From positions 55,871-119,870 of the IMG/VR virus record IMGVR_UViG_3300011399_000002: a stretch of DNA of 64,000 nucleotides; one strand, given 5' to 3'. Made by a program: the position numbers and the translations under genes. How positions within the stretch are numbered: the stretch's first letter is position 1; the number at the start of each line of letters is the position of its first letter. Below, one piece after another: positions 1-64,000 of this stretch. This DNA comes from a virus (Duplodnaviria > Heunggongvirae > Uroviricota > Caudoviricetes). Below the pieces are notes generated by a model, which was given only the letters and a program-made list of their open reading frames with translations, was not told where the DNA came from and ran no database searches.

Positions 1-106
1 TGATAGGTGTTCCCCCTGAGTGGTATCCTGACCCGGTAGAAGCACAGAATTTCTGGCACAGGTTAGATAACCTTGTAGGAGTTGGCCTAGAGGAAGGACC
101 AGTGAA

Positions 107-346
107 TTGAAGATAAAATTTTGGGAGGAAAAACTCCCCAAGTTTTGTTATGTTCATGGCTGTGAGTTAATCATGAAAGAGGTTAAGTGGAGAAATCCAC
201 GCTTTGATAAAAATACAGGTCAGGGCTACGAAGAACGAGCAAACGTCCTATATTGTCCCATCTTAAAGAAGCATAACGAATACTATGACGAGGATATTCT
301 AGTAGGGAAGCCTTGGAAGGTCCCGGTAAAGGCGAATTGTGAATGA
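107..346 (+). CDS. hypothetical protein
   Basis: 79-aa ORF with CxxC..H spacing; no recognisable family. Confidence 0.35.
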   Translation: MKIKFWEEKLPKFCYVHGCELIMKEVKWRNPRFDKNTGQGYEERANVLYCPILKKHNEYYDEDILVGKPWKVPVKANCE

Positions 347-543
347 GAACACCTATAGCACACACAGAAACATACCCTGATGCTGCCACGTTAAAGGTAG
401 GACTGTCAGAGAAGTATCCAGATAAGGTATTTCAGGTACGTAAGCGCAAGAATGGTTTTACCATAGTTGAGCGTACATTTCCGGCAAACAAGCCAGAAGT
501 TACTGAACGTCGAAGGAGCAAAAAGCGTGGCATATCTTTCTAA
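343..543 (+). CDS. hypothetical basic protein
   Basis: 66-aa ORF, ATGA-type overlap with upstream ORF, Lys/Arg-rich C-terminus. Confidence 0.3.
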   Translation: MRTPIAHTETYPDAATLKVGLSEKYPDKVFQVRKRKNGFTIVERTFPANKPEVTERRRSKKRGISF

Positions 544-823
544 CACTACTTATAACCGTATTGCAAAGACCCCTGAGCGCGCTAAGTTAATTCTTATCAA
601 TAGCAAAGGTGAATCTTCCACCGCAGGGGCTTTGATTAAACTGACCAAGACCAAGGGCAAGATTCATACTCGTTGGGAAACACTAGAGTCCAAGAACATT
701 CATCCCTTCACTCATGTTGCTCTGGTCATTAACAATGTGAGCCAAGTTATCTCTGGCATCAAGCCGATCCAGAACGCTGAGTTTGGCTTCATTGATATTG
801 ATTACGAAGGTGACAATGAGTAG
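467..823 (+). CDS. hypothetical protein
   Basis: 118-aa ORF; 5-prime end overlaps previous ORF so true start uncertain. Confidence 0.3.
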   Translation: MSVHFRQTSQKLLNVEGAKSVAYLSNTTYNRIAKTPERAKLILINSKGESSTAGALIKLTKTKGKIHTRWETLESKNIHPFTHVALVINNVSQVISGIKPIQNAEFGFIDIDYEGDNE

Positions 824-1040
824 TAAATGGGGAGAAGAGCAGTACGAATTAGTACAGCTTGACTGGAAAGAAATACTCTGGCACGTTAACTTTTTAAAGG
901 ACTCTGCCATTAGATTTGAACCTAACAACACCGATGTTAGGACCTATGATGCATTATTAAAACAGGCATTAACAATAGTCAGTGTAATTATTCACGGCAA
1001 GGTTGATGCGGAGGTTTTACAATCGATTAGAAAGGCGTGA
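783..1040 (+). CDS. hypothetical protein
   Basis: 85-aa ORF in compact plus-strand run. Confidence 0.3.
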   Translation: MASLILITKVTMSSKWGEEQYELVQLDWKEILWHVNFLKDSAIRFEPNNTDVRTYDALLKQALTIVSVIIHGKVDAEVLQSIRKA

Positions 1041-1851
1041 TTATTTGATTAAGCATATCTCCTATAGTTATCTCCATCTTCTAGCCTGTCCCTTTGCTGC
1101 GTTCCTACGGTACGAAGCAGGGATCAAGGCTCCGATGAATGAGTACCTAGCACTAGGAAATGCTCTTCACAAGGCGTTAGAGGATGGACATAAGGCCGCT
1201 TCATTTGAGGGGTCTTATGTCCATTCTGTCTTTACGAAAGAGTTTAACAGGATCATCACAGATGACGAGGTATTTGTAGGCTACCCACAGAAAAAGAAAC
1301 TAGAGGCAGCGGGAGCAGCCATGCTTGCTCTCTATACTGGACAGATTAAATCAGGCTCTATCTCCTCTACTCCATACAAGATAGAGGAAGGGTTTAAGAT
1401 ACCCTATAAGAACATTGTAATTGTTGGCCGCATAGATAAGGTAGAGTTTGATCAGGCAAGAGGCTACGATATCATTGACTATAAGTCAGGTAGCAGAGAA
1501 CCTGATCCTTGGTTTCTACGTCACAACCTACAGTTAACAGCGTATGCATGGGCCTGTCAGGAATTATATGGGGAGTTACCCCGCAAGGTTATCTGGCATC
1601 ACCTACGAAATGGTAAGAGACTAGAGACAGACAGAACCCAACAAGATATCGATCAACTAAAGAAGATGATCGATGCTGCTCTAAAGATGGAGCAACATAA
1701 GATACGCTACCGTGTCTTCCATGAAAAGATATGCGAATGGTGTGACTATGCTGGCGAAGGTAAAGAATGCGAAGACTATGACATTGAAGAGAGAATACTA
1801 AATGCTAAGAAGCCAAGAGCAGTGGGAGTTGATTCCGATAGAAAGGATTGA
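1003..1851 (+). CDS. PD-(D/E)XK nuclease, Cas4/RecB-like exonuclease
   Basis: DIIDYKSG core with upstream acidic residue, QxxxY, and C-terminal CEWCDYAGEGKEC cysteine cluster typical of Cas4/AddB-type nucleases. Confidence 0.5.
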   Translation: MMRRFYNRLERRDYLIKHISYSYLHLLACPFAAFLRYEAGIKAPMNEYLALGNALHKALEDGHKAASFEGSYVHSVFTKEFNRIITDDEVFVGYPQKKKLEAAGAAMLALYTGQIKSGSISSTPYKIEEGFKIPYKNIVIVGRIDKVEFDQARGYDIIDYKSGSREPDPWFLRHNLQLTAYAWACQELYGELPRKVIWHHLRNGKRLETDRTQQDIDQLKKMIDAALKMEQHKIRYRVFHEKICEWCDYAGEGKECEDYDIEERILNAKKPRAVGVDSDRKD

Positions 1852-2314
1852 ACCCTACTATAAGATAGCCCTAAAGGCGGCTAAGGAATCACCTTGTACA
1901 CGTAGAAAGTATGGCGCGGTGATTGGATATGACTCTGATCCTATCATGGTTACTGGTACTAATGCTAGAGTTAGTGGGTGCTGCGATGGTTACTGTGTTC
2001 GTGATCGTGCTGGCGTCGTTAATGGTTCGCGTACTGAATTGGGCGCAGAAGTACACGCAGAACAAGCAGCCCTAATCAATGCCCCTAAGAGGGGAGAAGT
2101 ATTTGTACTTGCTGGATGGCAGGTACAGAATGGCTTTGAGTTAACAGAGTTGAAAGGCACGGCTGTATATCCTTGTCTTGTATGTGCCCGCATGATTAAG
2201 TATGCAGGATATAGATGGGTACACATGAAGAATTTTGCAGGTAATCTAGATGTTTTTCACATTGATGATATCATTACAGCAAGGGAAATGGAGTTAGGTC
2301 CCCACTATGAATAA
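1802..2314 (+). CDS. deoxycytidylate (dCMP) deaminase
   Basis: CDA-fold zinc motifs HAEQAAL ... PCLVCARMI, N-terminal CTRRKYGAVIG as in dCMP deaminases. Confidence 0.7.
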   Translation: MLRSQEQWELIPIERIEPYYKIALKAAKESPCTRRKYGAVIGYDSDPIMVTGTNARVSGCCDGYCVRDRAGVVNGSRTELGAEVHAEQAALINAPKRGEVFVLAGWQVQNGFELTELKGTAVYPCLVCARMIKYAGYRWVHMKNFAGNLDVFHIDDIITAREMELGPHYE

Positions 2315-2522
2315 CTTTGCAGACATTATCCCTGACCTTGGGATACAGTTAGGTATCTCTGACATTACCTATTTAGATGTAGCAATCAATCAATCGAGGT
2401 ACTATGGCTACGAAGAAACAGCGGAGTGGTTCGAATACTGGAAGGAAAGGTTTGCACGATCCATCAGGGAGGAGTGGTATGTCGTGGGCGATCCCGAAGC
2501 TACCTTCGATCCCAACGGGTAA
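2307..2522 (+). CDS. hypothetical protein
   Basis: 71-aa ORF, ATGA overlap with deaminase stop. Confidence 0.3.
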   Translation: MNNFADIIPDLGIQLGISDITYLDVAINQSRYYGYEETAEWFEYWKERFARSIREEWYVVGDPEATFDPNG

Positions 2523-3042
2523 TCGAATTGCTTTCTTTGGTCCAATGGCATCAGGTAAAACTTACTGCGCTGACTATCTTGAATCCCAGTATGGGTACCA
2601 CAAGTTTACACTAGCAAGTAAGTTAAAGTCTATATGCTACGAGTTATATGGGATTCAAAGCAAGGACGGCGATGGCAGGAGAATGTACCAAGAAGTAGGT
2701 GATGCGTTAAGATCATTTGATAACGACGTATTCACCAAGTACACTCTGTCCTCTATCAATCAACGTTACTCTACTGAGAAGGTTGTTATTGATGACCTAA
2801 GATTACCAGCAGAGGCTACTTTGCTCAAAGAAGCAGGGTTTATTCTGGTGGGTATAAATACACCGTTTGATGTACGGCAGGAGAGGATCGACCGGCTCTA
2901 TCCAAGCGTCCCACAAGGCCGACAGAGCCACGCTACGGAGGTTTCTTGGGAAGCGATACCGATGGACACCTCCGTCAATTCCTCTGGCCCAGCGGACCTC
3001 ACAGATTTAGATGATTTAATGGCGTTCTATGACACAGATTAA
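2479..3042 (+). CDS. P-loop kinase (dNMP kinase / polynucleotide kinase-like)
   Basis: Walker A FFGPMASGKTY; start placed at ATG 2479 after GGGAGGAG RBS; T4 gp1-like small kinase size. Confidence 0.55.
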   Translation: MSWAIPKLPSIPTGNRIAFFGPMASGKTYCADYLESQYGYHKFTLASKLKSICYELYGIQSKDGDGRRMYQEVGDALRSFDNDVFTKYTLSSINQRYSTEKVVIDDLRLPAEATLLKEAGFILVGINTPFDVRQERIDRLYPSVPQGRQSHATEVSWEAIPMDTSVNSSGPADLTDLDDLMAFYDTD

Positions 3043-3586
3043 GATTGTTTTAGTAGGCAGCAATTCCATTGCTCGTCAGCGTGTTGCACGCTACCTAATG
3101 TACGAGGGCTTCACTCGTATGCATATGCTAGAGGGAGCCAAGCGAGCATTCAAATTGTTCTATGGCCCATCGTTTAGAACTAACACAGTTGCACCACAGA
3201 AGAAGGTGGACCTCTATGATGCTGTGTACAAGGTACTACCCGATGCATTTTTAGAGTACCTAAATTACCGTGTAATAAGAAGCGGGAAGAATATTGTAGT
3301 ACCAGATGCACGGTACGTTGATGAGGTTACATACCTTCATGATGAGTTAGGTTTTTGTATCGTAAGAGTCACTAGTGACTACAAGATGGTACGTCCGGGT
3401 AATGCTGTACGTGATGCGGGACCGGGAACAACTGTTCTTTATGAATCCTTTCTTCCATCCTTTAATGCTGCTAGTTACATGTACACACCTTACTACAGTG
3501 TCCATTGGTACGGAGACAAGGAAAAGGACAGGACAAGGGCCGCAGTAAAGCAAATGATAGACACCTTGAACCTCGGCTGGAAGTAG
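3029..3586 (+). CDS. hypothetical protein
   Basis: 185-aa ORF, ATGA overlap with kinase; no clear motif. Confidence 0.4.
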   Translation: MTQIKIVLVGSNSIARQRVARYLMYEGFTRMHMLEGAKRAFKLFYGPSFRTNTVAPQKKVDLYDAVYKVLPDAFLEYLNYRVIRSGKNIVVPDARYVDEVTYLHDELGFCIVRVTSDYKMVRPGNAVRDAGPGTTVLYESFLPSFNAASYMYTPYYSVHWYGDKEKDRTRAAVKQMIDTLNLGWK

Positions 3587-3598
3587 CGTACAATATTT

Positions 3599-4096
3599 GT
3601 GAACCCCATTCATTGGAGGTTCATCATGAGTAAAAGAAGTGCACACCTAACAAGGTTAACGATAGAAGGGATCAGCAGCTTCTCAGCATATAAAGGCGGG
3701 AGGCTTAACTATATCAGGGACTATGATCCTGACCCGACAATCAACGTTGACCTAACAGCAAAGATGGACGTAGAGCGGGCCATAAAAATCCTCTATGAAA
3801 GAGGGGAGTTAACCAAACAAGAAGTACAGATGCTTTTCTATGTAATGCTAGATGGTCGTCTATCAAGGCGGGATATAAGCAAAATGATCCAAGACCATGA
3901 AGGCTACTACGTAGACCAAAGAACCATCAGTAGAAGACTTGACTCAGCATACGGCAAGATATCAAAGTTTCTTGGCTATGAATACTCTGATGGCAGGGTC
4001 TTTAAGATGGTAGCAAAAGCATGGGGCAGACCTCATCCCTATATACTATCTGATGAGGAGATTGATAAGGTACAGACAGTTATGGAGCGTGTGTAA
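3599..4096 (+). CDS. putative HTH / sigma-region-4-like regulatory protein
   Basis: C-terminal RTISRRLDSAYGKISKFLGY resembles sigma region 4 HTH; weak. Confidence 0.35.
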   Translation: MNPIHWRFIMSKRSAHLTRLTIEGISSFSAYKGGRLNYIRDYDPDPTINVDLTAKMDVERAIKILYERGELTKQEVQMLFYVMLDGRLSRRDISKMIQDHEGYYVDQRTISRRLDSAYGKISKFLGYEYSDGRVFKMVAKAWGRPHPYILSDEEIDKVQTVMERV

Positions 4097-4290
4097 TGCC
4101 TAGGGGACGGCCTAGAAAGTATCCTGTTGTAGAAGAGGAACAACCAAAGACAATTCAATGGCTCATAGCAGAGGTAGCGCACGAATACTGTGGCATACCC
4201 GGATGCACAACTAAGTTACACTTACAGGAAGCATCACAGATAATGGACACCCTAAAGGATAATGGGTTTCAGATAAAGGAGAATGGTTAA
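4096..4290 (+). CDS. hypothetical protein
   Basis: 64-aa ORF, TAATG overlap. Confidence 0.3.
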   Translation: MPRGRPRKYPVVEEEQPKTIQWLIAEVAHEYCGIPGCTTKLHLQEASQIMDTLKDNGFQIKENG

Positions 4291-4516
4291 TTTGGCACGC
4301 TGCGTAGTATGCGAGCGAGTTACTAGTGGTTCGCTAGAGTTTTGTAGAAAGCACTATAACGATTTCAAGGACGACATTGCTGATAAGAAGCCTTGGGTCC
4401 GTGTATTAAAGAATGAATCCCAAAGAGAGCGAAGACGAAACAATAAAGAGTACGATAACACATCATTAGATGCAATCATTGACGGAGAATATATGTCTTA
4501 CCGGGATCGCTATTAA
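4283..4516 (+). CDS. hypothetical zinc-ribbon protein
   Basis: CVVC...FCRKH motif, 77 aa. Confidence 0.3.
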   Translation: MVNLARCVVCERVTSGSLEFCRKHYNDFKDDIADKKPWVRVLKNESQRERRRNNKEYDNTSLDAIIDGEYMSYRDRY

Positions 4517-4533
4517 GAAGGGGAGATATTTAG

Positions 4534-5571
4534 TTGGAAGATTTCATACGTTGGAGCCAGTATCCAGAGATACTTAACCGACTACTAGAGTTAGATGCCT
4601 CGCGGTATACGCAAGGTGAAATGTCAAGCATTATTAGAAGTGAATATCCTGAGGAAGTCAAGAGACTACCAAGCAGGGACCAGATAAAGAATGCCCTAGC
4701 CTATGCACGGGGACGAGCAGAATACATTGGCAATCGCCCTCGCGCACAGATCATGCCTTACTATGACAAGTATAGATTAGAAATCGAGGGAGTGAATGTA
4801 GTTGAGAAGGATTATGCCCTTTTACAATCGATTCTTGAAAAGCCAAAGCGCAAGGTACTCGTACTATCAGACCTACACGTACCATTCACAAATGAATCGA
4901 AACTACAGAAGGCCATAGACCTTAACCGCTCCGCTGATATTGTTGTTATCGGTGGAGACTTTTTAGATATGTATGGGTGTTCAAGGCACCGAAAGAGGAC
5001 CAATGTTCCACATGAAATTGAAGTTGATAACGGCATTCGCGTACTTGAATATCTCTCAGATGTGTTTCCTTGGGTGCGCATCATACGAGGCAATCATGAT
5101 GCTCGCGCGATGAAGAAGGTACAAGATGTTGTACCCGCTGAGTTGCTATACCTATTTGATAACGAACCCCTAGACCTAATGGTCAAGCCATTCTCCAACG
5201 TGGAGTATCTTGGTAACTGGTGGACACAACTAGGTGATACAATCGTAGCACATGCAGAAAGAAGTAGCACAATAGAAGGTAGACCGGCAGTATTACTTGG
5301 TAATTATTTTGAAGAGAAGGGCTGGGCCAAGAGATTAAAGCTACCTGAGATACGTGTCTATGTACAGGCTCATACGCACCAAGTATCCGCTGTCTATAGA
5401 GAAGACAAAAAATACTTTGAGTGCGGAGCATTAGTAGACGACCAATCCACTGCCGCAGAATATGTGACAGACTCTACCGCTTTCATGCGACCACCCCTTC
5501 ATGGTTGCGTGTCCTTGACACAGGTTAATGGTAGGACGGACTTCAACCAGAGCAGGGAGTATATCTTATAG
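4534..5571 (+). CDS. calcineurin-like metallophosphoesterase
   Basis: DLHVP, GGDFLD, GNHD, AHTH motif series of the metallophosphatase fold. Confidence 0.65.
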   Translation: MEDFIRWSQYPEILNRLLELDASRYTQGEMSSIIRSEYPEEVKRLPSRDQIKNALAYARGRAEYIGNRPRAQIMPYYDKYRLEIEGVNVVEKDYALLQSILEKPKRKVLVLSDLHVPFTNESKLQKAIDLNRSADIVVIGGDFLDMYGCSRHRKRTNVPHEIEVDNGIRVLEYLSDVFPWVRIIRGNHDARAMKKVQDVVPAELLYLFDNEPLDLMVKPFSNVEYLGNWWTQLGDTIVAHAERSSTIEGRPAVLLGNYFEEKGWAKRLKLPEIRVYVQAHTHQVSAVYREDKKYFECGALVDDQSTAAEYVTDSTAFMRPPLHGCVSLTQVNGRTDFNQSREYIL

Positions 5572-5927
5572 TGGAGACATTCTTATTACTCATCGTGCTT
5601 GTGGGTGTAGTAATCCTATGGGCCTATGACAAGTACAAGTTAAGACAATACACCGACGAGTACAACCATTTCAGTGAAGTGTTTGAGCTGGTCATGGACG
5701 GACAGGAAGATGTGGTCAGGGTAGTGAACGTAAATGCGTCCTCCCTACGCAGCCTACAGGCCACCGTAGACAGGCAGGACAAGAACGTTGCGATCCTGAG
5801 TACCCTCGTAGAGTTACATGCTGAGACACTAAAGGTAGGGGCAGACTTACGAAGTAAGTTAGAGTCAACAGCAATTCTTGATCTGCCTGTAGAGGAATTA
5901 GTTGATGAAGATGTTAACGAAGATTGA
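5571..5927 (+). CDS. hypothetical membrane-anchored protein
   Basis: N-terminal hydrophobic segment FLLLIVLVGVVILWAY; ATGG overlap. Confidence 0.35.
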   Translation: METFLLLIVLVGVVILWAYDKYKLRQYTDEYNHFSEVFELVMDGQEDVVRVVNVNASSLRSLQATVDRQDKNVAILSTLVELHAETLKVGADLRSKLESTAILDLPVEELVDEDVNED

Positions 5928-6132
5928 AGACGAGAAGATACTTAAATTAGCACTACGATTAGGACAAAAAATAGCGCCTCTAGATGCAAACCTAGAGGCG
6001 CAGGTAATAGAGATCGTTGAGGTGCTTAGAGAAGCATTCGACATAGGCTACTGGTCAGGGTTTAATGAAGGTGATCGTGACGGATATGATCGTGGCTATA
6101 ATGATGGACACGAAGACGGGTCTAGACAGTAG
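5902..6132 (+). CDS. hypothetical protein
   Basis: 76-aa ORF ending immediately before terminator. Confidence 0.3.
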   Translation: MMKMLTKIEDEKILKLALRLGQKIAPLDANLEAQVIEIVEVLREAFDIGYWSGFNEGDRDGYDRGYNDGHEDGSRQ

Positions 6133-6135
6133 GAA

Positions 6136-6170
6136 GGGGAGCAATCAAACGATTGCTCCCCTCTTTTTTA
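6136..6170. terminator. bidirectional rho-independent terminator
   Basis: GGGGAGCAATC-aaac-GATTGCTCCCC stem followed by TCTTTTTTATTT; sits between convergent plus and minus gene blocks. Confidence 0.6.
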
Positions 6171-6171
6171 T

Positions 6172-6795
6172 TTACCCTGAGATTGCTAACGGGATTCCTG
6201 TTTCCCGTGAGGCAATTGCTACCTCAATAGTTTCATCGAAGAATGGCTCTAGGACTTCATAAGCCATCTTTGCTACGTCTTTATATGTTTCTAGTACATA
6301 GACAGGGACTTGGATTTCCTCACCATCAATCATCTTAGACTCGTACTTACGAGTACCATTCTCATTGACTGCTCGTAGGTCATTCCAAGCGATAATCACT
6401 TGGCCTATCCCCTCGCCCATGCGATCACCGGCAGGTCCCCGTAGCCAAGGACTATCAGGAGCCTCATCTTCAAGGTCAAACCTATTAAGTTGTGACTCTA
6501 GAGAATTGTAATCATCATAAGAGGTTCTATCGGCTACGTCACCATAGCCCGCATTATATAGGAAGTTGGTAATCAAACCATTGTTAGCGGCTACACCTAG
6601 ATTGAATGCAGTTTGTGCTAGGATACAACCAGCCTTTGGTTGAAACTTATCCTCGATGTAGACGTTCTCCCCGAACCAAGTTTCACGAAGATGCTCAAAA
6701 CCATTCTTCTCTAGAGCAGCATAGACCTCACGTAGGGTGATGGTCTTAGTCTCTAGTTTGATATCGTTCTCGGGATCAATAATAATCGAAGGCAT
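6172..6795 (-). CDS. hypothetical protein, paralog family A
   Basis: Shares REVYxALxxNGFxHLR...GCILAQxAxNL block with ORFs 7131-7727 and 26733-27083. Confidence 0.5.
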   Translation of the reverse strand: MPSIIIDPENDIKLETKTITLREVYAALEKNGFEHLRETWFGENVYIEDKFQPKAGCILAQTAFNLGVAANNGLITNFLYNAGYGDVADRTSYDDYNSLESQLNRFDLEDEAPDSPWLRGPAGDRMGEGIGQVIIAWNDLRAVNENGTRKYESKMIDGEEIQVPVYVLETYKDVAKMAYEVLEPFFDETIEVAIASRETGIPLAISG

Positions 6796-6873
6796 TTACT
6801 TATCTCCTTTAAATATTATAAGATACATTATCCACATGATCAAACCTAATATCAATATCTCCATACGATCATC

Positions 6874-7134
6874 CTAAAATTTTGGGGGAGGAATTTCTCC
6901 AACTTTTTCCAAAGACATTGCTGCATCTATTAGGGCAGCATACCAAACAACGCGGGTAGGAAATAGCCCACGTTCATACTTGCTAACAGTAGATAGAGAA
7001 ACACCAGCCATGTTAGCGAATTCTTGCTGGCTCATCCCATTTAAAAGGCGCGTACTCTTTAGTACGCTCATTGTATAGTTAAGGCTCTCTAATCCTGCGG
7101 CTTGGTGGTAGTTGGTTAGATCAAGTTTCCTCAA
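6874..7134 (-). CDS. XRE-family helix-turn-helix transcriptional regulator
   Basis: LLNGMSQQEFANMAGVSLSTVSKYERG HTH. Confidence 0.6.
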   Translation of the reverse strand: MRKLDLTNYHQAAGLESLNYTMSVLKSTRLLNGMSQQEFANMAGVSLSTVSKYERGLFPTRVVWYAALIDAAMSLEKVGEIPPPKF

Positions 7135-7727
7135 AAAGCACCAACCTCTGCTAGTTGCTCATCAATCTTCATGGAATCATACTCAGCAGATATGACGTAG
7201 ATTACCTTCTTAAAATGGGGCTTCAAAACATCATAGGCCATATCTAGTACGTCTTTGTAAGTAGGAAGGGCATAGTTTCCATTTTCATCCCCCTTATCAT
7301 TCCAATGAATGATAGTTTGAGCGCAGTTTCCAAACGTATGCCATTTACTGTCGGGAGGAACACCAAAGCGATTTAGCTGGTGGGATAGAGTATACTCATT
7401 AAGTCTTTCTATAAGCACATCGGAGTTATTGCTGGTACGGTAGATATGGGTGAGGACAGGGACTTCTTTGGCCTCAGTCTCTATATCCCACTCTGGTAGG
7501 AGATTGAGGTTGAGTGCTGCTTGCCCCAAAATACAAGCACCTACAATCTTACCCTTGGCTTTGCTACTATAATCCTGTAATAGCCACTCGCCCCGAAGGT
7601 GGGTGAAGCCATTCTCTTTAAGGGCTTCATAAACCTCCCTAACTGTTAGTTTGGTTAGGGAAGCCTCGTATACGTATACACCTTTACCATCGTAGCCGTA
7701 CTTGATCTTCTTAGTAACCGTTTCCAT
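7131..7727 (-). CDS. hypothetical protein, paralog family A
   Basis: Paralog of 6172-6795 (VREVYEALKENGFTHLRGEW...GACILGQAALNL). Confidence 0.5.
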   Translation of the reverse strand: METVTKKIKYGYDGKGVYVYEASLTKLTVREVYEALKENGFTHLRGEWLLQDYSSKAKGKIVGACILGQAALNLNLLPEWDIETEAKEVPVLTHIYRTSNNSDVLIERLNEYTLSHQLNRFGVPPDSKWHTFGNCAQTIIHWNDKGDENGNYALPTYKDVLDMAYDVLKPHFKKVIYVISAEYDSMKIDEQLAEVGAF

Positions 7728-7735
7728 ATCAACTC

Positions 7736-7996
7736 CTATTGTAGTAGACGGACTTTTTTATTATCCGTGACAAACACTTTGAAAAACTTTACCATGCCAT
7801 CTGTAACTTCACCAAAGCAAACAACATGGAATCTCCACGGTGGCATTGGATCAGGTGGCATGACAATTATATGTTCAGGATCATCGTAGATGCTAATATT
7901 GTCTTTACATTTTACACAGGTAACATAAGCCGGTGTAGTGATAAGTTGTATCTGAAACTGGTCATGTTCCCGAGTCATCAAATGTCCTAGTAGCAA
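7736..7996 (-). CDS. hypothetical protein
   Basis: 86-aa ORF, Cys pairs (CVKCKD ... VVCFGE). Confidence 0.3.
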   Translation of the reverse strand: MLLGHLMTREHDQFQIQLITTPAYVTCVKCKDNISIYDDPEHIIVMPPDPMPPWRFHVVCFGEVTDGMVKFFKVFVTDNKKVRLLQ

Positions 7997-8561
7997 GGCG
8001 CGTCTTATACGTTTCTGCGTTCTGGCGCTCTGCCTCTAGATCATTTTTGAGAAGGAGATTTTCTCGGTTTCTTTCCGTTAGTGCCTGTAATAATTGTATC
8101 GCCTCCTCGCCTAGGGGATTAGGTGTAAAGGACATAACCTCCTCTGGATTCATGTTGGCTTCCATAACAGCAGCCCTAGCCTTCTCGATTGCTAGACGCT
8201 GATTTATATACTCTAGTACATGGGGCACTGTCATAGACATTTTACGAGCATCCTGTGAAATCTTAGTTTCTACTAGGCGATCTTCATTACGGGCTGAAAT
8301 ACCAGAGATTGGTGCCATACGTAGTAGTTTTACACCTACTACCGGACTTCTCTGAGCAGATTCATCTTCTCTTATTAATTCAATTTCACCAAGACGCTCC
8401 AAACGATAGAGTGTCTGGTATACTTGTGAATAATTAAGACCCGTTTTACCTATTAGTTGATCAACTGTGATATTTACCTCTCTTTCCCCCGGAGACAGCA
8501 GAATTTCTCGTACCCTATCCTGCATTGCTCCCCGTAGAGAGTCCTTTGTAACCATAACCAT
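7962..8561 (-). CDS. hypothetical DNA-binding protein
   Basis: 199 aa, wHTH-like YQTLYRLERLGEIELI, coiled-coil C-terminus; translationally coupled to AAA+ ATPase. Confidence 0.4.
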   Translation of the reverse strand: MVMVTKDSLRGAMQDRVREILLSPGEREVNITVDQLIGKTGLNYSQVYQTLYRLERLGEIELIREDESAQRSPVVGVKLLRMAPISGISARNEDRLVETKISQDARKMSMTVPHVLEYINQRLAIEKARAAVMEANMNPEEVMSFTPNPLGEEAIQLLQALTERNRENLLLKNDLEAERQNAETYKTRLATRTFDDSGT

Positions 8562-9400
8562 TAGAGTTCCTTCAATTTGACTCTTCCTCTAGGCATTCGA
8601 TCAATCCGCCCTGTCTGTAGGAGATAGGGCTCAATTTCACTCTCAATTGTCTTGGCATCGATACCAGTGACAGATGAGAGATAGTGAATTCCTACTGGAC
8701 GATCAACTGGTAATGCTTCCATGTATTGATAATCACGGGTTGTAAATCCGTTTTTATCCACACCTAACGTATCAAATGCCTCCTGTGCTACTCTCATAGG
8801 CACGGTGGATAAACCACGCACTACTACGAAGTCAAAGACGAAGGCTAGATTGTTTAGTGCTACCCGTGGGTTAAGGCGGGAGCGTATCGCTAATTGGGTG
8901 ACAACGCTAGTATCAATGGCAACACCTTTACGTTGTGCTGCCATAATAATGATTTGTTTGATTTCTCCGATAGTGTAACGCTCTAGATTGATAGCCCTAA
9001 AGCGTGATCGGAATGGAGCAGGTAAAGCACCCGGATTAGTGGTACAAGCAATAATCTTTGCCTTACCTGCATCCATTATGATATTGAGTGAGTCTGCTAC
9101 CTGTGGGTCTAGGTTATGAGCCTCATCAATGATGATGGGCTTGTTAAAGTTAGGGAGGTTCTTGTTTATTGCCGCAGCATCATAAACGAGGGCTTTCTCT
9201 CCTGTTTCATAGCGTAGAATCTTTCCAAGAGAGGATTTACCTGTACCATACACACCACTGATGAGTATGTTTGGTAGCGAACGATTCTCGATGCGGGCAG
9301 CATTTACCATAACTAAGGCGATTTTCTTTGCCTTAGGTTGACCTATGTATTCGGAAAAATTTTGGGGACTGAAAATCTGCAAGTTTCCAGATGGAGACAC
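8561..9400 (-). CDS. RuvB-like AAA+ ATPase
   Basis: Walker A GVYGTGKSSLGK, Walker B IIIDEAH, sensor-1 TTNPGALPAPFRSRF, sensor-2 AIRSRLNPRVALNNL matching RuvB pattern. Confidence 0.6.
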   Translation of the reverse strand: MSPSGNLQIFSPQNFSEYIGQPKAKKIALVMVNAARIENRSLPNILISGVYGTGKSSLGKILRYETGEKALVYDAAAINKNLPNFNKPIIIDEAHNLDPQVADSLNIIMDAGKAKIIACTTNPGALPAPFRSRFRAINLERYTIGEIKQIIIMAAQRKGVAIDTSVVTQLAIRSRLNPRVALNNLAFVFDFVVVRGLSTVPMRVAQEAFDTLGVDKNGFTTRDYQYMEALPVDRPVGIHYLSSVTGIDAKTIESEIEPYLLQTGRIDRMPRGRVKLKEL

Positions 9401-9404
9401 GCAT

Positions 9405-9602
9405 CTACTCCTTTATAATGGAGATAATCGTATCCCCATGCTCCTCTCGTATACAAAGATCACGCACAGAAACATCTTCACCCGTTAGATGTACTTTGTA
9501 GCCACCATCCTTTTTACACTTCCCCATATAAAAGCCTAGTTTGTACCCTACAAAGTTATCTGGAGAAGATACCTTTACAGGGGTATTTTCTTTTATGTTC
9601 AA
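9405..9602 (-). CDS. hypothetical protein
   Basis: 65-aa ORF in tight minus-strand operon. Confidence 0.3.
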   Translation of the reverse strand: MNIKENTPVKVSSPDNFVGYKLGFYMGKCKKDGGYKVHLTGEDVSVRDLCIREEHGDTIISIIKE

Positions 9603-9868
9603 TTGATTGATGGGCTGATAACGTTTACTTCGATATGATGCACAATAGCCATAAATGACTTTATGTCAAAATCGAGTGTAGCCTCTGTAGGATCAACCTT
9701 ATTAACTTCCTTAACGAGCATAATTGCCCGTACATCAGTATCGTTGGTAAATATGCTAGACTCGATAACATTGATACCCGTAGGATCAACACTATCGGCT
9801 AGAGGATTTTTAGTCTTAGCAAGAAACTTTTGAAGGTCGGTTCCGTAAATTACGGCAGCGGATTCCAC
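9599..9868 (-). CDS. hypothetical protein
   Basis: 89-aa ORF, ATGA overlap. Confidence 0.3.
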   Translation of the reverse strand: MESAAVIYGTDLQKFLAKTKNPLADSVDPTGINVIESSIFTNDTDVRAIMLVKEVNKVDPTEATLDFDIKSFMAIVHHIEVNVISPSIN

Positions 9869-9917
9869 AGTTTAGTCTCCTTCGATGGAATGATGATAAC
9901 AGATTCGGGCGCAAAAG

Positions 9918-10109
9918 TCAACCGGAGATATTAACCTCTATAAGACGAAGTATATCCTCCTCTTCGGTACACTGGAATAGATCAACGTAGACCATTGTCT
10001 TTGCTAGAGCGATAACGTCCTCGACTCTCACATTGTTGAAAGCAGGATCGTCCTCGTTGATTTCATAGCGGAATTCTGGCGAGTTAAATTTCGCCGTAAT
10101 TGTCTTCAT
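9918..10109 (-). CDS. hypothetical protein
   Basis: 63-aa acidic ORF. Confidence 0.3.
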   Translation of the reverse strand: MKTITAKFNSPEFRYEINEDDPAFNNVRVEDVIALAKTMVYVDLFQCTEEEDILRLIEVNISG

Positions 10110-10473
10110 TATCCCTCCCCCGTAATACTATGACGGGTATATTTTGCTTTCTAGCGCGTGTAACCATATCTTTTGTTCCAACGCTTGACTCTAGATCAGG
10201 GTGGAACGCGATAACTACGTCAGGATGACCTTCATCGATCATTTGTTGATTTCTAATAGGTCCAGCACCCTTTCCGTAGATGTTCCATTTGGCAGGAAAT
10301 GACAAAAGAGAGACTTTGCGGGAAATAGCCCAATTACGAGCAAATGAATCCGCGCCTTTAGCCTCTCCCTCTATGATGACTGATATTAGCGAATTTTTGT
10401 GTAATTCGTCTAAAATTGACTCAATATACTTAAAATCTCGCCAATTCCTATCGCCAGAGACTAGGACCCTCAT
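10084..10473 (-). CDS. SLOG-superfamily (DUF2493/YspA-like) protein
   Basis: VLVSGDRNW ... VIIEGEAKGADSFARNWA ... WNIYGKGAGPIRNQQM ... VVIAFH, the GAD/Rossmann pattern of phage SLOG proteins. Confidence 0.5.
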   Translation of the reverse strand: MRVLVSGDRNWRDFKYIESILDELHKNSLISVIIEGEAKGADSFARNWAISRKVSLLSFPAKWNIYGKGAGPIRNQQMIDEGHPDVVIAFHPDLESSVGTKDMVTRARKQNIPVIVLRGRDNEDNYGEI

Positions 10474-10682
10474 TTAGCAATGCCAAGTGCTTTAATCTCT
10501 TCCTTATGAGGGGTACAGACTAGCCACGTAGTCCGTGTTTCAGTATCCTCTATCAGCCAAGAGAAGTCATTATCGCACCCGTCAGCCTTAAAATAAGGCA
10601 GAAGGCTACTATCTACCTCACAAGGAGTGGCCTCATCTTCATCCTCGTCCTGAAAGTAAATCCTTTTCATTTTATTCTCCAA
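10470..10682 (-). CDS. hypothetical acidic protein
   Basis: 70-aa ORF, ATGA overlap. Confidence 0.3.
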   Translation of the reverse strand: MENKMKRIYFQDEDEDEATPCEVDSSLLPYFKADGCDNDFSWLIEDTETRTTWLVCTPHKEEIKALGIAK

Positions 10683-11006
10683 CTAAATCTTTGGAGCCCA
10701 CTTAGCAGCTTCCTCAGGTAATCCTGCTTTTGTTAGGTCCCTATATAAATTTGCCTTCCATTTAGGATCGATATCTACTGCGAATGACGGAATGTCCACG
10801 CATACATCAGTATACCTACAATTTTCACATGGACCTTTACTTTTAAATGCTGCATATGCAAATTGCTTTTTATCTTTAATACAACCTTGACACACAAACA
10901 CAGAAAACTCCAATAGGGGAGAGCCGAAGCCCTCCCCTATCAATTGATACCTACTTGGACTTGCAACCAAGATAGGCGATATAGACGTTGATTGCCTCAC
11001 GCTCAA
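10683..11006 (-). CDS. hypothetical Cys-rich protein (start probably internal GTG near 10887)
   Basis: CQGC...CENCRYTDVC; annotated ATG start overlaps a GGGGAG...CTCCCC hairpin (10918-10940) and the upstream gene, GGAG-N6-GTG lies just after the hairpin. Confidence 0.35.
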   Translation of the reverse strand: MSVRQSTSISPILVASPSRYQLIGEGFGSPLLEFSVFVCQGCIKDKKQFAYAAFKSKGPCENCRYTDVCVDIPSFAVDIDPKWKANLYRDLTKAGLPEEAAKWAPKI

Positions 11007-11811
11007 AGTCAGAGAGTGTCATTCTCTCTTCTAGCATGATTGACAGGTCTTCCTGACCCGCTTCTGCTAGCATCTTTGATGCATTCTCCATCACTTGAAC
11101 CTTGTGGATCAGTTTAGTGATGAGGGGGAATTGCTTGATGGAAACCGCTAGGGAATCCTCCACAACAGCGGAGAACGGCTCAGGAGCGGCGATAACCTCA
11201 GGAGTGGACTCAACCACTACCTCAGGAATTTCCTTCTCCTTAACGACCATTGATGCTCCCTTGGCGAGTTTGATCCCATAAGGAATCTTGTCGTTGGTTG
11301 AGCCTGTGCTAAAGGTGATCCTATTCTCCCTCTTTAGCGAGTGGAGAACATGGGTGAGATTGTGTGTGTCAGTAGAAGGCCATCCATTAGCCTTTAGTGC
11401 ACGCGCAATGTCATTGGGAGATTGCCACACACTACCATCGGAAAGAAGAACCATAATCCTCTTCTTTAGCGATAGCTCTGCGATCATTCCCTTCTGATAC
11501 TCTACGAAGAGCCTCTGAGCATCGACTAGGGGAACCTTTAGCGTGTAGTAAGCAGTACGACCAATGACACCGTTCTCACGGTACTCAATGCGCCTCGATA
11601 GGATTCCCTTATCTTCAAGGATTCCGATGACCCTTGTAATAATGGAATAGGTAGTGTTTAGTTCATCTGCGAGTTTGTGTGCAGATGTAACAAACTCTAC
11701 GCCCTGAGGATACTTCTTGTAAAGACCCTCGATGATACGAGCCTGATTCTCTGCCGCATCAAAGAAGTTCTTCTTTGGAAGAAACTCATCCGTGTGGGCC
11801 ATAGCAACCAT
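10951..11811 (-). CDS. winged-helix DNA-binding protein
   Basis: Two MarR/wHTH-like segments (YSIITRVIGILEDKGILSRR; ARALKANGWPS). Confidence 0.45.
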   Translation of the reverse strand: MVAMAHTDEFLPKKNFFDAAENQARIIEGLYKKYPQGVEFVTSAHKLADELNTTYSIITRVIGILEDKGILSRRIEYRENGVIGRTAYYTLKVPLVDAQRLFVEYQKGMIAELSLKKRIMVLLSDGSVWQSPNDIARALKANGWPSTDTHNLTHVLHSLKRENRITFSTGSTNDKIPYGIKLAKGASMVVKEKEIPEVVVESTPEVIAAPEPFSAVVEDSLAVSIKQFPLITKLIHKVQVMENASKMLAEAGQEDLSIMLEERMTLSDFEREAINVYIAYLGCKSK

Positions 11812-12002
11812 TACTTCTTCTTCTCCACTATTAGGTGGTGCCCATTTCTACAGTAACTACAAAGGGTTGAAACACTAAACTTGGATAGCACCTCACTACA
11901 CTTAGGAACACATTTGTCACAAGGACATTTAGTTGTTGTTTGCTTAGCCCAAACACCCATCGTAATAAGTATCTTGTGCCTTTCCAGTGTAGAAAAAATC
12001 AA
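11811..12002 (-). CDS. hypothetical Cys-rich protein
   Basis: 63 aa, CPCDKCVPKC ... CSYC. Confidence 0.3.
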   Translation of the reverse strand: MIFSTLERHKILITMGVWAKQTTTKCPCDKCVPKCSEVLSKFSVSTLCSYCRNGHHLIVEKKK

Positions 12003-12225
12003 AAAGGTCGGGACTTGACTTCTCTAAATTGCCGCATACATTACATAGGGCAATACGATTAGTCAGGTCTACGACCGTTTTTGCATCGACTGGATTGATC
12101 TTGATACAGTTTGAGCATACAGGAATCTTTGCGCCGTCATCCTCCGTGTAAAGGGCATTTGATACATGCCCGCATTTCATGGTGGGTTTACTTACCCGAA
12201 AATATCCCGAGTCATGCGTCTGCAT
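11944..12225 (-). CDS. hypothetical Cys-rich protein, paralog family C
   Basis: MKCGHV ... PVCSNCI ... TYYDGCLG shared with ORF 24435-24824. Confidence 0.4.
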   Translation of the reverse strand: MQTHDSGYFRVSKPTMKCGHVSNALYTEDDGAKIPVCSNCIKINPVDAKTVVDLTNRIALCNVCGNLEKSSPDLFDFFYTGKAQDTYYDGCLG

Positions 12226-12249
12226 GGCGCAAGTGTACCACGGATGGGA

Positions 12250-12576
12250 CTACTCGTCAAGCGCAGAGTTTCTTAGACGACCCCGGATCGTCAAGATGAG
12301 CGTTTCTAGGCCCATTTCTTCGACGCCAGCCCGCTCCGCATCAAGGATAATTGATCTTAGCAGGGTATTAGGGATTTTAATTGCCTCCAATGAACCGTCA
12401 TAAGGTTTATTCTCAGCAATAGCTTCCACAAGTGCTGAAAATCCATGCGCCATAAGGCGCATAACTTGTCCTAGTTGCTGCTCACCGACTGGAATACTTT
12501 GGGTATTATTCCATCCGTATATATCAGCAAGGGCTTCTGCGGCAGCAATTTGTCTACGTGCTTCGCTTAAACTCAT
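12250..12576 (-). CDS. hypothetical protein
   Basis: 108-aa ORF with good RBS context. Confidence 0.4.
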   Translation of the reverse strand: MSLSEARRQIAAAEALADIYGWNNTQSIPVGEQQLGQVMRLMAHGFSALVEAIAENKPYDGSLEAIKIPNTLLRSIILDAERAGVEEMGLETLILTIRGRLRNSALDE

Positions 12577-12748
12577 AAAGCATATTCCTTACGATCTAGG
12601 CCATCATGCTTACCTGTCTCACAACGTAAGCATAAAGATGATTGCCTCTTTGTACCTCTAAAACATAAGCAAGTTTTACAGATACAATCTACAGCATGAA
12701 GTTTCAATTTCTTAGCCAATACTACCACTATTTTAGGTATCCTTTTAG

Positions 12749-12798
12749 CGAAATAAAAAAGGGACCACCCACCTCTCCCGTCACGCAAGAAGTGGATG
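12749..12798 (-). terminator. rho-independent terminator (minus strand)
   Basis: On minus strand GGGATCATCCAC...GTGGGTGGTCCC imperfect 12-bp stem followed by TTTTTTATTT, just downstream of CDS 12848-13474. Confidence 0.45.
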
Positions 12799-12847
12799 AT
12801 CCCTTAGGTTTAATCAACTGATATAGTTAAGAGAGAGGTTAATCTGG

Positions 12848-13474
12848 TTAAGCGGTAACTGCCGCCTCAGTATTAGGGGTTGCATCCTCGTTAGAGGTAC
12901 TACCCTCCCCGGTAGTATTCGCGGCAGAAGCCATTGCAGTCTCAATTGCACTCTTGAGTTTAGCAAGTTCCACCGGGTCAATACCGGATAGGGTTTCAGG
13001 GTTAATCTCAGAAAGATTATCCACACGGAAAATCTTCTTGCGGGGACCGCGCCGCTTCGCAAAGCCCTGATCCATCTTGTAAGATGCAGTAGCGTCACGA
13101 ACATACTTCGGAGTACGCGAAGAATTCTCCTCGACAGCACCACGAAGGAATTGCACGGCCCAAGCCGTAATCTGCTTGGCATCAGTATAAGGCTCTGGAG
13201 CCTGACCCTGAACCCAAGGATAAACGTCTAGGAAATCTAGACGCCGATTACGATGAGAAATGTCCTCAACGATCTGGTTAGGATCGTAGGGGGCAAGAAC
13301 AGAGAAATTCTCTGCAATTACACCTTCCGATGTAACTACAAAGTTAGCCTGTCCACCGAAGAGGTTATAAACCCCCTGCCAAGCGGCAAGTAGAGCGTTA
13401 CCACGCCCATCCTCAGTAGATACAGTAATTGACTCAGAACGCTCAGGAGCGGTCTGAACAGGAGTCTTAGCCAT
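12848..13474 (-). CDS. hypothetical protein (possible ssDNA-binding/annealing protein)
   Basis: 208 aa, strong AGGAAAGGAACC RBS, acidic disordered C-tail (EGSTSNEDATPNTEAAVTA) as in SSB/SSAP proteins; first gene of minus block. Confidence 0.45.
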   Translation of the reverse strand: MAKTPVQTAPERSESITVSTEDGRGNALLAAWQGVYNLFGGQANFVVTSEGVIAENFSVLAPYDPNQIVEDISHRNRRLDFLDVYPWVQGQAPEPYTDAKQITAWAVQFLRGAVEENSSRTPKYVRDATASYKMDQGFAKRRGPRKKIFRVDNLSEINPETLSGIDPVELAKLKSAIETAMASAANTTGEGSTSNEDATPNTEAAVTA

Positions 13475-13831
13475 TTAATAAGGTTCCTTTCCTTTAGGCT
13501 AGACTAACCTATCTCTCTCAATCTATATTCAGTTGTTAAGGTGCGGAGTGTTTTAGCCACTCCCCGCGTCCCGGTGTCAGATTTTGTGACTGATTACTCA
13601 ACCAATTCTCTGACCCGTGGTCCCTGTCCGCGAGGGGTCAGGGTTCGACCGCTAGGAGCATCCTAGGGCATAGGCGGCGAAGAGTCAACATCTATTTTCA
13701 AATCACGTTTATTGGTCAGCGTTTCTTTAAGGAATTTCATAACTCCAGATTTAGGTGCCATTGTTCACGCAATTCCTCCATCGAATTTCAATCGGGGCGC
13801 TGTTACCTAACGGCAATGGGGACAATATTAC

Positions 13832-13915
13832 CACGTAATATACATTCTTTTGCTGCGCCGCGTAAATCATCCTAATTCATCGCGTAATATGAGGTGCAAT
13901 GCACCGCGTAAGAAG
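13832..13915. repeat. iteron-like direct repeats C(G/A)CGTAA x4
   Basis: ccACGTAATAta, gcCGCGTAAAtc, atCGCGTAATAtga, acCGCGTAAGaa spaced 22-26 bp in the divergent intergenic region. Confidence 0.4.
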
Positions 13916-13955
13916 GGCGATTCTTGCAATCATTCTTGCTATTTCATCTTTTCGC

Positions 13956-13985
13956 TTGACAAGTCAGACGATCCGTGCTACGCGC
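13956..13985 (+). promoter_or_regulatory. promoter-like TTGACAAGT element, weak -10
   Basis: ttcgcTTGACAagtcagacgATCCGTGctacgcg; duplicate of the 14088 element but -10 is poor. Confidence 0.3.
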
Positions 13986-14087
13986 GGGGGCCTTATTAGG
14001 GGCTCACAGGGGCCATTTTATGCGGTAATATGCCCGAGCAATTTATGAGGCGTTTCTTACGATCTGCAAACCTGTGCCATTTTTTGC

Positions 14088-14117
14088 TTGACAAGTTACG
14101 GCGATCCGTGAGATAAT
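14088..14117 (+). promoter_or_regulatory. sigma70-type promoter for plus-strand small-ORF operon
   Basis: TTGACA-18 nt-GATAAT, 55 bp upstream of TTG-initiated ORF 14175 with GGAG RBS. Confidence 0.55.
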
Positions 14118-14174
14118 ACGAGTGTCGGAAACGCACGGGCAAATGACCCGGCAAAGAAAGAAATGGAGTAGAAA

Positions 14175-14720
14175 TTGAATTCTCTGATCATCAATAGCAA
14201 CCAGATCAAGTCCCGTCGCTATAATCTTGTTATTGATGGCAAGATTGTCGAGGAAATGCTGACGGCTAGGGAAGCCAATCTCTATCGGGATGAATATCGG
14301 GCAGAGGGATTTGCTGTAGATAAGGTCGAGGTCTTTAGCGTCACTAAGGGCATCGAAATTGTCGGTGAGAATGCGGTGGTCAATAGGGATGAGGTTGCTA
14401 CAAGGGCAATCGGAACCCCTGAGGCTACTCCTAACAAAATCAATTACGATAGGTCCCGGCAGCGGGCTAAGAATAACGGAGCCAATAAGAAGCGTCATAC
14501 CGATGGAATTCGGTACACCTCTTATGGTAGGGATAAGAATTCCACCCTCCATGCTGAATATCTTGCCAATCTTCGCAAGAATGGCTTTAGGGTCCACAAT
14601 CTCCTGACCGATGAGGTTTGGATTGGCCTCCAGAAAGAAATCGTCCCTCGTATCGTCAATTACGTGAAGTTTGGCGGCAAGGTTGACGATCTGAATATCA
14701 AGTTCCTTGGAGCAGAGTAA
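14175..14720 (+). CDS. hypothetical protein
   Basis: 181-aa ORF, TTG start 6 nt after GGAG. Confidence 0.45.
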   Translation: MNSLIINSNQIKSRRYNLVIDGKIVEEMLTAREANLYRDEYRAEGFAVDKVEVFSVTKGIEIVGENAVVNRDEVATRAIGTPEATPNKINYDRSRQRAKNNGANKKRHTDGIRYTSYGRDKNSTLHAEYLANLRKNGFRVHNLLTDEVWIGLQKEIVPRIVNYVKFGGKVDDLNIKFLGAE

Positions 14721-14928
14721 AATGGATGATCTGGATTTCTCCTATCTTACCGAAGAATTTCATCACTTTAGGGTTGGTCCCAGCAGCACTTGGATTGTTG
14801 AGGGATTGGTTGCAGATTGGTGCAAGAATAATCCAATCCCTGAGAATTTCGATGAGAATGACTCTTGGCATTGGTCCATTGCAGAGATGCATAACCTCCA
14901 CAATCAGTTGAAGGAAAGGAACAAGTAG
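14707..14928 (+). CDS. hypothetical protein
   Basis: 73-aa ORF, Trp-rich. Confidence 0.35.
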   Translation: MEQSKMDDLDFSYLTEEFHHFRVGPSSTWIVEGLVADWCKNNPIPENFDENDSWHWSIAEMHNLHNQLKERNK

Positions 14929-15119
14929 TGGAAGGGTTTTGGGTAAAGCAACTGAATATCAGAAACCTTCATCTGGCTATTGCTTGTAATGATAACGTTG
15001 CAGAAGCCATGATGAAGAGAAGCAAGAAGAAGTGGAGTATCAATTTCGATAGCCTTAGCGGTCAATTCTTCTTTACCCTTAGGATCAAGACAATTTTCAT
15101 CAATGTGGATTGGACGTAG
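14928..15119 (+). CDS. hypothetical protein
   Basis: 63-aa ORF. Confidence 0.25.
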   Translation: MEGFWVKQLNIRNLHLAIACNDNVAEAMMKRSKKKWSINFDSLSGQFFFTLRIKTIFINVDWT

Positions 15120-15496
15120 AAATGGCAACTCGTCGTGGTGATAATATTCCTGATGTGAGCGAATACGCTCATTGGAATGAAGAGGCTTATTCCATGTGGT
15201 ATGCGGAAAACCGCTACGATATGGAACACGCTGATGAAATCATTGAAGATGATTGGGATGATCAGGATCGTAATTACTACGAGCCTGAGCCCGATATCGA
15301 GATGGAGTTTGATACAGAAGAAGAAGCCCAAGCATTCTTTGATCGTCCTCAGGATTGGGGTTACTCAATTCCTGTGCATTCAATGTCAATGAGGTACTAC
15401 GAATACAAGAATAAGTGGGAAGTCGAAGGCTTTACCAAAGAACTTGGTGAGAAGGCAGTCGAAATCAATAGAAAGAGAAGGATGCGCGATGGATAA
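15110..15496 (+). CDS. hypothetical acidic protein
   Basis: 128 aa, Asp/Glu/Trp-rich. Confidence 0.4.
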   Translation: MDVEMATRRGDNIPDVSEYAHWNEEAYSMWYAENRYDMEHADEIIEDDWDDQDRNYYEPEPDIEMEFDTEEEAQAFFDRPQDWGYSIPVHSMSMRYYEYKNKWEVEGFTKELGEKAVEINRKRRMRDG

Positions 15497-15671
15497 TTGC
15501 AATGCCTATTTCGATGGCATGTTTGCTGGTTTCATGTGCATGAGAAAGAAAGAGCATGGTGGTAAGTTTCATCTTTGGTTTATCAAGGGGCAGGGAAACA
15601 ACAGCCACAATAGAATTTACTGGACTGACGAGAAAAACTCTTGGAAGTCAATGTACAGAAAGGCTAAGTAA
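15444..15671 (+). CDS. hypothetical protein
   Basis: 75-aa ORF. Confidence 0.35.
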   Translation: MVRRQSKSIEREGCAMDNCNAYFDGMFAGFMCMRKKEHGGKFHLWFIKGQGNNSHNRIYWTDEKNSWKSMYRKAK

Positions 15672-15672
15672 A

Positions 15673-15936
15673 ATGGCTACCATGCCGGAATACCTCAATG
15701 TTGAGAAGTACGTTGCAGAAATTCTCAACTATGAGCATGTTATCGAAGCAACCCGTGAATTGATCACGGTCATCAATCAAGATACGGAGGAAAATCTCCC
15801 CATCAAAGAAATTAAGTCCCTTCGTAATAAGTACGGAACTGGTTGGACAGTTTGGGCTATTATGGATAATGGCAATCCCTATAAGTATGCAATGTATATC
15901 ACCGAAGATGGTCAGATCATTGCGGATGGGTTTTAA
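15673..15936 (+). CDS. hypothetical protein
   Basis: Start moved to ATG 15673 (MATMPEYL) after stop of upstream ORF. Confidence 0.4.
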   Translation: MATMPEYLNVEKYVAEILNYEHVIEATRELITVINQDTEENLPIKEIKSLRNKYGTGWTVWAIMDNGNPYKYAMYITEDGQIIADGF

Positions 15937-15938
15937 AG

Positions 15939-16169
15939 ATGGATTTGGATACAGATCACAGAAGCACTTGGAGTCATCAAATTCAAGCAACTAGTTATGG
16001 AGCGGCTGTAGATACAGCAATTCTTGTACTAGGCAAGCAACTAAATAAGCATATTGTACCTGATGAGGTTTGTGCTGTTGGTCCTTTTCCTATCACAATG
16101 CGCGAGGGCGCAGTAAATCGCTATAACAATTTCGATGGTGTTTGGGACGTTACAATTAGGTGGTATTAG
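15939..16169 (+). CDS. hypothetical protein
   Basis: 76-aa ORF. Confidence 0.35.
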   Translation: MDLDTDHRSTWSHQIQATSYGAAVDTAILVLGKQLNKHIVPDEVCAVGPFPITMREGAVNRYNNFDGVWDVTIRWY

Positions 16170-16406
16170 ATGTTGGATAAGAAAGACGTTCTCACTACAA
16201 TCCATCGTACACTTAGGGATCACACCCCTCGTCCACAATTCCCTGAGTTTTCCCAACACTTTGCAGAGGGTTCTGAAAGTAGTTTCATCACAATTCTTTG
16301 TAATTGCAGCGATATGGAGGATATGCATCCAGACGTTTATCGTGAGCATCTAGCAGCAGAATTGTTCCGGGCAATGGATGAATTGGAGCAGGATACAAAT
16401 GAGTAA
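16170..16406 (+). CDS. hypothetical protein
   Basis: 78-aa ORF, TAGATG junction. Confidence 0.4.
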   Translation: MLDKKDVLTTIHRTLRDHTPRPQFPEFSQHFAEGSESSFITILCNCSDMEDMHPDVYREHLAAELFRAMDELEQDTNE

Positions 16407-16737
16407 CATTAGCCAAGAGCATTGGGAAGACGTTATCCCTGATCCTAATGAGGATGGGGTTGAGGCTTATCTGAGTTTTTACGATAGGCTCCATAAATTC
16501 ACCCCCGGTGAGCGTATCGATAGTAGATACGGTTCATATTATCAGTGCACATACACTCTACATAGAAGGGATGGAACGCCATACGTTTGTAATGGCTCTA
16601 GTCACGACTCAATGCATGAGCCTATGGATTGCTGTCATTGTAAGCATGGAGTTTATCTTCATACTTCTTATGATATTCCATGTGGAAGATGTGAAATGGA
16701 GTCGTCTTTTGACGGGCCTTGGGATGACGACGAGTAA
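16399..16737 (+). CDS. hypothetical Cys-rich protein
   Basis: CNGSSHDSMHEPMDCCHCKHG ... CGRCE; start set at internal ATG 16399. Confidence 0.4.
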   Translation: MSNISQEHWEDVIPDPNEDGVEAYLSFYDRLHKFTPGERIDSRYGSYYQCTYTLHRRDGTPYVCNGSSHDSMHEPMDCCHCKHGVYLHTSYDIPCGRCEMESSFDGPWDDDE

Positions 16738-16738
16738 T

Positions 16739-16879
16739 ATGCCCCAACTTATCAAAGAGTGGGAAAAGAAACTAAAGGGGTTAGATGAAGAAGAATTCCT
16801 AGCAGCCCTAGTTGCTTTTGAAGTCGAGAAAGCCCGCAGGATGCGGGAATTGATGGAGGAAACGAAAAATGCCGAGTAA
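16739..16879 (+). CDS. hypothetical small protein
   Basis: 46 aa MPQLIKEWEKK..., starts 2 nt after previous stop. Confidence 0.3.
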   Translation: MPQLIKEWEKKLKGLDEEEFLAALVAFEVEKARRMRELMEETKNAE

Positions 16880-17111
16880 TACGGTTGCTGATCTAGAGTT
16901 GGCTCTGTCTGGTAAGGGATATCACTGGATTAAAACATACGATCAAGAGAAGGGTATCTGTGTTGTAAAAGCAACGCGCGATATTGGGGGATCAACAATC
17001 GTTTCAAAGAATTCTTCTAGGTCAAGTCTTTGGTCCGCTTATAAGAGGGCTCTAGAGTTGACTTTGGAGCAACTAAATGACTACGAGAAAGCCGCAGGAA
17101 AGACCTTCTGA
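16869..17111 (+). CDS. hypothetical protein
   Basis: 80-aa ORF. Confidence 0.4.
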   Translation: MPSNTVADLELALSGKGYHWIKTYDQEKGICVVKATRDIGGSTIVSKNSSRSSLWSAYKRALELTLEQLNDYEKAAGKTF

Positions 17112-17489
17112 AATGGCTGGTGAAGATAGTCACCTAGAGTCTGATTACGAAGATAGGTTTATCGCTGATACAGATATTGACGAGGAGATTGATGAAGATA
17201 TCGACTGGGATGGTGGTCCAGTAGATTTCACCGAAGAGTGGTTTTAGTTAGTTCCTAAGTTCATCCATAGCACACTTCACAAATATTTGCTTTATCCTAG
17301 TGAAGTGTGCTAAAATGAGGCTAGGAACCTCAGGTGGAAAAAAAGAGAGCAGTGTGATATCGCACGTTTTTCCATCTAAGTAACATGATGATTGCGGCTA
17401 TAAAAGGGGCGATACTTTTATAGTACCTATATCGTCCATATCATGTTATCCTCCGTGACGGCTCCGGTTATCCGTCGCTAAAATTCTAT

Positions 17490-17565
17490 GGCCCCTTAGC
17501 TCAATGGTTAGAGCATTTGTCTTATACACAAACGGTTCTAGGTTCGAATCCTAGAGGGGCTACCA
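17490..17565 (+). tRNA. tRNA-Ile (anticodon UAU)
   Basis: Manual cloverleaf: acceptor GGCCCCT/AGGGGCT, D GCTC/GAGC, anticodon stem TTTGT/ACAAA loop CTTATAC, T-arm CTAGG-TTCGAAT-CCTAG, encoded CCA. Confidence 0.7.
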
Positions 17566-17675
17566 AATAAATTGGGACTGTGTATCGGTTATTGCTGGGG
17601 CAATAACCTTCGGGACCTCCCGTCCGCTCCAACAAAGAGTCACAGATAAGTTGTGAGCATCCGAAAGAAAATGGA

Positions 17676-17873
17676 GTGATAATCTTGGCAAACTTCAAGA
17701 GAAAGAAGAAGAAGCAATACTGGCATGTAACTTGTTGCCGTGGTGAAGCAACAAGAATGGGAGGAAACTCGCGGGATAGGTTCCCTGATAAGATGTACCG
17801 TCAACCTCAAATGTATGTTTACAATGAACGTGACCCTGAGAGATACATTCATCAGAAAGTGAAGTACGAATGA
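17676..17873 (+). CDS. hypothetical basic protein
   Basis: 65 aa, KRKKKKQY. Confidence 0.3.
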   Translation: MIILANFKRKKKKQYWHVTCCRGEATRMGGNSRDRFPDKMYRQPQMYVYNERDPERYIHQKVKYE

Positions 17874-18271
17874 AATTCAAAGTCTCTGATATCAATGATG
17901 ACGATCCTGAGATTTGGGTAAGTGTATTCGGGCGCAAGATAAAGACTGCTGCCGATGCATTTGAATTTCTCTATGAGCATCCAAACGCTTATGATCACGA
18001 TGATCAAAATGAATGGGATAAACTCACACTAAAGGATCGCTGGTCTGAGTCTCATGGTCAATTCATTGAACACATGACTCTTAGTGTAAGTAAAAAGGGT
18101 GTTTGGCTAGAGACTGGTCCTATCTATTGGGAAGATCAATTCCCTGATATGTACAAGCCTAGATGGCACACCAATATGCACGATATCCGTCTTGATGTTG
18201 GTGCAAAGACCTTTGAGAAGGCTCTCATTAAACTGGCAAAGAAAGTGAGAAAGTATTACGGTGACTATTAA
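17870..18271 (+). CDS. hypothetical protein
   Basis: 133-aa ORF, ATGA overlap. Confidence 0.45.
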   Translation: MKFKVSDINDDDPEIWVSVFGRKIKTAADAFEFLYEHPNAYDHDDQNEWDKLTLKDRWSESHGQFIEHMTLSVSKKGVWLETGPIYWEDQFPDMYKPRWHTNMHDIRLDVGAKTFEKALIKLAKKVRKYYGDY

Positions 18272-18962
18272 ATATTACAAAGTCGGTGGCGCAGTAAGAG
18301 ATGAAATCCTTGGTGTTAGGTCCAAGGATATTGATTTCGCAGTCGAGGCAGATAGTTACGAGGAAATGCGTGACGATCTTCTCAGTAAGGGCTCAATCAT
18401 TTGGCAGGAGCGCCCTGAATTCTTTGCAATCAGGGCTAAGCATCCAGATTTTGGCCCGGTAGATTTTACCCTATGCAGAAAGGAAGGGTTCTACTCCGAT
18501 AATAGGCATCCCGATAGCGTTGAGATTGGTACGATCTATGATGATCTTGCCCGTCGTGACTTTACAGTCAATGCTATTGCTCTGGATTTTACTGAGACTT
18601 CCTCAACAACATTGATTGATCCTCATGGTGGCGTAATCGACATTTCTAAGAATTTGCTTAGGTGTGTTGGTTCTCCTGAGGAAAGATTTACTGAGGACCC
18701 TCTAAGAATTCTACGTGCAGTTAGATTTCATATTGTGCGCGGGTTTGATCTGGACTTTGATCTAGAGGTAAGTCTTAGTTCTTTCCCTCTAATTGATGGC
18801 TTGAAGAAAATCCCTCTAGAGAGAATTTACGAGGAACTAAACAAGTGCTTTGCTCATGATACTTGGAACACGCTAATGTTCCTTGATAAGCATGAGTACC
18901 TGAAAGATGTAATCTTCCTAGAAATGGGTCTGAAACTGGCCCCAAGAATTAATGGTGACTAA
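18261..18962 (+). CDS. tRNA nucleotidyltransferase (CCA-adding enzyme) head-domain protein
   Basis: Class II polymerase-beta NTase signature GGAVRDEILGVRSKDIDFAV at N-terminus, RDFTVNA; 233 aa. Confidence 0.7.
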   Translation: MTIKYYKVGGAVRDEILGVRSKDIDFAVEADSYEEMRDDLLSKGSIIWQERPEFFAIRAKHPDFGPVDFTLCRKEGFYSDNRHPDSVEIGTIYDDLARRDFTVNAIALDFTETSSTTLIDPHGGVIDISKNLLRCVGSPEERFTEDPLRILRAVRFHIVRGFDLDFDLEVSLSSFPLIDGLKKIPLERIYEELNKCFAHDTWNTLMFLDKHEYLKDVIFLEMGLKLAPRINGD

Positions 18963-19162
18963 TGGTACACGTAGCATTTAGATCAGCAGAAACAGGTCGC
19001 TATCTATTCCATGTAAAATGGCCCGAAGATGAATGGGCTAAGATCGAAGCAGCAGCAGCAGTTATGGGTATCTCTGTTGAAGAGTTTGTCCATCAGGCTA
19101 TTGATGCGTATGCAAAGAAAGTTTTAGGTGACAGTTGGCAACTAGAAACTCCGTCTACCTAA
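18962..19162 (+). CDS. hypothetical protein
   Basis: 66-aa ORF, TAATG overlap. Confidence 0.35.
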   Translation: MVHVAFRSAETGRYLFHVKWPEDEWAKIEAAAAVMGISVEEFVHQAIDAYAKKVLGDSWQLETPST

Positions 19163-19566
19163 AGAACATCAAATCTGATATTGCTATACAGGCAAGAGTA
19201 AAAGCTACTCTGCCTAAAGCAGTAGCAGAGGCAACTGGTATCCCTGAACATAGTCCTGACTCCCATAAGGGTGTCAATATGACAGGGAGTGGTGCAAGAG
19301 CATTCACTGGTGGTATCTGTGATCGTTGCGGGTACCAGTCTAAGAAGTGGATCAAGAATGATCGTTGTATGTCCAAAGTGGATTGCATGTATCGTTCTAC
19401 CCATCCTGAGACTAATGTGCTACCTTACTGGTATCAGTACGGGGAACACATTCCGATGATGCTTGCAGAGAAGATGGAAGAGTCTAATAAATCTCAGGCT
19501 TGGACAGCCGAAGAGATTGACAATCAGATCGAGTACATCACAGAAAGGTTTGATCTAAATGGATGA
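19135..19566 (+). CDS. hypothetical Cys-containing protein
   Basis: CDRCGYQSKKW...CMSKVDC. Confidence 0.4.
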   Translation: MATRNSVYLKNIKSDIAIQARVKATLPKAVAEATGIPEHSPDSHKGVNMTGSGARAFTGGICDRCGYQSKKWIKNDRCMSKVDCMYRSTHPETNVLPYWYQYGEHIPMMLAEKMEESNKSQAWTAEEIDNQIEYITERFDLNG

Positions 19567-19707
19567 AGAAATCTGCACCCATGATGGTATCGAGGATGCA
19601 AGTGATTGTCCTCATGCAACACAAGTAGAGTTTGCATTGGAGGATGCTGATATTAGTAATCCTCCTGATGAGGTAACTTGGTATCCAATCAATGATCCTA
19701 GTGCTAG

Positions 19708-19920
19708 TTGGAACCTACCGAAATGAAAGAGAAATTTAAACTAGCCACCTATCAAATCTCAATTACTGCCCCTATCTCTTGGAATGATGAGCAAGCAGAG
19801 CATATTCTCAATCAACTAGAGGCTAGGGCCATAGATGAGCAAATCGAAAGTCTACTAGTAGCTACAATCAATGATCTTGATGGTGGCGATATGCTAGAAG
19901 TTATGTGGTCTGCTTCATGA
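19708..19920 (+). CDS. hypothetical protein
   Basis: 70-aa ORF. Confidence 0.35.
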   Translation: MEPTEMKEKFKLATYQISITAPISWNDEQAEHILNQLEARAIDEQIESLLVATINDLDGGDMLEVMWSAS

Positions 19921-20318
19921 GTAGGTACCGCGATCCGTTTGATGTTGCGAAGAAGATAGCGGGTAAGACTGATCCTCAGGTTACTCGTTATCTTCATAGC
20001 AGCGTTATTCTAGACAGAAATGGGAGAATTATTGGAACTGGTGTAAATCATTATGATGGCAAGGTAATCACAGCAGATGATACTGGCTTGCCCCTTGATA
20101 AAAGCATCCATAGTGAAGTCCATGCACTAACAAAGGTAGGTGTAAGGAAGCTACAGGGCGCAACAATCATCAACTATAGTAAGACAAACGTAGCAAGTAA
20201 TCTATCGTATCCTTGCCCAAACTGCTATGCAGTATTGAAGAAGTTGGGCTTTAGGAAACTATTCTATTCGATCCGTAGTGATCTAAACAACACAGTATGG
20301 AATGAGGAAAAATTCTAA
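19905..20318 (+). CDS. CDA-fold deaminase (second deaminase-like gene)
   Basis: HSEVHAL ... PCPNCYAVL zinc motifs, 137 aa. Confidence 0.55.
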   Translation: MVCFMSRYRDPFDVAKKIAGKTDPQVTRYLHSSVILDRNGRIIGTGVNHYDGKVITADDTGLPLDKSIHSEVHALTKVGVRKLQGATIINYSKTNVASNLSYPCPNCYAVLKKLGFRKLFYSIRSDLNNTVWNEEKF

Positions 20319-20457
20319 TGGCTAATCCGTGTGGTACGTCTTTCGGTCACGATGGTTGTGGCTTTACCTTTACTGATAGCAATAAGGGTAAGGAATTCCG
20401 CAAGGAAGTCCCCAACAGCAAGGATAAGAAGGAAGAGAAGAAGGAAGAGAAGAAGTA

Positions 20458-20664
20458 ATGACTGACACAGATGTAATGGACAGCCTAGAGGGTATGTCCA
20501 AGTATCTCGTAGTTTTGGATAATGGTCAGTCCAATATTTATTGGGCAGATCATTATATCCACGCTATGGAACAGTCAGATAATGCAAATCCAGATAACGC
20601 AGTAGTTGGAGTCTACGTTCTAACTCTGGTTTATCCCTACCCAGCAGCCGCAGGAAGGCAGTAA
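20458..20664 (+). CDS. hypothetical protein
   Basis: 68-aa ORF. Confidence 0.35.
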   Translation: MTDTDVMDSLEGMSKYLVVLDNGQSNIYWADHYIHAMEQSDNANPDNAVVGVYVLTLVYPYPAAAGRQ

Positions 20665-20666
20665 CA

Positions 20667-21203
20667 ATGGAAGACCTTCATATCGTTAGGTATTGCGCAG
20701 AGGAGTGCGTTAGGCAGGGAAAGTCTGATCCTATGTCTACGTATGATATGTGTAATGCTTGGGATTACGCTCAGAAGATTAGTCAGCATTGTGTGAATTG
20801 TCTGCCATTTGCAGAGCCGCATGATGTGAAGTACGAGAAGATTAATCTGGATTTTATCGAGCATCTTGGTTCTCTGGTTGAGCCTAAGATGAATAAGAAG
20901 GGATTTCGTACTATCCCAATTGGTATCCGTAGTGGATATGGTTGGATTGAGAAGGCCGCTTGGGAAAGGGTTCCTGAGTTGCTTACTGAACTTATTGCAG
21001 CATACTACGAGGACAGGCTGATGAATATGCAGACCAATCCTCTTAGTAAGAATGCTAATGATGAGTTCTATTTTCACTATGAGGAAATCCATCCATTTCG
21101 GGATGGAAATGGTAGAACTGGAAAGATTTTGTACAATTATCTGAATGGTACGCTAGACAATCCTATCATGCCTCCGAATTTTTGGGGAAGTAGTAATCCC
21201 TGA
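20667..21203 (+). CDS. Fic/Doc family protein
   Basis: Fic core HPFRDGNGRTGK. Confidence 0.7.
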   Translation: MEDLHIVRYCAEECVRQGKSDPMSTYDMCNAWDYAQKISQHCVNCLPFAEPHDVKYEKINLDFIEHLGSLVEPKMNKKGFRTIPIGIRSGYGWIEKAAWERVPELLTELIAAYYEDRLMNMQTNPLSKNANDEFYFHYEEIHPFRDGNGRTGKILYNYLNGTLDNPIMPPNFWGSSNP

Positions 21204-21215
21204 AAGGATAATCTA

Positions 21216-21620
21216 TTGACAATTTCACTACAACAGTTGATGAAACGTGATAAGCAAATATGTCACGTATGCGAGAAACGAGTAGAAAGACTATCCGAAG
21301 CCTCGCGTGATCATAAAACCCCAAAGAAGTATGGGGGCACCAATAATCCTGAAAATCTAGCACTAGCACATAAATGGTGTAACAAAGAAAAGGGTCATAA
21401 GATATTCCGTGCAGAACAGCATGGAACAGGATGGGTTGTAGTATCCCCTGATGGAGATATAGCATCAGATGAATATGAAACACACGTAGAAGCATTTGAA
21501 ATTGCACAAGCCATGAACGGAGATAAGATGTACATGGATGACAATTACGGAAGTAAGGGAGCCTATGAGCAGGGATCGGATATTATCATCATCCGTAGAG
21601 CATCGGATAATCCAATGTAG
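21216..21620 (+). CDS. HNH endonuclease
   Basis: CHVCEKR ... DHKTPKKYGGTNNPENLALAHKWCNKEKG HNH motif. Confidence 0.7.
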   Translation: MTISLQQLMKRDKQICHVCEKRVERLSEASRDHKTPKKYGGTNNPENLALAHKWCNKEKGHKIFRAEQHGTGWVVVSPDGDIASDEYETHVEAFEIAQAMNGDKMYMDDNYGSKGAYEQGSDIIIIRRASDNPM

Positions 21621-21845
21621 GAGCGTTTACGGTAAGAAAGAGGAGTGTAATCAGATAGATGGGTCCGCAAGAATAAAAGAGGCCCGTGGTCTACAAAAGA
21701 TGCACTTCAATAGCCACCTAGAAATGCTCTATCATCACGAAATGTATGAGTTGTGGAGTGAGTGGGAAGTCTTTGAGGATGAGTTTACCCTTCTTGGGTA
21801 TGATAGTGATCATAATATTATCTATAGTTACAAGGTAATTATGGA

Positions 21846-21971
21846 ATGAGTGCACTCACAATTGTACTCTTTGTAATTGCTATCACTCTTTCAGTATATC
21901 TAGCAGCCATATACTTTGATGGATACATGGAGAGAAGGCGCGCAAGAAAGAGGAACCCTAAAAGGTGGTAG
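21846..21971 (+). CDS. small transmembrane peptide
   Basis: 41 aa, one TM helix then RRRARKR. Confidence 0.3.
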   Translation: MSALTIVLFVIAITLSVYLAAIYFDGYMERRRARKRNPKRW

Positions 21972-22095
21972 ACAAACACGCAGACAGTAGAGATAAGAAG
22001 AAGCACAAAGAACGCTACGGTATGCAGGTAAGCAATCGTAGCATCAAAACAGTGATCCTAGTAGAGTTAGGCAAGAAGAAGAAAAGGAAGAAGAA

Positions 22096-22380
22096 GTGAA
22101 TTGTGCATCTTGTGGAACAGAATTGAAACTTGTATTCGATGCTCATATGCGTCGTAGGGATGATTATACAACGCAATATGAGAACGCTCTAGCCGTCCAA
22201 TTTACAGGCGGCTATGGAATGTTCGATGATCCGGTAGAAAAAATCTTTGGCGACCCGTTTTATGAACGGAATCAAACATTGATTCTGTGCCATGATTGTG
22301 CACACAATCTTGTGGAGAATAATCCTTGGATTCGTAAAGTTGTAAACGATAAGCAGAGTCATACTCATTTTGAGGATTGA
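22096..22380 (+). CDS. hypothetical zinc-ribbon protein
   Basis: GTG start; CASCG ... CHDCAHN. Confidence 0.4.
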   Translation: MNCASCGTELKLVFDAHMRRRDDYTTQYENALAVQFTGGYGMFDDPVEKIFGDPFYERNQTLILCHDCAHNLVENNPWIRKVVNDKQSHTHFED

Positions 22381-22452
22381 ATTACGATTTGATCGCAGTT
22401 ACATAAGCACCTAGTCAATTGTATCCTATTCAATAAAGGTAAGGAAATATAC

Positions 22453-23565
22453 ATGGGTACCAGTCACTACGCAGTCGCAGATCATTTTGCAAGGCGTTCC
22501 TCCTCTAATGATAAGAAGGGAAACAACGTCTATACTGGTCGTGAAAACACACACATTTATTCCTACGGTCCTCACTTTGTAATGGCCTACGCTGATGATG
22601 AGCGTAAACTGGTCATTGTGAATGGGGATCGGTACGGAGTTACTACGTCCCGTCATCAATCAATTACCCGCAGCGCACTTCGTACCTATCTCCCGAAGGA
22701 TTACCGTGAGATTACGGTACCGTATAGTGTCCTACGTTCAGCAGGAGTTGAGTATCAGTCTGTTGATCCTGTTGCAGTAGACGTTGATTTTGAGGATGCT
22801 CGTTGTATTAAGCATAATGAAGTCTTTTACTCTGATGAGTGGGATACTGCATATGTTCGTATGAATGAGCATATCCGTGAGAATGGCTACACTAATTGTG
22901 AAACCAAGTATGAGCATAGGCTTGGTGGTAGTGTATTCCGTGCCAAGATGCCTAAGTATCATGGGTCTATTCTTGGTACAGCGGATAAGAATGGTTGGGT
23001 GTATTTCCTGAGTGCATTCGATGACACTCATAACAGGAATACCGATGGCTATTTCGTATCTCAACTGCGTCGTCCAGTAAAGACTGTTGCAGAAGCATTT
23101 GATAGTCTAAAGCCTCTAGAGGTTCGTAAGGCTATTGCCGCTGGTCTAGATGTAAAGCGTCAGGGTGATGCATTCGCTATCCCTGTTGCTGATCTAAAGG
23201 TTCGCAAGATGGCCCGTAGTAAGGCTACTCTTGAAGATCATTATGCTAACGCATACTTTGATGAGAACGATAAGGTTGTAACTGGTCGTTATGCTTGGCA
23301 TGGTGGTACTTGGAAGTATGGTCTAGTAGGTAAGACTCTAGATGTTCCAATGTTTCCGAATTGGCCCAGTAATAGGCAGTCTCATGGTGCAAGTGAAATT
23401 GCTGTAGATAGGTTCAATAGGGTTTATGCAAGGGGTTCGATGTATCATCGCCCCCAGTTTAGGAACCCTGAGCATATCCGTATCTCTCTAGGCAAAGTTT
23501 GGCATAGAATTGTTCAGAATACAGCAGTTGCTTCTTGGCAAGCAACTACTGCGAGGGTTGACTAA
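22453..23565 (+). CDS. hypothetical protein (largest ORF of the small-gene region)
   Basis: 370 aa, good RBS AAGGTAAGGA; no recognised motif. Confidence 0.55.
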   Translation: MGTSHYAVADHFARRSSSNDKKGNNVYTGRENTHIYSYGPHFVMAYADDERKLVIVNGDRYGVTTSRHQSITRSALRTYLPKDYREITVPYSVLRSAGVEYQSVDPVAVDVDFEDARCIKHNEVFYSDEWDTAYVRMNEHIRENGYTNCETKYEHRLGGSVFRAKMPKYHGSILGTADKNGWVYFLSAFDDTHNRNTDGYFVSQLRRPVKTVAEAFDSLKPLEVRKAIAAGLDVKRQGDAFAIPVADLKVRKMARSKATLEDHYANAYFDENDKVVTGRYAWHGGTWKYGLVGKTLDVPMFPNWPSNRQSHGASEIAVDRFNRVYARGSMYHRPQFRNPEHIRISLGKVWHRIVQNTAVASWQATTARVD

Positions 23566-23594
23566 AAGAATCCCCATACTAAAGGTCCCAGCCT

Positions 23595-24257
23595 ATGAAC
23601 ACCCCAAACATTATCCAGTACGCACCACTATTTGATGCTGCTGGCGCAAAGATTAATCTCGTAACTTCTAATCTATCCTGTGAGATAGCAGAGTATCCAA
23701 AGAATAAGAAAACCGTTATTGACAATGCAGTATCAGATATATCGAGGTTTCTAGACACACGTACATATGTTGACGGTATGGCAATTTGGGCTATTGCTGA
23801 TAGCATCGATGGCATTGATAATCCTCTTAGTAGGGATAGTAGAAATGCTATCCTTACCGCACTAGGGTTAGTCAAAGAAGGTAAGTATATTTATCAGGTA
23901 CTAGCAACAGCTAAGATCAATAAATCTTGGCATACAAGCGAAGAACCCAATGAATGTACATACTTCGGTGAAATGTGTACACATAGAGGTAGCGTAGATG
24001 TGAAGGGTAAACGTGGTAGGAAGGCTACACGTTTACCTAACGAGTATCATCCAGAGAAGAGTAATGGCATAATAAATCGGGAGCAACTAACAACCCCGTC
24101 TATTGAGGCTCTATGGCATTCAATTCCAGATGGTACACTAGTTGCTGCATCTAAACCTAAGACTACATTTAGACTAGATGAGATTGCTTCTCTAAAGCCT
24201 GAGGAACTAGCAGAACTAATGGATCGTATCAATAAGGTGCAAGCAAGTGCAACTTGA
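23595..24257 (+). CDS. hypothetical protein
   Basis: 220-aa ORF. Confidence 0.5.
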   Translation: MNTPNIIQYAPLFDAAGAKINLVTSNLSCEIAEYPKNKKTVIDNAVSDISRFLDTRTYVDGMAIWAIADSIDGIDNPLSRDSRNAILTALGLVKEGKYIYQVLATAKINKSWHTSEEPNECTYFGEMCTHRGSVDVKGKRGRKATRLPNEYHPEKSNGIINREQLTTPSIEALWHSIPDGTLVAASKPKTTFRLDEIASLKPEELAELMDRINKVQASAT

Positions 24258-24438
24258 TCTTAGACTCACAGTCATTGAAATGGATAAACGTGGGAAAGAG
24301 ATAAAAGACTTTGACTCTGATAAATCTTTGGAAGATGATCTAACCTCTGATATCCTCTATTATTTGGAGGAATATCAAACAGAGGTTGATGGTCGTAAGT
24401 TTTGTATACTAGTTAGTTGGGAACAACCAGTAAAATGA
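24247..24438 (+). CDS. hypothetical protein
   Basis: 63-aa ORF. Confidence 0.35.
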   Translation: MQLDLRLTVIEMDKRGKEIKDFDSDKSLEDDLTSDILYYLEEYQTEVDGRKFCILVSWEQPVK

Positions 24439-24824
24439 TTACTCACCCGCTTATGAAATGTGGTCATGTTGCACAAGGGCATGATCAGGATAAAAACCCT
24501 GTCTGTGTAATCTGTATTGGTCTAACAACTGATGCAGAAATTGTAGCAGAGCAAATCTCACTAGATGGTAGATTTGCTAGATGTGCATATATACATGATG
24601 AAGAGCAGGTTGGTATTCCTTCCTCATATGATCTAGCATTCTTTGAGTATCGGGGACCGGGATCACCTTATGCTACTACTATGTGTACTTGTGGATATAC
24701 CGAAGGTGCACATATCAAAGTAGCATCAGGAGAGATTAGGAATATGAACGTGTGTGCAAATTTTACACCAAGAGGCCCAGCAGAATTCGACACCTACTAC
24801 GATGGTTGTCGGGGATGGGATTGA
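24435..24824 (+). CDS. hypothetical Cys-rich protein, paralog family C
   Basis: MKCGHV ... PVCVICI ... TYYDGCRG shared with minus-strand ORF 11944-12225. Confidence 0.45.
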   Translation: MITHPLMKCGHVAQGHDQDKNPVCVICIGLTTDAEIVAEQISLDGRFARCAYIHDEEQVGIPSSYDLAFFEYRGPGSPYATTMCTCGYTEGAHIKVASGEIRNMNVCANFTPRGPAEFDTYYDGCRGWD

Positions 24825-24828
24825 TGTA

Positions 24829-25035
24829 ATGGATAGTCTACCTAAGACCACATACTTTGTAACCTGTATCATCGAACTAGATGATGAGGTTGAGGCTATC
24901 TCAGAGCATGATGCAGGAGAGACTGCCATTAGATCATTCATCGATACAATCAATACACTAGATAATGCTGGTGATCTTCATAAGTACGTTCAGTGTATGG
25001 TAACAGAAGTAGAGCAGCCCTTTGACGAAATTTAA
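24829..25035 (+). CDS. hypothetical acidic protein
   Basis: Start moved to ATG 24829 just after upstream stop. Confidence 0.4.
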   Translation: MDSLPKTTYFVTCIIELDDEVEAISEHDAGETAIRSFIDTINTLDNAGDLHKYVQCMVTEVEQPFDEI

Positions 25036-25158
25036 GCACATTCTAGGAGTAATACTATATCTGGAGATTGTATTCCTTCTAGCACCACAACTATATAGTA
25101 TTCTATGGGACTTGTTCCCCATGATAATCGAAGCATATAGAATGAAAGGAATTCTACC

Positions 25159-25410
25159 GTGACTCAGGGTATCTTTCTAAAGGATTATACTCGCCCCAAG
25201 TTTGGTAAGACAGCAATTGAGGCAATCAAAGAGGACCCATCAACAGTTTATCTAGAGGCTACCTCATTCTTTGGTAATGAGTATGAGGGACCAGTTAGCG
25301 AGATGCCAGAGAATAAGACCGTCTATGTAGTTGGTCCTGATCCTGAGCGCAAGCGCAATTGGTATATCAATATTACAAGGATCGGAGATAAGTATGTCTT
25401 CAACAAGTGA
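25159..25410 (+). CDS. hypothetical protein
   Basis: 83-aa ORF. Confidence 0.4.
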   Translation: MTQGIFLKDYTRPKFGKTAIEAIKEDPSTVYLEATSFFGNEYEGPVSEMPENKTVYVVGPDPERKRNWYINITRIGDKYVFNK

Positions 25411-25411
25411 A

Positions 25412-25699
25412 ATGATCGATCTTGGGGACGATGGTATTACCACCTTCCATGAGGTCCCGCTAACCGATGTAGATATCACAACTATGGAGGTTTCGCATAA
25501 CCGTCCCATTTGGCTCCTGACCCGTGTAGGATCGATTGAGACAGGCGTTTATGCTGGAAGTGAGGTTTGGGTACCCGGTAAGGTAATTGCATTCGATATG
25601 TTCAAGGAAGGTGAGTTCATTGGTAGTGCTACTATTGAACTATCTGAACTAGTCAAGTTTGCACTTGCTGCAATTGAGAGGGCACCTAAGCATGAGTGA
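25412..25699 (+). CDS. hypothetical protein
   Basis: Start moved to ATG 25412 immediately after upstream TGA. Confidence 0.4.
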   Translation: MIDLGDDGITTFHEVPLTDVDITTMEVSHNRPIWLLTRVGSIETGVYAGSEVWVPGKVIAFDMFKEGEFIGSATIELSELVKFALAAIERAPKHE

Positions 25700-25916
25700 T
25701 AATATCGTCTTTAGTAAGTTGGATGAGACTGGTGGTGTCACAGAAGTTAGGGTACTAACTTTAGACACCATTAGTAAATGTCCTACTCTTGTATTTCTTC
25801 CCGATCATTATCGGGAAGATGGCACCTGTAGGCATGATGAACCTAATTGTGAAGAAGACAACTGCACAAATCTAAAGTATGAGGAAGAGATTTTCTGTGA
25901 GCAGCACTGCTATTGA
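25692..25916 (+). CDS. hypothetical Cys-rich protein
   Basis: ATGAGTGA overlap; CRHDEPNCEEDNC...CEQHC. Confidence 0.4.
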   Translation: MSDNIVFSKLDETGGVTEVRVLTLDTISKCPTLVFLPDHYREDGTCRHDEPNCEEDNCTNLKYEEEIFCEQHCY

Positions 25917-26481
25917 AACTGTAGGTAAGTATCCTACACAAGAACTACTGGACATTTTATCTACTGGTGTAGAGTGGTCAGCATCTAACTTTTGGGCGCA
26001 AATCGAAAAGTATAAGTGGTACTGGTGGTATGTATGTGATGAGAAGGGAGAGCCGCTTTATCCAGATAAAATTAATCCAGAACTAACTCCTGATACCGTA
26101 CTACTAAGGGTGCGGGAGCATGAGTACGATACTGGTAGAGATATCTATTTTCTACAGAAAGTAGATGATCAACTAGTAGCAATGCAGCATCGTAGTGAAG
26201 ATGGGTCTGTAACTACCATCTGTGGTCTAGATTGTAAGGGTGATGATTGGGACTACACTAGTTATAATGCAATTGCAGAGGAGTGTACTACCTGTATCAA
26301 GTGGGTTGATATCACTCTAGCCAACCTAGCAGATGCTACTGATTGGGCGCTAGAAAACTACAATCATCTATTTTCATATAGTGTAAATAACAAGGGTATC
26401 AGGGATGAGATTGATTATGATGTAATTGGTGCAGATGTAATCATTCAGAAGATTGTGCTTGGTGAAGTAACGTATGGATAA
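25879..26481 (+). CDS. hypothetical protein
   Basis: 200-aa ORF. Confidence 0.45.
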   Translation: MRKRFSVSSTAIETVGKYPTQELLDILSTGVEWSASNFWAQIEKYKWYWWYVCDEKGEPLYPDKINPELTPDTVLLRVREHEYDTGRDIYFLQKVDDQLVAMQHRSEDGSVTTICGLDCKGDDWDYTSYNAIAEECTTCIKWVDITLANLADATDWALENYNHLFSYSVNNKGIRDEIDYDVIGADVIIQKIVLGEVTYG

Positions 26482-26644
26482 ATACCTAGTACAAATCGGG
26501 CGCAACAAAAGCGCATACAAAACAAAATGGTCATTCGATAAAGAAGGCCAAGCCTATATGTGGTATACAGGACTAAACGTAGGTAATGGATATAAGAAGC
26601 GCCTAGTCCTTAATGGTAAGACACTAGCAAGAGAGATAACATAA
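26474..26644 (+). CDS. hypothetical small protein
   Basis: 57 aa MDKYLVQIGRNKSAYK..., below ORF-track cutoff, ATGGATAA overlap. Confidence 0.35.
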   Translation: MDKYLVQIGRNKSAYKTKWSFDKEGQAYMWYTGLNVGNGYKKRLVLNGKTLAREIT

Positions 26645-26732
26645 TGGATTACACAGTTATGATTGGTGTAGGGGTAGCATTTGTGCTACTTTGTCTAGCA
26701 ATATTTCTAATTGAGAGTGAGGTTCGGGACTA

Positions 26733-27083
26733 ATGCCTAGGTTCAAGACTCTAACTATGGATGACATTATCAAAGCCGCAGAGATGAATGGCTTTGAATG
26801 GACAAAGAAGAAATATTATAATGGTCGTGGCCCTATCACAGAAGCATGTGTACTAGGACAGATTGCACTAAATACAAAAATTAATCCTAATGACCTTCTA
26901 AGTGCGCTTAATATGGCTATAGGTTACGGTGACTCTGCCAAGATTTGGCACTACAATGACTTTGAGGCTACCTCTTACGAAGACTCTGTTGCTAATCTAA
27001 AGAAGGTTCTTAGTAGTCATCAGGGTAAAGAGATTACAGTAAAGACTCTAACCACAAAGCGCGAAATCATTCGCAAGGGTTGA
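26733..27083 (+). CDS. hypothetical protein, paralog family A (short form)
   Basis: DDIIKAAEMNGFEW ... EACVLGQIALN matches 6172-6795 and 7131-7727. Confidence 0.5.
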   Translation: MPRFKTLTMDDIIKAAEMNGFEWTKKKYYNGRGPITEACVLGQIALNTKINPNDLLSALNMAIGYGDSAKIWHYNDFEATSYEDSVANLKKVLSSHQGKEITVKTLTTKREIIRKG

Positions 27084-27099
27084 ACTTTAGACAGATGAA

Positions 27100-27315
27100 A
27101 TGGTACCTTTGATACCGACAGTCGGGACACCTGAAAAAGATATGACACTACTTGAATTTCTTACAGAGTTTGGAATTGGCTTTGATACTCAAAGTGATAA
27201 CATTGAGTATGAAGTGGTTGCTGAATGGTACGGTGAGGAACAACTAGTTGTAGTTGGTCTTAGATTTGATCATCAGGAAAAGAGGATTATCATTGAGGTA
27301 GAGGATGCTACGTAA
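27100..27315 (+). CDS. hypothetical acidic protein
   Basis: 71-aa ORF. Confidence 0.35.
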   Translation: MVPLIPTVGTPEKDMTLLEFLTEFGIGFDTQSDNIEYEVVAEWYGEEQLVVVGLRFDHQEKRIIIEVEDAT

Positions 27316-27559
27316 GAAATACACAATCACGTTTGATCCTTGGGTAGGTAGGAATTCTACTATTGTAGAGACTAGATCAATTCCTTGGATTATCTGGCTC
27401 ATTGATAAGTGGTTCCTTTGGGCGCATGAATGGCCTTGGTTAATCAATAAAGACTGGTTCATTAAGAGCCGTTGGGCTAAGGTATTCTGTACTCCATATA
27501 CATACGTTTCTAACTGGTCCTTTGGATTTGAGAGGATAGATAAGAGTGAAGTACATTAA
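27305..27559 (+). CDS. hypothetical Trp-rich protein
   Basis: 84 aa, unusually W-rich. Confidence 0.3.
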   Translation: MLRKKYTITFDPWVGRNSTIVETRSIPWIIWLIDKWFLWAHEWPWLINKDWFIKSRWAKVFCTPYTYVSNWSFGFERIDKSEVH

Positions 27560-27809
27560 TATTGAAGTTAGACCTGAGGATGCTGTAGGTGCTATTCCCT
27601 ATAACTCTCAGTATTGTCCTGTTGCTAGAGCATTGAAGCGTACATATCCTCTAGTATCTTTAGATGATATCCATGTGGGTACTAGGCAATTGGTACTCAA
27701 AGAGAGAAAGTATTTGCACTCTCATAAGTTGAGTGAGGTTATCGCAACATATGATGAGACTGGTGAATTTCACTATGCTACATATAGGGCATTTCTAATA
27801 GATGAGTAA
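27546..27809 (+). CDS. hypothetical protein
   Basis: 87-aa ORF. Confidence 0.4.
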   Translation: MKYINIEVRPEDAVGAIPYNSQYCPVARALKRTYPLVSLDDIHVGTRQLVLKERKYLHSHKLSEVIATYDETGEFHYATYRAFLIDE

Positions 27810-28005
27810 GAAGCAGTACAAGATATCCCAAGCAGAATATTGGGTACGTGATTACTTCATTATGGCAGAATCTAAAAAGGAAGCCCGTATTATCTATGAC
27901 AGATATCTAATTAATGGTAATATGGATAAGATCGATAGGGTTAGCGATCCTGATTTCCTAAACGATATTCAGGGTGACGTTGAGGTTACTGAACATGCAT
28001 CCTGA
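27802..28005 (+). CDS. hypothetical protein
   Basis: 67-aa ORF. Confidence 0.35.
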   Translation: MSKKQYKISQAEYWVRDYFIMAESKKEARIIYDRYLINGNMDKIDRVSDPDFLNDIQGDVEVTEHAS

Positions 28006-28228
28006 CGCTATTGAAGCCTATGCCATTGGTTATTACTACGGTAGAACCATTGGCTCTGATGAAGATGGCCGCATAGAACTAGAAACCAGATTCTCTAGTT
28101 TCACTACATATGAACAGATGAAATCTGGATTTAAACATGGTTATGAGCGTGGTGTATCAGACTACGTTGACTTTGATGAAATACATGAAGGAACCTTAAC
28201 AGATAAGATTAATAGGGAGTTTGGATGA
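27995..28228 (+). CDS. hypothetical protein
   Basis: Start at ATG 27995 (MHPDAIEAYAIGYYYG). Confidence 0.4.
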   Translation: MHPDAIEAYAIGYYYGRTIGSDEDGRIELETRFSSFTTYEQMKSGFKHGYERGVSDYVDFDEIHEGTLTDKINREFG

Positions 28229-28431
28229 GTGCATACTATGAACTCATTAGAACTGAGTTTATCAACTTTGAGTATTCAGGTGAGAGTATTCAAGTTTGTC
28301 TAAATTGTGGTATAGAGATACAGGATGGTGAACGTATTCTAAGAGAAGTATTTAGAGTTATGGGGCATGATGATCATCTAGTATCTCTATGGCATATTCC
28401 TTGTTGGTATAGTGTGGAGACTGTAGAGTGA
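28225..28431 (+). CDS. hypothetical protein
   Basis: 68 aa, ATGA overlap. Confidence 0.4.
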   Translation: MSAYYELIRTEFINFEYSGESIQVCLNCGIEIQDGERILREVFRVMGHDDHLVSLWHIPCWYSVETVE

Positions 28432-29090
28432 AAGAATATCACAAGATTGACTCAGTATATAAGAGAGATGAAAGAGGAAAGTTTCTACTTGGTGAATTCT
28501 CTCGTCCTGAGTTTGAGTATCTAAAAGACCTTCCTTGGCTATGGACAGAGAAGATTGATGGTACTAATATCAGGGTAATGTGGAAGCCTGATGCTGCTTT
28601 TCCTGATGAGCCCTATATTAGTTTTGGAGGTAAGACTGAAAATGCTCAAATTCCCACTAAACTATATAGCCATCTAGCAACAACGTTTGCTCCATTGATG
28701 AATCAACTAATTGATACATTTGGAGAGACAGAAGTTTGTCTTTATGGTGAGGGATATGGAGCAGGAATTCAGAAGGGTGGAGGAAACTACTCTCCTGATC
28801 AAAAATTCATTCTCTTTGATGTAAAGATCGGAGATTGGTGGTTGACTAGGGAGAACGTAGAGGATATTGGGCGTAAGTTAAATATTCCTGTTGTACAACT
28901 AGGTCCACGCTATACTCTTTCTGAGATGATTGAGTATGTTGAACAAACTGCTAGGCTTCTAGAAGGAGCCCCATTTTCTAATATTGGAACAGCAAAAATT
29001 GAGGGTTGGGTAGGAACACCTGCTATTCCTCTATTTGCACGTAATGGTGATCGTATTATTACCAAGGTTAAGTATAGGGACTTTAAGTAA
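28428..29090 (+). CDS. RNA ligase-like nucleotidyltransferase (Rnl2-type)
   Basis: Motif I WTEKIDGTNIRV (KxDGxN), downstream YGEGYGAGIQKGG; size of an Rnl2 adenylyltransferase domain. Confidence 0.55.
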   Translation: MKEYHKIDSVYKRDERGKFLLGEFSRPEFEYLKDLPWLWTEKIDGTNIRVMWKPDAAFPDEPYISFGGKTENAQIPTKLYSHLATTFAPLMNQLIDTFGETEVCLYGEGYGAGIQKGGGNYSPDQKFILFDVKIGDWWLTRENVEDIGRKLNIPVVQLGPRYTLSEMIEYVEQTARLLEGAPFSNIGTAKIEGWVGTPAIPLFARNGDRIITKVKYRDFK

Positions 29091-29332
29091 TGACTGAGTT
29101 TGATGAGAAGATGCTACCTGAAATCCTAGCAGACAGGATAGGTGAGCGCTTTGAGTGGACTAATGCCCATGTACTACGCTTTCTAGATAAGATGTTTGCA
29201 AAGGGCGCAGTAGAACTTCCTCAACTATGGAAAATATATCCACAGCAAATGACTGCACTCATGATGCACTATGGATGGAGTCTAAAGTCTATGGAAGATA
29301 CTATCTCTCATTGGAGTAGAAGTGGACGCTGA
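29090..29332 (+). CDS. hypothetical protein
   Basis: 80 aa. Confidence 0.4.
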   Translation: MTEFDEKMLPEILADRIGERFEWTNAHVLRFLDKMFAKGAVELPQLWKIYPQQMTALMMHYGWSLKSMEDTISHWSRSGR

Positions 29333-29666
29333 TGATATTGCTGAGTTTCTAGAGACTCTTGCACAGCGACTAACACCAACTGCTAATCACGTAGTTGAGT
29401 TAGTACAACGGCAACTACTCATTGAAGCAATACTAGGGGCAATTGTACTTGGTATTGCTCTCATAGCAATACTGATACTTTGGCTTCTAACTATCCGTTC
29501 ATATCGGGGTAGAGGACGTAACGCGGATACTATGTTCATTGTGTCTGCATTTGTATCAGGAACTACAGCATTTATAATGCTATTCTGTATTCCTGAGATT
29601 GCAACTCGTATCTTCAATCCTGAATGGGCAGTCATTCAGTATCTACTCAATCAGGTAGGTGGTTAG
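29322..29666 (+). CDS. hypothetical membrane protein
   Basis: Two predicted TM helices. Confidence 0.4.
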   Translation: MDADDIAEFLETLAQRLTPTANHVVELVQRQLLIEAILGAIVLGIALIAILILWLLTIRSYRGRGRNADTMFIVSAFVSGTTAFIMLFCIPEIATRIFNPEWAVIQYLLNQVGG

Positions 29667-29689
29667 TGAAATTAAAACCTCTAAGATGT

Positions 29690-29845
29690 ATGGTCTGTAA
29701 TAATGACATAGTTGTAGGACAATTCGCTAATATCGTGGTTGAGGATAATACTATTATTGGTGTTGTTCATACACGTAGAGGCGATAAGAGAGGAAAGACC
29801 TGCGCTGATGTAGTAATAGATCAGTATTCGGGGGCAAGTAAATAA
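29690..29845 (+). CDS. hypothetical small protein
   Basis: MVCNNDIVVGQF..., start after upstream stop. Confidence 0.3.
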   Translation: MVCNNDIVVGQFANIVVEDNTIIGVVHTRRGDKRGKTCADVVIDQYSGASK

Positions 29846-29867
29846 CTAATGGGTATGAATACATACT

Positions 29868-30314
29868 ATGGATACTAGATACTACTGGCATATCCACCAT
29901 GAAGAACTAGTAGAACCATTAATGGTTGGTCAGAATATAGATAAGCGGGTATACTACATAAATTGGGGCAAACCAGTAGACCAAAGACCATTAAGACTAC
30001 ATCTTATGAGGCCAGCATATATACCTGAGGATATACAAGGGAAGATAAGACGTAATGGTCTAGGTACCATTCTATATGACCCTGATTATAGTAGTGTGCG
30101 CACAGAGATAAATGATCTTCATGCCAAACAGTGTGATCCTCTTTGTCCTTTTGCTCTAGAAGATGAAAGATATCCAGATGATCCAGAAACGATATTCCAT
30201 TACCGTGATCTAGATGGTAATTGGTGTCTATCTGGTAGAGAGAACAGTAGAACATCAGACTGGGCGCAAGAGAATACATATAAAGAACCTATAAGAGAGA
30301 GTATAGAGACATAA
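29868..30314 (+). CDS. hypothetical protein
   Basis: 148-aa ORF, last gene before cassette array. Confidence 0.45.
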   Translation: MDTRYYWHIHHEELVEPLMVGQNIDKRVYYINWGKPVDQRPLRLHLMRPAYIPEDIQGKIRRNGLGTILYDPDYSSVRTEINDLHAKQCDPLCPFALEDERYPDDPETIFHYRDLDGNWCLSGRENSRTSDWAQENTYKEPIRESIET

Positions 30315-30520
30315 TAAGGGAGATAGGGGTAGTATCTGTATAGAAGGTACTGTCAGTGAAACTGTTGCCGATATAAAAAGCGCACAGTTACGCACAAAAT
30401 TAGCCAAATGAATAAAAACAAAGCCATTTATGACACAAAATCGTGCATAAATGGCTTTTTTATTGCATTATGTGTGCAATCCCTATTTCATTGTATATTC
30501 CCTTCCATATCCATATCCGT

Positions 30521-30540
30521 GAGCCAATGGAGCGTGGGTT
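30521..30540 (+). repeat. GAGCCAATGGAG cassette motif copy 1
   Basis: GAGCCAATGGAG-cgtgggtt-ATATAA-GGTACTA; downstream 8-bp hairpin ATATAAGG/CCTTATAT. Confidence 0.6.
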
Positions 30541-30591
30541 ATATAAGGTACTACCTTATATTCACCATATTTTGATCCATATCCTTATTTT

Positions 30592-30610
30592 GAGCCAATG
30601 GAGAGAGGGC
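30592..30610 (+). repeat. GAGCCAATGGAG cassette motif copy 2 (divergent 3-prime half)
   Basis: TGAGCCAATGGAG-agagggca-TTTAGC. Confidence 0.5.
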
Positions 30611-30837
30611 ATTTAGCAAGGGCTGGGTATAAATTCGTGCACAAATCTCATAAAAAGTGTCATTTTACTGTATATGCCGATACAAAATAAAAATCGAATT
30701 AGAATGGAGTCCAGTTACGTAGAGTATATACAAAAAAGAACCATATCCATATACTATGGTATATACCTGCACCTTCATCTGTTGAGATTAACCCTGGCCC
30801 ATTCTTGCTGACATTAGTGCTTTCAATAAAGAAGCAT

Positions 30838-30866
30838 TTGACACCATATTCGACCTGTGATATAAT
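30838..30866 (+). promoter_or_regulatory. consensus sigma70 promoter for cassette-1 gene
   Basis: TTGACA-17 nt-TATAAT, followed by ~100-nt leader with GTACCGC...GCGGTAC hairpin. Confidence 0.65.
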
Positions 30867-30971
30867 CAGGGTACCGCAGATGCGACAGGGCGGTACTTAA
30901 CAACTGAATAGGGTCAGGAATTAGTGGGACTGATTGAACCTGTGATTTCACAAAGAAAGGTTCAACCTGAA

Positions 30972-31268
30972 ATGACCACCTACACTATCGCCAAGATTCG
31001 CGTCGTTACTCCCACCGAAACCATGCGCGAGAAGCATCCAGATCGTGCATTCACTGTCTTCGGTCAATTCTTCAATGAGAAGGGTGACAAGTTGTCGATC
31101 ACTAATAAGGTGATCACAACGGAAGACATTCTGCATCCTGAATTCAACATCGATGTTGCAAAGGGATTGCTCACAATTCATTCTGGCGAAAGGGGACGCA
31201 AAGCAGCGGCTTCAATCACACAGAATGACGTTAACGACATTCTCACTGCAATCCGCAAGTCCAAGTAA
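30972..31268 (+). CDS. cassette-1 small protein, paralog family B
   Basis: Start at MTTYTIAK aligns with MALVTYFV of ORF 31756; shared GERGRKA and LTI blocks. Confidence 0.5.
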   Translation: MTTYTIAKIRVVTPTETMREKHPDRAFTVFGQFFNEKGDKLSITNKVITTEDILHPEFNIDVAKGLLTIHSGERGRKAAASITQNDVNDILTAIRKSK

Positions 31269-31378
31269 ATTCAATTAGTTTCACTTCTCCTGATCCTATT
31301 TAGTTGTTAATCATTCAGTTTCAATTAAGTAATTTAATAAAGTAAATTAAATTAAATTTCAATTTATTTACATAAGCC

Positions 31379-31398
31379 GAGCCAATGGAGTGGGTTCC
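31379..31398 (+). repeat. GAGCCAATGGAG cassette motif copy 3
   Basis: GAGCCAATGGAG-tgggttcc-ATATTG-GGATACTA. Confidence 0.6.
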
Positions 31399-31592
31399 AT
31401 ATTGGGATACTACATTGAAATTCATATCCTGTTCCATAAAATGAATTAGATTTGGTCGCGTTTACATAAACGAATTACAATTCGGATGCGGTTACATATC
31501 CATATCCATATCCATGCACCAATTGGTGAGTGCCAATCTTTCTCCGATTGATGATGCCGCGAAGGTTGCGAAGCCCTCCCAGCGGTGTAACC

Positions 31593-31629
31593 GAACCGCA
31601 ACCTTACCGCTACCCTACCGCAATTGACG
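31593..31629 (+). promoter_or_regulatory. ACCGCAA direct-repeat / TTGAC element (cassette 2)
   Basis: gaACCGCAACCttACCGCtaccctACCGCAATTGACg ~125 bp upstream of ORF 31756. Confidence 0.4.
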
Positions 31630-31755
31630 CGAGAGGCACAATCCGCGAAGATACACCTATCACCAACGAGGAACGCTCCTCCCGGTGAGAACCTTAACAA
31701 GAGAATAGGAACAGGGGACCTACCCGCCGAACAGGCAGAAAGGTAAGGTCCACCA

Positions 31756-32124
31756 ATGGCGCTCGTTACGTATTTCGTTGACAAGATGCGCGCGGTTCCC
31801 CCGACTGGTAAGGTCGCGGAGAATAACCCCGAGCGTGTCCTCACCGTCAATGGCGTTTTCTACAGCACCAAGATTGACGAGAACGGCAATCGGGTTCGCA
31901 ATGAGAAGATGTCCTACACTACCAAAGCCGTCGATATCGAAGATGTCCTCGCAGGGGCGGAAGTCGATCTAGACGCCGGTACGCTCACCATTCCCGCAGG
32001 GGAGCGGGGACGCAAAGCCGATCCGGGGCTGGACGCTAATAGCGTCACGTCGCTACTCAATTCCATCCGCAATCCAATTCCTGAGCCCGAGCCGACACCG
32101 GCACCGGCCACCAAGAGCAAGTAA
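31756..32124 (+). CDS. cassette-2 small protein, paralog family B (GC-rich copy)
   Basis: Paralog of 30972-31268; AGGTAAGG RBS; C-terminal PEPEPTPAPA tail. Confidence 0.5.
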   Translation: MALVTYFVDKMRAVPPTGKVAENNPERVLTVNGVFYSTKIDENGNRVRNEKMSYTTKAVDIEDVLAGAEVDLDAGTLTIPAGERGRKADPGLDANSVTSLLNSIRNPIPEPEPTPAPATKSK

Positions 32125-32250
32125 CTAATTGGTCCCCTGTTCCTATCTCTCACCTAATCCTATTCTGTAACGTAATTGTAACGTAATTGCAACCATTACA
32201 AATACATTACAATTTCATTACAAAATCGAATTAGAACAGGCGTTCGTTAC

Positions 32251-32270
32251 AGCCAATGGAGTGAGGACCC
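32251..32270 (+). repeat. GAGCCAATGGAG cassette motif copy 4
   Basis: cAGCCAATGGAG-tgaggacc-CTGTAA-GGGGACTA. Confidence 0.55.
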
Positions 32271-32325
32271 TGTAAGGGGACTATGATCATCAGAATGATG
32301 AGAATAGGCCAATCCTTCGGATAGT

Positions 32326-32370
32326 CCGCAACCTTATCGCAACCATATCGATACCGAACCGCAATTGACA
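32326..32370 (+). promoter_or_regulatory. ACCGCAA direct-repeat / TTGACA element (cassette 3)
   Basis: CCGCAACCttatCGCAACCatatcgatACCGaACCGCAATTGACA. Confidence 0.4.
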
Positions 32371-32439
32371 TAGGGAACAGGAACAGGCATAGTACGCATA
32401 TCAGGTAAGTCACCTGAGCCACGGAGAAAGTAACAGAAT

Positions 32440-32697
32440 ATGGCAAGATATACGGAACCTGAAATCTCTACCGATCGTATCCATGATGACGGACCGTCAT
32501 TCGATATCACCCGGACAGAGATTGTCGGAACGGTTCACCTCTCCACAATGGGGAAGGATAGTCCCGTTAGCGTAGCGTTCGGGATCATCGCATCCTATCT
32601 CAATGAGAACCTTCGTTGGGACGGCGATACCGAAATCTCATTCACGGTTCCTGAGGGTCATACCTTCACAATCAACGCTACTCCCGCTCGTCAATAG
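32440..32697 (+). CDS. cassette-3 small protein
   Basis: 85-aa ORF after AGGTAAGT...GGAGAAAG RBS region. Confidence 0.45.
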   Translation: MARYTEPEISTDRIHDDGPSFDITRTEIVGTVHLSTMGKDSPVSVAFGIIASYLNENLRWDGDTEISFTVPEGHTFTINATPARQ

Positions 32698-32802
32698 CCT
32701 GTAGGATCAACGTTCCTGCGCCTATCTCCCCGATGCAATCTACAAAGTAAATTGTTGATTGAAACGAGAGATTGCATCAAATGGGCGCAGGAATAAATCC
32801 TA
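32698..32802 (+). terminator. long imperfect hairpin (terminator-like) after cassette-3 ORF
   Basis: Nested inverted repeats TGTAGGAT/ATCCTACA, TTCCTGCGCC/GGCGCAGGAA, GATGCAATCT/AGATTGCATC. Confidence 0.35.
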
Positions 32803-32995
32803 CACAATGTCTTAAAGATAGACGAAAGGTAGGGTGATTAATATCCGACGATAGATATAGAGTACGCTAGGTAAATGTACTGGAAATGCGTACACTGGTA
32901 GTCAAAAACCTGATACTACCATCCGAATAAGTAAATGCATACTAATACAAATGAATAACTATTCATAAAAATGAATAAATATACATAATTGAATT

Positions 32996-33015
32996 GAGCC
33001 AATGGAGTAGGAACC
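32996..33015 (+). repeat. GAGCCAATGGAG cassette motif copy 5
   Basis: GAGCCAATGGAG-taggaacc-TATATG-AGGTACT, flanked by AATTGAGCC/GGCTCAATT inverted repeat. Confidence 0.6.
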
Positions 33016-33216
33016 TATATGAGGTACTGGCTCAATTGTTGAGCCTGAGATTGAAAGCGCTCAATTGAATTACAAATTGAATTGCGTTCAGGTTCGAATT
33101 CGAATTGAATTGCATTCTTGTTCTGTTCTATACGCACAGGCGCCACGCGCACGCACGCGCACGGACCTATAGGATGCGCCCCGGAGAAAGGTTGCGATAG
33201 GCGAAATCGTTAGCTA

Positions 33217-33256
33217 CCGAACCGCAACCATTTCGTAACCGTACCGCAATAGACAA
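33217..33256 (+). promoter_or_regulatory. ACCGCAA direct-repeat element (cassette 4)
   Basis: ACCGaACCGCAACCatttcgtAACCGtACCGCAATAGACA. Confidence 0.35.
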
Positions 33257-33343
33257 TCCTCTCGCAGAGGAGCATGATGTGCACATCAGATCGATACCCG
33301 ATCTGAGCCGGGAGGCAGGAAAGCCTCACAGTCAACAGAAAGG

Positions 33344-33649
33344 TTGGCACATAGGATGGGCGTCTTTCTCGATCAGGCGGTTCTGGTTCTGGAACTGGCA
33401 CCGGACGATACGCTGGCCGCGTGGACTGAGGACTACCTCAATCGCGCTCCGGCATTCTTCTCCCCCGACGCCGATCCGTCGCAGGTGATGGCAGACTCTC
33501 TGCTGGGCAACCTGTTGGAGAACGAGAACCGGCAGCGCGGGAACGCTGCTACGGCTCGCAAGGTCTTCGCCGTCGTGAATGACGCGATTGGCACCGGCTA
33601 CGCCTCCTATGAGGATTACCTCGCGTCGATCCTCGACAACGGCTTCTAG
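33344..33649 (+). CDS. cassette-4 small protein
   Basis: 101-aa ORF, GC-rich. Confidence 0.4.
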   Translation: MAHRMGVFLDQAVLVLELAPDDTLAAWTEDYLNRAPAFFSPDADPSQVMADSLLGNLLENENRQRGNAATARKVFAVVNDAIGTGYASYEDYLASILDNGF

Positions 33650-33657
33650 CCTAGCCT

Positions 33658-33688
33658 AGGGGAGAGGGATGCATAATCCCTCTCCCCT
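33658..33688 (+). terminator. strong hairpin terminator after cassette-4 ORF
   Basis: AGGGGAGAGGGAT-gcata-ATCCCTCTCCCCT, 13-bp perfect stem. Confidence 0.5.
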
Positions 33689-33781
33689 ATACAATGCATA
33701 TACAATGCATATGTATACTGTATAATCATACATGCATGAATATGCATGATGATGAATAATTATGCATCGAACATTTGTTCT

Positions 33782-33800
33782 GAGCCAATGGAATGAGAAC
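33782..33800 (+). repeat. GAGCCAATGGAG cassette motif copy 6
   Basis: GAGCCAATGGAa-tgagaacc-ATGATG-AGGGACTA. Confidence 0.55.
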
Positions 33801-33964
33801 CATGATGAGGGACTATGGATGAATTGAACAAGCGTTCGAATTCGAATTCGAATTGGATTTCGTTCTTGTTCCCGTTCTAGTGCATGGCTATGGATGGGTA
33901 GCATGGATTGGATGAGCATGGATGAGCCATGACCCCATGAGGGTAGGGCTCATCTATGAGAATG

Positions 33965-33998
33965 TAACCCAATCGCAACCTTTCTGCTACTTGACAAT
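33965..33998 (+). promoter_or_regulatory. CGCAACC / TTGACA element (cassette 5)
   Basis: aaCCCAATCGCAACCtttctgctacTTGACAatg. Confidence 0.35.
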
Positions 33999-34068
33999 GA
34001 CGCATGGTGCGGTACGATGGGCGTAGCCCATCGAGGTTCGATGGTAGATGGTAGAAAGGGTTAGATAG

Positions 34069-34401
34069 ATGATCTACTTTGAGAATGCGAAGCGTACAAT
34101 CGATGCGACAAACGTGCCGTTTCTCAACGGATCGAACGTCGGACCCGGCTTTATGATCGATGACGCCTATACGATGGAAAGTGAGCGCGCACGGTACAGC
34201 GAAGCGCACGATACCTTGACGCTTTGGGTCCAGCGCAAGGAATTCGCAGGATCGTACGCGAAGCGCAACATGCATGATCTGCTCTACGTGTTGGGTGACG
34301 AATTCGACCGCAACGAATTCGAAGCGTTCCTCGCCTATGAGAATGAGACAGATATGATGGTGACAGCCTACCGTCATGAGATGACAGTCGCGGGGTTCTA
34401 G
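34069..34401 (+). CDS. cassette-5 small protein
   Basis: 110-aa ORF, RBS GAAAGGGTTAGATAGATG; preferred over antisense ORF 33877-34407. Confidence 0.45.
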   Translation: MIYFENAKRTIDATNVPFLNGSNVGPGFMIDDAYTMESERARYSEAHDTLTLWVQRKEFAGSYAKRNMHDLLYVLGDEFDRNEFEAFLAYENETDMMVTAYRHEMTVAGF

Positions 34402-34439
34402 CCTCACCAGTCAAGGTGAGGGATGAGCAATCATCCCTC
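34402..34439 (+). terminator. tandem hairpins after cassette-5 ORF
   Basis: CCTCACC-agtcaa-GGTGAGG and GAGGGATGA-gcaa-TCATCCCTC. Confidence 0.4.
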
Positions 34440-34473
34440 ACCCATCCATCCTCACATGAAAGGTGAGAATAAG

Positions 34474-34560
34474 ATGATCGATTACACCATTCCGATCCTA
34501 TTGGTTGCGATGCTCGCGCTAGCCGCGCTATGGAGTAGCGCGCGAGCCTATCGCGGGTAA
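34474..34560 (+). CDS. small hydrophobic peptide
   Basis: 28 aa MIDYTIPILLVAMLALAALWSSARAYRG with GGTGAG RBS; below ORF-track cutoff. Confidence 0.3.
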   Translation: MIDYTIPILLVAMLALAALWSSARAYRG

Positions 34561-34570
34561 TCAGGAACAG

Positions 34571-34605
34571 CTAGGGGATTGTATATCTATACAGTCCCCT
34601 AGTAT
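34571..34605 (+). terminator. hairpin CTAGGGGA...TCCCCTAG
   Basis: 8-bp stem, 16-nt loop, ends the cassette array. Confidence 0.35.
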
Positions 34606-34609
34606 TCAA

Positions 34610-35440
34610 ATGAATACTTATGCATAATATGACTTTGCCCGACTGTTACAGTCTACAAATAGTGGAACCAAAATCTGCAACTTTTTAGATAACTCTATTC
34701 CCATCATAAATGATGGTAACGCTCTAAATTTACATGGTAATATCGACCAAGGCAAAAGAAAAGCCCTACTAGGGATCAAAAGAGTCCGGGGGGAAACTCT
34801 CAATCAACCTAGTAGGGCTTTCCTGTGTAGGGCTAAAAATTGATCAGCCGTGAGACAGAAGTCTTTAGCACTACACAGGATCAGCGTCACAATTGGACGC
34901 CCATATTAAGTTAGGTGACTGTCGTTTATGACAGCCGCTATCCGTTAGGATAGTTAGGTGGGGAGTGGGATTCAAGTTTACCCACATGACTCGACAGGAC
35001 TACTTTTCTCAAAGAAGTATTTACGAGTCAACCAACCGTTAGCCTTGACGCGAATTCATTCTCTTTGATGCTATCGTAAAGTTTGAATTCAGGCAACGCT
35101 TCGGCTCCGGTCAAAGAGCCTCCGTCATACTTTTACCTACTGCACTACTTGTTTAAGGTAATGTGTTTAGGTTTGACTAATCTCAGAAGTTTTACCCTTG
35201 ATTAGCCGACGTTATCTGCGTCCGATTGTACGTTACGCGACTGACCCTGTGGCAGTCACTTTCCGTCATCCCCCTGCAACCGCCGCTAAGCGGCTGCATT
35301 GGTTGTACTATAGGGCACCTGAGCGATCCCGTCAAGTTAAGGTTCCTTAACCGAGTTTCAGGAGCGTGTAAGTTTGAGTAAAATTGCGCTTGACCGCAGA
35401 ATAGACCCGTGGTAGGATAGTAGGACGTACCCGGTATGGG
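34610..35440. other. ORF-poor structured non-coding region
   Basis: No credible ORF; 14-bp hairpin AAAGCCCTACTAGG...CCTAGTAGGGCTTT (34762-34821), CCGCCGCTAAGCGGC palindrome, many shorter stems. Confidence 0.3.
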
Positions 35441-35659
35441 TTGAGAGGGGAGGAGGGGAACAGGGCCAAATTGTCGCATGAAAAACGCTGTTCTCGTTGT
35501 AGGAAAGACTTTCCCCAAACAGAATCCTTCTTCTACGTCAGCCGTCAAGGACGTAAAAAGGCTCCCGGCTTCCAGTCTTATTGTATCCCTTGCACTAAGA
35601 CTGTGAATGCGGAAAACAAACTCCGAAGAAAGATAGTACAGTACAAAAGAGGGGTTTAA
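35441..35659 (+). CDS. hypothetical basic zinc-ribbon protein
   Basis: CSRC...CIPC, Lys/Arg-rich, 72 aa. Confidence 0.35.
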   Translation: MRGEEGNRAKLSHEKRCSRCRKDFPQTESFFYVSRQGRKKAPGFQSYCIPCTKTVNAENKLRRKIVQYKRGV

Positions 35660-35735
35660 GCCGTGCAGACGGTTAAGTGTTCTGTTAGAACAGTTACTCG
35701 CGCCACTCCTCATCTTTGTAACTATAGAACGTCCC

Positions 35736-36062
35736 TTGCTTCCTGTGTCAGTTGTAGACAAGTGTTCTGCACTCGACACAGGAACAAGCACCGTGATTGA
35801 TGAAATCTTTGCCCTTCCCGGTATATCTTGGTATTACGAGAAGGGTGAGAAGGTAATCGTTAAGGCTCTTGATGATGATATGGAGCCAATCGGTGAAGCT
35901 CTTATGATCTATTCGGGCCAGAATGTAAACGTTGCTGTCAATGAACTAGAGCAAGTCACAATACCCTACTTCATTGATGTTAACGGCTCTCTTATGGGAA
36001 TTGACTATCCCTATCAGGAGATTATTCAGATATCTCGCCAACAGGAACACAACCCCACTTAG
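35736..36062 (+). CDS. hypothetical protein
   Basis: 108-aa ORF. Confidence 0.4.
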   Translation: MLPVSVVDKCSALDTGTSTVIDEIFALPGISWYYEKGEKVIVKALDDDMEPIGEALMIYSGQNVNVAVNELEQVTIPYFIDVNGSLMGIDYPYQEIIQISRQQEHNPT

Positions 36063-36282
36063 GGATATTAGATTTAGACAATGTAGCCACATGACCGATT
36101 TGTGGTGAATGATAGTCCGTTTCTACTACGCTGCTGACACTGGTATCACAGGTCTTGCAGTAACCAACTAAATAGATTTCATCGTGCAAGGGCATGAATG
36201 AGTACATCCAATTGTGCTTCATTTGTGCCCTTTCTTTTTGCCCTAAAGCATCTATTAATTCCTTTGGTAATTCTCCTTCCAT
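36022..36282 (-). CDS. hypothetical protein
   Basis: 86 aa, GGAGG RBS upstream on minus strand. Confidence 0.4.
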   Translation of the reverse strand: MEGELPKELIDALGQKERAQMKHNWMYSFMPLHDEIYLVGYCKTCDTSVSSVVETDYHSPQIGHVATLSKSNIPKWGCVPVGEISE

Positions 36283-36315
36283 ATTTCCTCCTAATATTTA
36301 GTCCTATCTAAGTGT

Positions 36316-36969
36316 TCAGATTTCATATTTCTCTGTCTCCCACACGATCACTCTCTGTGTAACATTGTGCCTTTCTTTGCCCTCGCCCTTTTCTACCCTG
36401 TCTTCTCCTTCCATGTAGTACCAAGTATTTAGTTTCCAAGGAAGTTTAGTGTTGTTGAAATGTTCTTGTAGGATGGCTGGGGTGAATCCTGTTTTGTGGT
36501 ACTCACCCTCATGCTTTTGATGACCATAAATGATCGCCATATCCCATTTGGTAGTCTGATGCTCCAGCCACCAACGACAGGCCCATTCCAGATCGGGCAC
36601 AACGACCTGCAAGCGGCCACCACGCCTCAGTAATCGGTGCCACTCCCTTAGGGTCGGCACGACTTCAAACCTGCCTACGTGTTCAAGGGCATTCGATGAG
36701 AAGATTGCTTCTACACTACCATCGGGTAGCGGAATATCCCACATCGTTGCTTTGATATCAGCGTTTGTGTGCAAGTCTACTGCTGTAAACTTATCATCAG
36801 AGGATAAGCCACCCGCACCTATATCAAGCATTAGTGGTTGCTTGAATTGAGATGGGTCTAATGTCTTGTGTACAGGTTCAGGGTTTCCATCACTTCCTAT
36901 ATGATAACCGGGGTTGTATTTTGGATCACAGCAATCCTCACAGGTTATGTATCTAGGCTTATCAGCCAT
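36316..36969 (-). CDS. class I SAM-dependent methyltransferase
   Basis: Motif I LMLDIGAGG, motif post-I AVDLHTN, LRRGGRLQVVVPD. Confidence 0.65.
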   Translation of the reverse strand: MADKPRYITCEDCCDPKYNPGYHIGSDGNPEPVHKTLDPSQFKQPLMLDIGAGGLSSDDKFTAVDLHTNADIKATMWDIPLPDGSVEAIFSSNALEHVGRFEVVPTLREWHRLLRRGGRLQVVVPDLEWACRWWLEHQTTKWDMAIIYGHQKHEGEYHKTGFTPAILQEHFNNTKLPWKLNTWYYMEGEDRVEKGEGKERHNVTQRVIVWETEKYEI

Positions 36970-37478
36970 GCCTCAAACTCCTTATTGAAGAGGACTTCTT
37001 CATGACGATTCTTGCGCAGTAAGTGTATGGCATCACGGGCAGTCATTCCCTGCTTCATCAGCGTTCGAACAACAACAAGTGAAGAGCGGTTCATCCCCGC
37101 CTGACAGTGTACCAAAACGTCAAGATTAAGGTCAAGTGCTGCCTTTACCATATCAGAGGCTTCTTCTACGGCTTCTACATTGACATTTGGGCCATCGTAT
37201 AGCCGATATTCCTGTAGGATTGTTCCTGCGGTCGTTTTATAGCGCCCCCAAGGGTAAAGTGACACTACAAGATCGAAGTTATCCCCAAGGTGCAGATTCT
37301 CCACGTATCCTCCATGCCAGAGATTTCCTCTTACATGGGTGATGATTGGAACCGTCGTTGATCGATCACTATTCTCATAATAGAACGTAATGTAGTGATT
37401 AAACGGGTCAGCACCATCTGGTGCGATCCATCCCTCCGTTTTATTGACTGTATTCTCGCCTTGATCTAGTTTAGGCAT
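36945..37478 (-). CDS. CX5R phosphatase (PTP/dual-specificity family)
   Basis: Signature VLVHCQAGMNRSSLVV (HCxxGxxRS P-loop). Confidence 0.6.
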   Translation of the reverse strand: MPKLDQGENTVNKTEGWIAPDGADPFNHYITFYYENSDRSTTVPIITHVRGNLWHGGYVENLHLGDNFDLVVSLYPWGRYKTTAGTILQEYRLYDGPNVNVEAVEEASDMVKAALDLNLDVLVHCQAGMNRSSLVVVRTLMKQGMTARDAIHLLRKNRHEEVLFNKEFEAWLISLDT

Positions 37479-38319
37479 GGGCTTTCTCCCTTATTGCATC
37501 CATCTTTGCTCTCCACTCCGTTGATCGGTCTGTTTTGATATCTTTTAATGGAACGATAACTAACTTTTCATAGCCCCGGTTATTGTCTATGATCGAGTCT
37601 GTTGTCATTACCCAATTGATGTACGTACTGCCTGAGAAAATCTTACCCTCAAATATTGTATTCTCACAGTGGGCGACAACCAGTACGATATTCCTAAAGC
37701 CTAGATCGTGCAGTTTCTCAGCGGCTAGAACGAACGTTCCACCCTTTGAACACAAGTCATCAACAATGATGACCGTATCGCTGGTCTTATTGCCTAGAAT
37801 CTCCAAACTAAGGATTCTACCTGTCGCAAAATCACGCTTTTTGAACCCAACTAGCGAATCAGGCGATTCTAGGCTTTCATAGCGCTTCTGTGCCCCAGCA
37901 TCGGGGAAAAATATCTGCGAACCCGGAAGATGCAGATATTCCTTGAAAAGATGCTCTGTTACGTTCACAACTTGGCATTTGTTGAGAAGGGCAGGAGTTA
38001 CGTCGGAATGAGGCTCGTAAACGACGACCTTGTTCCACTCCATCAAATTGATCAATTTCGTGATCGATTTGAGCGTGAAAATATACTCATCTGAATTACG
38101 ATCCATACGCGAGTAAGGAAAGTAAGTGATGTGTAAATCGGCTGGGAACCAAAGAGCCTTCCTGACTAGAAAAAGTCGGAGTAAATCTTCGTCCCCCTCG
38201 TACTTTAGCGTTACCTTATTTATTGCTTGTTTATGTTCAGAAAAGAAGGGTTTTGGTATATTTACCTCCCCATTGGGGAAATGACCGAATTTTATCTCTT
38301 GATCGTTGAATAGGATCAT
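37471..38319 (-). CDS. ribose-phosphate pyrophosphokinase (PRPP synthetase)-like protein
   Basis: PRTase-type motif VIIVDDLCSKGGTF and Prs N-domain; 282 aa. Confidence 0.75.
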   Translation of the reverse strand: MILFNDQEIKFGHFPNGEVNIPKPFFSEHKQAINKVTLKYEGDEDLLRLFLVRKALWFPADLHITYFPYSRMDRNSDEYIFTLKSITKLINLMEWNKVVVYEPHSDVTPALLNKCQVVNVTEHLFKEYLHLPGSQIFFPDAGAQKRYESLESPDSLVGFKKRDFATGRILSLEILGNKTSDTVIIVDDLCSKGGTFVLAAEKLHDLGFRNIVLVVAHCENTIFEGKIFSGSTYINWVMTTDSIIDNNRGYEKLVIVPLKDIKTDRSTEWRAKMDAIREKAHA

Positions 38320-39800
38320 ATCCGAGCCCTAATTTCCGCTAGTGTGTCTTCACGAACGAGTTTACCGTCAACAAAGAGGTCTTGTAGCAGATCATCCTCT
38401 ACTGCATCGCGCTCTACTTCGGTTAGCCCATCGCGGAAGCCAATTCCCCAAGGGGTCTTCCAAACAGTTACCATGCCTGTTTGGGACTTCTTGATGCCAT
38501 TGTCAGTGATAGGGTCTTTGAATAGGAATTTCTCTTCGCCCGCAATACGAGCGTATGTTGACTTTAGAGCAAAGGAGAAGGTATCGCGTGTGTTGTACTG
38601 ATAGGTGAAGCTACCAATACCGTATACCATGTTCGTTGATGCGAAGCCTTTTGTCTCTAATTGACGGCAAATCTCATCACAACGCTCTAGAGTAATGGCA
38701 TCACCGTAAATAACACCGATATGTGGGTCCAATTCCTTGTAACCCTTCTCATTGACCGTGCCGCCGAAGATATCCCAAAGGATTTCAACAACACCACGAA
38801 CAGCGTCAGGGTTGTCAGAAAGGGGATCGCCACAGATGATCTTGATAGGATCGCCTGAATCTGGTCGAATAACAACCTTACCATCGCGGGCAAGAATGTC
38901 AGGCTTTAGTGTGGCAATTACCCCATTTAGGACTTTCCACAGGTCCCAAGTGTCAGAAACGATGGAAACGTACCCGTTTGGATACACATTTGTTATAATG
39001 TTACGATAAGAGTCTAATTCGTTCTGTCCATATGCGCACATAACAGAATGCTCTGTGGCAGGGATGGAAGTACCGACTAACTCTTCTTCGATATTTGCCC
39101 CATAGAATTCCTCTAGGAACAGGATACCGGGAATAGAGTCGGTACCAACGAATGAGAGCAGGTGTCCTGCTGCACTGTACTTTGCAGTTTGCAGGGAACC
39201 CATTCCACGCATTGAGAAATCATGGCCTTGGAACGGGACAAAATCCTTTGATCCACCAGTCTTAAAAGCCCAGCCCAAAAGAAGGCTCTTAAAACGCTTT
39301 GCCAGTGTCGCACTTGTGCACATTTGCCAAAGCGAACACGACATAAGCGTTTCTATGTAGTTTGTAACCCAAAAGAATTCAGGAAGTGTGTTCTCAACAG
39401 TGAGAAGAGGAGTACGAATTTTAACGCTGGTTCCTTCGGGTACTGCCTTAATTCTGAGGGGCAGGTACCCTAACCTGTGGAGTGCTGCAATGTGATCAGA
39501 GTAAGGCTCTTCAACACCTAACGTTGATCGTATAACCCGCTCATACTCTTCAAGAACGTCCCTTTCAGGACGAGAGAAGAAGTTGTCATTAAAGTAGTCA
39601 ATTAGGTACTCTTTTACAAAGGCTTGGAAGCCGAAGGCAACAACAGAGTCTATATTGGGAATTCGTGAAGCCCTTGGTGTCCAAGTAGAGTATACCTTCT
39701 CTGTACCTTGCGGATATTGCTCCCTGTGTGAAACCTTGTAAAAATCACACAGCAAGGTTGCTGGGTATATATACTTCTCAGTTGTTCTTTGTAGCGTCAT
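38316..39800 (-). CDS. nicotinamide phosphoribosyltransferase (NAMPT/NadV)-like protein
   Basis: 494 aa, NAPRTase-family size and conserved blocks (GSKDFVPFQGHDFSMRGM, PDSGDP). Confidence 0.7.
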   Translation of the reverse strand: MTLQRTTEKYIYPATLLCDFYKVSHREQYPQGTEKVYSTWTPRASRIPNIDSVVAFGFQAFVKEYLIDYFNDNFFSRPERDVLEEYERVIRSTLGVEEPYSDHIAALHRLGYLPLRIKAVPEGTSVKIRTPLLTVENTLPEFFWVTNYIETLMSCSLWQMCTSATLAKRFKSLLLGWAFKTGGSKDFVPFQGHDFSMRGMGSLQTAKYSAAGHLLSFVGTDSIPGILFLEEFYGANIEEELVGTSIPATEHSVMCAYGQNELDSYRNIITNVYPNGYVSIVSDTWDLWKVLNGVIATLKPDILARDGKVVIRPDSGDPIKIICGDPLSDNPDAVRGVVEILWDIFGGTVNEKGYKELDPHIGVIYGDAITLERCDEICRQLETKGFASTNMVYGIGSFTYQYNTRDTFSFALKSTYARIAGEEKFLFKDPITDNGIKKSQTGMVTVWKTPWGIGFRDGLTEVERDAVEDDLLQDLFVDGKLVREDTLAEIRARI

Positions 39801-40126
39801 CGCTTCACCTTCCTTAGTGCTTCATCTGCTTGATTGATTACTGATTCTGATGTGGGGCCATAAAAAGCCAGACCCATTGCCCAAGGCCACTGTATATTGC
39901 TATCGTCTTCAAAATGCTCTAAGGCTGGAGTAGCCTCTAGGGAGTAACGTTCCTCAGGATTTGCAGTAGCAGCCCTGTAAAGGAATAGGTCAGTAAACTC
40001 AGGAAACCGGGGCGCAAGGTCATCAATAGTCAAAGATACTGACTCTTCACCCGTTATATACACCTTTATAACTTCATCACTCACAGTTTTAATTTCTCTA
40101 GTGTATCCATTACAGACTTTGCACAC
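39797..40126 (-). CDS. hypothetical protein
   Basis: 109 aa, ATGA overlap. Confidence 0.4.
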   Translation of the reverse strand: MCKVCNGYTREIKTVSDEVIKVYITGEESVSLTIDDLAPRFPEFTDLFLYRAATANPEERYSLEATPALEHFEDDSNIQWPWAMGLAFYGPTSESVINQADEALRKVKR

Positions 40127-40341
40127 TACTTTACCCCTACTTCGCTTAGACAGTAGACACCGACTTTTACTTCTGCCACCCCTGAACTTCTAACTTCGAT
40201 ACAATCGGGCGCAAAGGTCCAAGGATAGGCTACAACAGAAGTAGGGGGTGGTCTAAAAAACGTAAGTAGCGCAAGCACAATAAAAATAATAACCCCAACG
40301 AGTATAACTACTAGGCAACCCCACAGGCCATCGTCACTCAT
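40126..40341 (-). CDS. small membrane protein
   Basis: LWGCLVVILVGVIIFIVLALLTFF TM helix. Confidence 0.35.
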   Translation of the reverse strand: MSDDGLWGCLVVILVGVIIFIVLALLTFFRPPPTSVVAYPWTFAPDCIEVRSSGVAEVKVGVYCLSEVGVK

Positions 40342-41390
40342 ATATACTCATTTACTCTTGTATGATTCTCAGAGGCAGTTGATGGACTTATACGTATGAA
40401 CTCAGCCCTATCACGTAATTCGGATAAGTTTTCTGCTCCGACGTAAGACATTCCACTTCGTAAGCCTCCCATAAGTTGTTTAAGTACCGCCGATACTGGT
40501 CCTTTGTAATCCACGAATCCAGATATGCCCTCCCTAGTAAAGAGTGCATCATTTGTACCAAATATAGACTGTCCTTGATAACGCTTGACTCTTCGTCCAC
40601 GTCCAGTATCAATAACCTCTCCGGGGGCTTCGTCAGTCCCGGCCAAAAGACTACCTAGCATTACAAGGTCAGCACCGGCTGCTAATGCTTTTACGATATC
40701 TCCTGCGCTTCTTATGCCTCCATCCGCGATAATAGGTATATGGTACTTTCTAGACTCCTGATAGCATTCCGCAATAGCAGATAGTTGCGGTACTCCGATC
40801 CCTGTAACAATTCTTGTTGTGCAGACTGATCCCGGTCCAATTCCGATTTTAATAGCATCCGCTCCTGCTGCAATAAGGTCAACTGTGCCTTCTGCTGTTG
40901 CAACATTACCAGCAACCACTCTGGCTGATGGGAAAAGGTCTTTAACTCTTTTGACAAGATCAATTACCTTTCTATGGTGTCCATGTGCTACATCAACGCA
41001 GACAATATAGGGGGCAAGATTACAGGAACCATCTATATGCCTGATAAAGTCTAGGCTTTCTTTCTGATCCCTTGTACCAACAGAGAATGCTACAGGGTAG
41101 CCCTCTGAGTAAAGGGTCTTAATATCACCTATTTGATCTGCTGGGGGCATGAAACGATTTAATATTCCTAAACCCCCTGCGTTGTGCATGGCGATTGCCA
41201 TTTCACGGCCAGTAACAAAATCCATGTTAGCACTGATGACAGGAATGGACAGATTCAGTCCTAAAAAGTCCTGAGACAGATCGATATCCTGTCTTGACTC
41301 TATTTCTGAATATGCTGGACGTATGAGTACATCATCGAATGTGAAGTAATCTTTCAATTCTAAATCCCTTCTGTTTTTGCATCCATGCAA
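40338..41390 (-). CDS. GMP reductase / IMP dehydrogenase-family enzyme (no CBS insert)
   Basis: Catalytic loop [14 protein letters not shown], 350 aa like GuaC. Confidence 0.75.
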
Positions 41391-41652
41391 TCAAATTTGG
41401 CAAAGGTTGACCAACGAATTTCTTCGCTATTGGGGCAACCTCAATAATCTTACCTTGCTGTGTTGTTACCTCGATTGTCATCTTTTCTGAGGACAACCAC
41501 CATGCCATCGTTTCTGTCATACGTTAGAAATCTCCATAGAGCAGAAGGACGATCAGGACAATTTGCATTAGGCGGATCATGCTCCCCACACGCATTGCAA
41601 AATCGATGGTTGGTTTGTTGCTCAGTAAACCATGTATGTTTGTGGTCAACCA

Positions 41653-42219
41653 CTAATACCACCCCACCCTATTGTGAAACGTTAACGCTCTGCAAGCAGA
41701 GCCATATCTTGAATTCACGTAACGAATTCCCCACCTTACCTGTGTAACAGGGTTAGTACGCCAATCACTACCGGCACTTTTCATCTTGCTACCGGGGAGT
41801 GCCTGAGGAATTCCGTAGGCTCCACTACTCTTATTGTGTGCCCAATATCTCCAAGAACTCTCTCGCTCCCATAGCGCTTCAATACAAGAGAACTGTGAGG
41901 CTCCTAGACGGTCCAGAGCGTACCTTTTTGCTAGGGCCTTACTTCCACCCCCTTTTATAGTTACCGGGGCTCTCCGTGGCTCCTGTGGCGTCACAGAGGG
42001 TTGTGGCTTTGGTTGCTTGACCCGAATCTTAGGTCTGGTGGGTTCCGGTGTCTCTACGACCGTAATATACGGCTCCGTGTCTTCTGTTGTACGATTAATT
42101 TGTGTGAATGTAACACTTGGCAGAGGTTCCCACTTCTCTGTGGGTTGTTTACCGCTAGCCTCAGTACAGGCAACAAATAAAACTGCCAACGTGGCAGTTC
42201 CTAAGGTTCTTACTCTCAA
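41653..42219 (-). CDS. secreted lipoprotein with transglycosylase-like domain
   Basis: Signal peptide + LFVAC lipobox-like, Pro-rich linker, C-terminal ERESSW...SGAYGIPQALPGSKM. Confidence 0.5.
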   Translation of the reverse strand: MRVRTLGTATLAVLFVACTEASGKQPTEKWEPLPSVTFTQINRTTEDTEPYITVVETPEPTRPKIRVKQPKPQPSVTPQEPRRAPVTIKGGGSKALAKRYALDRLGASQFSCIEALWERESSWRYWAHNKSSGAYGIPQALPGSKMKSAGSDWRTNPVTQVRWGIRYVNSRYGSACRALTFHNRVGWY

Positions 42220-42284
42220 ATTTATCTCCTCCTCACAACGGAATCCGCTGCTAGGACCATTGTATCACAGTCAAGACCTGAGGG

Positions 42285-42476
42285 TCAACCCAAATCTGAA
42301 AAAGGACCCTTTCCGCGTTGAACTTCCGACCCGTCTTTTGGTACAATGTCTATATCCCGACCAGCACACTTCGTACAGACCCAAATGTTGATGGTCTTGT
42401 TCAGTTGCTTAATCTTCTTTCTTCCGAGTTTGATCGGAGCGAAACAGCACTTGCTTCGATAACCGTAGTCTAGCAA
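42285..42476 (-). CDS. hypothetical zinc-ribbon protein
   Basis: KCCFAP ... CTKCAGR, 63 aa. Confidence 0.35.
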   Translation of the reverse strand: MLDYGYRSKCCFAPIKLGRKKIKQLNKTINIWVCTKCAGRDIDIVPKDGSEVQRGKGPFSDLG

Positions 42477-42566
42477 ATTCTCCTCCTGTAGAGATAGCTA
42501 CGCTATCTCTATTTTTATTTCTATTTTTACTACTGAGTATACAGTAACTAATACAGCTAAGTATGG

Positions 42567-42580
42567 AGCTGTATACAGCT
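42567..42580. promoter_or_regulatory. perfect 14-bp palindrome AGCTGTATACAGCT (operator-like)
   Basis: In divergent intergenic region with two further GTATACAG half-sites. Confidence 0.4.
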
Positions 42581-42688
42581 CAGTATATATAGCTATTATA
42601 TATATCTCCCCCTCCTCCCTCAGTTCTTAGTCTAGCGTTTAAGGTATAGGAAGTTCAAGGGAAGGAATTAAAATTATCCATAACAAAG

Positions 42689-43198
42689 TTGATCCATGAG
42701 GCCCACATAACCCATGAGCAAGAGGTTTATAAACTATCCCCTATGAAAAAAGACAAAATTATTGACTATTACATATTGGTCTACAAGCCCAGCCATCCAG
42801 CAGTGGTAGGTGACGGATATGTACCAGAGCAGATATTAGTAGCAGAGAGCGAATTAGGACGCTTCCTCTATCCTGATGAATCAGTAAGGCATAAAAACGG
42901 CGATCCCCAAGATAACAGGCCCTCAAACTTAGAGGTTGTATCCGCTAGTCACGGATACAGGTTAGTTAACCTTGGTGACGAGCATATTGAGCCACGCAAG
43001 TCCGCTGGTAAAACTTTTATGCCTTGCAAATTTCAAAAACCGTGCTGGAAAGAAGTTAGAGCGCCTATAGCCCGTGAGCATAAGGTGTATCTTCCGTACA
43101 TATGCAGTTATCAGGAAGGTGGGGACGTTTACAAGTGTTCGCGCTTTTGGAGTTATGTAGATAAAACATTAGTAGAGCAAGGGAGCGATGAAAATTGA
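42689..43198 (+). CDS. HNH homing-endonuclease-like protein
   Basis: RHKNGDPQDNRPSNLEVVSASHG HNH motif; immediately upstream of RNR. Confidence 0.6.
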   Translation: MIHEAHITHEQEVYKLSPMKKDKIIDYYILVYKPSHPAVVGDGYVPEQILVAESELGRFLYPDESVRHKNGDPQDNRPSNLEVVSASHGYRLVNLGDEHIEPRKSAGKTFMPCKFQKPCWKEVRAPIAREHKVYLPYICSYQEGGDVYKCSRFWSYVDKTLVEQGSDEN

Positions 43199-45018
43199 CT
43201 TATAGACCAGAAGGATTAGCGGAGACTATCTTTAAGGAAAGATATACAATCCATCCAGAGGAAACATGGGATGGTGCTAGCCATCGATTAGCAAAACACG
43301 TAGCAAGTGCAGAATTGGACGGTGACAAGGAAAGATACGAAGAACATTTCTATGAAGAGATTGTAACCAACCGATTTATGCCCGGAGGGAGAATATGGTA
43401 TGGAAGTGGTCGTCCTCGCGCTCAGTTGCTTAATTGTTTTGTTGTTCCCACCTCCGATTCTAGAGAAGGCTGGGGAAAGACCATTCATGATGTTATTGTT
43501 GTGTCTGGTATGGGTGGTGGCGTCGGCATTAACTGCTCACCTATCAGACCCCGTGGTAGCCGCATCACTGGGACTGGTGGCGTGGCTACGGGCGCTGTAT
43601 CACTAATGGAAATGATCAATGCTGTGGGTGATGTTCTCGTTGCCGGTGGTGGCAGACGACTAGCACTCATGCTTGATCTAAATATCAGTCACCCTGATAT
43701 GCCAGAGTTTATTGATGCAAAGTTGAACAAGAATAAACTGACCAACGCTAACGTTTCTGTCATCATTGACAAGAAGATTAATTCAGACACTTTCGTTAAT
43801 GCAGTAAAGAATGGGAGCAATCTTCCGCTACAGTTTGGTGGATCAACTCACAAGAACGTAAATGCGAAGGAACTATGGGGTAATATTGTTAACAATGCAT
43901 GGGCATCAGGAGAACCGGGAGTATTAAACGGGGATTTAGCGAACAAAGAGTCTAATATCTGGTATCATAAGCCTCTTATTTCTACTAACCCTTGTGGTGA
44001 AATTTGGTTGGAAGAATACGGTAGTTGTGACCTTGGGGCATTAGTGCTTCCTAGATTTGTCAACGCTTTGGGGCAACTAGATTACGTAGCACTCGCTAAG
44101 ACAATACGTACAGCAGTAAGATTCCTCGATAACGTACTTTCAGTAAATGAGTACCCTCTTCCAGAGATTAGAGAGAACAACGTAAACGTGCGGCGAATCG
44201 GTCTAGGCATCATGGGACTGCATTCCATGTTGATCCAGATGGGATATCGCTACTCATCACAGGCATCTATTAATTTCGTTGATGACCTCATGAATTTCAT
44301 AAAGTATCAAGCCTATCTTGCTTCGATTGACCTAGCAAGAGAGAAGGGATCATTCCCAGCGTTCGACGCTGATCTATTCCTCCAGTCGGGCTTCGTAAAG
44401 CGTGCACTAAACGACGAGATAAAGAACAGCATCAAAGCATTTGGTATTCGTAACTGCGCTCTTCTTACTATTGCCCCAACAGGCACTACTGGAATGGTCA
44501 GTAACGTATCTACTGGTATTGAGCCCTTATTCTCTGCGGCATATTGGCGCAGATTCTACCGACCTACACCGGATGGTAGCAGACAACTAGATAAAGAGTT
44601 GGTTGTTGATCCACTGTGGGATCAAGTTACTGACAAGTCCCTATTGGAAGGTGCATATGATGTTGCTCCTGACTATCATTTTGATATGCAAGTCGCTTGC
44701 CAGAAGCACATCGATAACGCTACTTCAAAGACGATTAACCTGCCCCAATCTTACTCAGTTGAAGTTCTGTCAGACCTATGGCTAGAGTATCTTCCACAGG
44801 TCAAGGGCACGACGTTCTATCGAGCAGGATCAAGGGGAGAGGAACCTCTAGAGGCTATCCCTCTTGAAGAAGCAAAGAGACTTATGAGCGTTAAGAACGC
44901 AGCAAAGCAAGCAACGATTGCTGAACAGAACATGATGGACTGCGTTGGAGATTCTTGTGGCATTCCAGAAGATTTGAAGCCCAAGATAACTGAACAGGTG
45001 ATACAATTTATAAGTTAG
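43195..45018 (+). CDS. ribonucleotide reductase, large monomeric (class II-like) catalytic subunit
   Basis: 607 aa, active-site block STNPCGEIWL, no adjacent beta subunit. Confidence 0.8.
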   Translation: MTYRPEGLAETIFKERYTIHPEETWDGASHRLAKHVASAELDGDKERYEEHFYEEIVTNRFMPGGRIWYGSGRPRAQLLNCFVVPTSDSREGWGKTIHDVIVVSGMGGGVGINCSPIRPRGSRITGTGGVATGAVSLMEMINAVGDVLVAGGGRRLALMLDLNISHPDMPEFIDAKLNKNKLTNANVSVIIDKKINSDTFVNAVKNGSNLPLQFGGSTHKNVNAKELWGNIVNNAWASGEPGVLNGDLANKESNIWYHKPLISTNPCGEIWLEEYGSCDLGALVLPRFVNALGQLDYVALAKTIRTAVRFLDNVLSVNEYPLPEIRENNVNVRRIGLGIMGLHSMLIQMGYRYSSQASINFVDDLMNFIKYQAYLASIDLAREKGSFPAFDADLFLQSGFVKRALNDEIKNSIKAFGIRNCALLTIAPTGTTGMVSNVSTGIEPLFSAAYWRRFYRPTPDGSRQLDKELVVDPLWDQVTDKSLLEGAYDVAPDYHFDMQVACQKHIDNATSKTINLPQSYSVEVLSDLWLEYLPQVKGTTFYRAGSRGEEPLEAIPLEEAKRLMSVKNAAKQATIAEQNMMDCVGDSCGIPEDLKPKITEQVIQFIS

Positions 45019-45023
45019 TTTAG

Positions 45024-45236
45024 GTGATTTATGTGGATATATGGGAGAACGAAGGTGGAAGGGTGCTAGAAACAGAAGTCGGGGTAGAGGAACCTAAGCC
45101 TTTTATACTGCCAGAAGCGATTGAAATTGTCAGGATGCTCTATGATTACTTTGCCCCACTTTCTGATGCACAATCGCGCAGGGTTGATGCCCTATTAGAA
45201 AGGTACGAGAGGGAGTATGTCAAAAAGTCTACTTGA
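45024..45236 (+). CDS. hypothetical protein
   Basis: 70 aa. Confidence 0.35.
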   Translation: MIYVDIWENEGGRVLETEVGVEEPKPFILPEAIEIVRMLYDYFAPLSDAQSRRVDALLERYEREYVKKST

Positions 45237-46278
45237 AGTCTTGCCCGAACAGGGCATACAGATCATGGAGAGTAGCAATGGTAGGTGGGTTGCGGTTTGT
45301 CCGTTGCATGACGGCGACCACGACCCATCTTTTACCATTTATACTCACAATGATACATATTTCTGCTTCGGGTGTAGTGCTTGGGGCGATCCAGTCAAAT
45401 TCCTTTGTGACTACAAAGGATGGGACACAAAACAAGCCCAAGAGTACGTAGGAGTAGACTATGAGTACAAGAAAGCAGAAAAAGCACGAATCATCAAGAC
45501 CCGTGATGCTCTACGTACATGGGGATTTCTCAGTTATGTTACCGGAATCTATCATGATAACCTTTTACGAACAACTGGTGCGAGGGATTATCTCCGCAGG
45601 AGAGGACTCAGTGATGACACAATACGAATACAGAGAATGGGGTACACTGACGGAAGAGTTTTACGAATTGAATTCGCTAACGATTACAGTATCGCCCACG
45701 AATGCGGACTAATAAACGCGCAGGGTTACGAGGTAATGAGTCACAGAATCACAATTCCAAACTTCTGTGACCCCTTACGTGAGCGTGTAGACTTCATCAT
45801 GGGTAGAACGGTCACAAATGACCGCATTAAGTACCTTGGAACAAGGATGCCTAAGCCTATCTTTGGATTCTACGAGTTTGCAAAGTCTCCTATTCTGCTT
45901 ATAGCGGAAGGTCAGTTTGATTGGCTAATGTTGAAGCAATGGGGCTTTCCTGCTACGGTTTTATCTGGTACGAATCTTCCCAAGTACCATCATGCACTTC
46001 TTAGGGATAAATTCGTAGTAATTGTACCCGACAATGATGCTGCTGGCAAACTGTCTGCGGTAAAGTTGCACTCAGCACTGCGGAATAGTGTCATTCTTGA
46101 TTATTCCTCTCTTGGAGTCAAGGACGTTGGGGAGTTGGGGGCAAAAGAAGATGGACAAGAGAGTTTCTTACAAATCATACAGGAGCAAGAATGGTACAAG
46201 GATATACTTTTGTCGAAGGCTCATTGGATGAAGTGGTTGCCCACTTCTCTACAGATAACATCATTGGACTTGACCTAG
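45217..46278 (+). CDS. DnaG-type DNA primase
   Basis: CHC2 zinc finger CPLHDGDHDPSFTIY..CFGCSAWGD, TOPRIM LIAEGQFD ... PDNDAAG. Confidence 0.75.
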   Translation: MSKSLLEVLPEQGIQIMESSNGRWVAVCPLHDGDHDPSFTIYTHNDTYFCFGCSAWGDPVKFLCDYKGWDTKQAQEYVGVDYEYKKAEKARIIKTRDALRTWGFLSYVTGIYHDNLLRTTGARDYLRRRGLSDDTIRIQRMGYTDGRVLRIEFANDYSIAHECGLINAQGYEVMSHRITIPNFCDPLRERVDFIMGRTVTNDRIKYLGTRMPKPIFGFYEFAKSPILLIAEGQFDWLMLKQWGFPATVLSGTNLPKYHHALLRDKFVVIVPDNDAAGKLSAVKLHSALRNSVILDYSSLGVKDVGELGAKEDGQESFLQIIQEQEWYKDILLSKAHWMKWLPTSLQITSLDLT

Positions 46279-47984
46279 AGACTACGGGATTAAGCCCGAT
46301 TGATTCTAAGATCATTCTGTGTCAGATAGGATTCAGGGATCATACATACGTTATTGACACTAGCAAGGTAGACATTGCTCCCCTTCTACCTTTCTTTACA
46401 AGTAACAGGTGGAAGAAGATCATCCAGAGAAGCGAGTTTGAACGCAAGTTCATCAAAAAGCATCATGGAGTAAAGATCAACAACGTATTTGATACGTGGT
46501 TGGCAGAGAAACTGATTACAACGGATACCAAGGCTCCATCATCGCTTGCATTCTTAGCTAAGAAGTATGCGGATATGGACTTAAACAAGGCTGTACGTAT
46601 GGGCTTCACAGAGGCTAGAGCAGTCTCTATGTTCACAGAAGAGGAGTTACAATACGCAGCAGACGACGTTATCTGTTTGTTTCCCATCTATGATGGGCAG
46701 TCCAAGATCATTAGGGAGAAAAGCCTAGACTATATTGCAGAGGTTGAGTTTGAGTGTGCACAGGTTGTCGCTAACATGGAGTTGGTAGGAGTACCAATTC
46801 TCATAGACAAGTGGCATAGTATCATCGAGGAGACTCGTCGGGAGCATGAGGAATCTCGATTGAGGATGAACGGATATCTATTTGATAGTGGGGATAATCA
46901 GGAACAGATTGGAATGTTTGTTCGTGATAGTATAAATCTAAATTCACCTAAGCAGATAACAGCAGCATTTGCTAACCTAGGCATAAATGTCACAAGTACA
47001 GCAGAGCGAGAGATTGCACTAATTGATCATCCAGCAGCAAAGGAGTTATTGAAGTATCGTGGTTTACAAAAGATTCTATCCTCATACGGAGAGTCATTCC
47101 TTGGTCATATCCATCCCTTCACCGGAAGAATACACGCTGACTTTCTCCAACTTGGTACTGAAACTGGAAGATTTTCTTGCAAGGAACCCAACCTACAGCA
47201 AATGCCAGATAACTTCCGTCAATGTGTCGGAGGTTCCGGGTACTCGATCATCGCGGCAGATTATTCTCAAATTGAGTTACGAATCCTCGCAGAATTAAGT
47301 GGTGATCCTAACTTCCTAAAGGCTTTCACTTCTGGTGAAGACCTGCACAAGTCAACCGCTGCTACAATGTTCAACATCGACCTCGATAAGGTCACTAAGG
47401 AACAACGCTTCATTGCCAAGACCATTAACTTCGGTCTAGCGTATGGAATGGGCAGCAATAAACTCATGGATATCCTGAACGCAGAGGCAGAGAAGAACGG
47501 GAGCAAGAAATATACACAATTCCAGACCAAGGCACTTGTCTCCAAGTACAGAACAGCATATCGTAAGGTTATTGACTGGCTAGATGAGGCTGGACAAACT
47601 GCGATACGAAAGGGCTACTCTGAAACCATGCTGGGGCGCAAGAGATTCTTCTCCCGTCCTGCACAAGGTATATCAGAGGGAGAATTTGATATGCAGATGG
47701 CAGGGATCAGACGGCAGGGAGCAAATGCCCCAATTCAAGGAACAAACGCAGACATTACCAAACTGGCTATGATAGAGATAGACACAGAGTTAGCAAAGTA
47801 TGGATTTTCTGGTGATATCATTATTCAGGTTCATGATGAAATCGTTGTACTAGCCCGTAAAGACCAAGCAGAGAATATTAAGATAATTGTAGTGGATGCA
47901 ATGATTGCAGCCGGTGAGAAAGTGCTTAAAACGGTCCCCGTTAAGGTGGAAGCGTATATCTCTGATGTTTGGAAAAAAGGATGA
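46191..47984 (+). CDS. family A DNA polymerase (PolA-like, with 3-prime-5-prime exonuclease domain)
   Basis: Exo I IGLDLETTGL, motif A DYSQIELR, motif B KTINFGLAYGMG, motif C QVHDEIV. Confidence 0.8.
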   Translation: MVQGYTFVEGSLDEVVAHFSTDNIIGLDLETTGLSPIDSKIILCQIGFRDHTYVIDTSKVDIAPLLPFFTSNRWKKIIQRSEFERKFIKKHHGVKINNVFDTWLAEKLITTDTKAPSSLAFLAKKYADMDLNKAVRMGFTEARAVSMFTEEELQYAADDVICLFPIYDGQSKIIREKSLDYIAEVEFECAQVVANMELVGVPILIDKWHSIIEETRREHEESRLRMNGYLFDSGDNQEQIGMFVRDSINLNSPKQITAAFANLGINVTSTAEREIALIDHPAAKELLKYRGLQKILSSYGESFLGHIHPFTGRIHADFLQLGTETGRFSCKEPNLQQMPDNFRQCVGGSGYSIIAADYSQIELRILAELSGDPNFLKAFTSGEDLHKSTAATMFNIDLDKVTKEQRFIAKTINFGLAYGMGSNKLMDILNAEAEKNGSKKYTQFQTKALVSKYRTAYRKVIDWLDEAGQTAIRKGYSETMLGRKRFFSRPAQGISEGEFDMQMAGIRRQGANAPIQGTNADITKLAMIEIDTELAKYGFSGDIIIQVHDEIVVLARKDQAENIKIIVVDAMIAAGEKVLKTVPVKVEAYISDVWKKG

Positions 47985-47990
47985 TGTTAC

Positions 47991-48275
47991 ATGAGCAAAG
48001 AACCTAACTGGGACCATATGTTTCAAGGGATAGACTTCTCTGCCCTTGACGCTGCCCCCAAAGAACCTGCACTAGTCGAGCAGGGAATTAAAATCGAGGA
48101 TAAGGTGTTTGTTCAAAAACTTACAACCGAGACTTGGATATTTACTGATCTATCGAATAACACATTTGGACAAAGCGTTATCCAAGATGTAACTATCATC
48201 GGTGAAATGACCAAGGAAGCATACGCTAAGATGGTCCAGCAGCGGAAGACGCGCAGACGAAAGAAATCAGACTAG
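47991..48275 (+). CDS. hypothetical protein
   Basis: 94 aa, basic C-tail. Confidence 0.4.
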   Translation: MSKEPNWDHMFQGIDFSALDAAPKEPALVEQGIKIEDKVFVQKLTTETWIFTDLSNNTFGQSVIQDVTIIGEMTKEAYAKMVQQRKTRRRKKSD

Positions 48276-48305
48276 TTGAAGTTCACCTAGGTAAGGTGAT
48301 ATATT

Positions 48306-48390
48306 GGAAGGTATCCGAACGGTGAGGAAGCTGTTTGCTAAACAGTCGGGCAGAAATGTCTTGCGGGTTCGACCCCCGTGCCTTCCGCCA
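48306..48390 (+). tRNA. tRNA-Ser (anticodon GCU)
   Basis: Acceptor GGAAGGT/GCCTTCC, anticodon stem GCTGT/ACAGT loop TTGCTAA, long variable arm, T-loop TTCGACC, CCA encoded; D-region atypical. Confidence 0.6.
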
Positions 48391-48462
48391 TTTTATCAGA
48401 GGTGCGCCCAAGATAAAAAGAGTATAGTAGGTTAATTAATCTAGGCTTATAGAGAGGAAAAT

Positions 48463-49461
48463 GTGTTAGGGTTTCTAGCGTTTCTAGTCGTAGTGCTTAT
48501 TTTTGGAGCGATTACGGCATTTTTTATCCTCAGACGCTTAAACTATGAGCGTAAGTGGGCAACACTAAATGAATACGGTAATAAAGAAAAGGTAGAGCGT
48601 GATCCGCCTAGCATTGTACCTGCGATTGTTTTTGCAGTCGTTGGGTTTGTCCTAATCATAGGAACAGGCGGAATCAGAGAGATTCCAGCGGGCCACGTAG
48701 GGGTTATTACTTCATTCGGTAGAGTTACCGAAGGAACATTACCATCGGGTCTAACATACGTTATGCCCGTCGTTAATCAGGTTGTCATTCTTGACACCCG
48801 TGTCCAGTCTTACGAATTTACTGACCTACAGGGCGCAACAAGCGATACTCAGGCAGTTACGCTTTCAGGTTCAGTTAACTACCGAATCGATGGAGCAACG
48901 GCTTGGAAGTTGTATCGTGATGTTGGTGAAGACTTTGCAGTCAGAGTTTTCCAGCGTCCAGCAGATACGGCACTAAAGACAATTACACCTAGATATACTG
49001 CTACTGATATCATCGGTAAGCGTGACGAAATTGCTTCATTAGCAACGCAACTTCTCCGTCCATCCGTTGAGCAGTACGGTATCTCTGTAGAGGCATTCTA
49101 TGTCTCTAACATTGGCCTAAATCAAGCATTCCTAAATGCAGTTGAAGCGAAGCAGATTGCTAATCAGCAAGTGCTAACTCAGAAGCAGATTACCGCGCAA
49201 AAGGAAGAGCAGAAGAAGCAAGCAAAGATTGATGCAGAAGGACGAGCAGATGCCGCTAGAGCAGCAGCAAATGGTGAAGCCGATGCAATTCGATCACTAG
49301 CAGATGCACAGGCAGATGCAAACAAGTTGCTAAATAACTCACTAACACCTGAGTTAATTCAGTATACATTGATCAACAAGTTAAGTCCTACGATTAAGAC
49401 TATGATTCTTCCTGATGGACAGAATTTCATCCTTGATCCTAAGGCACTTCTTGGTCAGTAA
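48463..49461 (+). CDS. SPFH/band-7 (stomatin/prohibitin-like) membrane protein
   Basis: N-terminal TM helix then band-7 core and Ala/Gln-rich coiled coil. Confidence 0.7.
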   Translation: MLGFLAFLVVVLIFGAITAFFILRRLNYERKWATLNEYGNKEKVERDPPSIVPAIVFAVVGFVLIIGTGGIREIPAGHVGVITSFGRVTEGTLPSGLTYVMPVVNQVVILDTRVQSYEFTDLQGATSDTQAVTLSGSVNYRIDGATAWKLYRDVGEDFAVRVFQRPADTALKTITPRYTATDIIGKRDEIASLATQLLRPSVEQYGISVEAFYVSNIGLNQAFLNAVEAKQIANQQVLTQKQITAQKEEQKKQAKIDAEGRADAARAAANGEADAIRSLADAQADANKLLNNSLTPELIQYTLINKLSPTIKTMILPDGQNFILDPKALLGQ

Positions 49462-49464
49462 TAG

Positions 49465-49552
49465 GGAAGGTTGGCTGAGTCTGGCTTAAAGCGATAGTCT
49501 TGAAAACTATTGGTGTAACAACCCGTGGGTTCAAATCCCACACCTTCCTCCA
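49465..49552 (+). tRNA. tRNA-Ser (anticodon UGA)
   Basis: Perfect acceptor GGAAGGT/ACCTTCC, anticodon stem ATAGT/ACTAT loop CTTGAAA, long variable arm, T-arm GTGGG-TTCAAAT-CCCAC, CCA. Confidence 0.75.
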
Positions 49553-49820
49553 TTTATTATGAAAGGGAAAACAATGGCTAACGTAACTGCGGACGATTTG
49601 GTTCCCACATTCTGTGGAGTGTGTGGTACTCGTTTGGTAGAGTTTAGAATTGCTTCGGTTTCGGGTTATGACATTTATACTGGAACGCCCCTCAGCAATG
49701 AGAGTGTTTCTCGATCTTGTCCAAACCCAACGATCACAAAGAGTGGTCGATTTAGCGCACCGTCAACTACCCAGCATCGAACCTATCGGTTTGAAAAGGA
49801 TAGTTGGGTCTAATTACAGT

Positions 49821-49894
49821 GGGGTTATCGTTCAACGGGAGGACGACTGCTTTGCACGCAGTAAATCAGGGTTCAATTCCCTGTAGCTCCACCA
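49821..49894 (+). tRNA. tRNA-Ala (anticodon UGC)
   Basis: Anticodon stem ACTGC/GCAGT loop TTTGCAC, T-arm CAGGG-TTCAATT-CCCTG, acceptor with two G-U pairs, CCA. Confidence 0.55.
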
Positions 49895-49901
49895 ATAAGT
49901 T

Positions 49902-50099
49902 ATGAAGATTGAGTTAATCACAAGAGAAGAATACGAGAAGCGTACCAAGTATTGGATTCGTAAGTACGAGTGGTTCTGTGGTGTATGCGGTAGATTAGAG
50001 GGTAAAGAGTGGACGAGAGTCTATGATGAACCTAGACCTGATGCATGGCACGAACGTAACGAGATAGACGAAAACCATATTTGTTACGGTTGTTACTAA
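49902..50099 (+). CDS. hypothetical zinc-ribbon protein
   Basis: CGVCG ... CYGCY, 65 aa, between two tRNAs. Confidence 0.35.
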   Translation: MKIELITREEYEKRTKYWIRKYEWFCGVCGRLEGKEWTRVYDEPRPDAWHERNEIDENHICYGCY

Positions 50100-50174
50100 G
50101 GCTCCGAACCTAAACGGACAAGGGTCTGTCTGCAAAACAGATTTTAGTGGGTTCGACTCCCACCGGAGTCTCCA
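50100..50174 (+). tRNA. tRNA-Cys (anticodon GCA)
   Basis: 75 nt, acceptor GGCTCCG/CGGAGTC, anticodon stem TCTGT/ACAGA loop CTGCAAA, T-arm GTGGG-TTCGACT-CCCAC, discriminator U, CCA. Confidence 0.65.
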
Positions 50175-50206
50175 TTACTTGAACCTCCTAGAAGCAAGGG
50201 AGTACA

Positions 50207-50372
50207 ATGGGAAGACCAAGGAAACCTAAGGTACTTGAAGAGGAAGGAATTGTTCTTCCTCCTAGGCCCAAGCCTCAAATATTGGATGGCAATTTTGGCT
50301 ATCCACGACCAGCACCTAAACCAAGTCAGACGAAAAAGGTGCGGTATAAGAAGGAAGAGTCTGAAAATTAAT
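50207..50372 (+). CDS. small basic protein
   Basis: 55 aa MGRPRKPKVLEEEG...; below ORF-track cutoff. Confidence 0.3.
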
Positions 50373-50407
50373 GTGACCTAAAAGGTCTACTAAAGGAAGG
50401 GAAAATT

Positions 50408-51937
50408 ATGGCAAGATTAAACGCAACTAAGCGAACAAGGGTTACAGAAACATTAGCAGAGGAAACTACAACTAACCTAGCAGGTGGGAAGGCTTTTAAG
50501 TTAACTCCCCATGCAAAGTTAATTGAACAGGTTGTAGGTGCGTTCTGGAACGAGGATTTGTACTACGCTAAGGGCTCTAAGACTTCCGCACAGATTGTGC
50601 AGGGTGTTAAGGACGTAGCAAAGGATGATCCTAGATTCCCACTACAGCTAGCAGCATACGCTAGAAACGTTCTCTATCTGCGAACAACCCCACAGGTTTT
50701 GCTTGTGGAAGCATCACGTATTGAAGCGTGCAAGCCATTCGTTCGTGAATATACTTCAAAGATTGTAAAGCGAGCAGACGAATTAACTGATATCGTTGCT
50801 TACTACACTTCTACATCAGGCTCACACAAGGGCTTCCCTAACTCTCTAAAGAGAGGACTGGCTGATGCATTCGTGAAGTTTGATGAATACCAGTTAAATA
50901 AGTATGACTCTTCAAAGTCAGTTGTAACACTTGGTCAGGTAGCACAGTTAGTGCACCCAGCGTTGGGTAAGGCTATGTACAACTTCCTCACAAAGGATGA
51001 AGTTGATGCAGAGGCTCTTCCTAAGATTGGGGCTCTAAAGGCTCTATTGGCTAAGGATAAGATTGATGCAGAGGCTATCGAGTTAATCGGTAAGTCAAAT
51101 GTAACTTGGGAAACCCTTATCTCAAAGTTTGGGGCATCCAAGGAAACTTGGGAATTAGTAATTCCTAATATGGGTTATATGGCACTTCTTAGAAACCTAA
51201 GAAACTTCGAACAGAAGGGTGTCAATCTAACTCCTGTATTAGCACGGATTGCAAATCCTGAGGAAGTAAAGCGCTCAAAGCAACTTCCATATCGGTTCTA
51301 TTCTGCTTACCTACAGGTATCAGAACAGAAGGTGCAGCGTGCAATCGCTCAGGCGTTTGAACACAGCATTTCAAATGTCCGACTTGAAGGTCGTACAGCC
51401 GTTATGGTAGACTTGTCTGGAAGCATGGGATCAGCACTATCGGATAAGTCAGCAATGTCCTATCGAAACGTGGGTACCGTGCTTGGAGCCATCGTTGTAA
51501 AGAAGTCAGAGGAATCTGTAGCAATTGGTTTCGGTGATACCGCGCAGATTGCAAAGATCAACCCTGATGACACAATGATGACAAATATTGATAAGATTGA
51601 TAAGTTACCAGTGGGTCACTCAACTAATGCCTATCGAGGCTTCCAAGTCTTGGGCAACAGAGTAGTTGATCGTGTGGTAGTTATCTCTGATATGCAGTGC
51701 TACGGTGGTAACGAATACTACGGTAGTGGCCTATCAAACGCTTGGGATGAATACGTGAAGAACGTAAATCCAAATGCAAGACTCTACTCGCTAGATGTTA
51801 GCGCATATGGATCAAAGCAATTCCCAAGCAGAAAGAACAACGTTGTAACTCTTAACGGCTGGTCAGACAAGATCATCGATATGATTGGTGTCTACGAACG
51901 TGAAGGTGCAATGCTTGATGAGGTTAGAAAGTGGTAG
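50408..51937 (+). CDS. rsr: Ro60 ortholog Rsr (TROVE domain + vWA domain)
   Basis: N-terminal NLAGGKAFKL...VVGAFWNEDLYY matches the Rsr/Ro60 signature (NPAGG...GSxxGTYY), C-terminal vWA with MIDAS VMVDLSGSMGS; 509 aa. Confidence 0.75.
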   Translation: MARLNATKRTRVTETLAEETTTNLAGGKAFKLTPHAKLIEQVVGAFWNEDLYYAKGSKTSAQIVQGVKDVAKDDPRFPLQLAAYARNVLYLRTTPQVLLVEASRIEACKPFVREYTSKIVKRADELTDIVAYYTSTSGSHKGFPNSLKRGLADAFVKFDEYQLNKYDSSKSVVTLGQVAQLVHPALGKAMYNFLTKDEVDAEALPKIGALKALLAKDKIDAEAIELIGKSNVTWETLISKFGASKETWELVIPNMGYMALLRNLRNFEQKGVNLTPVLARIANPEEVKRSKQLPYRFYSAYLQVSEQKVQRAIAQAFEHSISNVRLEGRTAVMVDLSGSMGSALSDKSAMSYRNVGTVLGAIVVKKSEESVAIGFGDTAQIAKINPDDTMMTNIDKIDKLPVGHSTNAYRGFQVLGNRVVDRVVVISDMQCYGGNEYYGSGLSNAWDEYVKNVNPNARLYSLDVSAYGSKQFPSRKNNVVTLNGWSDKIIDMIGVYEREGAMLDEVRKW

Positions 51938-52075
51938 AAATCATAGTCCTTGTCCTGCTCTTCGGAATAGGAACGTTCTTGATCGGATTTGGGTTTGGTC
52001 GTTGGGGGTTGGAAACAACTATCGATGACCAACAGGCCCAAATCGAAGCACTTACTGGCGATCAAAATATATCTT

Positions 52076-52135
52076 AGTAGTGTAGTTTACGGTTACTTCT
52101 TTGCTTGAAACGAAATTAACACCGTACACGTTTTA
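52076..52135 (+). ncRNA. conserved-motif hairpin (element A of TAGTGTAG family)
   Basis: TAGTGTAGtttACGGTTACTTC...; TACGGTTA/TAACaCCGTA stem; 17 nt upstream of tRNA-Glu. Confidence 0.3.
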
Positions 52136-52151
52136 ATCTCTAGGATTTAAT

Positions 52152-52226
52152 GGCCCTATCGTCTATCGGATAGGACACCAGACTTTCAATCTGATAAGCG
52201 GGGTTCGACTCCCCGTAGGGCTACCA
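52152..52226 (+). tRNA. tRNA-Glu (anticodon UUC)
   Basis: Acceptor GGCCCTA/TAGGGCT, loop CTTTCAA, T-arm CGGGG-TTCGACT-CCCCG, CCA. Confidence 0.65.
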
Positions 52227-52237
52227 AAGACAACTTA

Positions 52238-52390
52238 ATAATAGTCTAGTGTCGGAAACGGTTACTTCTACAAACTTTTTGTTTCACTAACAAACCATCT
52301 AGTCCGGGTAATGCGGATCAGGTTGTGTGCGAAGCATGATTGACTCTAAGGAAAGGACTTAGTGACGAATCGGAAGTAAGACGATAAAGC
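52238..52390 (+). ncRNA. element B of TAGTGTAG family (candidate Y-RNA-like RNA)
   Basis: CTAGTGTCggaaACGGTTACTTC; GTTACTTC can pair with GGAAGTAAG ~110 nt downstream; no ORF. Confidence 0.3.
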
Positions 52391-52557
52391 CTCCGTTCCA
52401 TTTAATCTGACTATTACAATCTTTGCCCATTCAGTAGCAATGGACGCCAAACAAGCAGTCACCGGGCCATGTGGACTATACTGGTAGGGATATGGCTGTT
52501 GAGGTAGGAATGGTCCACCATGTTTATTGCTACCGAATGCGCAAAGCGCAGAATTTA

Positions 52558-52700
52558 GGATAGTGTAGATAACAGTTACTTCTCTTTGGGCGACGTGATG
52601 TGGGTTCGAATCCTACTCTCCCAACAAAATCGATGGGAGATAGCTTAATGGTAAAGCGCGAAAATTTCTGTAGTCGCTTTAATCTTCCTAAAATAGTCAT
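52558..52700 (+). ncRNA. element C: Y-RNA-like RNA with tRNA-like module
   Basis: TAGTGTAGataACAGTTACTTC, then T-arm GTGGG-TTCGAAT-CCTAC, 7-bp loop-capped helix TCTCCCA/TGGGAGA, then D-arm GCTT-AATGGTA-AAGC. Confidence 0.4.
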
Positions 52701-52795
52701 CGCTCACCCAGTAGACGAATTCATACAAGGCAGAACGTAAGGGTTGCAACCGCCCGCCTATGAAATGGTCTACCGGATGCGCGACGGCGCATCAA

Positions 52796-52915
52796 TCTTT
52801 AGTGTAGTGTTTGTTACGGTTCCTTCGATAAATGTATATCAATTGACTTCAAATCAATCTTTGTAGGTTCAAGTCCTACAGGAATAATGTCCGTAGCGCC
52901 TCTATCCTCACTAAT
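52796..52915 (+). ncRNA. element D: Y-RNA-like RNA enclosing a tRNA-like cloverleaf (anticodon-position UCA)
   Basis: TTAGTGTAG pairs with CTA(tcct)CACTAA ~95 nt downstream; enclosed 52818-52887 folds as acceptor GGTTCCT/AGGAATA, D GATA/TATC, ATTGA-CTTCAAA-TCAAT, T-arm GTAGG-TTCAAGT-CCTAC, no CCA. Confidence 0.4.
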
Positions 52916-52922
52916 ATATCGC

Positions 52923-52999
52923 TCTCCTATGGTGTAACTAGGTAAGCATACCTGTCTGTTAAACAGTTGGTATAGGTTCGAATCCTGTTGGGAGAGCCA
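52923..52999 (+). tRNA. tRNA-Asn (anticodon GUU), tentative
   Basis: Acceptor TCTCCTA/TGGGAGA, loop CTGTTAA, T-arm ATAGG-TTCGAAT-CCTGT, CCA; U1-A72 start unusual. Confidence 0.5.
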
Positions 53000-53004
53000 A
53001 CTTT

Positions 53005-53202
53005 TTGAGGTGTTATATGGCAAACTTCAAGCGCAAGCACCCTAAGCACAGAATCCTACGGGATTGCAATGCTCATTGTAAATACGATGGAAGTCACTAT
53101 ACTAGTATAAATGGTAGGGAAAGATACCTACCGATGTATTGGAAGAAGGTGGGTGGAAGACACGCTTGGAGATACCTACATAAGAACGTAGACATTCGCT
53201 GA
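53005..53202 (+). CDS. hypothetical basic protein
   Basis: 65 aa, His/Lys/Arg-rich, between two tRNAs. Confidence 0.3.
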   Translation: MRCYMANFKRKHPKHRILRDCNAHCKYDGSHYTSINGRERYLPMYWKKVGGRHAWRYLHKNVDIR

Positions 53203-53273
53203 GGATTGGTGTAACGGCAGCACCGGAGATTTTGGTCCTCCTAGAAAGGGTTCGAATCCCTTATCCTCTGCCA
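53200..53273 (+). tRNA. tRNA, probably Gln (anticodon UUG)
   Basis: D-arm GGTG-TAACGGCAG-CACC, T-arm AAGGG-TTCGAAT-CCCTT, acceptor TGAGGAT/ATCCTCT, CCA; anticodon arm imperfect. Confidence 0.5.
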
Positions 53274-53381
53274 ACTTAGGAGATTAAATGCAGCACCAGA
53301 TCATTCGTGTCCTCAATGTACTTGGACTATACCGTTGTACTTGTGGGGCAACAGGCGATCTATCATGGGTAGCAGAACACG

Positions 53382-53981
53382 TTGTTAAGAATCAGTACGA
53401 GGTTAAACCTAATGTCCCTAGAGGAGAGTAGATTTACACCAGCAAGAGATTGGTGTATGCATCCTGAATATTGGCATTCTCCTGACTCAGAGGCTACCGA
53501 AATGGAAGTCACTGGGTTTTTAGGTGCTTTAGTGACAATGATACAGCCAGAGTATGTTGTTGAAACAGGAACATATCACGGGCATACGGCAGCAGCAATA
53601 GGTGCGGCACTTTATGTAAACGGTCATGGACGCTTGGTAAGCATTGAGAATAATGGTGAGCATTATGAGGAAGCTTTACATACTTTGGATGGATGGAATT
53701 ATCCAGTCAAACTCGTTCATGGCAATACGATGGATTTTGTCCCCGAACAAAACATCGATTTTGCTTTCTTTGATTCTTGGCAGGAAGGACGTATAGAAGA
53801 GTATACACGATTCTATTCTCTAGGTTTTTTGAAACCCGGAGCAATCGTAGCCTTCCATGATACCGCACCACATCATCAGGTACGAAAGACTATTCTACCC
53901 TTAGAAGGAATTGGTGAGGGCGAGTTAAGGATCATTGATTTCCGAACACCGCGAGGACTAATTTTGGGGCAAGTAAGATGA
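53382..53981 (+). CDS. class I SAM-dependent O-methyltransferase (family 3-like)
   Basis: VVETGTYHGHTAAAIGAAL motif I, FFDSW motif like catechol-type O-MTases. Confidence 0.6.
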   Translation: MLRISTRLNLMSLEESRFTPARDWCMHPEYWHSPDSEATEMEVTGFLGALVTMIQPEYVVETGTYHGHTAAAIGAALYVNGHGRLVSIENNGEHYEEALHTLDGWNYPVKLVHGNTMDFVPEQNIDFAFFDSWQEGRIEEYTRFYSLGFLKPGAIVAFHDTAPHHQVRKTILPLEGIGEGELRIIDFRTPRGLILGQVR

Positions 53982-54658
53982 CACTTACAATAGCTGTCCT
54001 ATCATGGGGATCACATAAGACACTAATAAACACATTAAACAGTTATGAAGAATACGGACTGTATAATCTAGCAGATGAACGAATCATATGGTTTCAGGAA
54101 TTCACCAAGCCTGACCTAGAGATAGCAAGAAGATACGGGTATCATGCCTACGGATCACCTACTAACATAGGGATATCCGGGGGATATAAAGGGCTTGTCC
54201 AATTAGCGACAAGCGATCTTTTTTTATTTTTAGAGAATGACTGGCTCCTAACTGAGGACCCAACACAACAGATAAAAGATGCTAAGGCTCTCATAGGATC
54301 AGGCTACGCTGACGTTGCAAGACTACGGAGCAGGAATAATCCCGGTCATCCCCTGTGGACTAAGCAGTTTGAGGGGAATGAGTTAAGCCGACCAGAGCAT
54401 CTTCTTGATTCAATCCACTGGACTAACCCGTCTAGATTCTACCAGATCAAGCCTGTACTTGGTACATGGTTTGAGACTATAGCACCATTTGCAAATTGGA
54501 CCAACAATCCAACCATGTTTAGACGTGAGTGGTTAATTGAAAACATTCTCCCTCGATTAGATGGTGATATTGAAAGAAGTATCCAGTCTTGGTGGGAGGA
54601 GCAAAGTTTCAAGGTTGTTCAAGGTGAAGGACTTTTCACTCATTGGAGATTAGATTGA
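53978..54658 (+). CDS. hypothetical protein (possible sugar-transfer enzyme)
   Basis: 226 aa, ATGA overlap, inside methyl/glycosyl-transfer cluster. Confidence 0.45.
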   Translation: MTLTIAVLSWGSHKTLINTLNSYEEYGLYNLADERIIWFQEFTKPDLEIARRYGYHAYGSPTNIGISGGYKGLVQLATSDLFLFLENDWLLTEDPTQQIKDAKALIGSGYADVARLRSRNNPGHPLWTKQFEGNELSRPEHLLDSIHWTNPSRFYQIKPVLGTWFETIAPFANWTNNPTMFRREWLIENILPRLDGDIERSIQSWWEEQSFKVVQGEGLFTHWRLD

Positions 54659-54927
54659 TGTGGATAAGGGGGAACCATAAAAACCGTTATACCAAACCTT
54701 CGTCATGGCATCTGTTTAAAGAGGCAGGACTGACTCCTAAATTCGTTAGAAGTTATCATGAAGACGGAAATACAAAATCCGTCTATGTAGCAGCAGATAC
54801 CATGAAATCAATAGATGGTTATACGTGGTGGGAAACAGAAGTACAACGAAGCGAGGAGTTACCCAAGAAAGGTAAAATCTGTGCTAGTTGCTTACAGAGG
54901 TATTTAAGTGAGAGTAGGATTCCTTAA
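54643..54927 (+). CDS. hypothetical protein
   Basis: 94 aa. Confidence 0.35.
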   Translation: MEIRLMWIRGNHKNRYTKPSSWHLFKEAGLTPKFVRSYHEDGNTKSVYVAADTMKSIDGYTWWETEVQRSEELPKKGKICASCLQRYLSESRIP

Positions 54928-55852
54928 CAACCAGATAGACAATCGGGGCACAGGCAATGCTCTGTATGACTATGCTCATTACAACGAAACTATCCTAGGT
55001 AACGAGAGTGTCATATTCACCCTGACCCACCAGAATGCAGATCAGGGAATGCAGGATAGGCTAGTAGATAGGTTTGGAGACATTTGGTCTGTTTGGGCAT
55101 TAGTAGAAAGAGAGTTAAACATAGACTTTATCTATCATATCAAGTACGGAAATATGGACGGGTTCCATATGGGCGAAACTCCCTATGGTGTCCATGCTGT
55201 CTTTGATGGTAGTCAGCCTCATGGAGACAGGTATGCAACAATCTCTGAGTATATGGGTAGGAAGTATAAGATTCCTTACGTTCCCCATATTGTAAGTCTA
55301 GCAGAACCAACACAGGACTTTAGAGCAAAGTACGATATACCGCAAGATGCTTACATATATGGAAGGCACGGTGGAGCGGATACTTTCGATATCCCGTGGG
55401 CATGGGATGCTATCAACGAGGCTATGTACTATGACGATAGCCTTTATTTCATGTTCATGAATACGGAGATACCAAATGTCAAATTCTTCGATCCAAGTAG
55501 ACTTACCTTCATCGCTAATTCAGCGAATCCAGCATTTAAAAGTTCGTTTATACATTCGACAGATGCAATGCTCCATGCTCGATCTAGAGGTGAAACTTTT
55601 GGAATTGCAGTTGGCGAATTTGCAATTGCAGGAAAGCCTGTCATCACTTACGGAGGCAGCGGAGAAAGGGCGCACCTAGATTACCTAGGTAGAAACGCTA
55701 TCAAGTATTGGACTAAGACAGACCTATACATAGAGTTGCTAAGAAAGCCCAAGCCATACATGAACGACTTAACAGACTATGCAAACTTCACACCGGAGAA
55801 CGTGATGAAAAAGTTTAAGGAGGTATTTCTAGATGAGGCAAATTCACCTTAG
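54908..55852 (+). CDS. hypothetical protein (cluster member)
   Basis: 314 aa. Confidence 0.45.
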   Translation: MRVGFLNNQIDNRGTGNALYDYAHYNETILGNESVIFTLTHQNADQGMQDRLVDRFGDIWSVWALVERELNIDFIYHIKYGNMDGFHMGETPYGVHAVFDGSQPHGDRYATISEYMGRKYKIPYVPHIVSLAEPTQDFRAKYDIPQDAYIYGRHGGADTFDIPWAWDAINEAMYYDDSLYFMFMNTEIPNVKFFDPSRLTFIANSANPAFKSSFIHSTDAMLHARSRGETFGIAVGEFAIAGKPVITYGGSGERAHLDYLGRNAIKYWTKTDLYIELLRKPKPYMNDLTDYANFTPENVMKKFKEVFLDEANSP

Positions 55853-56459
55853 AGGTATCCCCTTTTATCTGCATGACAGCGGTGATTTATTATCTGGCGC
55901 AATAGAGAGAAATGGAGACTTTTGGGAAGCAGATATCCTAGACTACATACGGGATAATCATCCAGAGCATATGTCAATATTGGACATAGGTGCTAACATA
56001 GGTAATCATTCTGTCTACTTTGCAAACTTTCTAAAGTATGCATCTATCATGTGCTTTGAGCCCGAAACTCTAAACTACGATGTTCTAACAAACAACATGA
56101 GTGGCTATTCTAATATAGGATTGGCTAAGTTTGCTGTATCTGATAAAACCGGAACGGCAGCGTTCATACGAAATGGGGATAATTTTGGGGCACATAGAAT
56201 TAACGATCAAGGTGATGAAATAGTAAAAACTATCTCTATCGATAAAATAGCGTTGGGCCATGTTACGCTGATGAAGATTGACGTTGAGGGCCACGAACCA
56301 GCGGTTCTAGATGGAGCAACAGATACCATCATACGATGCAAGCCGCTTATCCTGATAGAAGACTGGGATTTAGAGTATCATAGAATCCTTAGTCCTCTTG
56401 GATACGAGATAGAGAAAGATTGGGAGCATCATAAGACTTACCTTTGGAGGCCAGTATGA
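55833..56459 (+). CDS. FkbM-family methyltransferase
   Basis: ILDIGANIGNHSVYFA motif. Confidence 0.6.
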   Translation: MRQIHLRGIPFYLHDSGDLLSGAIERNGDFWEADILDYIRDNHPEHMSILDIGANIGNHSVYFANFLKYASIMCFEPETLNYDVLTNNMSGYSNIGLAKFAVSDKTGTAAFIRNGDNFGAHRINDQGDEIVKTISIDKIALGHVTLMKIDVEGHEPAVLDGATDTIIRCKPLILIEDWDLEYHRILSPLGYEIEKDWEHHKTYLWRPV

Positions 56460-57100
56460 TATATTTCATAGCAGCCGTATATAACGAAGAGCAAGAGATA
56501 CACGAATTAGTTGATCATGTTAGTCATCTTGTAGGTGGCTATCGTTTTGTCGATGATGGGTCTACAGACAACACTCTAGCCCTTTTAGCGGAAAATGAGT
56601 ACGCATATGACGGTGCATATGACTTTGATTATAAATCAATTCCTCATACGGGACTACCCGAAACCGTTAAGCACGAAGCAAAGGAAATGGTTCCAGACGG
56701 CGCGTGGATACTGATGCTGGACGCTGATGAAAGGCTCTCAGACGACGCACAAGCGGGCATAGAGGGCTTCTTTGGCTCAGGTGAGGCGGATGCCTACGAC
56801 TACGTTTACTTTAACCAGTACGAGATAATAGATGGGGTTCATGTTCGTGGATTCCAAAAGTGTAAACTCTTCCGAAAGGAGAGTATACAGTTTCCATTGA
56901 ATAATATTCATGCCGATGATCAATTCACTGGAAGGGGAACCTTCAAAGAGGATTGGGTGGTATTCCACCGCAAGACAACGTACAAGCAGATTAATCGGGA
57001 ACAAGAGTACCTAGAAACCTACAAGAAACTACTTGAAGATGGTCACATCGACCAAGGCAGGTACGACTGGCTTCGCGGACTACATCATTTTATTAGGTAG
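56444..57100 (+). CDS. family 2 glycosyltransferase
   Basis: YNEEQEI ... DDGSTDNT ... LDADERL (DXD). Confidence 0.6.
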   Translation: MEASMIYFIAAVYNEEQEIHELVDHVSHLVGGYRFVDDGSTDNTLALLAENEYAYDGAYDFDYKSIPHTGLPETVKHEAKEMVPDGAWILMLDADERLSDDAQAGIEGFFGSGEADAYDYVYFNQYEIIDGVHVRGFQKCKLFRKESIQFPLNNIHADDQFTGRGTFKEDWVVFHRKTTYKQINREQEYLETYKKLLEDGHIDQGRYDWLRGLHHFIR

Positions 57101-57112
57101 GTTGAACTTCAT

Positions 57113-57730
57113 ATGAACAACAAGGTAGAATTAATAGACTGCTATGGCTCGGATGAACGACACGCCCTAGCAGCGTGGACAAGTACATCACGGGACCTTA
57201 CACCGGAGAAGAGGGAAAGAATACCGGGCCTTTTAAAGATGCTAGCAGAGAACGACCATACGACTCCTTTTGAAAAGAGTTTCATTGGTTTTCTTGTTAC
57301 GTGTGATACAGCAAGTCACATTCATATCTTGAAGCACAGGATAGGTGTGTCTGTCAATGGAGAGTCTGCACGGTACAAGGAGTTAAAGGACGATAAGTTT
57401 TACGTCCCCGAAGACTGGCCCGCTGAGTTAAAAAATGATTTAAATACTGATATTATGTATGCGTTTGATAAGTATCATAACGCTTTGCATCTCCTTGATA
57501 AGGAAGGAATTCCTAGAAAGCGCGCAAAGGAGACAGCAAGATTCTATCTCCCTTATGCTAATCAGGTAACACTAGATGTTACATTTAACTTTAACTCATT
57601 CAAGCACTTCCTAAAGAAGCGCTATGAGCCAGATGCACAGAAAGAAATATACGATATCGCTGATGAAATGCTAAGACTCGTTAGAGCAACAGGTCAATTT
57701 GAACATTCACTTAATGCATGGGGATTGTGA
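57113..57730 (+). CDS. thyX: flavin-dependent thymidylate synthase ThyX-like protein
   Basis: ThyX signature KHRIGVSVNGESARY (RHRx7-8S...RY), 205 aa. Confidence 0.65.
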   Translation: MNNKVELIDCYGSDERHALAAWTSTSRDLTPEKRERIPGLLKMLAENDHTTPFEKSFIGFLVTCDTASHIHILKHRIGVSVNGESARYKELKDDKFYVPEDWPAELKNDLNTDIMYAFDKYHNALHLLDKEGIPRKRAKETARFYLPYANQVTLDVTFNFNSFKHFLKKRYEPDAQKEIYDIADEMLRLVRATGQFEHSLNAWGL

Positions 57731-58035
57731 TGGACGTAAGGTTTGGACTTCAAGTAGCCACTATGAAAATGTTTAATAGCATAAGTGAGGAGCAGGGTAA
57801 GAGAGAGATAGAAAGTTATCTTGCTTGGCTAGACTGCACGCCTAAGGAAGAAGCAATTTTATTGGGGCTTCCTACTGAGGTATTTACTCAACTTGGTAAA
57901 GCCAAGTTTTCAAATGCAGCGTTTGGCGTCTTTGAAACCAACTTCCAAACATACATGGAAAAGATGCTGACTGCTCTAAGAAACGGGGTCATAGAAGGCT
58001 TAGACTTTGATTCAGGAAATACAATAAATGGATAA
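57718..58035 (+). CDS. hypothetical protein
   Basis: 105 aa, ATGA-type overlap with thyX. Confidence 0.4.
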   Translation: MGIVMDVRFGLQVATMKMFNSISEEQGKREIESYLAWLDCTPKEEAILLGLPTEVFTQLGKAKFSNAAFGVFETNFQTYMEKMLTALRNGVIEGLDFDSGNTING

Positions 58036-58088
58036 AGAAGATTGCGGTTGTTGTGGGCCAGATTGTGAAATGTGCTTCATGACCGAGA

Positions 58089-58307
58089 ATGATAATTTTG
58101 AGGAAGATGATCCAGATGCTCAGGAAGATAACAACGAGGGTTAGAAATATCGCCCGAAAGGCTTTTATGTTGCCCGGTAGTATAGTGGTATCTAGATTAG
58201 AAGGTCGTATTGTGTCCATAAACGATGGACCAGAGTTAGGAGAATATAAAGAAGCTAAAGCAGATCAGGAGTATCCAGAGATATTCTATGATCCGCACCT
58301 AATGTAA
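58089..58307 (+). CDS. hypothetical protein
   Basis: 72 aa, ends 1 nt before tRNA. Confidence 0.3.
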   Translation: MIILRKMIQMLRKITTRVRNIARKAFMLPGSIVVSRLEGRIVSINDGPELGEYKEAKADQEYPEIFYDPHLM

Positions 58308-58382
58308 GCCCGATTCGTATAATGGCGATTATGCTTCCGTTACATGAAAGCGACGGCAGTTCGATTCTGTCATCGGGTACCA
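58308..58382 (+). tRNA. tRNA (tentatively Val, anticodon UAC)
   Basis: Acceptor GCCCGAT/ATCGGGT, T-arm GGCAG-TTCGATT-CTGTC, CCA; anticodon arm imperfect so isotype uncertain. Confidence 0.5.
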
Positions 58383-58395
58383 AGAATTAAATAAT

Positions 58396-58472
58396 GGCCC
58401 ACGATTCATCTGGTCGAGGAAGACGTTCTTATAAAGCGTTTGAGCAGAGTCCGATTCTCTGGTGGGCTACCA
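58396..58472 (+). tRNA. tRNA-Ile (anticodon UAU), second copy of this anticodon
   Basis: Acceptor GGCCCAC/GTGGGCT, anticodon stem ACGTT/AGCGT loop CTTATAA, T-arm CAGAG-TCCGATT-CTCTG, CCA. Confidence 0.55.
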
Positions 58473-58474
58473 TC

Positions 58475-58550
58475 GCCGCTGTAGTATAATGGCTCATTAC
58501 AAGTGTTTTGTACTCACTAAATGGGGGTTCGATTCCTCTCAGCGGCTCCA
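58475..58550 (+). tRNA. tRNA-Thr (anticodon UGU)
   Basis: Perfect acceptor GCCGCTG/CAGCGGC, anticodon loop TTTGTAC, T-arm GGGGG-TTCGATT-CCTCT, CCA. Confidence 0.6.
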
Positions 58551-58568
58551 ATAACTTGTCAGGAAATA

Positions 58569-58590
58569 GGACCCGAAAGGGTCTTTTTTT
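58569..58590 (+). terminator. rho-independent terminator after tRNA trio
   Basis: GGACCC-gaaa-GGGTC followed by TTTTTTT. Confidence 0.7.
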
Positions 58591-58659
58591 ATGTCCTAAG
58601 GAAGTAATACAATACTGCAAGGAGAATATTATCGAATAAAATACAAGGGAGGTCATTAA

Positions 58660-59250
58660 ATGCCAGCAACATTCTCATGGGTACAGTACACAGGTTCCTC
58701 AGGTAACTCAACAACACCAGCCGGTTCAGGTGTAACTGCAACATCATCATCTAACTCAATGTCTTGGGACTTTGAAGTAGCAGACAGCACAGGTACAGTA
58801 ACATATACAGCTAACCCAGTTAGTGCCGGTAGTGCTTCTTATCCACTATGGATAAAGGGTCTATGGACTAACTCAGTTGCCTATACTGTTTCTAACCTAA
58901 AGTTTTGGCAGTTCAACCCAGCAGCATCTTCTGCTAACACAGCATCATTTACAATCTTTGGTGCTACACAAACTGCCTATTCAATTGCTACAGGAACAGC
59001 AACAGGAGCAGTCTATGCTTCTAACGTAGCAGTACCAACAAGTACGTCAAGTACAGGATCACCGGGCGCTCCAGTTACAGGTCTAGGTTCTTACGCTACA
59101 TCAGGCGCAGGATCGGGAGTAAATGGAACAGGAGCATCAGGTATCGCAACTCCGGGCGGATGGCTTGGACTACAGTTAAGTGCCGCAGCAGCAGCACCGG
59201 CTGGAACAACAGGCTACTTTGGATTTACACTACAGTACGACGAACAATAA
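58660..59250 (+). CDS. Ser/Thr/Gly/Ala-rich protein (putative virion/surface protein)
   Basis: Strong RBS GGGAGG; 196 aa low-complexity S/T/G/A composition, aromatic C-terminus GYFGFTLQYDEQ. Confidence 0.5.
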   Translation: MPATFSWVQYTGSSGNSTTPAGSGVTATSSSNSMSWDFEVADSTGTVTYTANPVSAGSASYPLWIKGLWTNSVAYTVSNLKFWQFNPAASSANTASFTIFGATQTAYSIATGTATGAVYASNVAVPTSTSSTGSPGAPVTGLGSYATSGAGSGVNGTGASGIATPGGWLGLQLSAAAAAPAGTTGYFGFTLQYDEQ

Positions 59251-59306
59251 AGAGGTTGAACCTCTAGAGGGTGATCTGATATGATTAGATATCAGGTAGG
59301 GAGGAT

Positions 59307-59627
59307 ATGCGTATGGAAGTAATTTTAGCATTCATTGCCGCTGTATTTGCTCCCTTGTCATCCACATTAATCTTAGCCGTTATAATCGGCGGTTTATTTC
59401 ATGGTGCCTTATATAACTGGAAGTTAAATATTCCAAAGTCTTTCGTATCCCACCAATTAACAGCAGGTATAGCTTTCCTCTCAACCCTATTCATCTTTAG
59501 AAGTTTGACTGCGGTGTTTGAAGGTACTGCACTGGTTAGTCCTGCTGGATGGATAGGAATAGCTATACTGTGGTCTATATTCTGTTTATTTATATGGGTA
59601 GGGCACTCAGCAAGAAGAAGAAAATAG
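59307..59627 (+). CDS. integral membrane protein
   Basis: Three to four TM helices, basic C-end RRRK. Confidence 0.45.
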   Translation: MRMEVILAFIAAVFAPLSSTLILAVIIGGLFHGALYNWKLNIPKSFVSHQLTAGIAFLSTLFIFRSLTAVFEGTALVSPAGWIGIAILWSIFCLFIWVGHSARRRK

Positions 59628-59738
59628 GTCTACCAGATTAAATGTCTCACACCTATAAAGTCTGTATGAAGGAGTAGATAGTACAGGCATCATTGAAACG
59701 TTTGCTAGAATGCAATCTAGCGTAGTAAGGAGTAATAA

Positions 59739-61223
59739 ATGGGTAAGGTTCAGGGCGTAAATGTCGTTGTTGGTATTCCATCATTCGGCATGGTAAGTAC
59801 ATATTTTATGCAATCCCACTCAGCAATGGCATTCCCTCTTGTATCAAGTAAGATTGACAAGATCGTGTTAAACAAACCCATTGCAGAAGCGCGCAACGAA
59901 ATCGTTGAATTCGCACTCTCACAAGGAGCGCAGTATATATTTTGGTTGGATGATGATGTAGTATCACCGCCAGATAGTTTCATGAAGTTATATAGACATA
60001 ATAAGGACATTATCAATGGCGTTTATTGGTCAAAGTCTAACCCTCCCATGCCCCTTCTGTTCAGAGGGCACCTTGAAGGTCCCTATTGGAATTGGCACAT
60101 CGGGGACCTCATCGAAATCGATGCGGCTGGTTCTGGACTTACGCTCGTCAAAACTGATGTGTACAGAAAGATGCAGCAAGAATTGGGAGGCCCTTGGTAC
60201 TCAACTGAGTACGTATCCTTTGCTGGAATAGAAACTTCTGATAGTCCTCCTAATAATACGGAGGACTTGTATTTCTATGCTAAGGCCAAGAAAGCTGGCT
60301 ACAAGGTTTGGGCAGATACTAGTGTTCAGGCTTGGCATTATGATAAGCACTCACAAGCAATGTTTGGTATAACACCAAACTCTCCGCAAGCATTTCCTAG
60401 ATGGGCAGAGGTTAAGCCTGAGGGCAGTCTGCTCATTGCAGACCTTGGTAGCGGTCCTACAACACCCTACATGCGCGATGAAGGCGTCACAGTATCCTTT
60501 GATATACGTGAGGAAGTTAAGCCTGACGTAGTATGCGATCTTCGCTATATTCCTGTACCCGATCAAACATTTGATATCGTCTTTTCTTCCCACACACTTG
60601 AACACTTCGGCTGGACCGGAGTGGATAAGGTGCTAAAGGAATGGGCTAGAATATTGAAGGTTGGAGGGGAATTAAGAATTGTTGTTCCTAATATTCGCTG
60701 GTCAGCAAAGAGGCTCTATGAGGATAGAGCAACAGCACTAGACCTACAAGTATTATACGGGGAGCAAGACTACCCTAAAAACTTTCATGGTGTAGGATTT
60801 ACACCAAACATGCTAAAGGCTCTAGTAGAGTCCTTAGGAATCTTTGAGAATATCGAGACTCATGAGGGTGATCTAGAAGGTAATCCGGGTCCTGATAGTT
60901 GGAATCTTCTCTTGAAGGCAACTAAGAAAGAACACCCAATGATCGAGAACATCACACCAGATTACGTCGATCCTGCCCCAACAGCAGAGAATTGGTGGCC
61001 GATCATGCAGGATCAAGCATATGAAGTACGACCCATAACCGATGAAGAGATTGAAGCCGATTTTAAGGCTCAACTTCCAGCACCAAAGACACTAGAAACT
61101 AGAGCATTAAAGAAGGACATAATCGAACAAATTAAAACTAAGGGAGCATTTGACTTCTCAGTCTTTAATGCAACTACAGTAGCGGAACAGGAGAAGGCAG
61201 ATGGGCTGGATAGCGATAACTAA
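59739..61223 (+). CDS. bifunctional glycosyltransferase / SAM-methyltransferase fusion
   Basis: N-terminal GT-like region (VVGIPSFGM ... WLDDDV), C-terminal MTase motif I LIADLGSGPTTP and SHTLEHF. Confidence 0.55.
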   Translation: MGKVQGVNVVVGIPSFGMVSTYFMQSHSAMAFPLVSSKIDKIVLNKPIAEARNEIVEFALSQGAQYIFWLDDDVVSPPDSFMKLYRHNKDIINGVYWSKSNPPMPLLFRGHLEGPYWNWHIGDLIEIDAAGSGLTLVKTDVYRKMQQELGGPWYSTEYVSFAGIETSDSPPNNTEDLYFYAKAKKAGYKVWADTSVQAWHYDKHSQAMFGITPNSPQAFPRWAEVKPEGSLLIADLGSGPTTPYMRDEGVTVSFDIREEVKPDVVCDLRYIPVPDQTFDIVFSSHTLEHFGWTGVDKVLKEWARILKVGGELRIVVPNIRWSAKRLYEDRATALDLQVLYGEQDYPKNFHGVGFTPNMLKALVESLGIFENIETHEGDLEGNPGPDSWNLLLKATKKEHPMIENITPDYVDPAPTAENWWPIMQDQAYEVRPITDEEIEADFKAQLPAPKTLETRALKKDIIEQIKTKGAFDFSVFNATTVAEQEKADGLDSDN

Positions 61224-61722
61224 AGATTACGAGATACTACGAGAAGATGAAGGTATTCATGGTCGTCCTGTAGCAGCGGGTGAGGAGGGAAATCTCCTTG
61301 TCATCGCTCAGGAAGACTTCGGACATAATGTTGCTGTTGATTTAGTTAATGGTATCATTGCAATAGACTATAAAAGTCTAGGTGTTCAAAACAACACGAT
61401 TGAACTCGATGGTGGAGTCCTAAGATTTCTAATCTGCGATGAAACAAATATCGTAGGCCAGTTTAGACACCTAGAACAAAAACTTGAATACCTACGTGAC
61501 GATAATGGAAGAAGGATTATCGGGGAAGATGGGCGGTTCCAACAGGTTAGAACAGACATTCTTCACCCCTTGATCTGGCGTCCAATCTGGTTTACGAGAT
61601 TAACAAATGGTGTTCCCACGAAGGTTATCGGGGCGCAGGTAACATTGCCCCGTGATCAAGGTGGAAAGAACGTTAAGAAGATGGTAAGCCTATTTGTCGA
61701 TGGGCAAATAGGCATAGATTAA
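61201..61722 (+). CDS. hypothetical protein
   Basis: 173 aa, overlaps upstream stop. Confidence 0.45.
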   Translation: MGWIAITKDYEILREDEGIHGRPVAAGEEGNLLVIAQEDFGHNVAVDLVNGIIAIDYKSLGVQNNTIELDGGVLRFLICDETNIVGQFRHLEQKLEYLRDDNGRRIIGEDGRFQQVRTDILHPLIWRPIWFTRLTNGVPTKVIGAQVTLPRDQGGKNVKKMVSLFVDGQIGID

Positions 61723-61736
61723 AGGGGATGGAATGA

Positions 61737-63101
61737 TTGAGGTTTTTAGTAATATTACTAGCATTTCTAATACTAGTACCAGTAGGTGCAACAGCGTTTG
61801 CTGCTCCTCCTAATCCATGTATAAAGAATCCTAGTCATCCAAAGTGTCCTAAACCAACACCTACGGCAACAATTAGACCAACACCTACTGCAACTCCCGT
61901 AGTAACACCAACACCTGTTCCTACGATAGCACCAACGCCAACTCCGACACCAATTGCTACATCAACCCCAACAATTACTCCTACACCTACTGTGGCACCG
62001 ACTCCAACTCCTACAGTAACCCCTACGCCAATACCAACTATTGCACCAACACCAAGTCCTACAGCAACTCCAATACCGGCTGGTCCTTTTGCACCACCAG
62101 TAACAACTGGAACATTTACGCTTCCAGCAACGGCTGATACTGCATCAGAGATTAACTCATTTATTGCAGGTATTCCAAATGGTTCGATTGTTGAGTTTAG
62201 ACCTGAGGTTGCTTATTCCCTTGATACGGGACTGCTACTAGCAGGACGAAATAATCTTGTTCTTGATGGTAATAGCGCAACACTCACCATGAATGGTACA
62301 ACAGGTAATGATGAGGCTGACTCAACATTCCTGCTGCGTGGATCATCACATATTAGGATCGTTGATTTCACGGTTCATGGAGATTACGCAACCTTTCCCG
62401 GTCAGGCTGGAGAAGTAGCACACCTAATTGGATTATCTGGATGGTACGGAGGGGGACCTTCCAGTTATATAGAAATGTCTAATGTAACCGGGGATGGATT
62501 CTTTGGTGACTTTGCTTACCTAGAAGGCGAGAATGTAGGCACACAGCGCCCATCAACAAACGTTTGGATTCATCACAATAATCTAACCACCGTAGGTAGA
62601 AATGGTGTATCGCTGATTAACGTAACTGATGTTCTCATCGAGAACAATACGATGACTAGAGCAGCGTACCACATGATTGATTTTGAGCCTAACTTTGATG
62701 CAGAGGAAGTACGTAGAGTAGTTATTAGAGATAACACCTTTGGCTCTTACGCTCATAGATCAGGTTTAATCGGATTCTTTGTTTCATTCTATTCACCTAA
62801 CAACCCACAGGGCTCAGACTTCACCATCGAAAACAACACGGTGGCTGGAATTGCCGCAAATGGGTATGACGGAACAGCAAGATCGCTTAATTCATCCTTT
62901 GTAGGAAAGAGCGCAAACAAATTAGTCAATGTAGTATTCAAGAATAACAGTACATCACGTACCGTATCAGGCTATGGTATTCTCTACTTCAATTGGATAA
63001 CTGGAGTTACTGTAACTGGAAATACTCAACCAGTACAGTCAGGAAGTACCCTAGTAGTAGTGAGTAATTCAACGAATGTAGTATCATCACCAAACCCCTA
63101 G
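61737..63101 (+). CDS. secreted PT-linker / right-handed beta-helix protein (tailspike or depolymerase-like)
   Basis: Signal peptide, ~80-aa (P-T-P-T-x)n linker, then NxT/NN-rich beta-helix-like repeats ([27 protein letters not shown]). Confidence 0.55.
61845..62085 (+). repeat. PT-repeat coding microsatellite-like region
   Basis: Reiterated CCAACACCTACT / ACTCCTACA codons encoding TPTPT(V/I)APTPTP. Confidence 0.5.
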
Positions 63102-63112
63102 GGGAGATAGAT

Positions 63113-63736
63113 TTGAAAAGTATTTTCATTAGGTCGTTATTTATACTGTTAGCAATGCTTGCATTGGCTTTACCAATAAGCGCTGCCAAGCCGATAGGTT
63201 CTGGTGGCGACCCACTTACTATTGAGACAGATCGTAGATCAATTTCATGTAATGTTGAACAACAAACTATTCGTTGGTACGGATCATTTGATCCAATTGC
63301 TCCTTGTCCGGGTCCAAATGTTGTTAACAACTCTACTGGGTGTGGATGGGATATTGATGATAGTTGGTCTATGCGAGGTTCAGGACGAGCCAGCGATATT
63401 CATACTGCAAGTCTGTGCGTCGTGTCTGACGGGACACACAGAGCCCCTGTTGATGTTTCGGTTAGGGCTAAGAACGATCAACTTCTCGTAAGGCTTGATG
63501 CCTCTGATGGAAGATCGTGGTCTGCATCACCTATTCGTGATGGTAACGAATATCAGTATGTTGCTTGTGGAGATAATTTCATTAGTGCCCCGCACCCTGA
63601 AATTCTTGGGACTAATGGCGGGCACGGAACAATTGTAACCTATACCTTGACTATCGATGCTTCGGCGCGAGCCAGTAATGTGACTGCACTACTAAAGTAT
63701 GGAAACGGTATTTGGGTTGTCGAGGAATGTGAATAA
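63113..63736 (+). CDS. secreted hypothetical protein
   Basis: Signal peptide MKSIFIRSLFILLAMLALALPISAAKP, 4 Cys. Confidence 0.45.
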   Translation: MKSIFIRSLFILLAMLALALPISAAKPIGSGGDPLTIETDRRSISCNVEQQTIRWYGSFDPIAPCPGPNVVNNSTGCGWDIDDSWSMRGSGRASDIHTASLCVVSDGTHRAPVDVSVRAKNDQLLVRLDASDGRSWSASPIRDGNEYQYVACGDNFISAPHPEILGTNGGHGTIVTYTLTIDASARASNVTALLKYGNGIWVVEECE

Positions 63737-63813
63737 TAGAAAATAATACTTCTCAATACAATGAGAGATAGCCTAATTCAATAGGAGCGTGGTTTTAAAT
63801 GAACCTAATAGAA

Positions 63814-63861
63814 GCCAGAGCAAAGCCAGAAATGGTACTGCTCTGGCTTCTTTTTGCTTTT
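63814..63861 (+). terminator. rho-independent terminator
   Basis: GCCAGAGCA...TGCTCTGGC 9-bp stem followed by TTCTTTTTGCTTTT. Confidence 0.6.
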
Positions 63862-63881
63862 CACCTTGGGGGTGAGAAGTA

Positions 63882-64000
63882 ATGGCTACACAAGGACCGA
63901 ACTATCCCGCATCCGGCGCTACCCTAGCGAACGCCGGTACAAGTGAAAACGCCGAAGCATGGGTAAGCCCCGGTAACATCACGTCCGATAACGGCACGTC
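63882..64000 (+). CDS. hypothetical protein (3-prime truncated by window end)
   Basis: GGGGGTGAG RBS then ATG; MATQGPNYPASGATLANAGTSEN... Confidence 0.3.
   Translation, partial: MATQGPNYPASGATLANAGTSENAEAWVSPGNITSDNGT

What the first reader, a model, noticed from the sequence alone, without database searches (positions are those of the whole stretch)
18261..18962. Phage-encoded CCA-adding-type nucleotidyltransferase
The N-terminus has the exact class II tRNA nucleotidyltransferase / poly(A) polymerase head motif GGAVRDxxLGxxxxDxDF. At 233 aa it is only head and neck, so it may be a minimal CCA or A-adding enzyme. Nearly all tRNAs here encode CCA, so the enzyme may instead repair nicked CCA ends (host anticodon or CCA nucleases) or mature the CCA-less tRNA-like/Y-RNA-like elements.
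Basis: partly seen in the sequence, partly recalled or inferred. Interest (0 to 1): 0.55.

Follow-up and report, generated by a model that had tools for sequence, protein, structure and literature searches.

The report
Short phage tRNA CCA-adding enzyme
This phage gene encodes a half-length version of the enzyme that builds or repairs the CCA end of tRNAs; it belongs to a large, already annotated family of phage proteins, so it is real but fairly ordinary.

Summary
ORF 18261-18962 (+, GTG start, 233 aa) carries the quoted motif GGAVRDEILGVRSKDIDF exactly. It matches Pfam PF01743 (E 8e-24), and its confident model superposes on the head and neck of solved class II CCA- and A-adding enzymes.

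All catalytic elements are present: motifs A-E, the B/A motif and a full-length flexible loop. The tRNA-binding body and tail are missing and are not encoded elsewhere in the window.

The short form is the rule for a virus-specific clade. All 80 viral loci examined and nearly all metagenomic relatives are about 225-260 aa. The nearest cellular relatives are at most 43% identical and mostly 400-500 aa. GenBank phages already annotate such genes as tRNA nucleotidyltransferase (PHROG 24229, e.g. Atuin gp178).

Across the family, the gene often sits beside tRNA clusters or an RNA ligase plus polynucleotide kinase cassette. Here, 10 of 11 tRNA-like genes already encode CCA. Repair or upkeep of tRNA 3' ends during infection is therefore the most likely role.

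The enzyme's activity, its nucleotide specificity and how it binds tRNA without body and tail are untested. I found no biochemical study of a short phage enzyme.

Verdict: new member of a known kind, modest interest.

The parts
18261..18962 (+). Gene for a 233-aa class II nucleotidyltransferase made of head and neck domains only. GTG start; the TAA stop is included in the coordinates.
   Evidence: ORF list. PF01743 E 8e-24. PHROG 24229/2244. Model pLDDT 94.1. Foldseek top hits 6qxn, 1miv, 4wc2. Same gene call in public assemblies.
18285..18338 (+). Motif A, GGAVRDEILGVRSKDIDF, with the two metal-binding carboxylates D23 and D25.
   Evidence: Sequence. G9, G10, R13, D14, D23 and D25 are invariant in 26 family members.
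18408..18440 (+). Beta-turn region, ERPEFFAIRAK (residues 50-60), between the third and fourth strands of the model. The short viral clade has the consensus E.PEF.T where cellular enzymes have tG..hGT.
   Evidence: Strands E46-51 and E56-61 in the model. Clade consensus comparison. The beta-turn's role in positioning the primer 3' end is taken from PMC7730189.
18459..18467 (+). VDF (residues 67-69), carrying the third catalytic carboxylate D68. The aligned position is E in cellular relatives.
   Evidence: D68 is invariant. Alignment to IEV in 6ibp and LEF in 1vfg. Consensus comparison.
18477..18551 (+). Basic/acidic motif RKE (73-75) followed by the flexible-loop segment GFYSDNRHPDSVEIGTIYDDLA (76-97). 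The loop is full length, not deleted.
   Evidence: The spacing from the B/A motif to RRD is 22 residues in all scored short members, against a median of 23 in cellular enzymes. The segment YSDNRHPDSVE aligns with YSDNRRPDSVE of the Planococcus CCA-adding enzyme.
18552..18575 (+). Motif B, RRDFTVNA.
   Evidence: R98, R99, D100 and N104 are invariant. RRD is present in 78 of 78 viral relatives scored.
18618..18641 (+). Motif C, DPHGGVID.
   Evidence: D120, P121, G124 and D127 are invariant. It aligns with DPFGGKED of 6ibp.
18693..18728 (+). Motif D, EDPLRILRAVRF: the EDxxR amino-acid template that selects CTP or ATP.
   Evidence: E145, D146, R149, R152, R155 and F156 are invariant. The role of EDxxR is taken from PMC8563995.
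18819..18845 (+). Motif E region, ERIYEELNK, in the neck.
   Evidence: R188 and E192 are invariant. It aligns with ERLKSEIDK of 6ibp. Weak PF12627 hit over residues 179-203.
17490..17565 (+). tRNA-Ile (UAU) with encoded CCA, 0.7 kb upstream on the same strand. It is context and a likely substrate class, not part of the gene.
   Evidence: ARAGORN. Rfam 74.2 bits. 3' end ...GCTACCA.
52818..52887 (+). tRNA-like gene with anticodon UCA, a G1-A72 mismatch and no encoded CCA. It is the only tRNA-like gene in the window that would need CCA added. Candidate substrate, inferred only.
   Evidence: ARAGORN. Rfam tRNA 49.1 bits. Sequence followed by TGT.

Best explanation
The gene encodes a stand-alone catalytic core (head plus neck) of a class II tRNA nucleotidyltransferase. 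It belongs to a virus-specific clade of short enzymes.

Shown here: the fold, and every catalytic element known from CCA-adding enzymes. These are the three carboxylates D23, D25 and D68, motif B (RRD), motif C, the EDxxR nucleotide template, motif E, the B/A motif and a full-length flexible loop.

Inferred: the enzyme uses CTP and ATP to rebuild missing C, C or A residues on tRNA 3' ends without a template. Ten of the 11 tRNA-like genes in this window already encode CCA. Its main job in this phage is therefore probably upkeep and repair of tRNA 3' ends during infection, against exonucleolytic trimming or host nucleases that attack the CCA tail, and not first-time synthesis. It could also complete the one CCA-less tRNA-like gene.

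Not explained: how it holds tRNA without the body and tail domains. The only core element that differs consistently from cellular enzymes is the beta-turn region that positions the primer 3' end. It may bind only the acceptor end, with low affinity and broad substrate range.
For: Family membership and fold.

Catalytic residues are invariant across 26 relatives that share 50-69% identity with the query. The motifs are present in nearly all of the 78 viral relatives scored.

The loop length is that of CCA- and A-adding enzymes, not the shortened CC-adding type. The PAP I signature is absent.

NCBIfam scores are highest for CCA tRNA nucleotidyltransferase models (131.5 and 121.1 bits), ahead of pcnB (97.6) and the A-adding model (62.5).

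The length is conserved. All 80 viral loci stop soon after the neck, and the top 120 and top 150 metagenomic relatives are almost all 222-290 aa. All 88 short sequences form one NJ clade that excludes the 73 cellular enzymes and the two full-length phage enzymes.

Gene context in the family: 14 of 68 unique viral loci have tRNA genes within 6 kb, and 54 of those 72 tRNAs lack encoded CCA. Twenty-two of 68 have an RNA ligase and/or polynucleotide kinase homolog within 6 kb, often directly adjacent. Examples are Atuin (RNA ligase gp173, PNK gp175, NTase gp178), an HD-kinase fusion in L030, and S-CBWM1, where the gene abuts 12 tRNA genes.

In this window a tRNA lies 0.7 kb upstream and an RNA-ligase-like ORF lies at 28428-29090.

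Literature: CCA-adding enzymes are listed among the RNA-repair genes of jumbo phages (PMC7824862). Cas12a3 immunity cleaves tRNA 3' CCA tails (PMC13594972).
Against: No activity has been measured for any short viral member, as far as the searchable literature shows.

The body and tail, described as the tRNA-binding site of class II enzymes (PMC8563995; PMC7730189), are absent and are not supplied by another ORF in the window.

The protein is acidic (pI 4.9), and its beta-turn is not enriched in basic residues. A compensating RNA-binding surface is therefore not evident.

In this phage and its four closest relatives the gene is not next to RNA ligase or PNK.

Scores against the full-length NCBIfam equivalog models are all below their cut-offs.
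Confidence: 0.65

Rival explanations
1. It is an A-adding (or otherwise partial) repair enzyme. It restores only the terminal A on tRNA-CC, the residue most often lost, and leaves full CCA synthesis to the host enzyme.
For: The A. aeolicus A-adding enzyme is among the best sequence and fold matches (1vfg/4wbz E about 5e-23; 4wc2 TM 0.77). Ten of 11 tRNA-like genes here encode CCA, so only end repair is needed. The flexible loop needed for A addition is intact.
Against: The NCBIfam A-adding model scores well below the CCA models (62.5 against 131.5 bits). Relatives with 51-59% identity sit in clusters of tRNA genes that lack CCA altogether (L001, L007), which argues for full CCA synthesis in the family. 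To my knowledge (not checked here), restriction to A addition has been attributed to the C-terminal region, which this protein lacks.
Confidence: 0.15
2. It is a promiscuous RNA 3'-tailing enzyme. Without the tRNA-measuring body and tail it adds short C/A or A tails to many RNAs, such as host mRNAs, rRNA fragments or Y-RNA/tRNA-like RNAs, as part of host takeover or RNA turnover.
For: The tRNA-binding domains are absent. A 182-aa phage protein resembling CCA-adding enzymes, fHe-Kpn01 Gp22, is toxic when expressed in E. coli (PMC7291057). The same phage encodes Ro60 and a possible Y-RNA-like element.
Against: The PAP I signature is absent in all 26 aligned and all 80 viral members. The flexible loop, which is dispensable in PAP but needed for CCA addition (PMC2532741 abstract), is strictly conserved in length. 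Family context is tRNA genes and tRNA-repair genes. I did not test whether Gp22 is related to this clade.
Confidence: 0.1
3. Its dedicated role is to add CCA to the single CCA-less tRNA-like gene (anticodon UCA, 52818-52887) or to the neighbouring Y-RNA-like element.
For: 52818-52887 is the only tRNA-like gene in the window without CCA. It lies beside a Ro60 gene and a subthreshold YrlA match.
Against: The two loci are 34 kb apart. The family is found in many phages irrespective of such elements, and with either all-CCA or no-CCA tRNA sets. The host's own enzyme could serve one RNA. I did not examine whether Ro60 co-occurs with the short enzyme.
Confidence: 0.05
4. It is the nucleotidyltransferase half of a toxin-antitoxin-like pair with the overlapping downstream 66-aa ribbon-helix-helix protein (borderline TacA-like).
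For: The stop and start codons overlap (TAATG). The 66-aa protein hits Pfam TacA1 at 23.5 bits against a cut-off of 21.
Against: The enzyme belongs to PF01743, not to the MNT or DUF1814/MenT families, and has no PADLOC hit. The RHH protein matches only Arc and ParG in the PDB, at E about 1.4. It is not adjacent to the enzyme gene in any of 80 viral loci or four close relatives.
Confidence: 0.02
5. It is a truncated, decaying remnant of a full-length enzyme.
For: It is half the usual length.
Against: The same length recurs in all 80 viral loci and in nearly all of the listed metagenomic cluster representatives. Forty-two columns are invariant, including all catalytic residues. The model is confident throughout.
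Confidence: 0.02

Closest known systems
Short phage tRNA nucleotidyltransferases (PHROG 24229): Arthrobacter phage Atuin gp178, Synechococcus phage B23 gp209, Synechococcus phage S-CBWM1 gp018
   Same: The lengths are alike (about 243-248 aa) and so is the head-plus-neck architecture. They align over 97-98% of the query at 36-46% identity. They fall in the same NJ clade and are annotated as tRNA nucleotidyltransferase.
   Different: No GenBank phage protein is more than 46% identical, and there is no DNA-level match. In Atuin the gene follows RNA ligase and PNK; in S-CBWM1 it abuts a tRNA cluster. Here it sits among small unknown genes, a deaminase and a Fic protein, with one tRNA upstream.
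Bacterial class II CCA-adding enzymes (Planococcus halocryophilus 6QY6/6IBP, Geobacillus stearothermophilus 1MIV)
   Same: Same fold for head and neck (TM about 0.72-0.76 normalised to the query, 31-34% identity), motifs A-E, the B/A motif and the flexible loop. The loop segment YSDNR(H/R)PDSVE is nearly identical.
   Different: It lacks the body and tail, about 170-200 residues that form the tRNA-binding site. The beta-turn region reads E.PEF.T where cellular enzymes have tG..hGT. The third carboxylate is D, not E.
Aquifex aeolicus A-adding enzyme (1VFG, 4WC2)
   Same: Comparable sequence and fold similarity over head and neck (E about 5e-23; TM 0.73-0.77).
   Different: That enzyme has a body and tail and acts only on tRNA-CC. 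The NCBIfam A-adding model scores lower than the CCA models for this protein.
E. coli poly(A) polymerase I (3AQK/3AQL)
   Same: Same superfamily and fold; shares the EDxxR template.
   Different: The PAP I signature [LIV][LIV]G[RK][RK]Fx[LIV]h[HLQ][LIV] is absent, and the pcnB model scores lower.
Full-length phage tRNA nucleotidyltransferases (PHROG 2244; Cronobacter phage CR9 gp217, Aeromonas phage 65 ST65p392)
   Same: Phage-encoded class II enzymes, 35-38% identical over the N-terminal part (query residues 2-207 for CR9, 3-224 for phage 65).
   Different: They are annotated at 348-399 aa and so have a C-terminal part. They fall outside the short clade in the NJ tree.

Membership tests
Class II nucleotidyltransferases (tRNA NTase / poly(A) polymerase, Pfam PF01743) | Head-domain profile match above the curated threshold | tested here: met
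   84.8 bits against a cut-off of 23, E 8e-24, residues 6-134 covering profile positions 2-126 of 126.
Class II nucleotidyltransferases (tRNA NTase / poly(A) polymerase, Pfam PF01743) | Motif A GGxVRD...DxD plus a third carboxylate | tested here: met
   GGAVRDEILGVRSKDIDF at residues 9-26 and D68. All are invariant in the family alignment.
Class II nucleotidyltransferases (tRNA NTase / poly(A) polymerase, Pfam PF01743) | Head-plus-neck fold of solved members | tested here: met
   Model pLDDT 94.1. The top 46 Foldseek PDB hits are all class II CCA-adding, A-adding or PAP enzymes, with probability 1.00.
CCA-adding enzymes (class II) | Motifs B (RRD), C, D (EDxxR) and E | tested here: met
   RRDFTVNA, DPHGGVID, EDPLRILRAVRF and ERIYEELNK, with invariant key residues.
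CCA-adding enzymes (class II) | Flexible loop between the B/A motif and motif B, of normal length (needed for A addition) | tested here: met
   The spacing is 22 residues, against a median of 23 in cellular full-length enzymes. The loop's role is taken from PMC8563995 and PMC7730189.
CCA-adding enzymes (class II) | Body and tail domains that bind the tRNA T-arm/elbow | tested here: not met
   The protein ends after the neck. A body-plus-tail profile built from 68 cellular enzymes finds nothing in any frame of the window (best E 2.6) and hits none of the 78 viral short proteins scored.
CCA-adding enzymes (class II) | NCBIfam equivalog score for CCA tRNA nucleotidyltransferase | tested here: not met
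   131.5 bits against a cut-off of 290 (NF009814), and 121.1 against 438.8 (TIGR02692). The shortfall is expected for a half-length protein.
CCA-adding enzymes (class II) | Template-independent addition of C, C, A to tRNA 3' ends | not testable with these tools
   Needs an enzyme assay. I found no published assay of a short viral member.
CC-adding enzymes | Deletion or shortening of the flexible loop (from my own knowledge of the literature, not read here) | tested here: not met
   The loop spacing is not reduced.
Bacterial poly(A) polymerase I | Signature [LIV][LIV]G[RK][RK]Fx[LIV]h[HLQ][LIV] (quoted in PMC13514080) | tested here: not met
   The regular expression is absent from the query, from all 26 aligned relatives and from all 80 viral relatives.
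Short phage tRNA nucleotidyltransferases (PHROG 24229) | Near full-length match to the 245-position profile, with comparable protein length | tested here: met
   E 9.2e-44; residues 1-212 cover profile positions 2-220 of 245. It sits in one clade with 87 other short viral sequences.
Toxin-antitoxin or defence nucleotidyltransferases (MNT, MenT/AbiEii) | Match to those families' profiles, and a conserved partner gene | tested here: not met
   No such Pfam hit and no PADLOC hit. The downstream RHH gene is not conserved next to the enzyme gene.

The most novel reading that the evidence does not exclude
The short viral clade may be a naturally minimal CCA-adding enzyme that counts C-C-A without anchoring the tRNA elbow on a body and tail, using a remodelled beta-turn region. 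It may serve as a broad counter-defence enzyme that rebuilds tRNA 3' ends removed by CCA-targeting immune nucleases such as Cas12a3, working alongside phage RNA ligase and kinase-phosphatase repair enzymes.
Probability: 0.2. Interest if true: 0.55.

Novelty: new member of a known kind. Interest (0 to 1): 0.3.

Why it matters
For this phage, the gene adds one more piece to a visible investment in translation and RNA upkeep: 11 tRNA-like genes, a Ro60 homolog and an RNA-ligase-like gene.

More generally, the short viral clade is large. About 323 clusters at 50% identity match with E <= 1e-30. It is strongly conserved and often sits next to tRNA-repair genes, yet no member seems to have been characterised biochemically.

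Because it lacks the domains thought to hold the tRNA, it is a convenient natural test of two questions. One is how much of CCA counting resides in the head and neck alone. The other is whether phages use CCA rebuilding to escape immune systems that cut tRNA tails. The gene in this window is not special within that clade.

Tried and rejected
- **DNA-level relatives.** A megablast of 3.5 kb around the gene against GenBank phages found nothing. The DNA polymerase is at most about 30% identical to any GenBank phage, so neither host nor taxon could be assigned.
- **Split gene.** A profile of cellular body-plus-tail regions found nothing in six frames of the window. In 80 viral loci it found only an HD-kinase ORF in L030 and an unexplained weak hit in L064.
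- **Conserved partner genes.** None of eight neighbouring proteins has a homolog in the 80 viral loci. In four closer relatives only the deaminase and Fic genes recur nearby, and the RHH gene is not adjacent.
- **Toxin-antitoxin reading.** Rejected.
- **PAP I and CC-adding readings.** Rejected on signature and loop length.
- **Charge as a sign of compensating RNA binding.** Short enzymes are acidic (median pI 5.8) and differ little from cellular ones (6.1), so this was uninformative.
- **Long 'fusion' proteins.** Proteins of 600-2200 aa that contain the module carry unrelated GNAT or topoisomerase domains. They look like run-on gene calls, not informative fusions.
- **Atuin-type RNA ligase and PNK.** tblastn with the complete genes against the window found no hit. 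A different, minimal RNA-ligase-like ORF turned up only through PHROGs.
- **Promoter and terminator scan.** Nothing above shuffled expectation.
- **Literature.** Searches for a biochemical study of a phage CCA-adding enzyme found none.
Full report
**1. The observation**

The window has an ORF at 18261..18962 on the + strand. It is 233 aa long with a GTG start. The start overlaps the last 11 nt of the upstream 133-aa ORF (17870..18271). The stop overlaps the ATG of a downstream 66-aa ORF (TAATG). Two public assemblies call exactly the same 233-aa product.

The statistics are unambiguous:

- Pfam PF01743 (PolyA_pol head) E 8e-24, over the whole 126-position profile.
- PHROG 2244 E 2e-49 and PHROG 24229 E 9e-44, both labelled tRNA nucleotidyltransferase.
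- NCBIfam best hits are CCA tRNA nucleotidyltransferase models. All fall below the full-length cut-offs.
- PDB best hits are the Planococcus CCA-adding enzyme (E 6e-27), the Aquifex A-adding enzyme, the Geobacillus CCA-adding enzyme and E. coli PAP.

**2. Anatomy**

An AlphaFold model built on 26 relatives is confident (pLDDT 94.1, pTM 0.87). Its 46 significant PDB matches are all class II CCA-adding, A-adding or poly(A) polymerase structures. TM-scores are 0.62-0.78 when normalised to the query but only 0.34-0.51 when normalised to the targets. The protein therefore corresponds to about half of those enzymes. Sequence alignments end at about residue 220-250 of chains that are 390-420 residues long.

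According to PMC8563995, the head and neck hold the catalytic core (motifs A-E and the flexible loop), and the body and tail form the tRNA-binding site. Every core element is present and invariant or nearly so in the family:

- D23, D25 and D68, the three carboxylates.
- R73-K74-E75, the B/A motif.
- A 22-residue segment up to R98-R99-D100 (motif B).
- DPHGGVID (motif C).
- EDPLRILRAVRF (motif D, the EDxxR template).
- ERIYEELNK (motif E).

The spacing from the B/A motif to RRD is 22 in all short members scored, against a median of 23 in cellular enzymes. There is therefore no loop deletion of the kind I recall for CC-adding enzymes. The PAP I signature quoted in PMC13514080 is absent from the query and from all 106 relatives tested.

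**3. The short form is the viral norm**

- The 120 best matches in the 5.8-billion-protein collection are 189-257 aa, and all but one are at least 222 aa.
- The 150 best cluster representatives are almost all 215-290 aa. There are 323 representatives with E <= 1e-30.
- In all 80 viral-contig loci retrieved, the reading frame stops soon after the end of the alignment.
- The 80 best loci from one-genome-per-species bacterial and archaeal genomes are at most 43% identical. Nearly all continue for 170-300 residues beyond the aligned part, giving proteins of about 400-500 aa.

I built a neighbour-joining tree on 207 head-plus-neck columns. It placed all 88 short sequences in one clade, with none of the 73 cellular sequences and neither of two full-length phage enzymes. 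The tree has no bootstrap, and the sample was chosen by similarity to the query.

A profile of cellular body-plus-tail regions finds nothing in any frame of the 64-kb window (best E 2.6). The enzyme is therefore not split into two genes here.

The clearest clade-specific change lies in the beta-turn region between the third and fourth strands. Cellular enzymes have the consensus tG..hGT and the short clade has E.PEF.T. In addition, the third carboxylate is D, not E. PMC7730189 describes this beta-turn as the element that positions the primer 3' end. It can be adapted to strengthen tRNA binding when T-arm contacts are missing. In the viral clade, however, the turn is not basic, and the whole protein is acidic (pI 4.9). 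I cannot say that it compensates for the missing domains.

**4. Context in this phage**

The gene lies in a + strand run of small genes. Upstream are tRNA-Ile(UAU) at 17490-17565 and a 133-aa protein of unknown function. Downstream are:

- a 66-aa ribbon-helix-helix protein,
- a 143-aa unknown,
- a cytidine/dCMP deaminase-like protein,
- a Fic-domain protein,
- an HNH endonuclease.

None of these neighbours is found beside the enzyme gene in the 80 viral loci. In four closer relatives (62-65% identity) only the deaminase and Fic genes recur nearby.

The window holds 11 tRNA-like genes, and 10 of them encode CCA. The exception is 52818-52887, which has anticodon UCA and a G1-A72 mismatch and is followed by TGT. 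It lies next to a Ro60 (TROVE plus vWA) gene and a subthreshold YrlA match. An RNA-ligase-like ORF with a KIDG motif lies at 28428-29090. Its PDB support is weak (T4 Rnl2, E 0.12).

**5. Context in the family**

This is the most informative evidence for function.

- Among 68 unique viral loci, 14 have tRNA genes within 6 kb of the enzyme gene. Of the 72 tRNAs in all 15 such loci, 54 lack encoded CCA. For example, in L001 (enzyme 59% identical) none of nine tRNAs has CCA. In others, such as L023 and L024, all have it.
- Twenty-two of 68 have a homolog of Atuin RNA ligase and/or polynucleotide kinase within 6 kb. These usually lie in the order ligase, kinase, enzyme, or with the kinase directly downstream.
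- In the cultured Arthrobacter phage Atuin, the order is RNA ligase gp173, PNK gp175, tRNA nucleotidyltransferase gp178.
- L030 has an HD-plus-kinase fusion protein 3 kb downstream.
- In Synechococcus phage S-CBWM1, the gene follows a metallophosphoesterase and precedes 12 tRNA genes.

Half of the unique loci (33 of 68) have either tRNA genes or repair genes nearby. I have no matched control for how often this would happen by chance. The repeated tight adjacency and consistent gene order argue against coincidence.

**6. Mechanism**

Shown: the protein has the fold, the metal ligands, the nucleotide-selecting template and the specificity-switch loop of a CCA-adding enzyme.

Inferred: it adds missing C and A residues to tRNA 3' ends. 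Almost all tRNAs in this phage encode CCA, so the likely role is repair and upkeep during infection. In relatives whose tRNA genes lack CCA, it may carry out the first synthesis.

A counter-defence role is plausible. Phage RNA-repair genes, including CCA-adding enzymes, have been discussed in that light (PMC7824862). An immune system that cuts tRNA CCA tails is now known (Cas12a3; PMC13594972).

Open: how the enzyme binds tRNA and stops after three nucleotides without a body and tail.

The rivals are A-only addition, promiscuous tailing, a dedicated role on the CCA-less tRNA-like gene, a toxin-antitoxin pair, and a decaying remnant. They are weighed in their own section. The last two are effectively excluded.

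**7. Comparison with what is known, and novelty**

Phage tRNA nucleotidyltransferases are well known at the level of annotation:

- 506 GenBank phage records hold a homolog, and 455 of them cover at least 80% of the query.
- PHROG 24229 is a 245-position model of the short form.
- The genes are mentioned in reviews and genome papers.
- Full-length phage versions also exist: CR9 at 399 aa and Aeromonas phage 65 at 348 aa.

I found no biochemical study of a short viral enzyme in the searchable library. A distantly similar 182-aa podophage protein is toxic in E. coli, but I did not test its relation to this clade.

The gene here is therefore a new, divergent member of a known kind, at most 46% identical to any GenBank phage protein. 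Interest is modest. It rests on the uncharacterised enzymology of the clade and not on anything peculiar to this copy.

Noticed in passing
window 18962-19162 (+): A 66-aa ribbon-helix-helix protein whose ATG overlaps the enzyme's stop codon. It has a borderline Pfam TacA1 (antitoxin) hit at 23.5 bits against a cut-off of 21, and only Arc/ParG-level similarity in the PDB. It is not adjacent to the enzyme gene in relatives; one homolog lies 6.5 kb away in L081.
   Followed up: yes
window 20667-21203 (+): A Fic-domain protein with the motif HPFRDGNGRTGK. It hits PADLOC candidate-defence models (PDC-S04, SoFic). A 48%-identical homolog lies 3 kb upstream of the enzyme gene in relative L165. Its target and role are unknown.
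   Followed up: partly
window 19905-20318 (+): A small cytidine/dCMP deaminase-like protein (PF00383, E 2.9e-8). Homologs with 54-58% identity lie near the enzyme gene in relatives L165 and L166.
   Followed up: partly
window 50408-51937 (+), 52596-52657 (+), 52818-52887 (+): A Ro60 homolog (TROVE plus Ro60 vWA domains), followed by a subthreshold YrlA Y-RNA-like match (27 bits against a gathering score of 69). After that comes a tRNA-like gene with anticodon UCA, a G1-A72 mismatch and no encoded CCA. This may be a phage Ro60/Y-RNA module, or an opal-suppressor tRNA.
   Followed up: partly
window 50100-50171 (+): A tRNA found by Rfam (50.5 bits) but missed by ARAGORN. It is followed by CCA. 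I did not determine its anticodon.
   Followed up: no
window 28428-29090 (+): A 220-aa ORF matching PHROG 548 'RNA ligase' (E 2e-19), with a ligase-type KIDG motif. It is shorter than the 341-position profile, and PDB similarity to T4 RNA ligase 2 is only marginal (E 0.12). It may be a minimal RNA ligase.
   Followed up: partly
window 36945-41390 (-), 43195-45018 (+), 48463-49461 (+), 57113-57730 (+): Auxiliary metabolism genes: nicotinamide phosphoribosyltransferase, ribose-phosphate pyrophosphokinase, a dual-specificity phosphatase-like protein, a dehydrogenase, the ribonucleotide reductase large subunit, ThyX and an SPFH/band-7 protein.
   Followed up: no
L001 4835-12222; L007 1196-11569: In relatives, the tRNA genes clustered around the short enzyme gene lack CCA. 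In the ARAGORN calls nearly all end in C, mostly as AC or TC. L007 also carries a tRNA with anticodon CUA (amber suppressor, called Pyl), which hints at stop-codon recoding in that phage.
   Followed up: no
proteins P0218, P0227, P0234 (1433-2190 aa): Very long predicted proteins contain the short enzyme module together with GNAT acetyltransferase domains, and in one case a topoisomerase I domain. They are most likely run-on gene calls in phages with reassigned stop codons, not true fusions.
   Followed up: partly
L030 9541-10680: An HD phosphohydrolase fused to a P-loop kinase (AAA_33) lies 3 kb downstream of a short enzyme gene, with an RNA-ligase-like hit just after it. This is an RNA end-healing and sealing set beside the CCA enzyme.
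   Followed up: partly

Follow-up and report, generated by a model that had tools for sequence, protein, structure and literature searches.

What kind of structure strings small genes together at this locus, and what do the sequences they share do? The window analysed here (the whole stretch, 64 kb) comes from an uncultured phage of ~120 kb and carries five self-contained small genes in a row, separated by a deeply conserved repeat. Sequence comparison makes it probable, in our view, that the array is a hyperplastic row of early-gene 'expression slots' belonging to an uncultured phage clade, analogous to the promoter-early stem-loop (PeSL) cassettes of the hyperplastic regions of T4-type phages (Arbiol et al. 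2010, PMC2839356; Comeau et al. 2014, PMC4122927), with a richer scaffold. Phages of this clade have genomes of about 115-120 kb and encode a family-A DNA polymerase, RNR, NAMPT and many tRNAs.

Anatomy of the slots

Each slot has the layout predicted for a stand-alone transcription unit, with a sigma-70-type promoter, a 5' stem-loop, the motif AGAAAGG resembling a ribosome site, a small ORF and a 3' hairpin. Before each slot lies a co-oriented inter-cassette repeat of ~100-170 nt, recognized from sequence as one or two 35-nt units followed by GAATT/GTTC(TG)TTC iteron-like blocks; the 35-nt unit comprises an invariant AGCC[A/C]AT[G/A]GA box and a variable tail predicted to be weakly hairpin-prone. 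The features, all on the + strand, are as follows.

30414-30464 (+): predicted hairpin and T-run terminator ending the small-ORF operon upstream; the array's left edge (inverted repeat I3, 19-nt arms, 89% complementary; T-run read from sequence)
30521-30555 (+): box unit m0a, GAGCCAATGGAG plus about 23 nt
30592-30626 (+): box unit m0b, paired with m0a ahead of slot 1 (D3)
30690-30718 (+): iteron-like block of inter-cassette repeat 0, AAATCGAATTAGAAT..CCAGTTAC, 80% identical to L016 418-487
30838-30896 (+): slot 1 promoter, TTGACA-17-TGtTATAAT (12/12, promoter scoring), and 5' stem-loop 30870-30896 (fold)
30897-30938 (+): 5' arm of the ORF1 panhandle, TTAACAACTGAATAGGGTCAGGA... (I2, 23 nt, 91% complementary)
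30972-31268 (+): ORF1 (ORF-A), 98 aa, conserved head family (NPDR..GTLTLPxGxRGR; profile and homology searches)
31270-31310 (+): 3' arm of the ORF1 panhandle (inverted repeat, fold, duplex)
31379-31413 (+): box unit m1, exact motif copy (repeat search)
31440-31496 (+): two iteron-like copies, AATGAATTAGAT..GCGTTTAC and AACGAATTACAAT..GCGGTTAC, 87% identical to L016 1171-1240
31586-31652 (+): slot 2 promoter, 11-bp-phased ACCGCAA-type repeats (matches at 31586, 31597 and 31608, D1/D2) running into TTGACG-17-GAAGAT (hexamers read from sequence)
31660-31720 (+): slot 2 leader with 5' stem-loop, CCTTAACAA, GAATAG and the 5' panhandle arm 31705-31720 (I5, 16/16 complementary)
31756-32124 (+): ORF2 (ORF-B), 122 aa, ORF1 paralog (homology searches)
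32131-32146 (+): 3' arm of the ORF2 panhandle (I5, fold, duplex)
32154-32234 (+): long imperfect AT-rich hairpin, 39-nt arms, iteron copy inside at 32222-32249 (I1)
32250-32284 (+): box unit m2, CAGCCAATGGAG
32327-32415 (+): slot 3 promoter, phased repeats and TTGACA-17-CATAGT (scoring, phasing), and 5' stem-loop (read from sequence)
32440-32697 (+): ORF3, 85 aa, ORFan (codon-position test ambiguous)
32699-32810 (+): long imperfect hairpin 3' of ORF3 (read from sequence only)
32996-33030 (+): box unit m3, motif copy (repeat search)
33060-33128 (+): GAATT-repeat / GTTCTTGTTCTGTTC block of inter-cassette repeat 3 (D12, 85% identical to 33832-33871)
33212-33305 (+): slot 4 promoter, phased repeats and TAGACA-17-CATGAT (scoring, phasing), and 5' stem-loop ATCAGATCG..CGATCTGA
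33356-33649 (+): ORF4, 97 aa, ORFan, GC3 79% (homology searches, composition)
33657-33689 (+): perfect 14-bp hairpin 3' of ORF4, without T-run (I16)
33782-33816 (+): box unit m4, GAGCCAATGGAA
33821-33877 (+): GAATTC-repeat / GTTCTTGTTCCCGTTC block of inter-cassette repeat 4 (D12, iteron enrichment)
33963-34044 (+): slot 5 promoter, phased repeats and TTGACA-16-TACGAT (scoring, phasing), and 5' stem-loop
34069-34401 (+): ORF5, 110 aa, ORFan (coding pattern confirmed)
34474-34560 (+): candidate 28-codon hydrophobic mini-ORF, putatively co-transcribed with ORF5 (ORF list, sequence)
34571-34602 (+): terminal hairpin at the right end of the array, with no box unit after it (I15)

A promoter-like element can be predicted for every module, as a preliminary description of this DNA had claimed: slot 1 (TTGACA-17-TATAAT with an extended TG, 30838-30866) scores 12/12, the sites at 32365 and 33991 score 10/12 and that at 33250 scores 9/12, with TTGACG-17-GAAGAT of slot 2 (31624-31652) read from the sequence. 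Shuffled sequence contains as many promoter-like sites overall as the region does; the sites named here are meaningful because of their position and of the 11-bp-phased repeats they share upstream. Promoters, terminators and early timing are predictions from sequence. Within the window array, the + strand yielded no terminator of consensus type, which makes read-through plausible. The slot 4 stem-loop has an inverted homolog in the leader of a minus-strand slot (c5) of the related array L022. Note that the leader motif CCTTAACAA bears a mere resemblance to boxA.

The modules are independent small-gene cassettes sharing control sequences, each with an ORF of 85-122 codons (85-125 in the preliminary description). 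ORF1, ORF2, ORF4 and ORF5 display the coding pattern GC3>GC1>GC2; ORF3 is ambiguous on that test. The long antisense ORFs 31446-31850 and 33877-34407, already suspected to be spurious, lack the pattern and are rich in R/C/H/W/S.

A positionally conserved box between the slots

The motif AGCCAATGGA occurs in six exact copies in the 64-kb window, all on the + strand and within 30521-33792 (starts 30522, 30593, 31380, 32251, 32997 and 33783), against a mean of 0.19 in shuffles, none of which reached six. The 12-mer GAGCCAATGGAG is present exactly four times and with one mismatch twice, with no further copy at up to one mismatch elsewhere in the window, and the repeat around the motif extends over about 34-35 nt (direct-repeat family D3). 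The start-to-start spacings are 71, 787, 871, 746 and 786 bp: the periodicity expected of five modules with a motif in each is there, but the copies number six, with two ahead of module 1. The spacer repeats previously listed as lying upstream of the motif are also present, but TTCGAATTCGAATT, CATGGATG and CGCGCACG sit 3' of a motif copy and 5' of the next promoter. ATCGAATTAGAA and its near copies, observed 20 times against 7.8 expected, cluster within the array.

The motif is kept in related arrays, which together with its excess over chance makes it a real, positionally conserved element. In the window and seven related loci we counted 74 box copies, every one of them in + strand orientation and none outside the arrays; even where identity of the head protein to that of a relative is down to about 27-39%, the box persists as AGCCCATGGA(G/C). 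The relatives' slots face either way and every copy nevertheless stays on the + strand, which places the motif outside the genes' own transcription units, contrary to what had been proposed.

Gene replacement within conserved scaffolds

Comparison with five distinct related arrays from metagenomes indicates that the repeat and the regulatory scaffold are kept and that genes are swapped, inverted, gained and lost. More specifically, the ORF1/ORF2 family stands at the head of every related array, the downstream ORFs vary, in either orientation and in different slots, and ORF3-5 have no homolog in any relative examined. The L016 iteron block is 87% identical to that of the window, compared to 76% for coding DNA; the GAATT-repeat / GTTCTTGTTCTGTTC block type is also found 3' of box units in L022 and L025, and L022 9383-9414 has a terminator followed by the first repeat, matching the layout of the window's left edge. 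Identical content with uniform GC, which the preliminary description had set against its own proposal, is not observed, since the relatives vary in their cassettes.

L022 and L025, which are syntenic at 67-74% identity, locate the breakpoints. A full-length ortholog (66% aa) of the c5 gene of L022 (13068-13373, minus strand) occupies another slot in L025. At two positions of the array, homology is lost where the repeat finishes and is regained from the start codon or leader onward, the breaks lying at scaffold edges and not at the box. The unit replaced or moved is the ORF with its predicted terminator, and the promoter, leader and repeat stay put; judging from the arrays aligned, slots are invertible and repeats are never inverted. 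The breakpoints, from this one pair and two positions, suggest recombination through the scaffolds. The conserved scaffolds would then act as portable regulatory sequence and provide the homologous stretches through which recombination shuffles ORFs, a role suggested for the PeSL cassettes of T4-type phages.

Old paralogs at the head of the array

By homology, the array head consists of two old paralogs, ORF-A and ORF-B, and the tail of lineage-specific ORFans. The paralogy of ORF1 and ORF2 noted earlier was borne out (38% identity, E = 1e-21), but the pair goes back to an old duplication that every array retains at its head and does not represent a diversifying cassette type. A profile search with the head family collected 62 representatives (42 at E < 1e-10), none of them in Pfam or PHROGs, and the cassette proteins belong to no Pfam or PHROG family. 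ORF1, ORF3 and ORF4 have no match in deposited phages, the ORF1 structure model has no significant structural neighbour, and ORF5 matches only itself among 5.8 billion proteins. The counter-defence nursery suggested in the preliminary description would be a conjectural role for these proteins.

The ORF-A and ORF-B mRNAs are predicted to be closed by a covarying 5'UTR/3'UTR panhandle. For ORF1, the minimum free energy fold closes the entire CDS (z = -7.3), with a duplex of -57.9 kcal/mol (z = -10.2). Duplex z is at or below -2.5 in 15 of 16 head-family genes (range -1.2 to -10.2), with differing arm sequences, and lies between +0.3 and -2.3 in the other nine cassettes. Because strand asymmetry is absent (p = 0.38), the panhandle is assigned to RNA by its location inside the transcription unit.

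Base composition and the origin of the array

The GC content of ORF1-5 is 46.8, 57.7, 50.4, 61.6 and 52.6%, and their GC3 is 56, 68, 52, 79 and 68%, compared to a GC3 of 26-44% in backbone genes. Cassette 1, described earlier as AT-rich like the rest of the genome, is thus intermediate. The GC shift had been taken as a sign of serial acquisition. Along the same line, cassettes 2-5 could be recent horizontal imports (morons), with other phages or a host of high GC as the donor, their shared sequences being functionless leftovers of tandem duplication, a view that the absence of ORF3-5 from relatives and a GC3 of up to 79% would fit. We consider it improbable: all five related arrays show the same excess (GC 49-52% vs 37-44% in the backbone), as does ORF-B (GC3 68-81% across arrays), inherited vertically with ORF-A, so that the shift is a property of the array and not proof of recent import. 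Moreover, noncoding blocks are better conserved than coding DNA between relatives (87% vs 76%) and the 11-mer is invariant over deep divergence, which argues that the shared sequences are under selection. The share of codons matching the phage U34 tRNAs within their codon families is 25% for array genes vs 38.5% for the backbone (p = 2e-4); the GC3-rich codons of the slot genes would avoid those that the phage's own tRNAs read, and the slots would be early genes transcribed by the host RNA polymerase.

An integron-like platform, in which the box and hairpin form a folded, attC-like or HUH/TnpA-like site used by a dedicated recombinase to insert, excise and invert cassettes, would account for small ORFs, most of them orphans, being parted by co-oriented repeats about every 750 bp, for ORFs lying either way round between fixed repeats, for cassettes varying in content and order between relatives, and for a conserved, single-stranded-looking box adjoining a variable hairpin-prone tail. 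It appears very improbable, given that no integrase or recombinase domain occurs on genes within ±10 kb (precomputed Pfam) or among the 25 listed of the 58 Pfam families found for the window, that each cassette has its own predicted promoter, and that breakpoints fall at the whole-repeat end and the start codon, with promoter and leader scaffolds, beyond the repeats, conserved around swapped ORFs too. Core sites of the attC type (RYYYAAC/GTTRRRY) were not seen by eye at cassette boundaries.

What the box may do

The box would be a cis-acting element read on the + strand by a clade-conserved factor. Our tentative first choice, short of an even chance, is a boundary element on the + strand, linked to an RNA hairpin and serving termination or processing; we weakly prefer it to a promoter or operator, and to a recombination site of the integron kind. 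On the + strand, box tails fold about 1 kcal/mol better than dinucleotide shuffles, a small excess (p = 2e-4) not seen on the minus strand. A few units carry a T-run (L016 1111, L021 1498, L028 11151, L031 10523), and in L021 a plain predicted intrinsic terminator holds the position after ORF-B. A simple terminator of the preceding gene cannot be the general function, because units stay on the + strand beside minus-strand slots. RNAalifold predicts no fixed-register hairpin in the units, and the hairpin pairs we proposed did no better than shuffled columns and lacked covariation.

The main alternative is a double-stranded DNA site, either a phage-specific, activator-dependent promoter or the operator of a phage regulator, which would drive or gate rightward transcription over each slot; as a promoter, the box would be centred near -25 with an A/T-rich -10-like patch and a G/C-rich start region, by a logic comparable to T4 MotA-box middle promoters. 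The failed fixed-register test speaks for it, as do the information profile (invariant 11-mer, A/T-rich patch 7-9 nt on, then GGGRCG), 18 -10-like hexamer matches at offsets 17-22 over 34 GGAG-type units, units often in tandem about 35 nt apart like tandem promoters, and the orientation of every copy with the surrounding + strand genes. We nonetheless find it rather unlikely: the A/T patch carries ~0.5 bit per position at an unfixed offset, where a real -10 is sharper; the slot promoter or ORF lies at a variable distance from the box, between 115 and 254 bp; neither a sigma factor nor an RNA polymerase is among the 25 listed of the 58 Pfam families found for the window; and the folding excess is confined to the + strand. 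In addition, the box is found nowhere else in the 64 kb and so does not define a general middle or late promoter class.

Altogether, the array itself was confirmed as first observed (motif counts, spacing, slot parts, paralogy); of its interpretation, the real motif, independent cassettes, gain and loss, and paralogy hold, but acquisition deduced from GC, the diversifying cassette type and the motif within the gene unit do not.

Comparison with known systems

Integron cassette arrays and chromosomal superintegron repeats, such as those of Vibrio cholerae, also combine small orphan genes with co-oriented structured repeats, in ordered arrays of variable content with some cassettes inverted; here, in contrast, cassettes have their own promoters, no integrase was found nearby and breakpoints lie off the repeat core. 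Large lytic phages have pre-early or host-takeover clusters (the SPO1 terminal-redundancy module, the T5 pre-early region) where, similarly, many small genes of unknown function are grouped, all or almost all of them equipped with hairpins and a strong host-type promoter of their own; we know of no deeply conserved, orientation-locked inter-gene box or slot-wise ORF replacement described there. Stems processed by RNase III flank 16S and 23S rRNA, and RNase III sites occur in T7 early mRNAs. The predicted stems closing ORF-A and ORF-B transcripts likewise join upstream and downstream sequence (16-38 bp in the window, a wider range in relatives, with arms covarying between relatives), but they enclose a whole small protein-coding sequence.

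The closest parallel is with PeSL cassettes, where densely repeated regulatory motifs lie between small, mostly orphan genes of a variable region, conserved motifs bound indels and replacements between relatives, and a role in recombination-mediated modular shuffling has been proposed (PMC2839356, PMC4122927). All three traits have their counterpart here: repeated motifs among small orphan genes, indels and replacements delimited by conserved motifs, and modular shuffling by recombination as the proposed process. We read this as analogy, the clade lying outside the T4-type phages as far as can be judged from its family-A polymerase and from best matches of only about 28% identity in deposited phages. 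There are also differences from PeSLs: the repeated element, a composite of box units, iterons, phased promoter repeats and leader, is far larger, its invariant 11-mer is separate from the promoter (115-254 bp away), the repeats are strictly co-oriented though slots invert, and the element is conserved over very deep divergence.

The box and its repeat unit

The array is punctuated by an 11-nt box, AGCCAATGGA, which occurs six times in the window where 0.19 copies would be expected, always on the + strand, and of which no further copy with one mismatch or less was found elsewhere in the window:

30522, + strand: box, first copy
30593, + strand: box, second copy
31380, + strand: box, third copy
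32251, + strand: box, fourth copy
32997, + strand: box, fifth copy
33783, + strand: box, sixth copy

The repeat around the box is ~34 nt long, and from the second copy onwards successive copies lie 787, 871, 746 and 786 bp apart. The observation at the origin of the preliminary description, a motif recurring every ~750–870 bp, is thus borne out with small corrections. Altogether, the window and seven related metagenomic loci contain 74 copies of the box, all on the + strand and none outside the arrays; tandem pairs of box units (the box with its variable tail), ~35 nt apart, are frequent. The information profile of the unit comprises the invariant 11-mer, (C)G, an A/T-rich patch at +20 to +23 (~0.5 bit) and GGGRCG at +25 to +30. 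The box still reads AGCCCATGGA(G/C) in the relatives that have diverged most, although the proteins of the head family (ORF1 and ORF2 of the window, or ORF-A and ORF-B) are only ~27–39% identical there.

No antisense partner of the box was found in the window, and the curated covariance models of Rfam 15 gave no match at or near the gathering score for the units of the window and of locus L022, only chance-level miRNA matches on AT-rich hairpins. Our literature search retrieved no paper describing the motif; the string turned up in unrelated papers alone, where it seems to belong to primers or constructs of non-phage studies.

Cassette turnover between related arrays

The contigs encoding the head family fall into five distinct related arrays (L022, L025, L027, L028 and L031) and two short fragments (L016 and L021), with ~3 (L028) to ~10 (L022) called cassette genes per array. 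The ORF-A/ORF-B pair stands at the head of every array, with three copies in L027, and none of the relatives has ORF3–5 of the window. Noncoding blocks are 87% identical between the window and L016, coding DNA 76%. L022 and L025 are syntenic, with 67–74% identity, and differ in slot content (a slot being one cassette position with promoter, leader and ORF). More specifically, at two array positions their homology stops where the inter-cassette repeat (ICR), made of box unit(s) and iteron-like blocks, ends, and resumes at the start codon or the leader; only the ORF and its terminator are replaced, and the breakpoints do not lie at the 11-mer.

Minus-strand cassettes are real, since the one at L022 13068–13373 has a full-length ortholog, 66% identical, in another slot of L025. 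The leader stem-loop of this L022 slot has an inverted homologue in the leader of window slot 4. Box units keep their orientation even beside such inverted slots.

The interpretation offered in the preliminary description therefore stands in part: the existence of cassettes and their turnover between relatives hold, as do the shared control sequences, every module having the same layout of promoter, leader and repeat, whereas the motif does not behave as part of each gene's own unit and the meaning given to the GC shift has to be abandoned (see below).

Wider searches added one genome. The tandem-unit pattern gave mostly chance matches in IMG/VR, yet they included the genome of the L022 phage (114,680 bp); in genomes of bacteria and archaea its matches were scattered, with no array-like spacing among the matches listed. 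A degenerate 19-mer scan of IMG/VR returned 13 singletons, which we took as chance. Querying IMG/VR for related loci with the head family gave no match, and the upstream 148-aa ORF retrieved weak relatives only, devoid of the motif.

Anatomy of a module

Each module reads, in order, box unit, iteron-like block, simple repeats, promoter, 5' stem-loop, AGAAAGG, ORF, 3' hairpin and AT-rich stretch. The iteron-like block exists in two forms, ATCGAATTAGAA..GTTAC, or GAATT repeats followed by GTTCTTGTTC. Every slot contains a TTGACA-type promoter-like element and a leader, the element of slot 1 being perfect (TTGACA-17-TGnTATAAT, 12/12). Slots 2–5 have in common three or four ACCGCAA-like repeats in 11-bp phase leading into the −35 hexamer; these phased repeats and the iterons are restricted to the array. 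The most conserved repeat, the 11-mer box, differs from the promoter. A 5' stem-loop lies 3' of each promoter and hairpins lie 3' of the ORFs; no + strand consensus-type terminator was found within the window array.

The ribosome-site-like AGAAAGG is found in nearly every cassette of the window and of L022, where its form is GGAAAGGA, at ~11–14 nt 5' of the start codon; in the modules of the window it precedes the ATG by 11–12 nt. The AGAAAGG-to-ATG regions of the window are:

30955–30971, + strand: slot 1
31738–31755, + strand: slot 2
32423–32439, + strand: slot 3
33338–33355, + strand: slot 4
34054–34068, + strand: slot 5

This distance is unusually long: either the host tolerates it or the motif has another role.

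Three other elements recur in the arrays. The ORF-A and ORF-B leaders carry CCTTAACAA 3' of the 5' stem-loop (window 30895–30908 and 31690–31703; also in L016, L021 and L022). We take it to resemble the boxA antitermination element (GCTCTTTAACAA), in which case the stem-loop followed by the motif presumably reproduces a boxB–boxA-like order. Next, GTGAC(C/A)AATGGC(A/C)CTTGACA, which has a CCAATGG core in common with the box and may be an operator, stands beside several slots of L022:

L022 11975–11995: second repeated element
L022 13500–13520: second repeated element
L022 14209–14230: second repeated element
L022 14293–14320: second repeated element
L022 14988–15010: second repeated element
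L022 16126–16147: second repeated element

Its counterpart in the window is the palindrome CACCAATTGGTG (31514–31540). Finally, TTCTGTT recurs many times in the ICRs (e.g. L022 11395–11415, 12140–12160, 12915–12935 and 14440–14490; window 33113–33135); it presumably resembles ATCTGTT, the class II signal at which T7-type RNA polymerases pause or terminate, no such polymerase being seen in the window.

Cassette proteins

The + strand ORFs display the GC3>GC1>GC2 pattern of coding sequences, ORF3 being ambiguous; the long antisense ORFs do not, in keeping with their earlier dismissal as spurious. ORF1 and ORF2 are indeed paralogs, as had been proposed (38% identity, E=1e-21). Their family is real but unnamed: a profile search of 1.84 billion representatives yielded 62 matches, 42 of them with E<1e-10, all ~100–150 aa long. 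Weak profile matches to giant repetitive proteins looked compositional and were discarded. Pfam and PHROGs gave nothing usable for any of the five ORFs, with no family for ORF1/ORF2, ORF3 or ORF4; tblastn against deposited phages with ORF1, ORF3 and ORF4 as queries gave no match, and ORF5 matched only itself. The AlphaFold model of a head-family protein (pLDDT 77.8) is rich in beta structure and also shows a C-terminal helix and an RGRK loop that is disordered; it has no significant structural neighbour.

Composition and predicted mRNA panhandles

GC3 reaches 52–81% in the array ORFs and 26–44% in backbone genes. As array GC exceeds that of the backbone in 5/5 relatives and high GC3 is seen for ORF-B of the window as well as of L022, the shift is a standing property of array genes and not the trace of a recent import. 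Array genes under-use the codons decoded by the U34 tRNAs that the phage encodes (25% vs 38.5%, p=2e-4; not independent of GC3), and AUA is absent (0/28). This bias, inasmuch as it can be separated from GC3, would fit translation of the array genes before the phage tRNAs accumulate.

ORF1 is flanked by complementary 5' and 3' UTR segments with a core repeat of 23 nt; in its minimum free energy fold two helices, ~38 bp in total, close the whole coding sequence (z=-7.3). Likewise, ORF2 is enclosed by a 16/16 stem extending to ~20 bp. Such a panhandle is common in the family: the best 5'UTR/3'UTR duplex has z <= -2.5 for 15/16 family genes in 8 loci (range -1.2 to -10.2), as compared to +0.3 to -2.3 for nine other cassettes. 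Past a common GAATAG the arms differ in sequence. The pairing is mostly Watson–Crick, and strand asymmetry is not significant; from its location, we infer that the panhandle acts as RNA. RNase III would probably accept a stem this long as substrate.

Genomic setting

The gene content of the window is that of a phage (family-A DNA polymerase, primase, ribonucleotide reductase, NAMPT, RNA ligase, TROVE protein and 10 tRNAs), and the identical sequence is also present on a 119,888-bp metagenomic contig. The polymerase is only ~28% identical to those of the closest deposited phages, which belong to unrelated groups, and a DNA search of deposited phages with 30400–34700 gave no match. The array occupies the same location in the window and L028, 3' of the RNA-ligase small-ORF run and 5' of a convergent minus-strand metabolic block.

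Directly 3' of the array, ~1.2–1.4 kb (34610–35790) are without genes. This stretch has in common with L022 17050–17149 only 34754–34808 (stem AAAGCCCTACTAGG..CCTAGTAGGGCTTT) and a 15-mer at 34682–34696. A manA RNA match at 34955–35120 (minus strand, 34.2 bits, E=3.5e-6) is below the gathering score of 55.2; we set it aside, since L022 gives no Rfam match and the candidate is thus not reproduced in a relative.

Elsewhere in the window, a TROVE (Ro60-like) protein (50408–51937, Pfam 1.5e-35) is encoded between tRNA clusters 49465–50171 and 52152–53273. With a PolyA_pol-head (CCA-adding-like) enzyme and the RNA ligase (28428–29090), it seems to make up a kit for RNA repair or quality control; no Y-RNA-like gene came out of the Rfam scan at gathering scores. 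ARAGORN calls a 70-nt 'tRNA-SeC' with anticodon TCA at 52818–52887, which is more likely a UGA-suppressor tRNA because 70 nt is too short for a genuine tRNA-Sec. tRNA-Ile(TAT) has two genes (17490 and 58396).

Possible roles of the box

The 30 nt 3' of the box fold more stably on the + strand than dinucleotide shuffles (-5.55 vs -4.53 kcal/mol, p=2e-4), an excess that is absent from the minus strand (p=0.22). A few box units are followed by a T-run, and in L021 an ordinary terminator lies where a box unit is expected. Taken with the fixed orientation, these features lead us weakly to favour a role for the box on the + strand: linked to a hairpin, it would mark a boundary or a processing site and be recognised by a conserved factor. 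The chief competing view is that it works as double-stranded DNA, as a promoter or operator. The box units yielded no consensus structure, and a fixed-register consensus hairpin was rejected, its helix being no better than shuffled columns; as for a promoter, the box does not qualify as a sigma-70 -35 element, its spacing to the A/T patch being too short and variable. A conserved mini-ORF starting at the box was rejected too: three window copies read ATG-GAG/GAA-stop, but ATA replaces ATG in many units.

Least likely is an integron-like recombination site. Integrons have attI and the intI tyrosine recombinase gene next to the cassettes, which are promoterless and expressed from a common Pc promoter, whereas every cassette of the array has its own promoter-like element and leader. 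The attC sites at integron cassette boundaries are imperfect palindromes with RYYYAAC/GTTRRRY cores; here, the boundaries are AGCCAATGGAG units with no consistent palindrome, homology breaks elsewhere than at the unit, and inspection by eye revealed no such cores at cassette boundaries. No recombinase domain was found on the genes called within ±10 kb of the array, nor among the 25 listed of the 58 Pfam families that 53 window ORFs gave.

A further reading, which we consider improbable, is that the array is not merely a hyperplastic region but a dedicated platform for gene exchange and expression, whose orientation-locked AGCC(A/C)ATGGA box and hairpin would be read single-stranded by a clade-specific factor. 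The ORF-A/ORF-B family, always at the array head and endowed with an RGR(K) loop, may be one candidate for this putative factor. Such a factor may serve to insulate or process the transcripts of slots, or may catalyse the steps by which cassettes are inserted, excised and inverted. If true, this would be an integrase-independent, integron-like system aboard a lytic phage.

Comparison with the PeSLs of T4-type phages

Orphan and host-interaction genes turn over in the hyperplastic regions of phages, and a sequence-level mechanism has been described only for T4-type phages, whose promoter-early stem-loop cassettes (PeSLs) are the closest analogue of the array. The PeSL motif contains a sigma-70 consensus early promoter, repeated, with a stem-loop in or beside it that serves as terminator or attenuator; PeSLs occupy hyperplastic regions beside ORFans, indels between relatives are bounded by the motifs, and recombination between motifs, in the T4-like myoviruses that carry them, yields excised minicircles (PMC2839356, PMC4122927). 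Similarly, the array has repeated sigma-70-type promoter and stem-loop motifs and lies in a hyperplastic region beside ORFans, with motif-bounded replacement between relatives. A 5' stem-loop comes after each promoter and hairpins after the ORFs; the box tails fold slightly better than shuffles and showed no consistent structure. The window phage appears not to be T4-like, its DNA polymerase being of family A and not of the gp43 type, the conserved core of the array is not a promoter, and the scaffold of promoter, leader and repeat is larger, orientation-locked and conserved over far greater divergence. On these grounds we place the array outside the PeSL family.

The box offers a defined, testable cis element, and the head family a small set of proteins, with which to study the way phages arrange, express and exchange accessory genes; the promoters, leaders and boundaries of the array also form a compact collection of natural parts. 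Our comparison suggests that an unrelated clade of uncultured phages reached a PeSL-like solution in a more elaborate form, with (i) fixed regulatory slots in which the ORF alone is exchanged; (ii) a boundary box that stays conserved long after proteins have lost similarity; (iii) a pair of head genes, likewise conserved, whose mRNAs would form panhandles; and (iv) a lasting bias towards GC-rich codons and away from those served by the tRNAs of the phage itself.

Follow-up and report, generated by a model that had tools for sequence, protein, structure and literature searches.

A cassette array of small genes behind a terminator

The window analyzed here, a stretch of 64 kb, comes from an uncharacterized family of about 115-125 kb phages with related contigs in many public metagenome samples. 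The phage has no close relative among deposited phages, its family-A DNA polymerase (46191-47984) sharing <31% identity with everything in the phage collection. The upstream gene block ends in an intrinsic terminator with 19-nt arms and a T run (30414..30470, on the + strand, as are the motif copies, promoters, ORFs, ORF-bracketing repeats and linker module described below), and about 50 nt past it the array begins. A hairpin matching this terminator is kept in the relative L124 via base changes on both arms.

The cassettes share one layout: a box or tandem pair of boxes, a sigma70-like promoter, a leader, a small ORF that matches no family, and a hairpin at the 3' side. A cassette array with one motif group upstream of each ORF, as put forward in the original prediction, is indeed what we found: each cassette has one box group, pointing along the array and lying between the preceding unit's 3' hairpin or terminator and the next sigma70-type promoter, and none follows the last cassette. 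A promoter scan placed the sigma70-like promoters 114-253 nt downstream of the box, so that the proposed position of the motif at the 5' end of the cassette transcripts did not hold.

Cassette 1 carries a promoter with a 12/12 match (TTGACA-N17-TATAAT, 30838..30866) and a 98-aa ORF (30972..31268) of family F1, which marks the array in all relatives. The cassette 2 ORF (31756..32124, 122 aa) is an F1 paralogue with a promoter-like site whose -10 is weak (TTGACG-N17-GAAGAT, 31624..31652), ahead of which lie ACCGC repeats with an 11-bp period (31586-31628). The third cassette combines a TTGACA-N17-CATAGT promoter (32365..32393) with an 85-aa ORF (32440..32697) that has a homologue at the same array position in L137; the fourth, a TAGACA-N17-CATGAT promoter (33250..33278) with a 97-aa ORF of about 61% GC and no family match (33356..33649). 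The fifth and last has a TTGACA-N16-TACGAT promoter (33991..34018) and a 110-aa ORF (34069..34401), for which a search for alternative genomic contexts returned the same phage only.

Long-range inverted repeats bracket ORF1 (30897-30919 / 31288-31310) and ORF2 (31705-31720 / 32131-32146), each with its 3' arm upstream of the next motif. Such pairing around the ORF recurs with different sequences in L124, L131, L137 and L141, and in F1-type cassettes the mRNA is closed off before the next motif by a covarying 5'/3' stem. Linkers measure 300-800 nt and contain several further modules. One of these, CGAATTA(G/C)A-N-GTTACATA, is present as two units at 31444..31500, recurs at 30690-30720 and 32222-32249, and is about 90% identical to L124 despite diverged flanks. 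The box itself is confined to one array of 3-7 kb. L141 has one cassette gene in inverted orientation, and the boxes on either side of it are still on the + strand.

The box in the window and in related phages

All six copies expected on one strand were recovered at their places, the 10-mer AGCCAATGGA being exact in each of them (30522-33792) and occurring nowhere else in the 64 kb on either strand; shuffled sequences averaged 0.19 copies and never had more than 2. Whether the motif is restricted to the array was a point raised with the original prediction, and the ~60 kb of the window outside the array, together with a further 10 kb past the window, held no copies. Nor did it gain a named family, as foreseen: Rfam is blank at the motif, even when the cutoff is relaxed from the gathering threshold to E up to 5, and searching the literature for the sequence returned unrelated primers only.

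The longer form GAGCCAATGGAG is exact at 30521, 30592, 31379 and 32996. Copy 1 (30521..30553), in which it is followed by CGTGGGTT, ATATAA and GGTACTA, is the first of the pair heading cassette 1; copy 2 (30592..30624) follows 71 nt later with a degenerate second half, and relatives have the AGCCAATGCA variant at the equivalent position. Copy 3 (31379..31411) heads cassette 2, and L124 and L137 keep the 13-mer GAGCCAATGGAGT found there in the corresponding spacer. Two copies depart from the longer form with the 10-mer intact: copy 4 (32250..32282), heading cassette 3, starts with CAGCC (CAGCCAATGGAG...), and copy 6 (33782..33814), heading cassette 5, ends with GGAA. Copy 5 (32996..33028) heads cassette 4 and is flanked by AATTGAGCC/GGCTCAATT, and GAAC-N4-GTTC boxes flank copy 6 at 33769-33780 and 33826-33837. 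Flanking inverted repeats do exist (30541-48/30554-61; 32990-98/33029-37), each specific to a single copy.

The bipartite form (box, 10 nt, WWW, 3 nt, GG) is present at <=1 mismatch in all six copies, against 0.04 expected, and the spacing between the two halves is fixed, as claimed. The exact second-half consensus fits well in copies 4, 5 and 6 and less well in the other three, copy 1 being one base off, copy 3 having one extra base and copy 2 lacking ACT.

Relatives were collected by similarity to the F1 protein family, and the box sequence was not used as a query. In about 25 related phage contigs from metagenomes, the syntenic arrays contained the 10-mer or its allowed variants. Of about 160 copies, representing 130 unique contexts, nearly all were on the gene strand, and those in the loci checked were intergenic. 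Every array contained the box, with 40 copies across 8 loci; L141 alone held 21, and 73.7 kb of JGI contigs held 86 on the + strand versus 4 on the - strand. Marker proteins of these box-carrying phages are just 37-58% identical, and the box is conserved where the surrounding linker is not. Relatives reached through the neighboring RNA ligase (about 50% identical) lacked the motif. A scan of IMG/VR with the bipartite pattern gave nothing beyond single chance matches and collagen-like coding repeats, and a scan of GTDB genomes with a two-copy pattern gave coding tandem repeats only, with no F1 homologue and no host clue.

The first half of the motif, box A, has the consensus AGCC-A/C/T-AT-G/A-G/C-A, often followed by K-Y-G. 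Among the 130 unique contexts, mismatches fall at positions 5, 8 and 9 (9, 48 and 5 cases) and almost never elsewhere, and the box sequence is therefore read base by base. The second half, an A/T patch and then GG, is real but weak. Among the unique copies it shows only as a statistical bias: about 105/130 have A/T at +20..+22, 75/130 have G at +26, 57/130 have C at +29, and 60/130 have GG somewhere within +24..+28, where shifted control windows give 8-30. The copies in L125 and L134 are without this second half. Two further candidate features were set aside, a sigma70 promoter ending at or upstream of the box, which had no fixed register and formed a loose cluster about 30 nt upstream in a few loci, and a mini-ORF read by eye from an ATG inside the box, whose frames were not conserved and whose ATG is absent from AATAGA variants.

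Junctions between relatives at the box

Comparison of relatives yielded 129 internal homology-block ends, 13 of which lay <=3 nt from a box edge in both sequences; random placement put 0.1 near box edges (maximum 2 in 500 trials), and other linker repeats of similar or greater length and abundance had 0-2 such ends. One clean junction, that of an 800-nt cassette indel, lies at L273:654, which has a left flank equal to L269:961 / L275:592 and a right flank equal to L269:1761 / L275:2339, with the switch inside the box, and the same junction occurs in L274, an independent sample. Array content beyond the two F1 cassettes varies between relatives. An assembly artefact was rejected by reasoning, because the junction is identical in two independent samples and the repeat, at 10-14 nt, is far shorter than k = 141 (from the k141_ ENA contig names).

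Independent junction events are few, one or two of them clean and three or four with homology merely ending at the box. Tandem box pairs, with a distance of 32-40 nt or about 70 nt between the two members, have been stably maintained, so that recombination at the box must be infrequent. Cassette deletions could also come from slippage at any short direct repeat. Family-wide conservation together with recombination junctions at the box is the strongest evidence available, and the original prediction did not include it.

Possible roles of the box

We tentatively favor a reading in which the box is a protein-recognized linker core that marks cassette heads and acts as the crossover point for cassette exchange. 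A family-specific protein, which we infer, would bind duplex box A as a strong half-site and make weaker contacts about two helical turns downstream, at the +20..+22 A/T, the +26 G and the +29 C. The resulting polar complex may insulate or regulate the cassette behind the box, a putative transcriptional role against which the distance from box to promoter counts, being far for a simple operator. Box A is the only sequence common to otherwise divergent linkers, so that recombination between linkers would resolve there, in cis by unequal crossover or slippage and in trans by exchange between co-infecting relatives, and whole promoter-plus-gene units would be deleted, duplicated or swapped. No binding protein, recombinase or MotA-like gene was identified among the window ORFs screened.

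A close parallel is the promoter-early stem-loop (PeSL) regulatory cassettes of T4-type phages, in which the PeSL itself packs a promoter plus terminator stem-loop into tens of bases (Arbiol et al. 2010, PMC2839356; Comeau et al. 2014, PMC4122927). Recombination from one PeSL motif to another yields encapsidated mini-circles. Both systems have repeated intergenic modules before small genes without known function in a plastic part of the genome, a sigma70-type early promoter for each gene, and indel or swap junctions between relatives at the repeated module. Unlike the PeSL, the box (10-13 bp) contains no sigma70 promoter and has no consistent stem-loop, its fold z-scores being no different from those of flanking controls, and the linkers are several hundred nucleotides long with several further modules. 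By analogy, the array may function as a mobile system of regulatory cassettes like that of the PeSLs, with a different element as its basis.

The box also resembles the stoperators of mycobacteriophage L5, which Brown et al. are said to have described in 1997 as 13-bp asymmetric repressor sites: both are short, asymmetric intergenic sequences that are exactly conserved and keep a single orientation with respect to transcription. Stoperators occur throughout the genome of a temperate phage, whose immunity repressor binds them, whereas the box is confined to the array in the 64 kb and 10 kb covered.

Box A, the A/T patch and the G-rich patch might instead form a promoter, either for a phage-modified host RNA polymerase (an activator box plus a weak -10) or for a phage-encoded polymerase, which we regard as unlikely. 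On this reading, the host-type early promoter of each cassette would be preceded by another promoter under phage control. The fixed polarity, the single group per cassette upstream of the ORF and the composite of about 32 bp with fixed spacing suit this reading, as do A/T-rich tracts at -30..-20 and immediately upstream of the box, a TTG directly before it in a minority of copies (TTGAGC; G at position -1 in 36/130) and the GAAC-N4-GTTC boxes that adjoin several copies. LexA-type boxes often overlap promoters. The arrangement recalls T4 MotA middle promoters, with a conserved box at the -35 place, an A/T-rich element at a short fixed distance and a location upstream of early genes that also have host-type promoters. 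But the MotA box lies near -30, with 11-13 bp to the A/T element versus 8-10 bp here, and the A/T element here is not TAnnnT, a T at the end of the hexamer being rare and G preferred at +25/+26. The patch reads TAT-N2-3-GG, mostly without the sigma70 -7 T, there is no consistent -35/-10 register, and the second half is missing in some lineages. A motif confined to the array and tandem copies that would overlap at 32-40 bp also argue against a promoter. The sigma-like protein that had been suspected at 3599-4096 gave no sigma match in Pfam, PHROGs, NCBIfam or PDB sequences, its sole match being a weak HTH_32 (E 0.03). MotA/AsiA-like factors were not detected among the about 50 ORFs screened (Pfam, PHROGs or NCBIfam; about half of the genome lies outside the window), nor was a sigma factor or RNA polymerase among the ORFs screened.

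That box A is the target of a dedicated site-specific recombinase, or of a nicking or cutting endonuclease, which would actively cut out, insert or exchange cassettes in an integron-like or homing-like manner in a large, probably virulent phage, appears improbable. Its attraction is that junctions fall exactly in the box and not in equally long linker repeats, that all copies share a direct orientation, that the position-specific constraint implies a sequence-reading protein, and that cassette content varies between relatives with shared linkers; the genome also carries HNH endonuclease genes (21216-21620 and 42689-43198). Like integron attC arrays, this one has small genes between direct-oriented sites, a short conserved core in variable sequence, and gain and loss at the level of cassettes. 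However, the core is AGCCAATGGA rather than GTTRRRY / RYYYAAC, no imperfect palindrome or hairpin (R''-L''/L'-R') and no inverse core lies near the box, and the arrays have no reverse-complement copies. Integron cassettes are promoterless and accompanied by intI with attI and Pc, whereas the cassettes here have their own promoters, the sites are often tandem pairs, and no tyrosine or serine recombinase or transposase occurs among the ORFs screened. Conserved tandem pairs and stable F1a/F1b cassettes also speak against frequent site-specific excision, and there is only a handful of events. In its fullest form, which we consider doubtful, box A would be the recognition and crossover site of a dedicated phage-encoded, integron-like exchange machinery of large lytic phages, with a putative unrecognized type of enzyme by which complete promoter-plus-gene units would be cut out, taken up and reshuffled at an asymmetric core of 10 bp; candidate partners of such an enzyme include the ubiquitous F1 proteins, for which no fold relatives are detectable.

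A conserved RNA structure at the motif, the other role first proposed, did not emerge from folds of single sequences, from folding z-scores or from an all-against-all pairing scan of the 130 unique copies, which found no covarying helix in any fixed register. Folding energy at +7..+37 (mean z -0.5) was no better than in an upstream control segment (-0.76) and only marginally better than in distant controls, and a strong hairpin follows the box in a minority of copies. A function of box A in RNA, as a processing site, nut-like antitermination element or attenuator working with the often-following hairpin, is accordingly very improbable in our judgment: strand specificity, a hairpin and T run directly after the box in three copies (L124:1111, L137:3739, L268:963) and a promoter-like site 20-30 nt upstream in L129, L131 and L141:9039 would fit it, but Rfam gives no match, a conserved fold is ruled out by the AATAGA variants and by the variable sequence that follows the box, and, unlike lambda-type nut (boxA + boxB), there is no conserved hairpin or loop and most copies follow intrinsic terminators with no promoter in the spacer upstream.

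The favored reading, a protein-recognized linker core at which cassettes may be exchanged, bears on phage regions rich in small early genes of unknown function, which are the home of host-takeover and counter-defence genes. Exchange of such genes is known in detail for few systems only, e.g., the PeSLs of T4-type phages. In the undescribed phage family studied here, the element at every cassette head is a different one, much shorter and under stricter conservation, and in natural variants entire expression units are lost or gained exactly at the box. The box offers a simple sequence tag by which metagenomes can be searched for such cassettes and their limits set, a testable example of how genes are exchanged as modules beyond the T4 group, and a defined DNA site for seeking the putative protein that would read it.

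Box A and the cassette array

Reading of 30300-34100 and pattern searches bore out six copies of the motif, each of which lies on the + strand. Those at 30521, 30592, 31379 and 32996 match GAGCCAATGGAG exactly, and those at 32250 and 33782 have one mismatch each; its inner 10-mer AGCCAATGGA, hereafter box A, is exact in all six. The 10-mer occurs nowhere else on either strand in the rest of the 64 kb window, and dinucleotide-preserving shuffles yielded a mean of 0.19 occurrences and never more than two. When loosened to box, N10, WWW, N3, GG with at most one mismatch, the bipartite pattern captured six of six copies against 0.04 expected. The restriction to the array raised in the original prediction held across the rest of the window and a further 10 kb, whereas its consensus for the second half of the motif is a good fit to copies 4-6 but a loose one to copies 1-3, and the flanking inverted repeats claimed for most copies exist but are each specific to a single one.

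The array comprises five small + strand ORFs, at 30972-31268 and 31756-32124 (paralogues of one protein family, F1), 32440-32697, 33356-33649 and 34069-34401. None of the five matched Pfam or PHROGs, and sliding-window GC over them rises to 45-61%, where the genome on either side is at about 38%. Each has a sigma70-type promoter of its own: a promoter scan placed these at 30838 (TTGACA-N17-TATAAT, 12/12), 32365, 33250 and 33991, and a weak one at 31624 was recognized by reading the sequence. The previous stop codon lies 111-299 nt before the motif. A strong intrinsic terminator at 30414-30470 closes the upstream gene block, motif copies 1-2 begin about 50 nt later, and no copy follows the last cassette. 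From these sequence comparisons and those with relatives, we consider it firm that box A is a functional, sequence-specifically read, polar element heading each cassette of a conserved array.

ORF1 and ORF2 are each enclosed by long-range inverted-repeat arms in the leader and 3' flank (30897-30919 / 31288-31310 and 31705-31720 / 32131-32146). In F1-type genes this complementarity spans 11-23 nt, with the stem beginning at a conserved GAATAG(G); its sequence varies between paralogues and phages while pairing is kept, as in the homologues of L124, L131, L137 and L141, four related metagenomic phage loci with syntenic arrays. The F1-type mRNA is thus probably closed by a stem ending upstream of the next motif, which would put the motif outside cassette transcripts starting at the sigma70 promoters. 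The earlier placement of the motif at the 5' end of each cassette transcript conflicts with this layout, as these promoters lie 114-253 nt downstream of it and the closing stem ends before the next copy. The stem itself resembles an mRNA-closing element, possibly for processing or stabilising. The F1 pair is kept in most related arrays long enough for both members, with L273/L274 having one only. The predicted F1 fold (pLDDT 84) is a small beta-rich domain with a GERGRK loop and a C-terminal helix, for which no structural neighbour was found in PDB or BFVD.

Relatives and conservation of the box

The phage has a genome of about 120 kb (contig ena:ERZ27267736:k141_281400) and encodes a ribonucleotide reductase, a family-A DNA polymerase, a primase and a nicotinamide phosphoribosyltransferase. 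Megablast found no close deposited phage, and no entry of the phage collection reaches 31% identity to the DNA polymerase. Its RNA-related genes (a Ro60/Rsr-like TROVE protein, an RNA ligase and a CCA-adding enzyme, at 50408-51937, 28428-29090 and 18261-18962) form an RNA-repair-like set with ten tRNAs; at least ten tRNAs are present, at 48306-53273 and 58396-58550, and one with anticodon TCA (52818-52887) was called SeC or suppressor-like. After the last cassette, in a region (about 34600-35450) whose listed ORFs are all short or overlapping, there is a partial match to the manA RNA (RF01745; 34955-35120, - strand; score 34.2 bits, gathering score 55.2, E 6e-7) that retains several conserved blocks and lacks one hairpin. 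At the equivalent place no genes are called over about 1.2 kb in L125 and the near-identical L126/L127. The initial ~7.7 kb of the window (1-7717) maps beyond the end of contig k141_281400, pointing to either a different record of the same phage or a circularly permuted genome.

Scanning IMG/VR for the motif itself brought up nothing beyond chance hits and coding repeats. Relatives were found through the F1 paralogues ORF1 and ORF2, a route independent of the motif. Searching with an F1 profile turned up 25 homologues, and the contigs carrying these, together with additional scans, furnished a non-redundant set of about 25 syntenic loci drawn from Logan, ENA, JGI and IMG/VR. Box A is present in nearly every array located in this way; in three loci whose F1 genes are more distant (L272, L279 and L284) no copy is seen at up to one mismatch. 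The first 8 loci hold 40 copies, L141 alone has 21 in 6.5 kb, and 73.7 kb of JGI contigs carry 86 on the + strand against 4 near-matches on the - strand. The family total is about 160 copies, or 130 unique 40-nt contexts. Where loci were checked, either with gene calls or by reading the sequence, copies fall in the array spacers, usually as one group of 1-3 per spacer; common distances within pairs are 32-40 nt and about 70 nt. Alignments of window and L124 spacers reveal the box as an island of identity amid diverged sequence, together with a few other conserved modules, e.g., CGAATTAGAA...GTTACATA.

Conservation within the box is uneven. Among the 130 unique copies, selected at up to one mismatch, position 8 (G/A) accounts for 48 mismatches, position 5 for 9, position 9 for 5 and positions 3-4 for 4, and the other five positions have none. 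Variants are preferred by lineage: AGCCAATAGA in L269-L276, AGCCCATGGA in L266 and AGCCTATGGA in L131. Such a distribution indicates that the bases are read individually, and not just that the copies descend from a common source. On the downstream side, the same copies share a weak position-specific signature (K-Y-G at +10..+12, A/T at +20..+22, G at +26, C at +29), and 60 of 130 have GG within +24..+28, whereas control windows at shifted positions have it in 8-30. Before the box, position -2 is preferentially T (76/130) and A/T-rich tracts occupy -30..-20. The bipartite form therefore survives as a family-wide tendency, but its second half is absent in some lineages; in GGATTACAA-type copies of L125 and L134 the box is joined directly to another module.

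Recombination junctions at the box

Beyond the two F1 cassettes, array content varies between relatives, and in L141 one cassette gene is inverted with its flanking boxes in unchanged orientation. Pairwise BLAST showed that homology blocks between related loci start or stop at the box. Among 129 block ends internal to both sequences, 13 (from about 5 locus pairs once duplicates are removed) lie no more than 3 nt from a box edge in each of the two, against 0.1 under random placement within arrays (maximum 2 in 500 trials). Other linker repeats behaved differently: the 13 ends belong to 160 occurrences of box A at up to one mismatch, compared with 0 for ATGCGCATATGCGCA (88 occurrences), 0 for TATGCGCATA (128) and 2 for GTTCTGTTAC (72).

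The cleanest junction is in L273 and L274, from two independent samples. To the left of the box their flank is that of L269:961 and L275:592, with 45 nt of identity; to the right it is that of L269:1761 / L275:2339, and the intervening 800 nt (L269) or 1747 nt (L275) are missing. The k141_ names of the ENA contigs imply assembly at k = 141, a length well above the 10-14 nt of the repeat, so we take the junctions as natural variants and reject misassembly as their source. We likewise consider it firm that cassette-level rearrangements resolve at the box.

Readings of the box

Our leading reading, which we hold tentatively, is that box A is a duplex-DNA protein site with a regulatory or insulating role. 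The universal part is only 10-13 bp long, the tandem pairs are conserved, which suggests cooperative binding over frequent excision, and the linkers between cassette ORFs are built as mosaics of other operator-like modules. Such modules include the palindrome TTAAGAAATCTTAA. Perfect GAAC-N4-GTTC palindromes, which have the form of Gram-positive-type LexA boxes, adjoin motif copies in the window (32234-32245, 33769-33780, 33826-33837) and in L141, L143, L270 and L275; they may be a clue to the host group, or to the array being under SOS control. In L131, two perfect DnaA-box sequences (TGTGGATAA; 3372-3380 and 3405-3413) stand directly upstream of a cassette promoter. (A)CCGC/TCGC repeats of about 11 bp period directly precede the -35 of cassettes 2-5 (31586-31628, 32321-32370, 33206-33255, 33963-33990) and occur also in L124; their phasing suggests activator binding to direct repeats. 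The linkers also carry a second bipartite module, CGAATTA(G/C)A-N8-9-GTTAC(A)TA, in the form of two units at a spacing of 21-22 bp, with about 90% identity between window (30690-30720, 31444-31500, 32222-32249) and L124 (421-450, 1178-1235) amid diverged flanks.

Two other readings are each unlikely. One makes box A a dedicated recombination or nuclease site. The other makes it a phage-specific promoter, with the box as -35/spacer region and the A/T patch as melting region; some copies do fit TTGAGC-N16-18-TATxxx, but there is no fixed -35/-10 before the box, the A/T patch usually has no T where a -10 element ends, G being preferred there, tandem copies at a distance of 32-40 bp would overlap as promoters, and the motif is confined to the array within the window and the next 10 kb. 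For the sigma-like protein proposed at 3599-4096, searches of Pfam, PHROGs, NCBIfam and PDB sequences yielded no sigma signature and a single weak match, to an HTH. A polymerase or activator for the box may be encoded outside the window. Just past the window's 3' end on the same contig lies a 1727-aa ORF (L289 12682-17865), which has no match in Pfam, PHROG or PDB sequences. That ORF is followed by another loosely packed small-gene run without box A.

An RNA element is less likely than either, and indeed highly improbable: although a promoter-like site lies 20-30 nt upstream of the box in a few spacers and a genuine hairpin with a T run follows three copies (L124:1111, L137:3739, L268:963), for which an RNA role may hold, the conserved RNA structure suggested earlier did not emerge. 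Rfam gave no match at the motif, folding z of +7..+37 (mean about -0.5) is indistinguishable from the upstream control (-0.76) and differs marginally from distant controls (p = 0.04), and a scan of all position pairs in 130 copies found no stack of covarying pairs (best single pair z = 3.7 among about 400).

As originally proposed, the motif corresponds to no named element: box A does not show the hallmarks of attC sites, nut sites or MotA-box promoters, and shares only formal features with L5 stoperators. The closest known concept is the promoter-early stem-loop (PeSL) of T4-type phages, a repeated regulatory module before genes of unknown function that mediates modular shuffling (PMC2839356, PMC4122927). 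Box A has this shuffling behaviour in common with PeSLs but falls outside their definition, being neither the sigma70 promoter nor a stem-loop. In this phage family, without a close relative among deposited phages, a protein would bind the duplex box in a regulatory or insulating role, and recombination there would follow from the box being the only identity shared between linkers.
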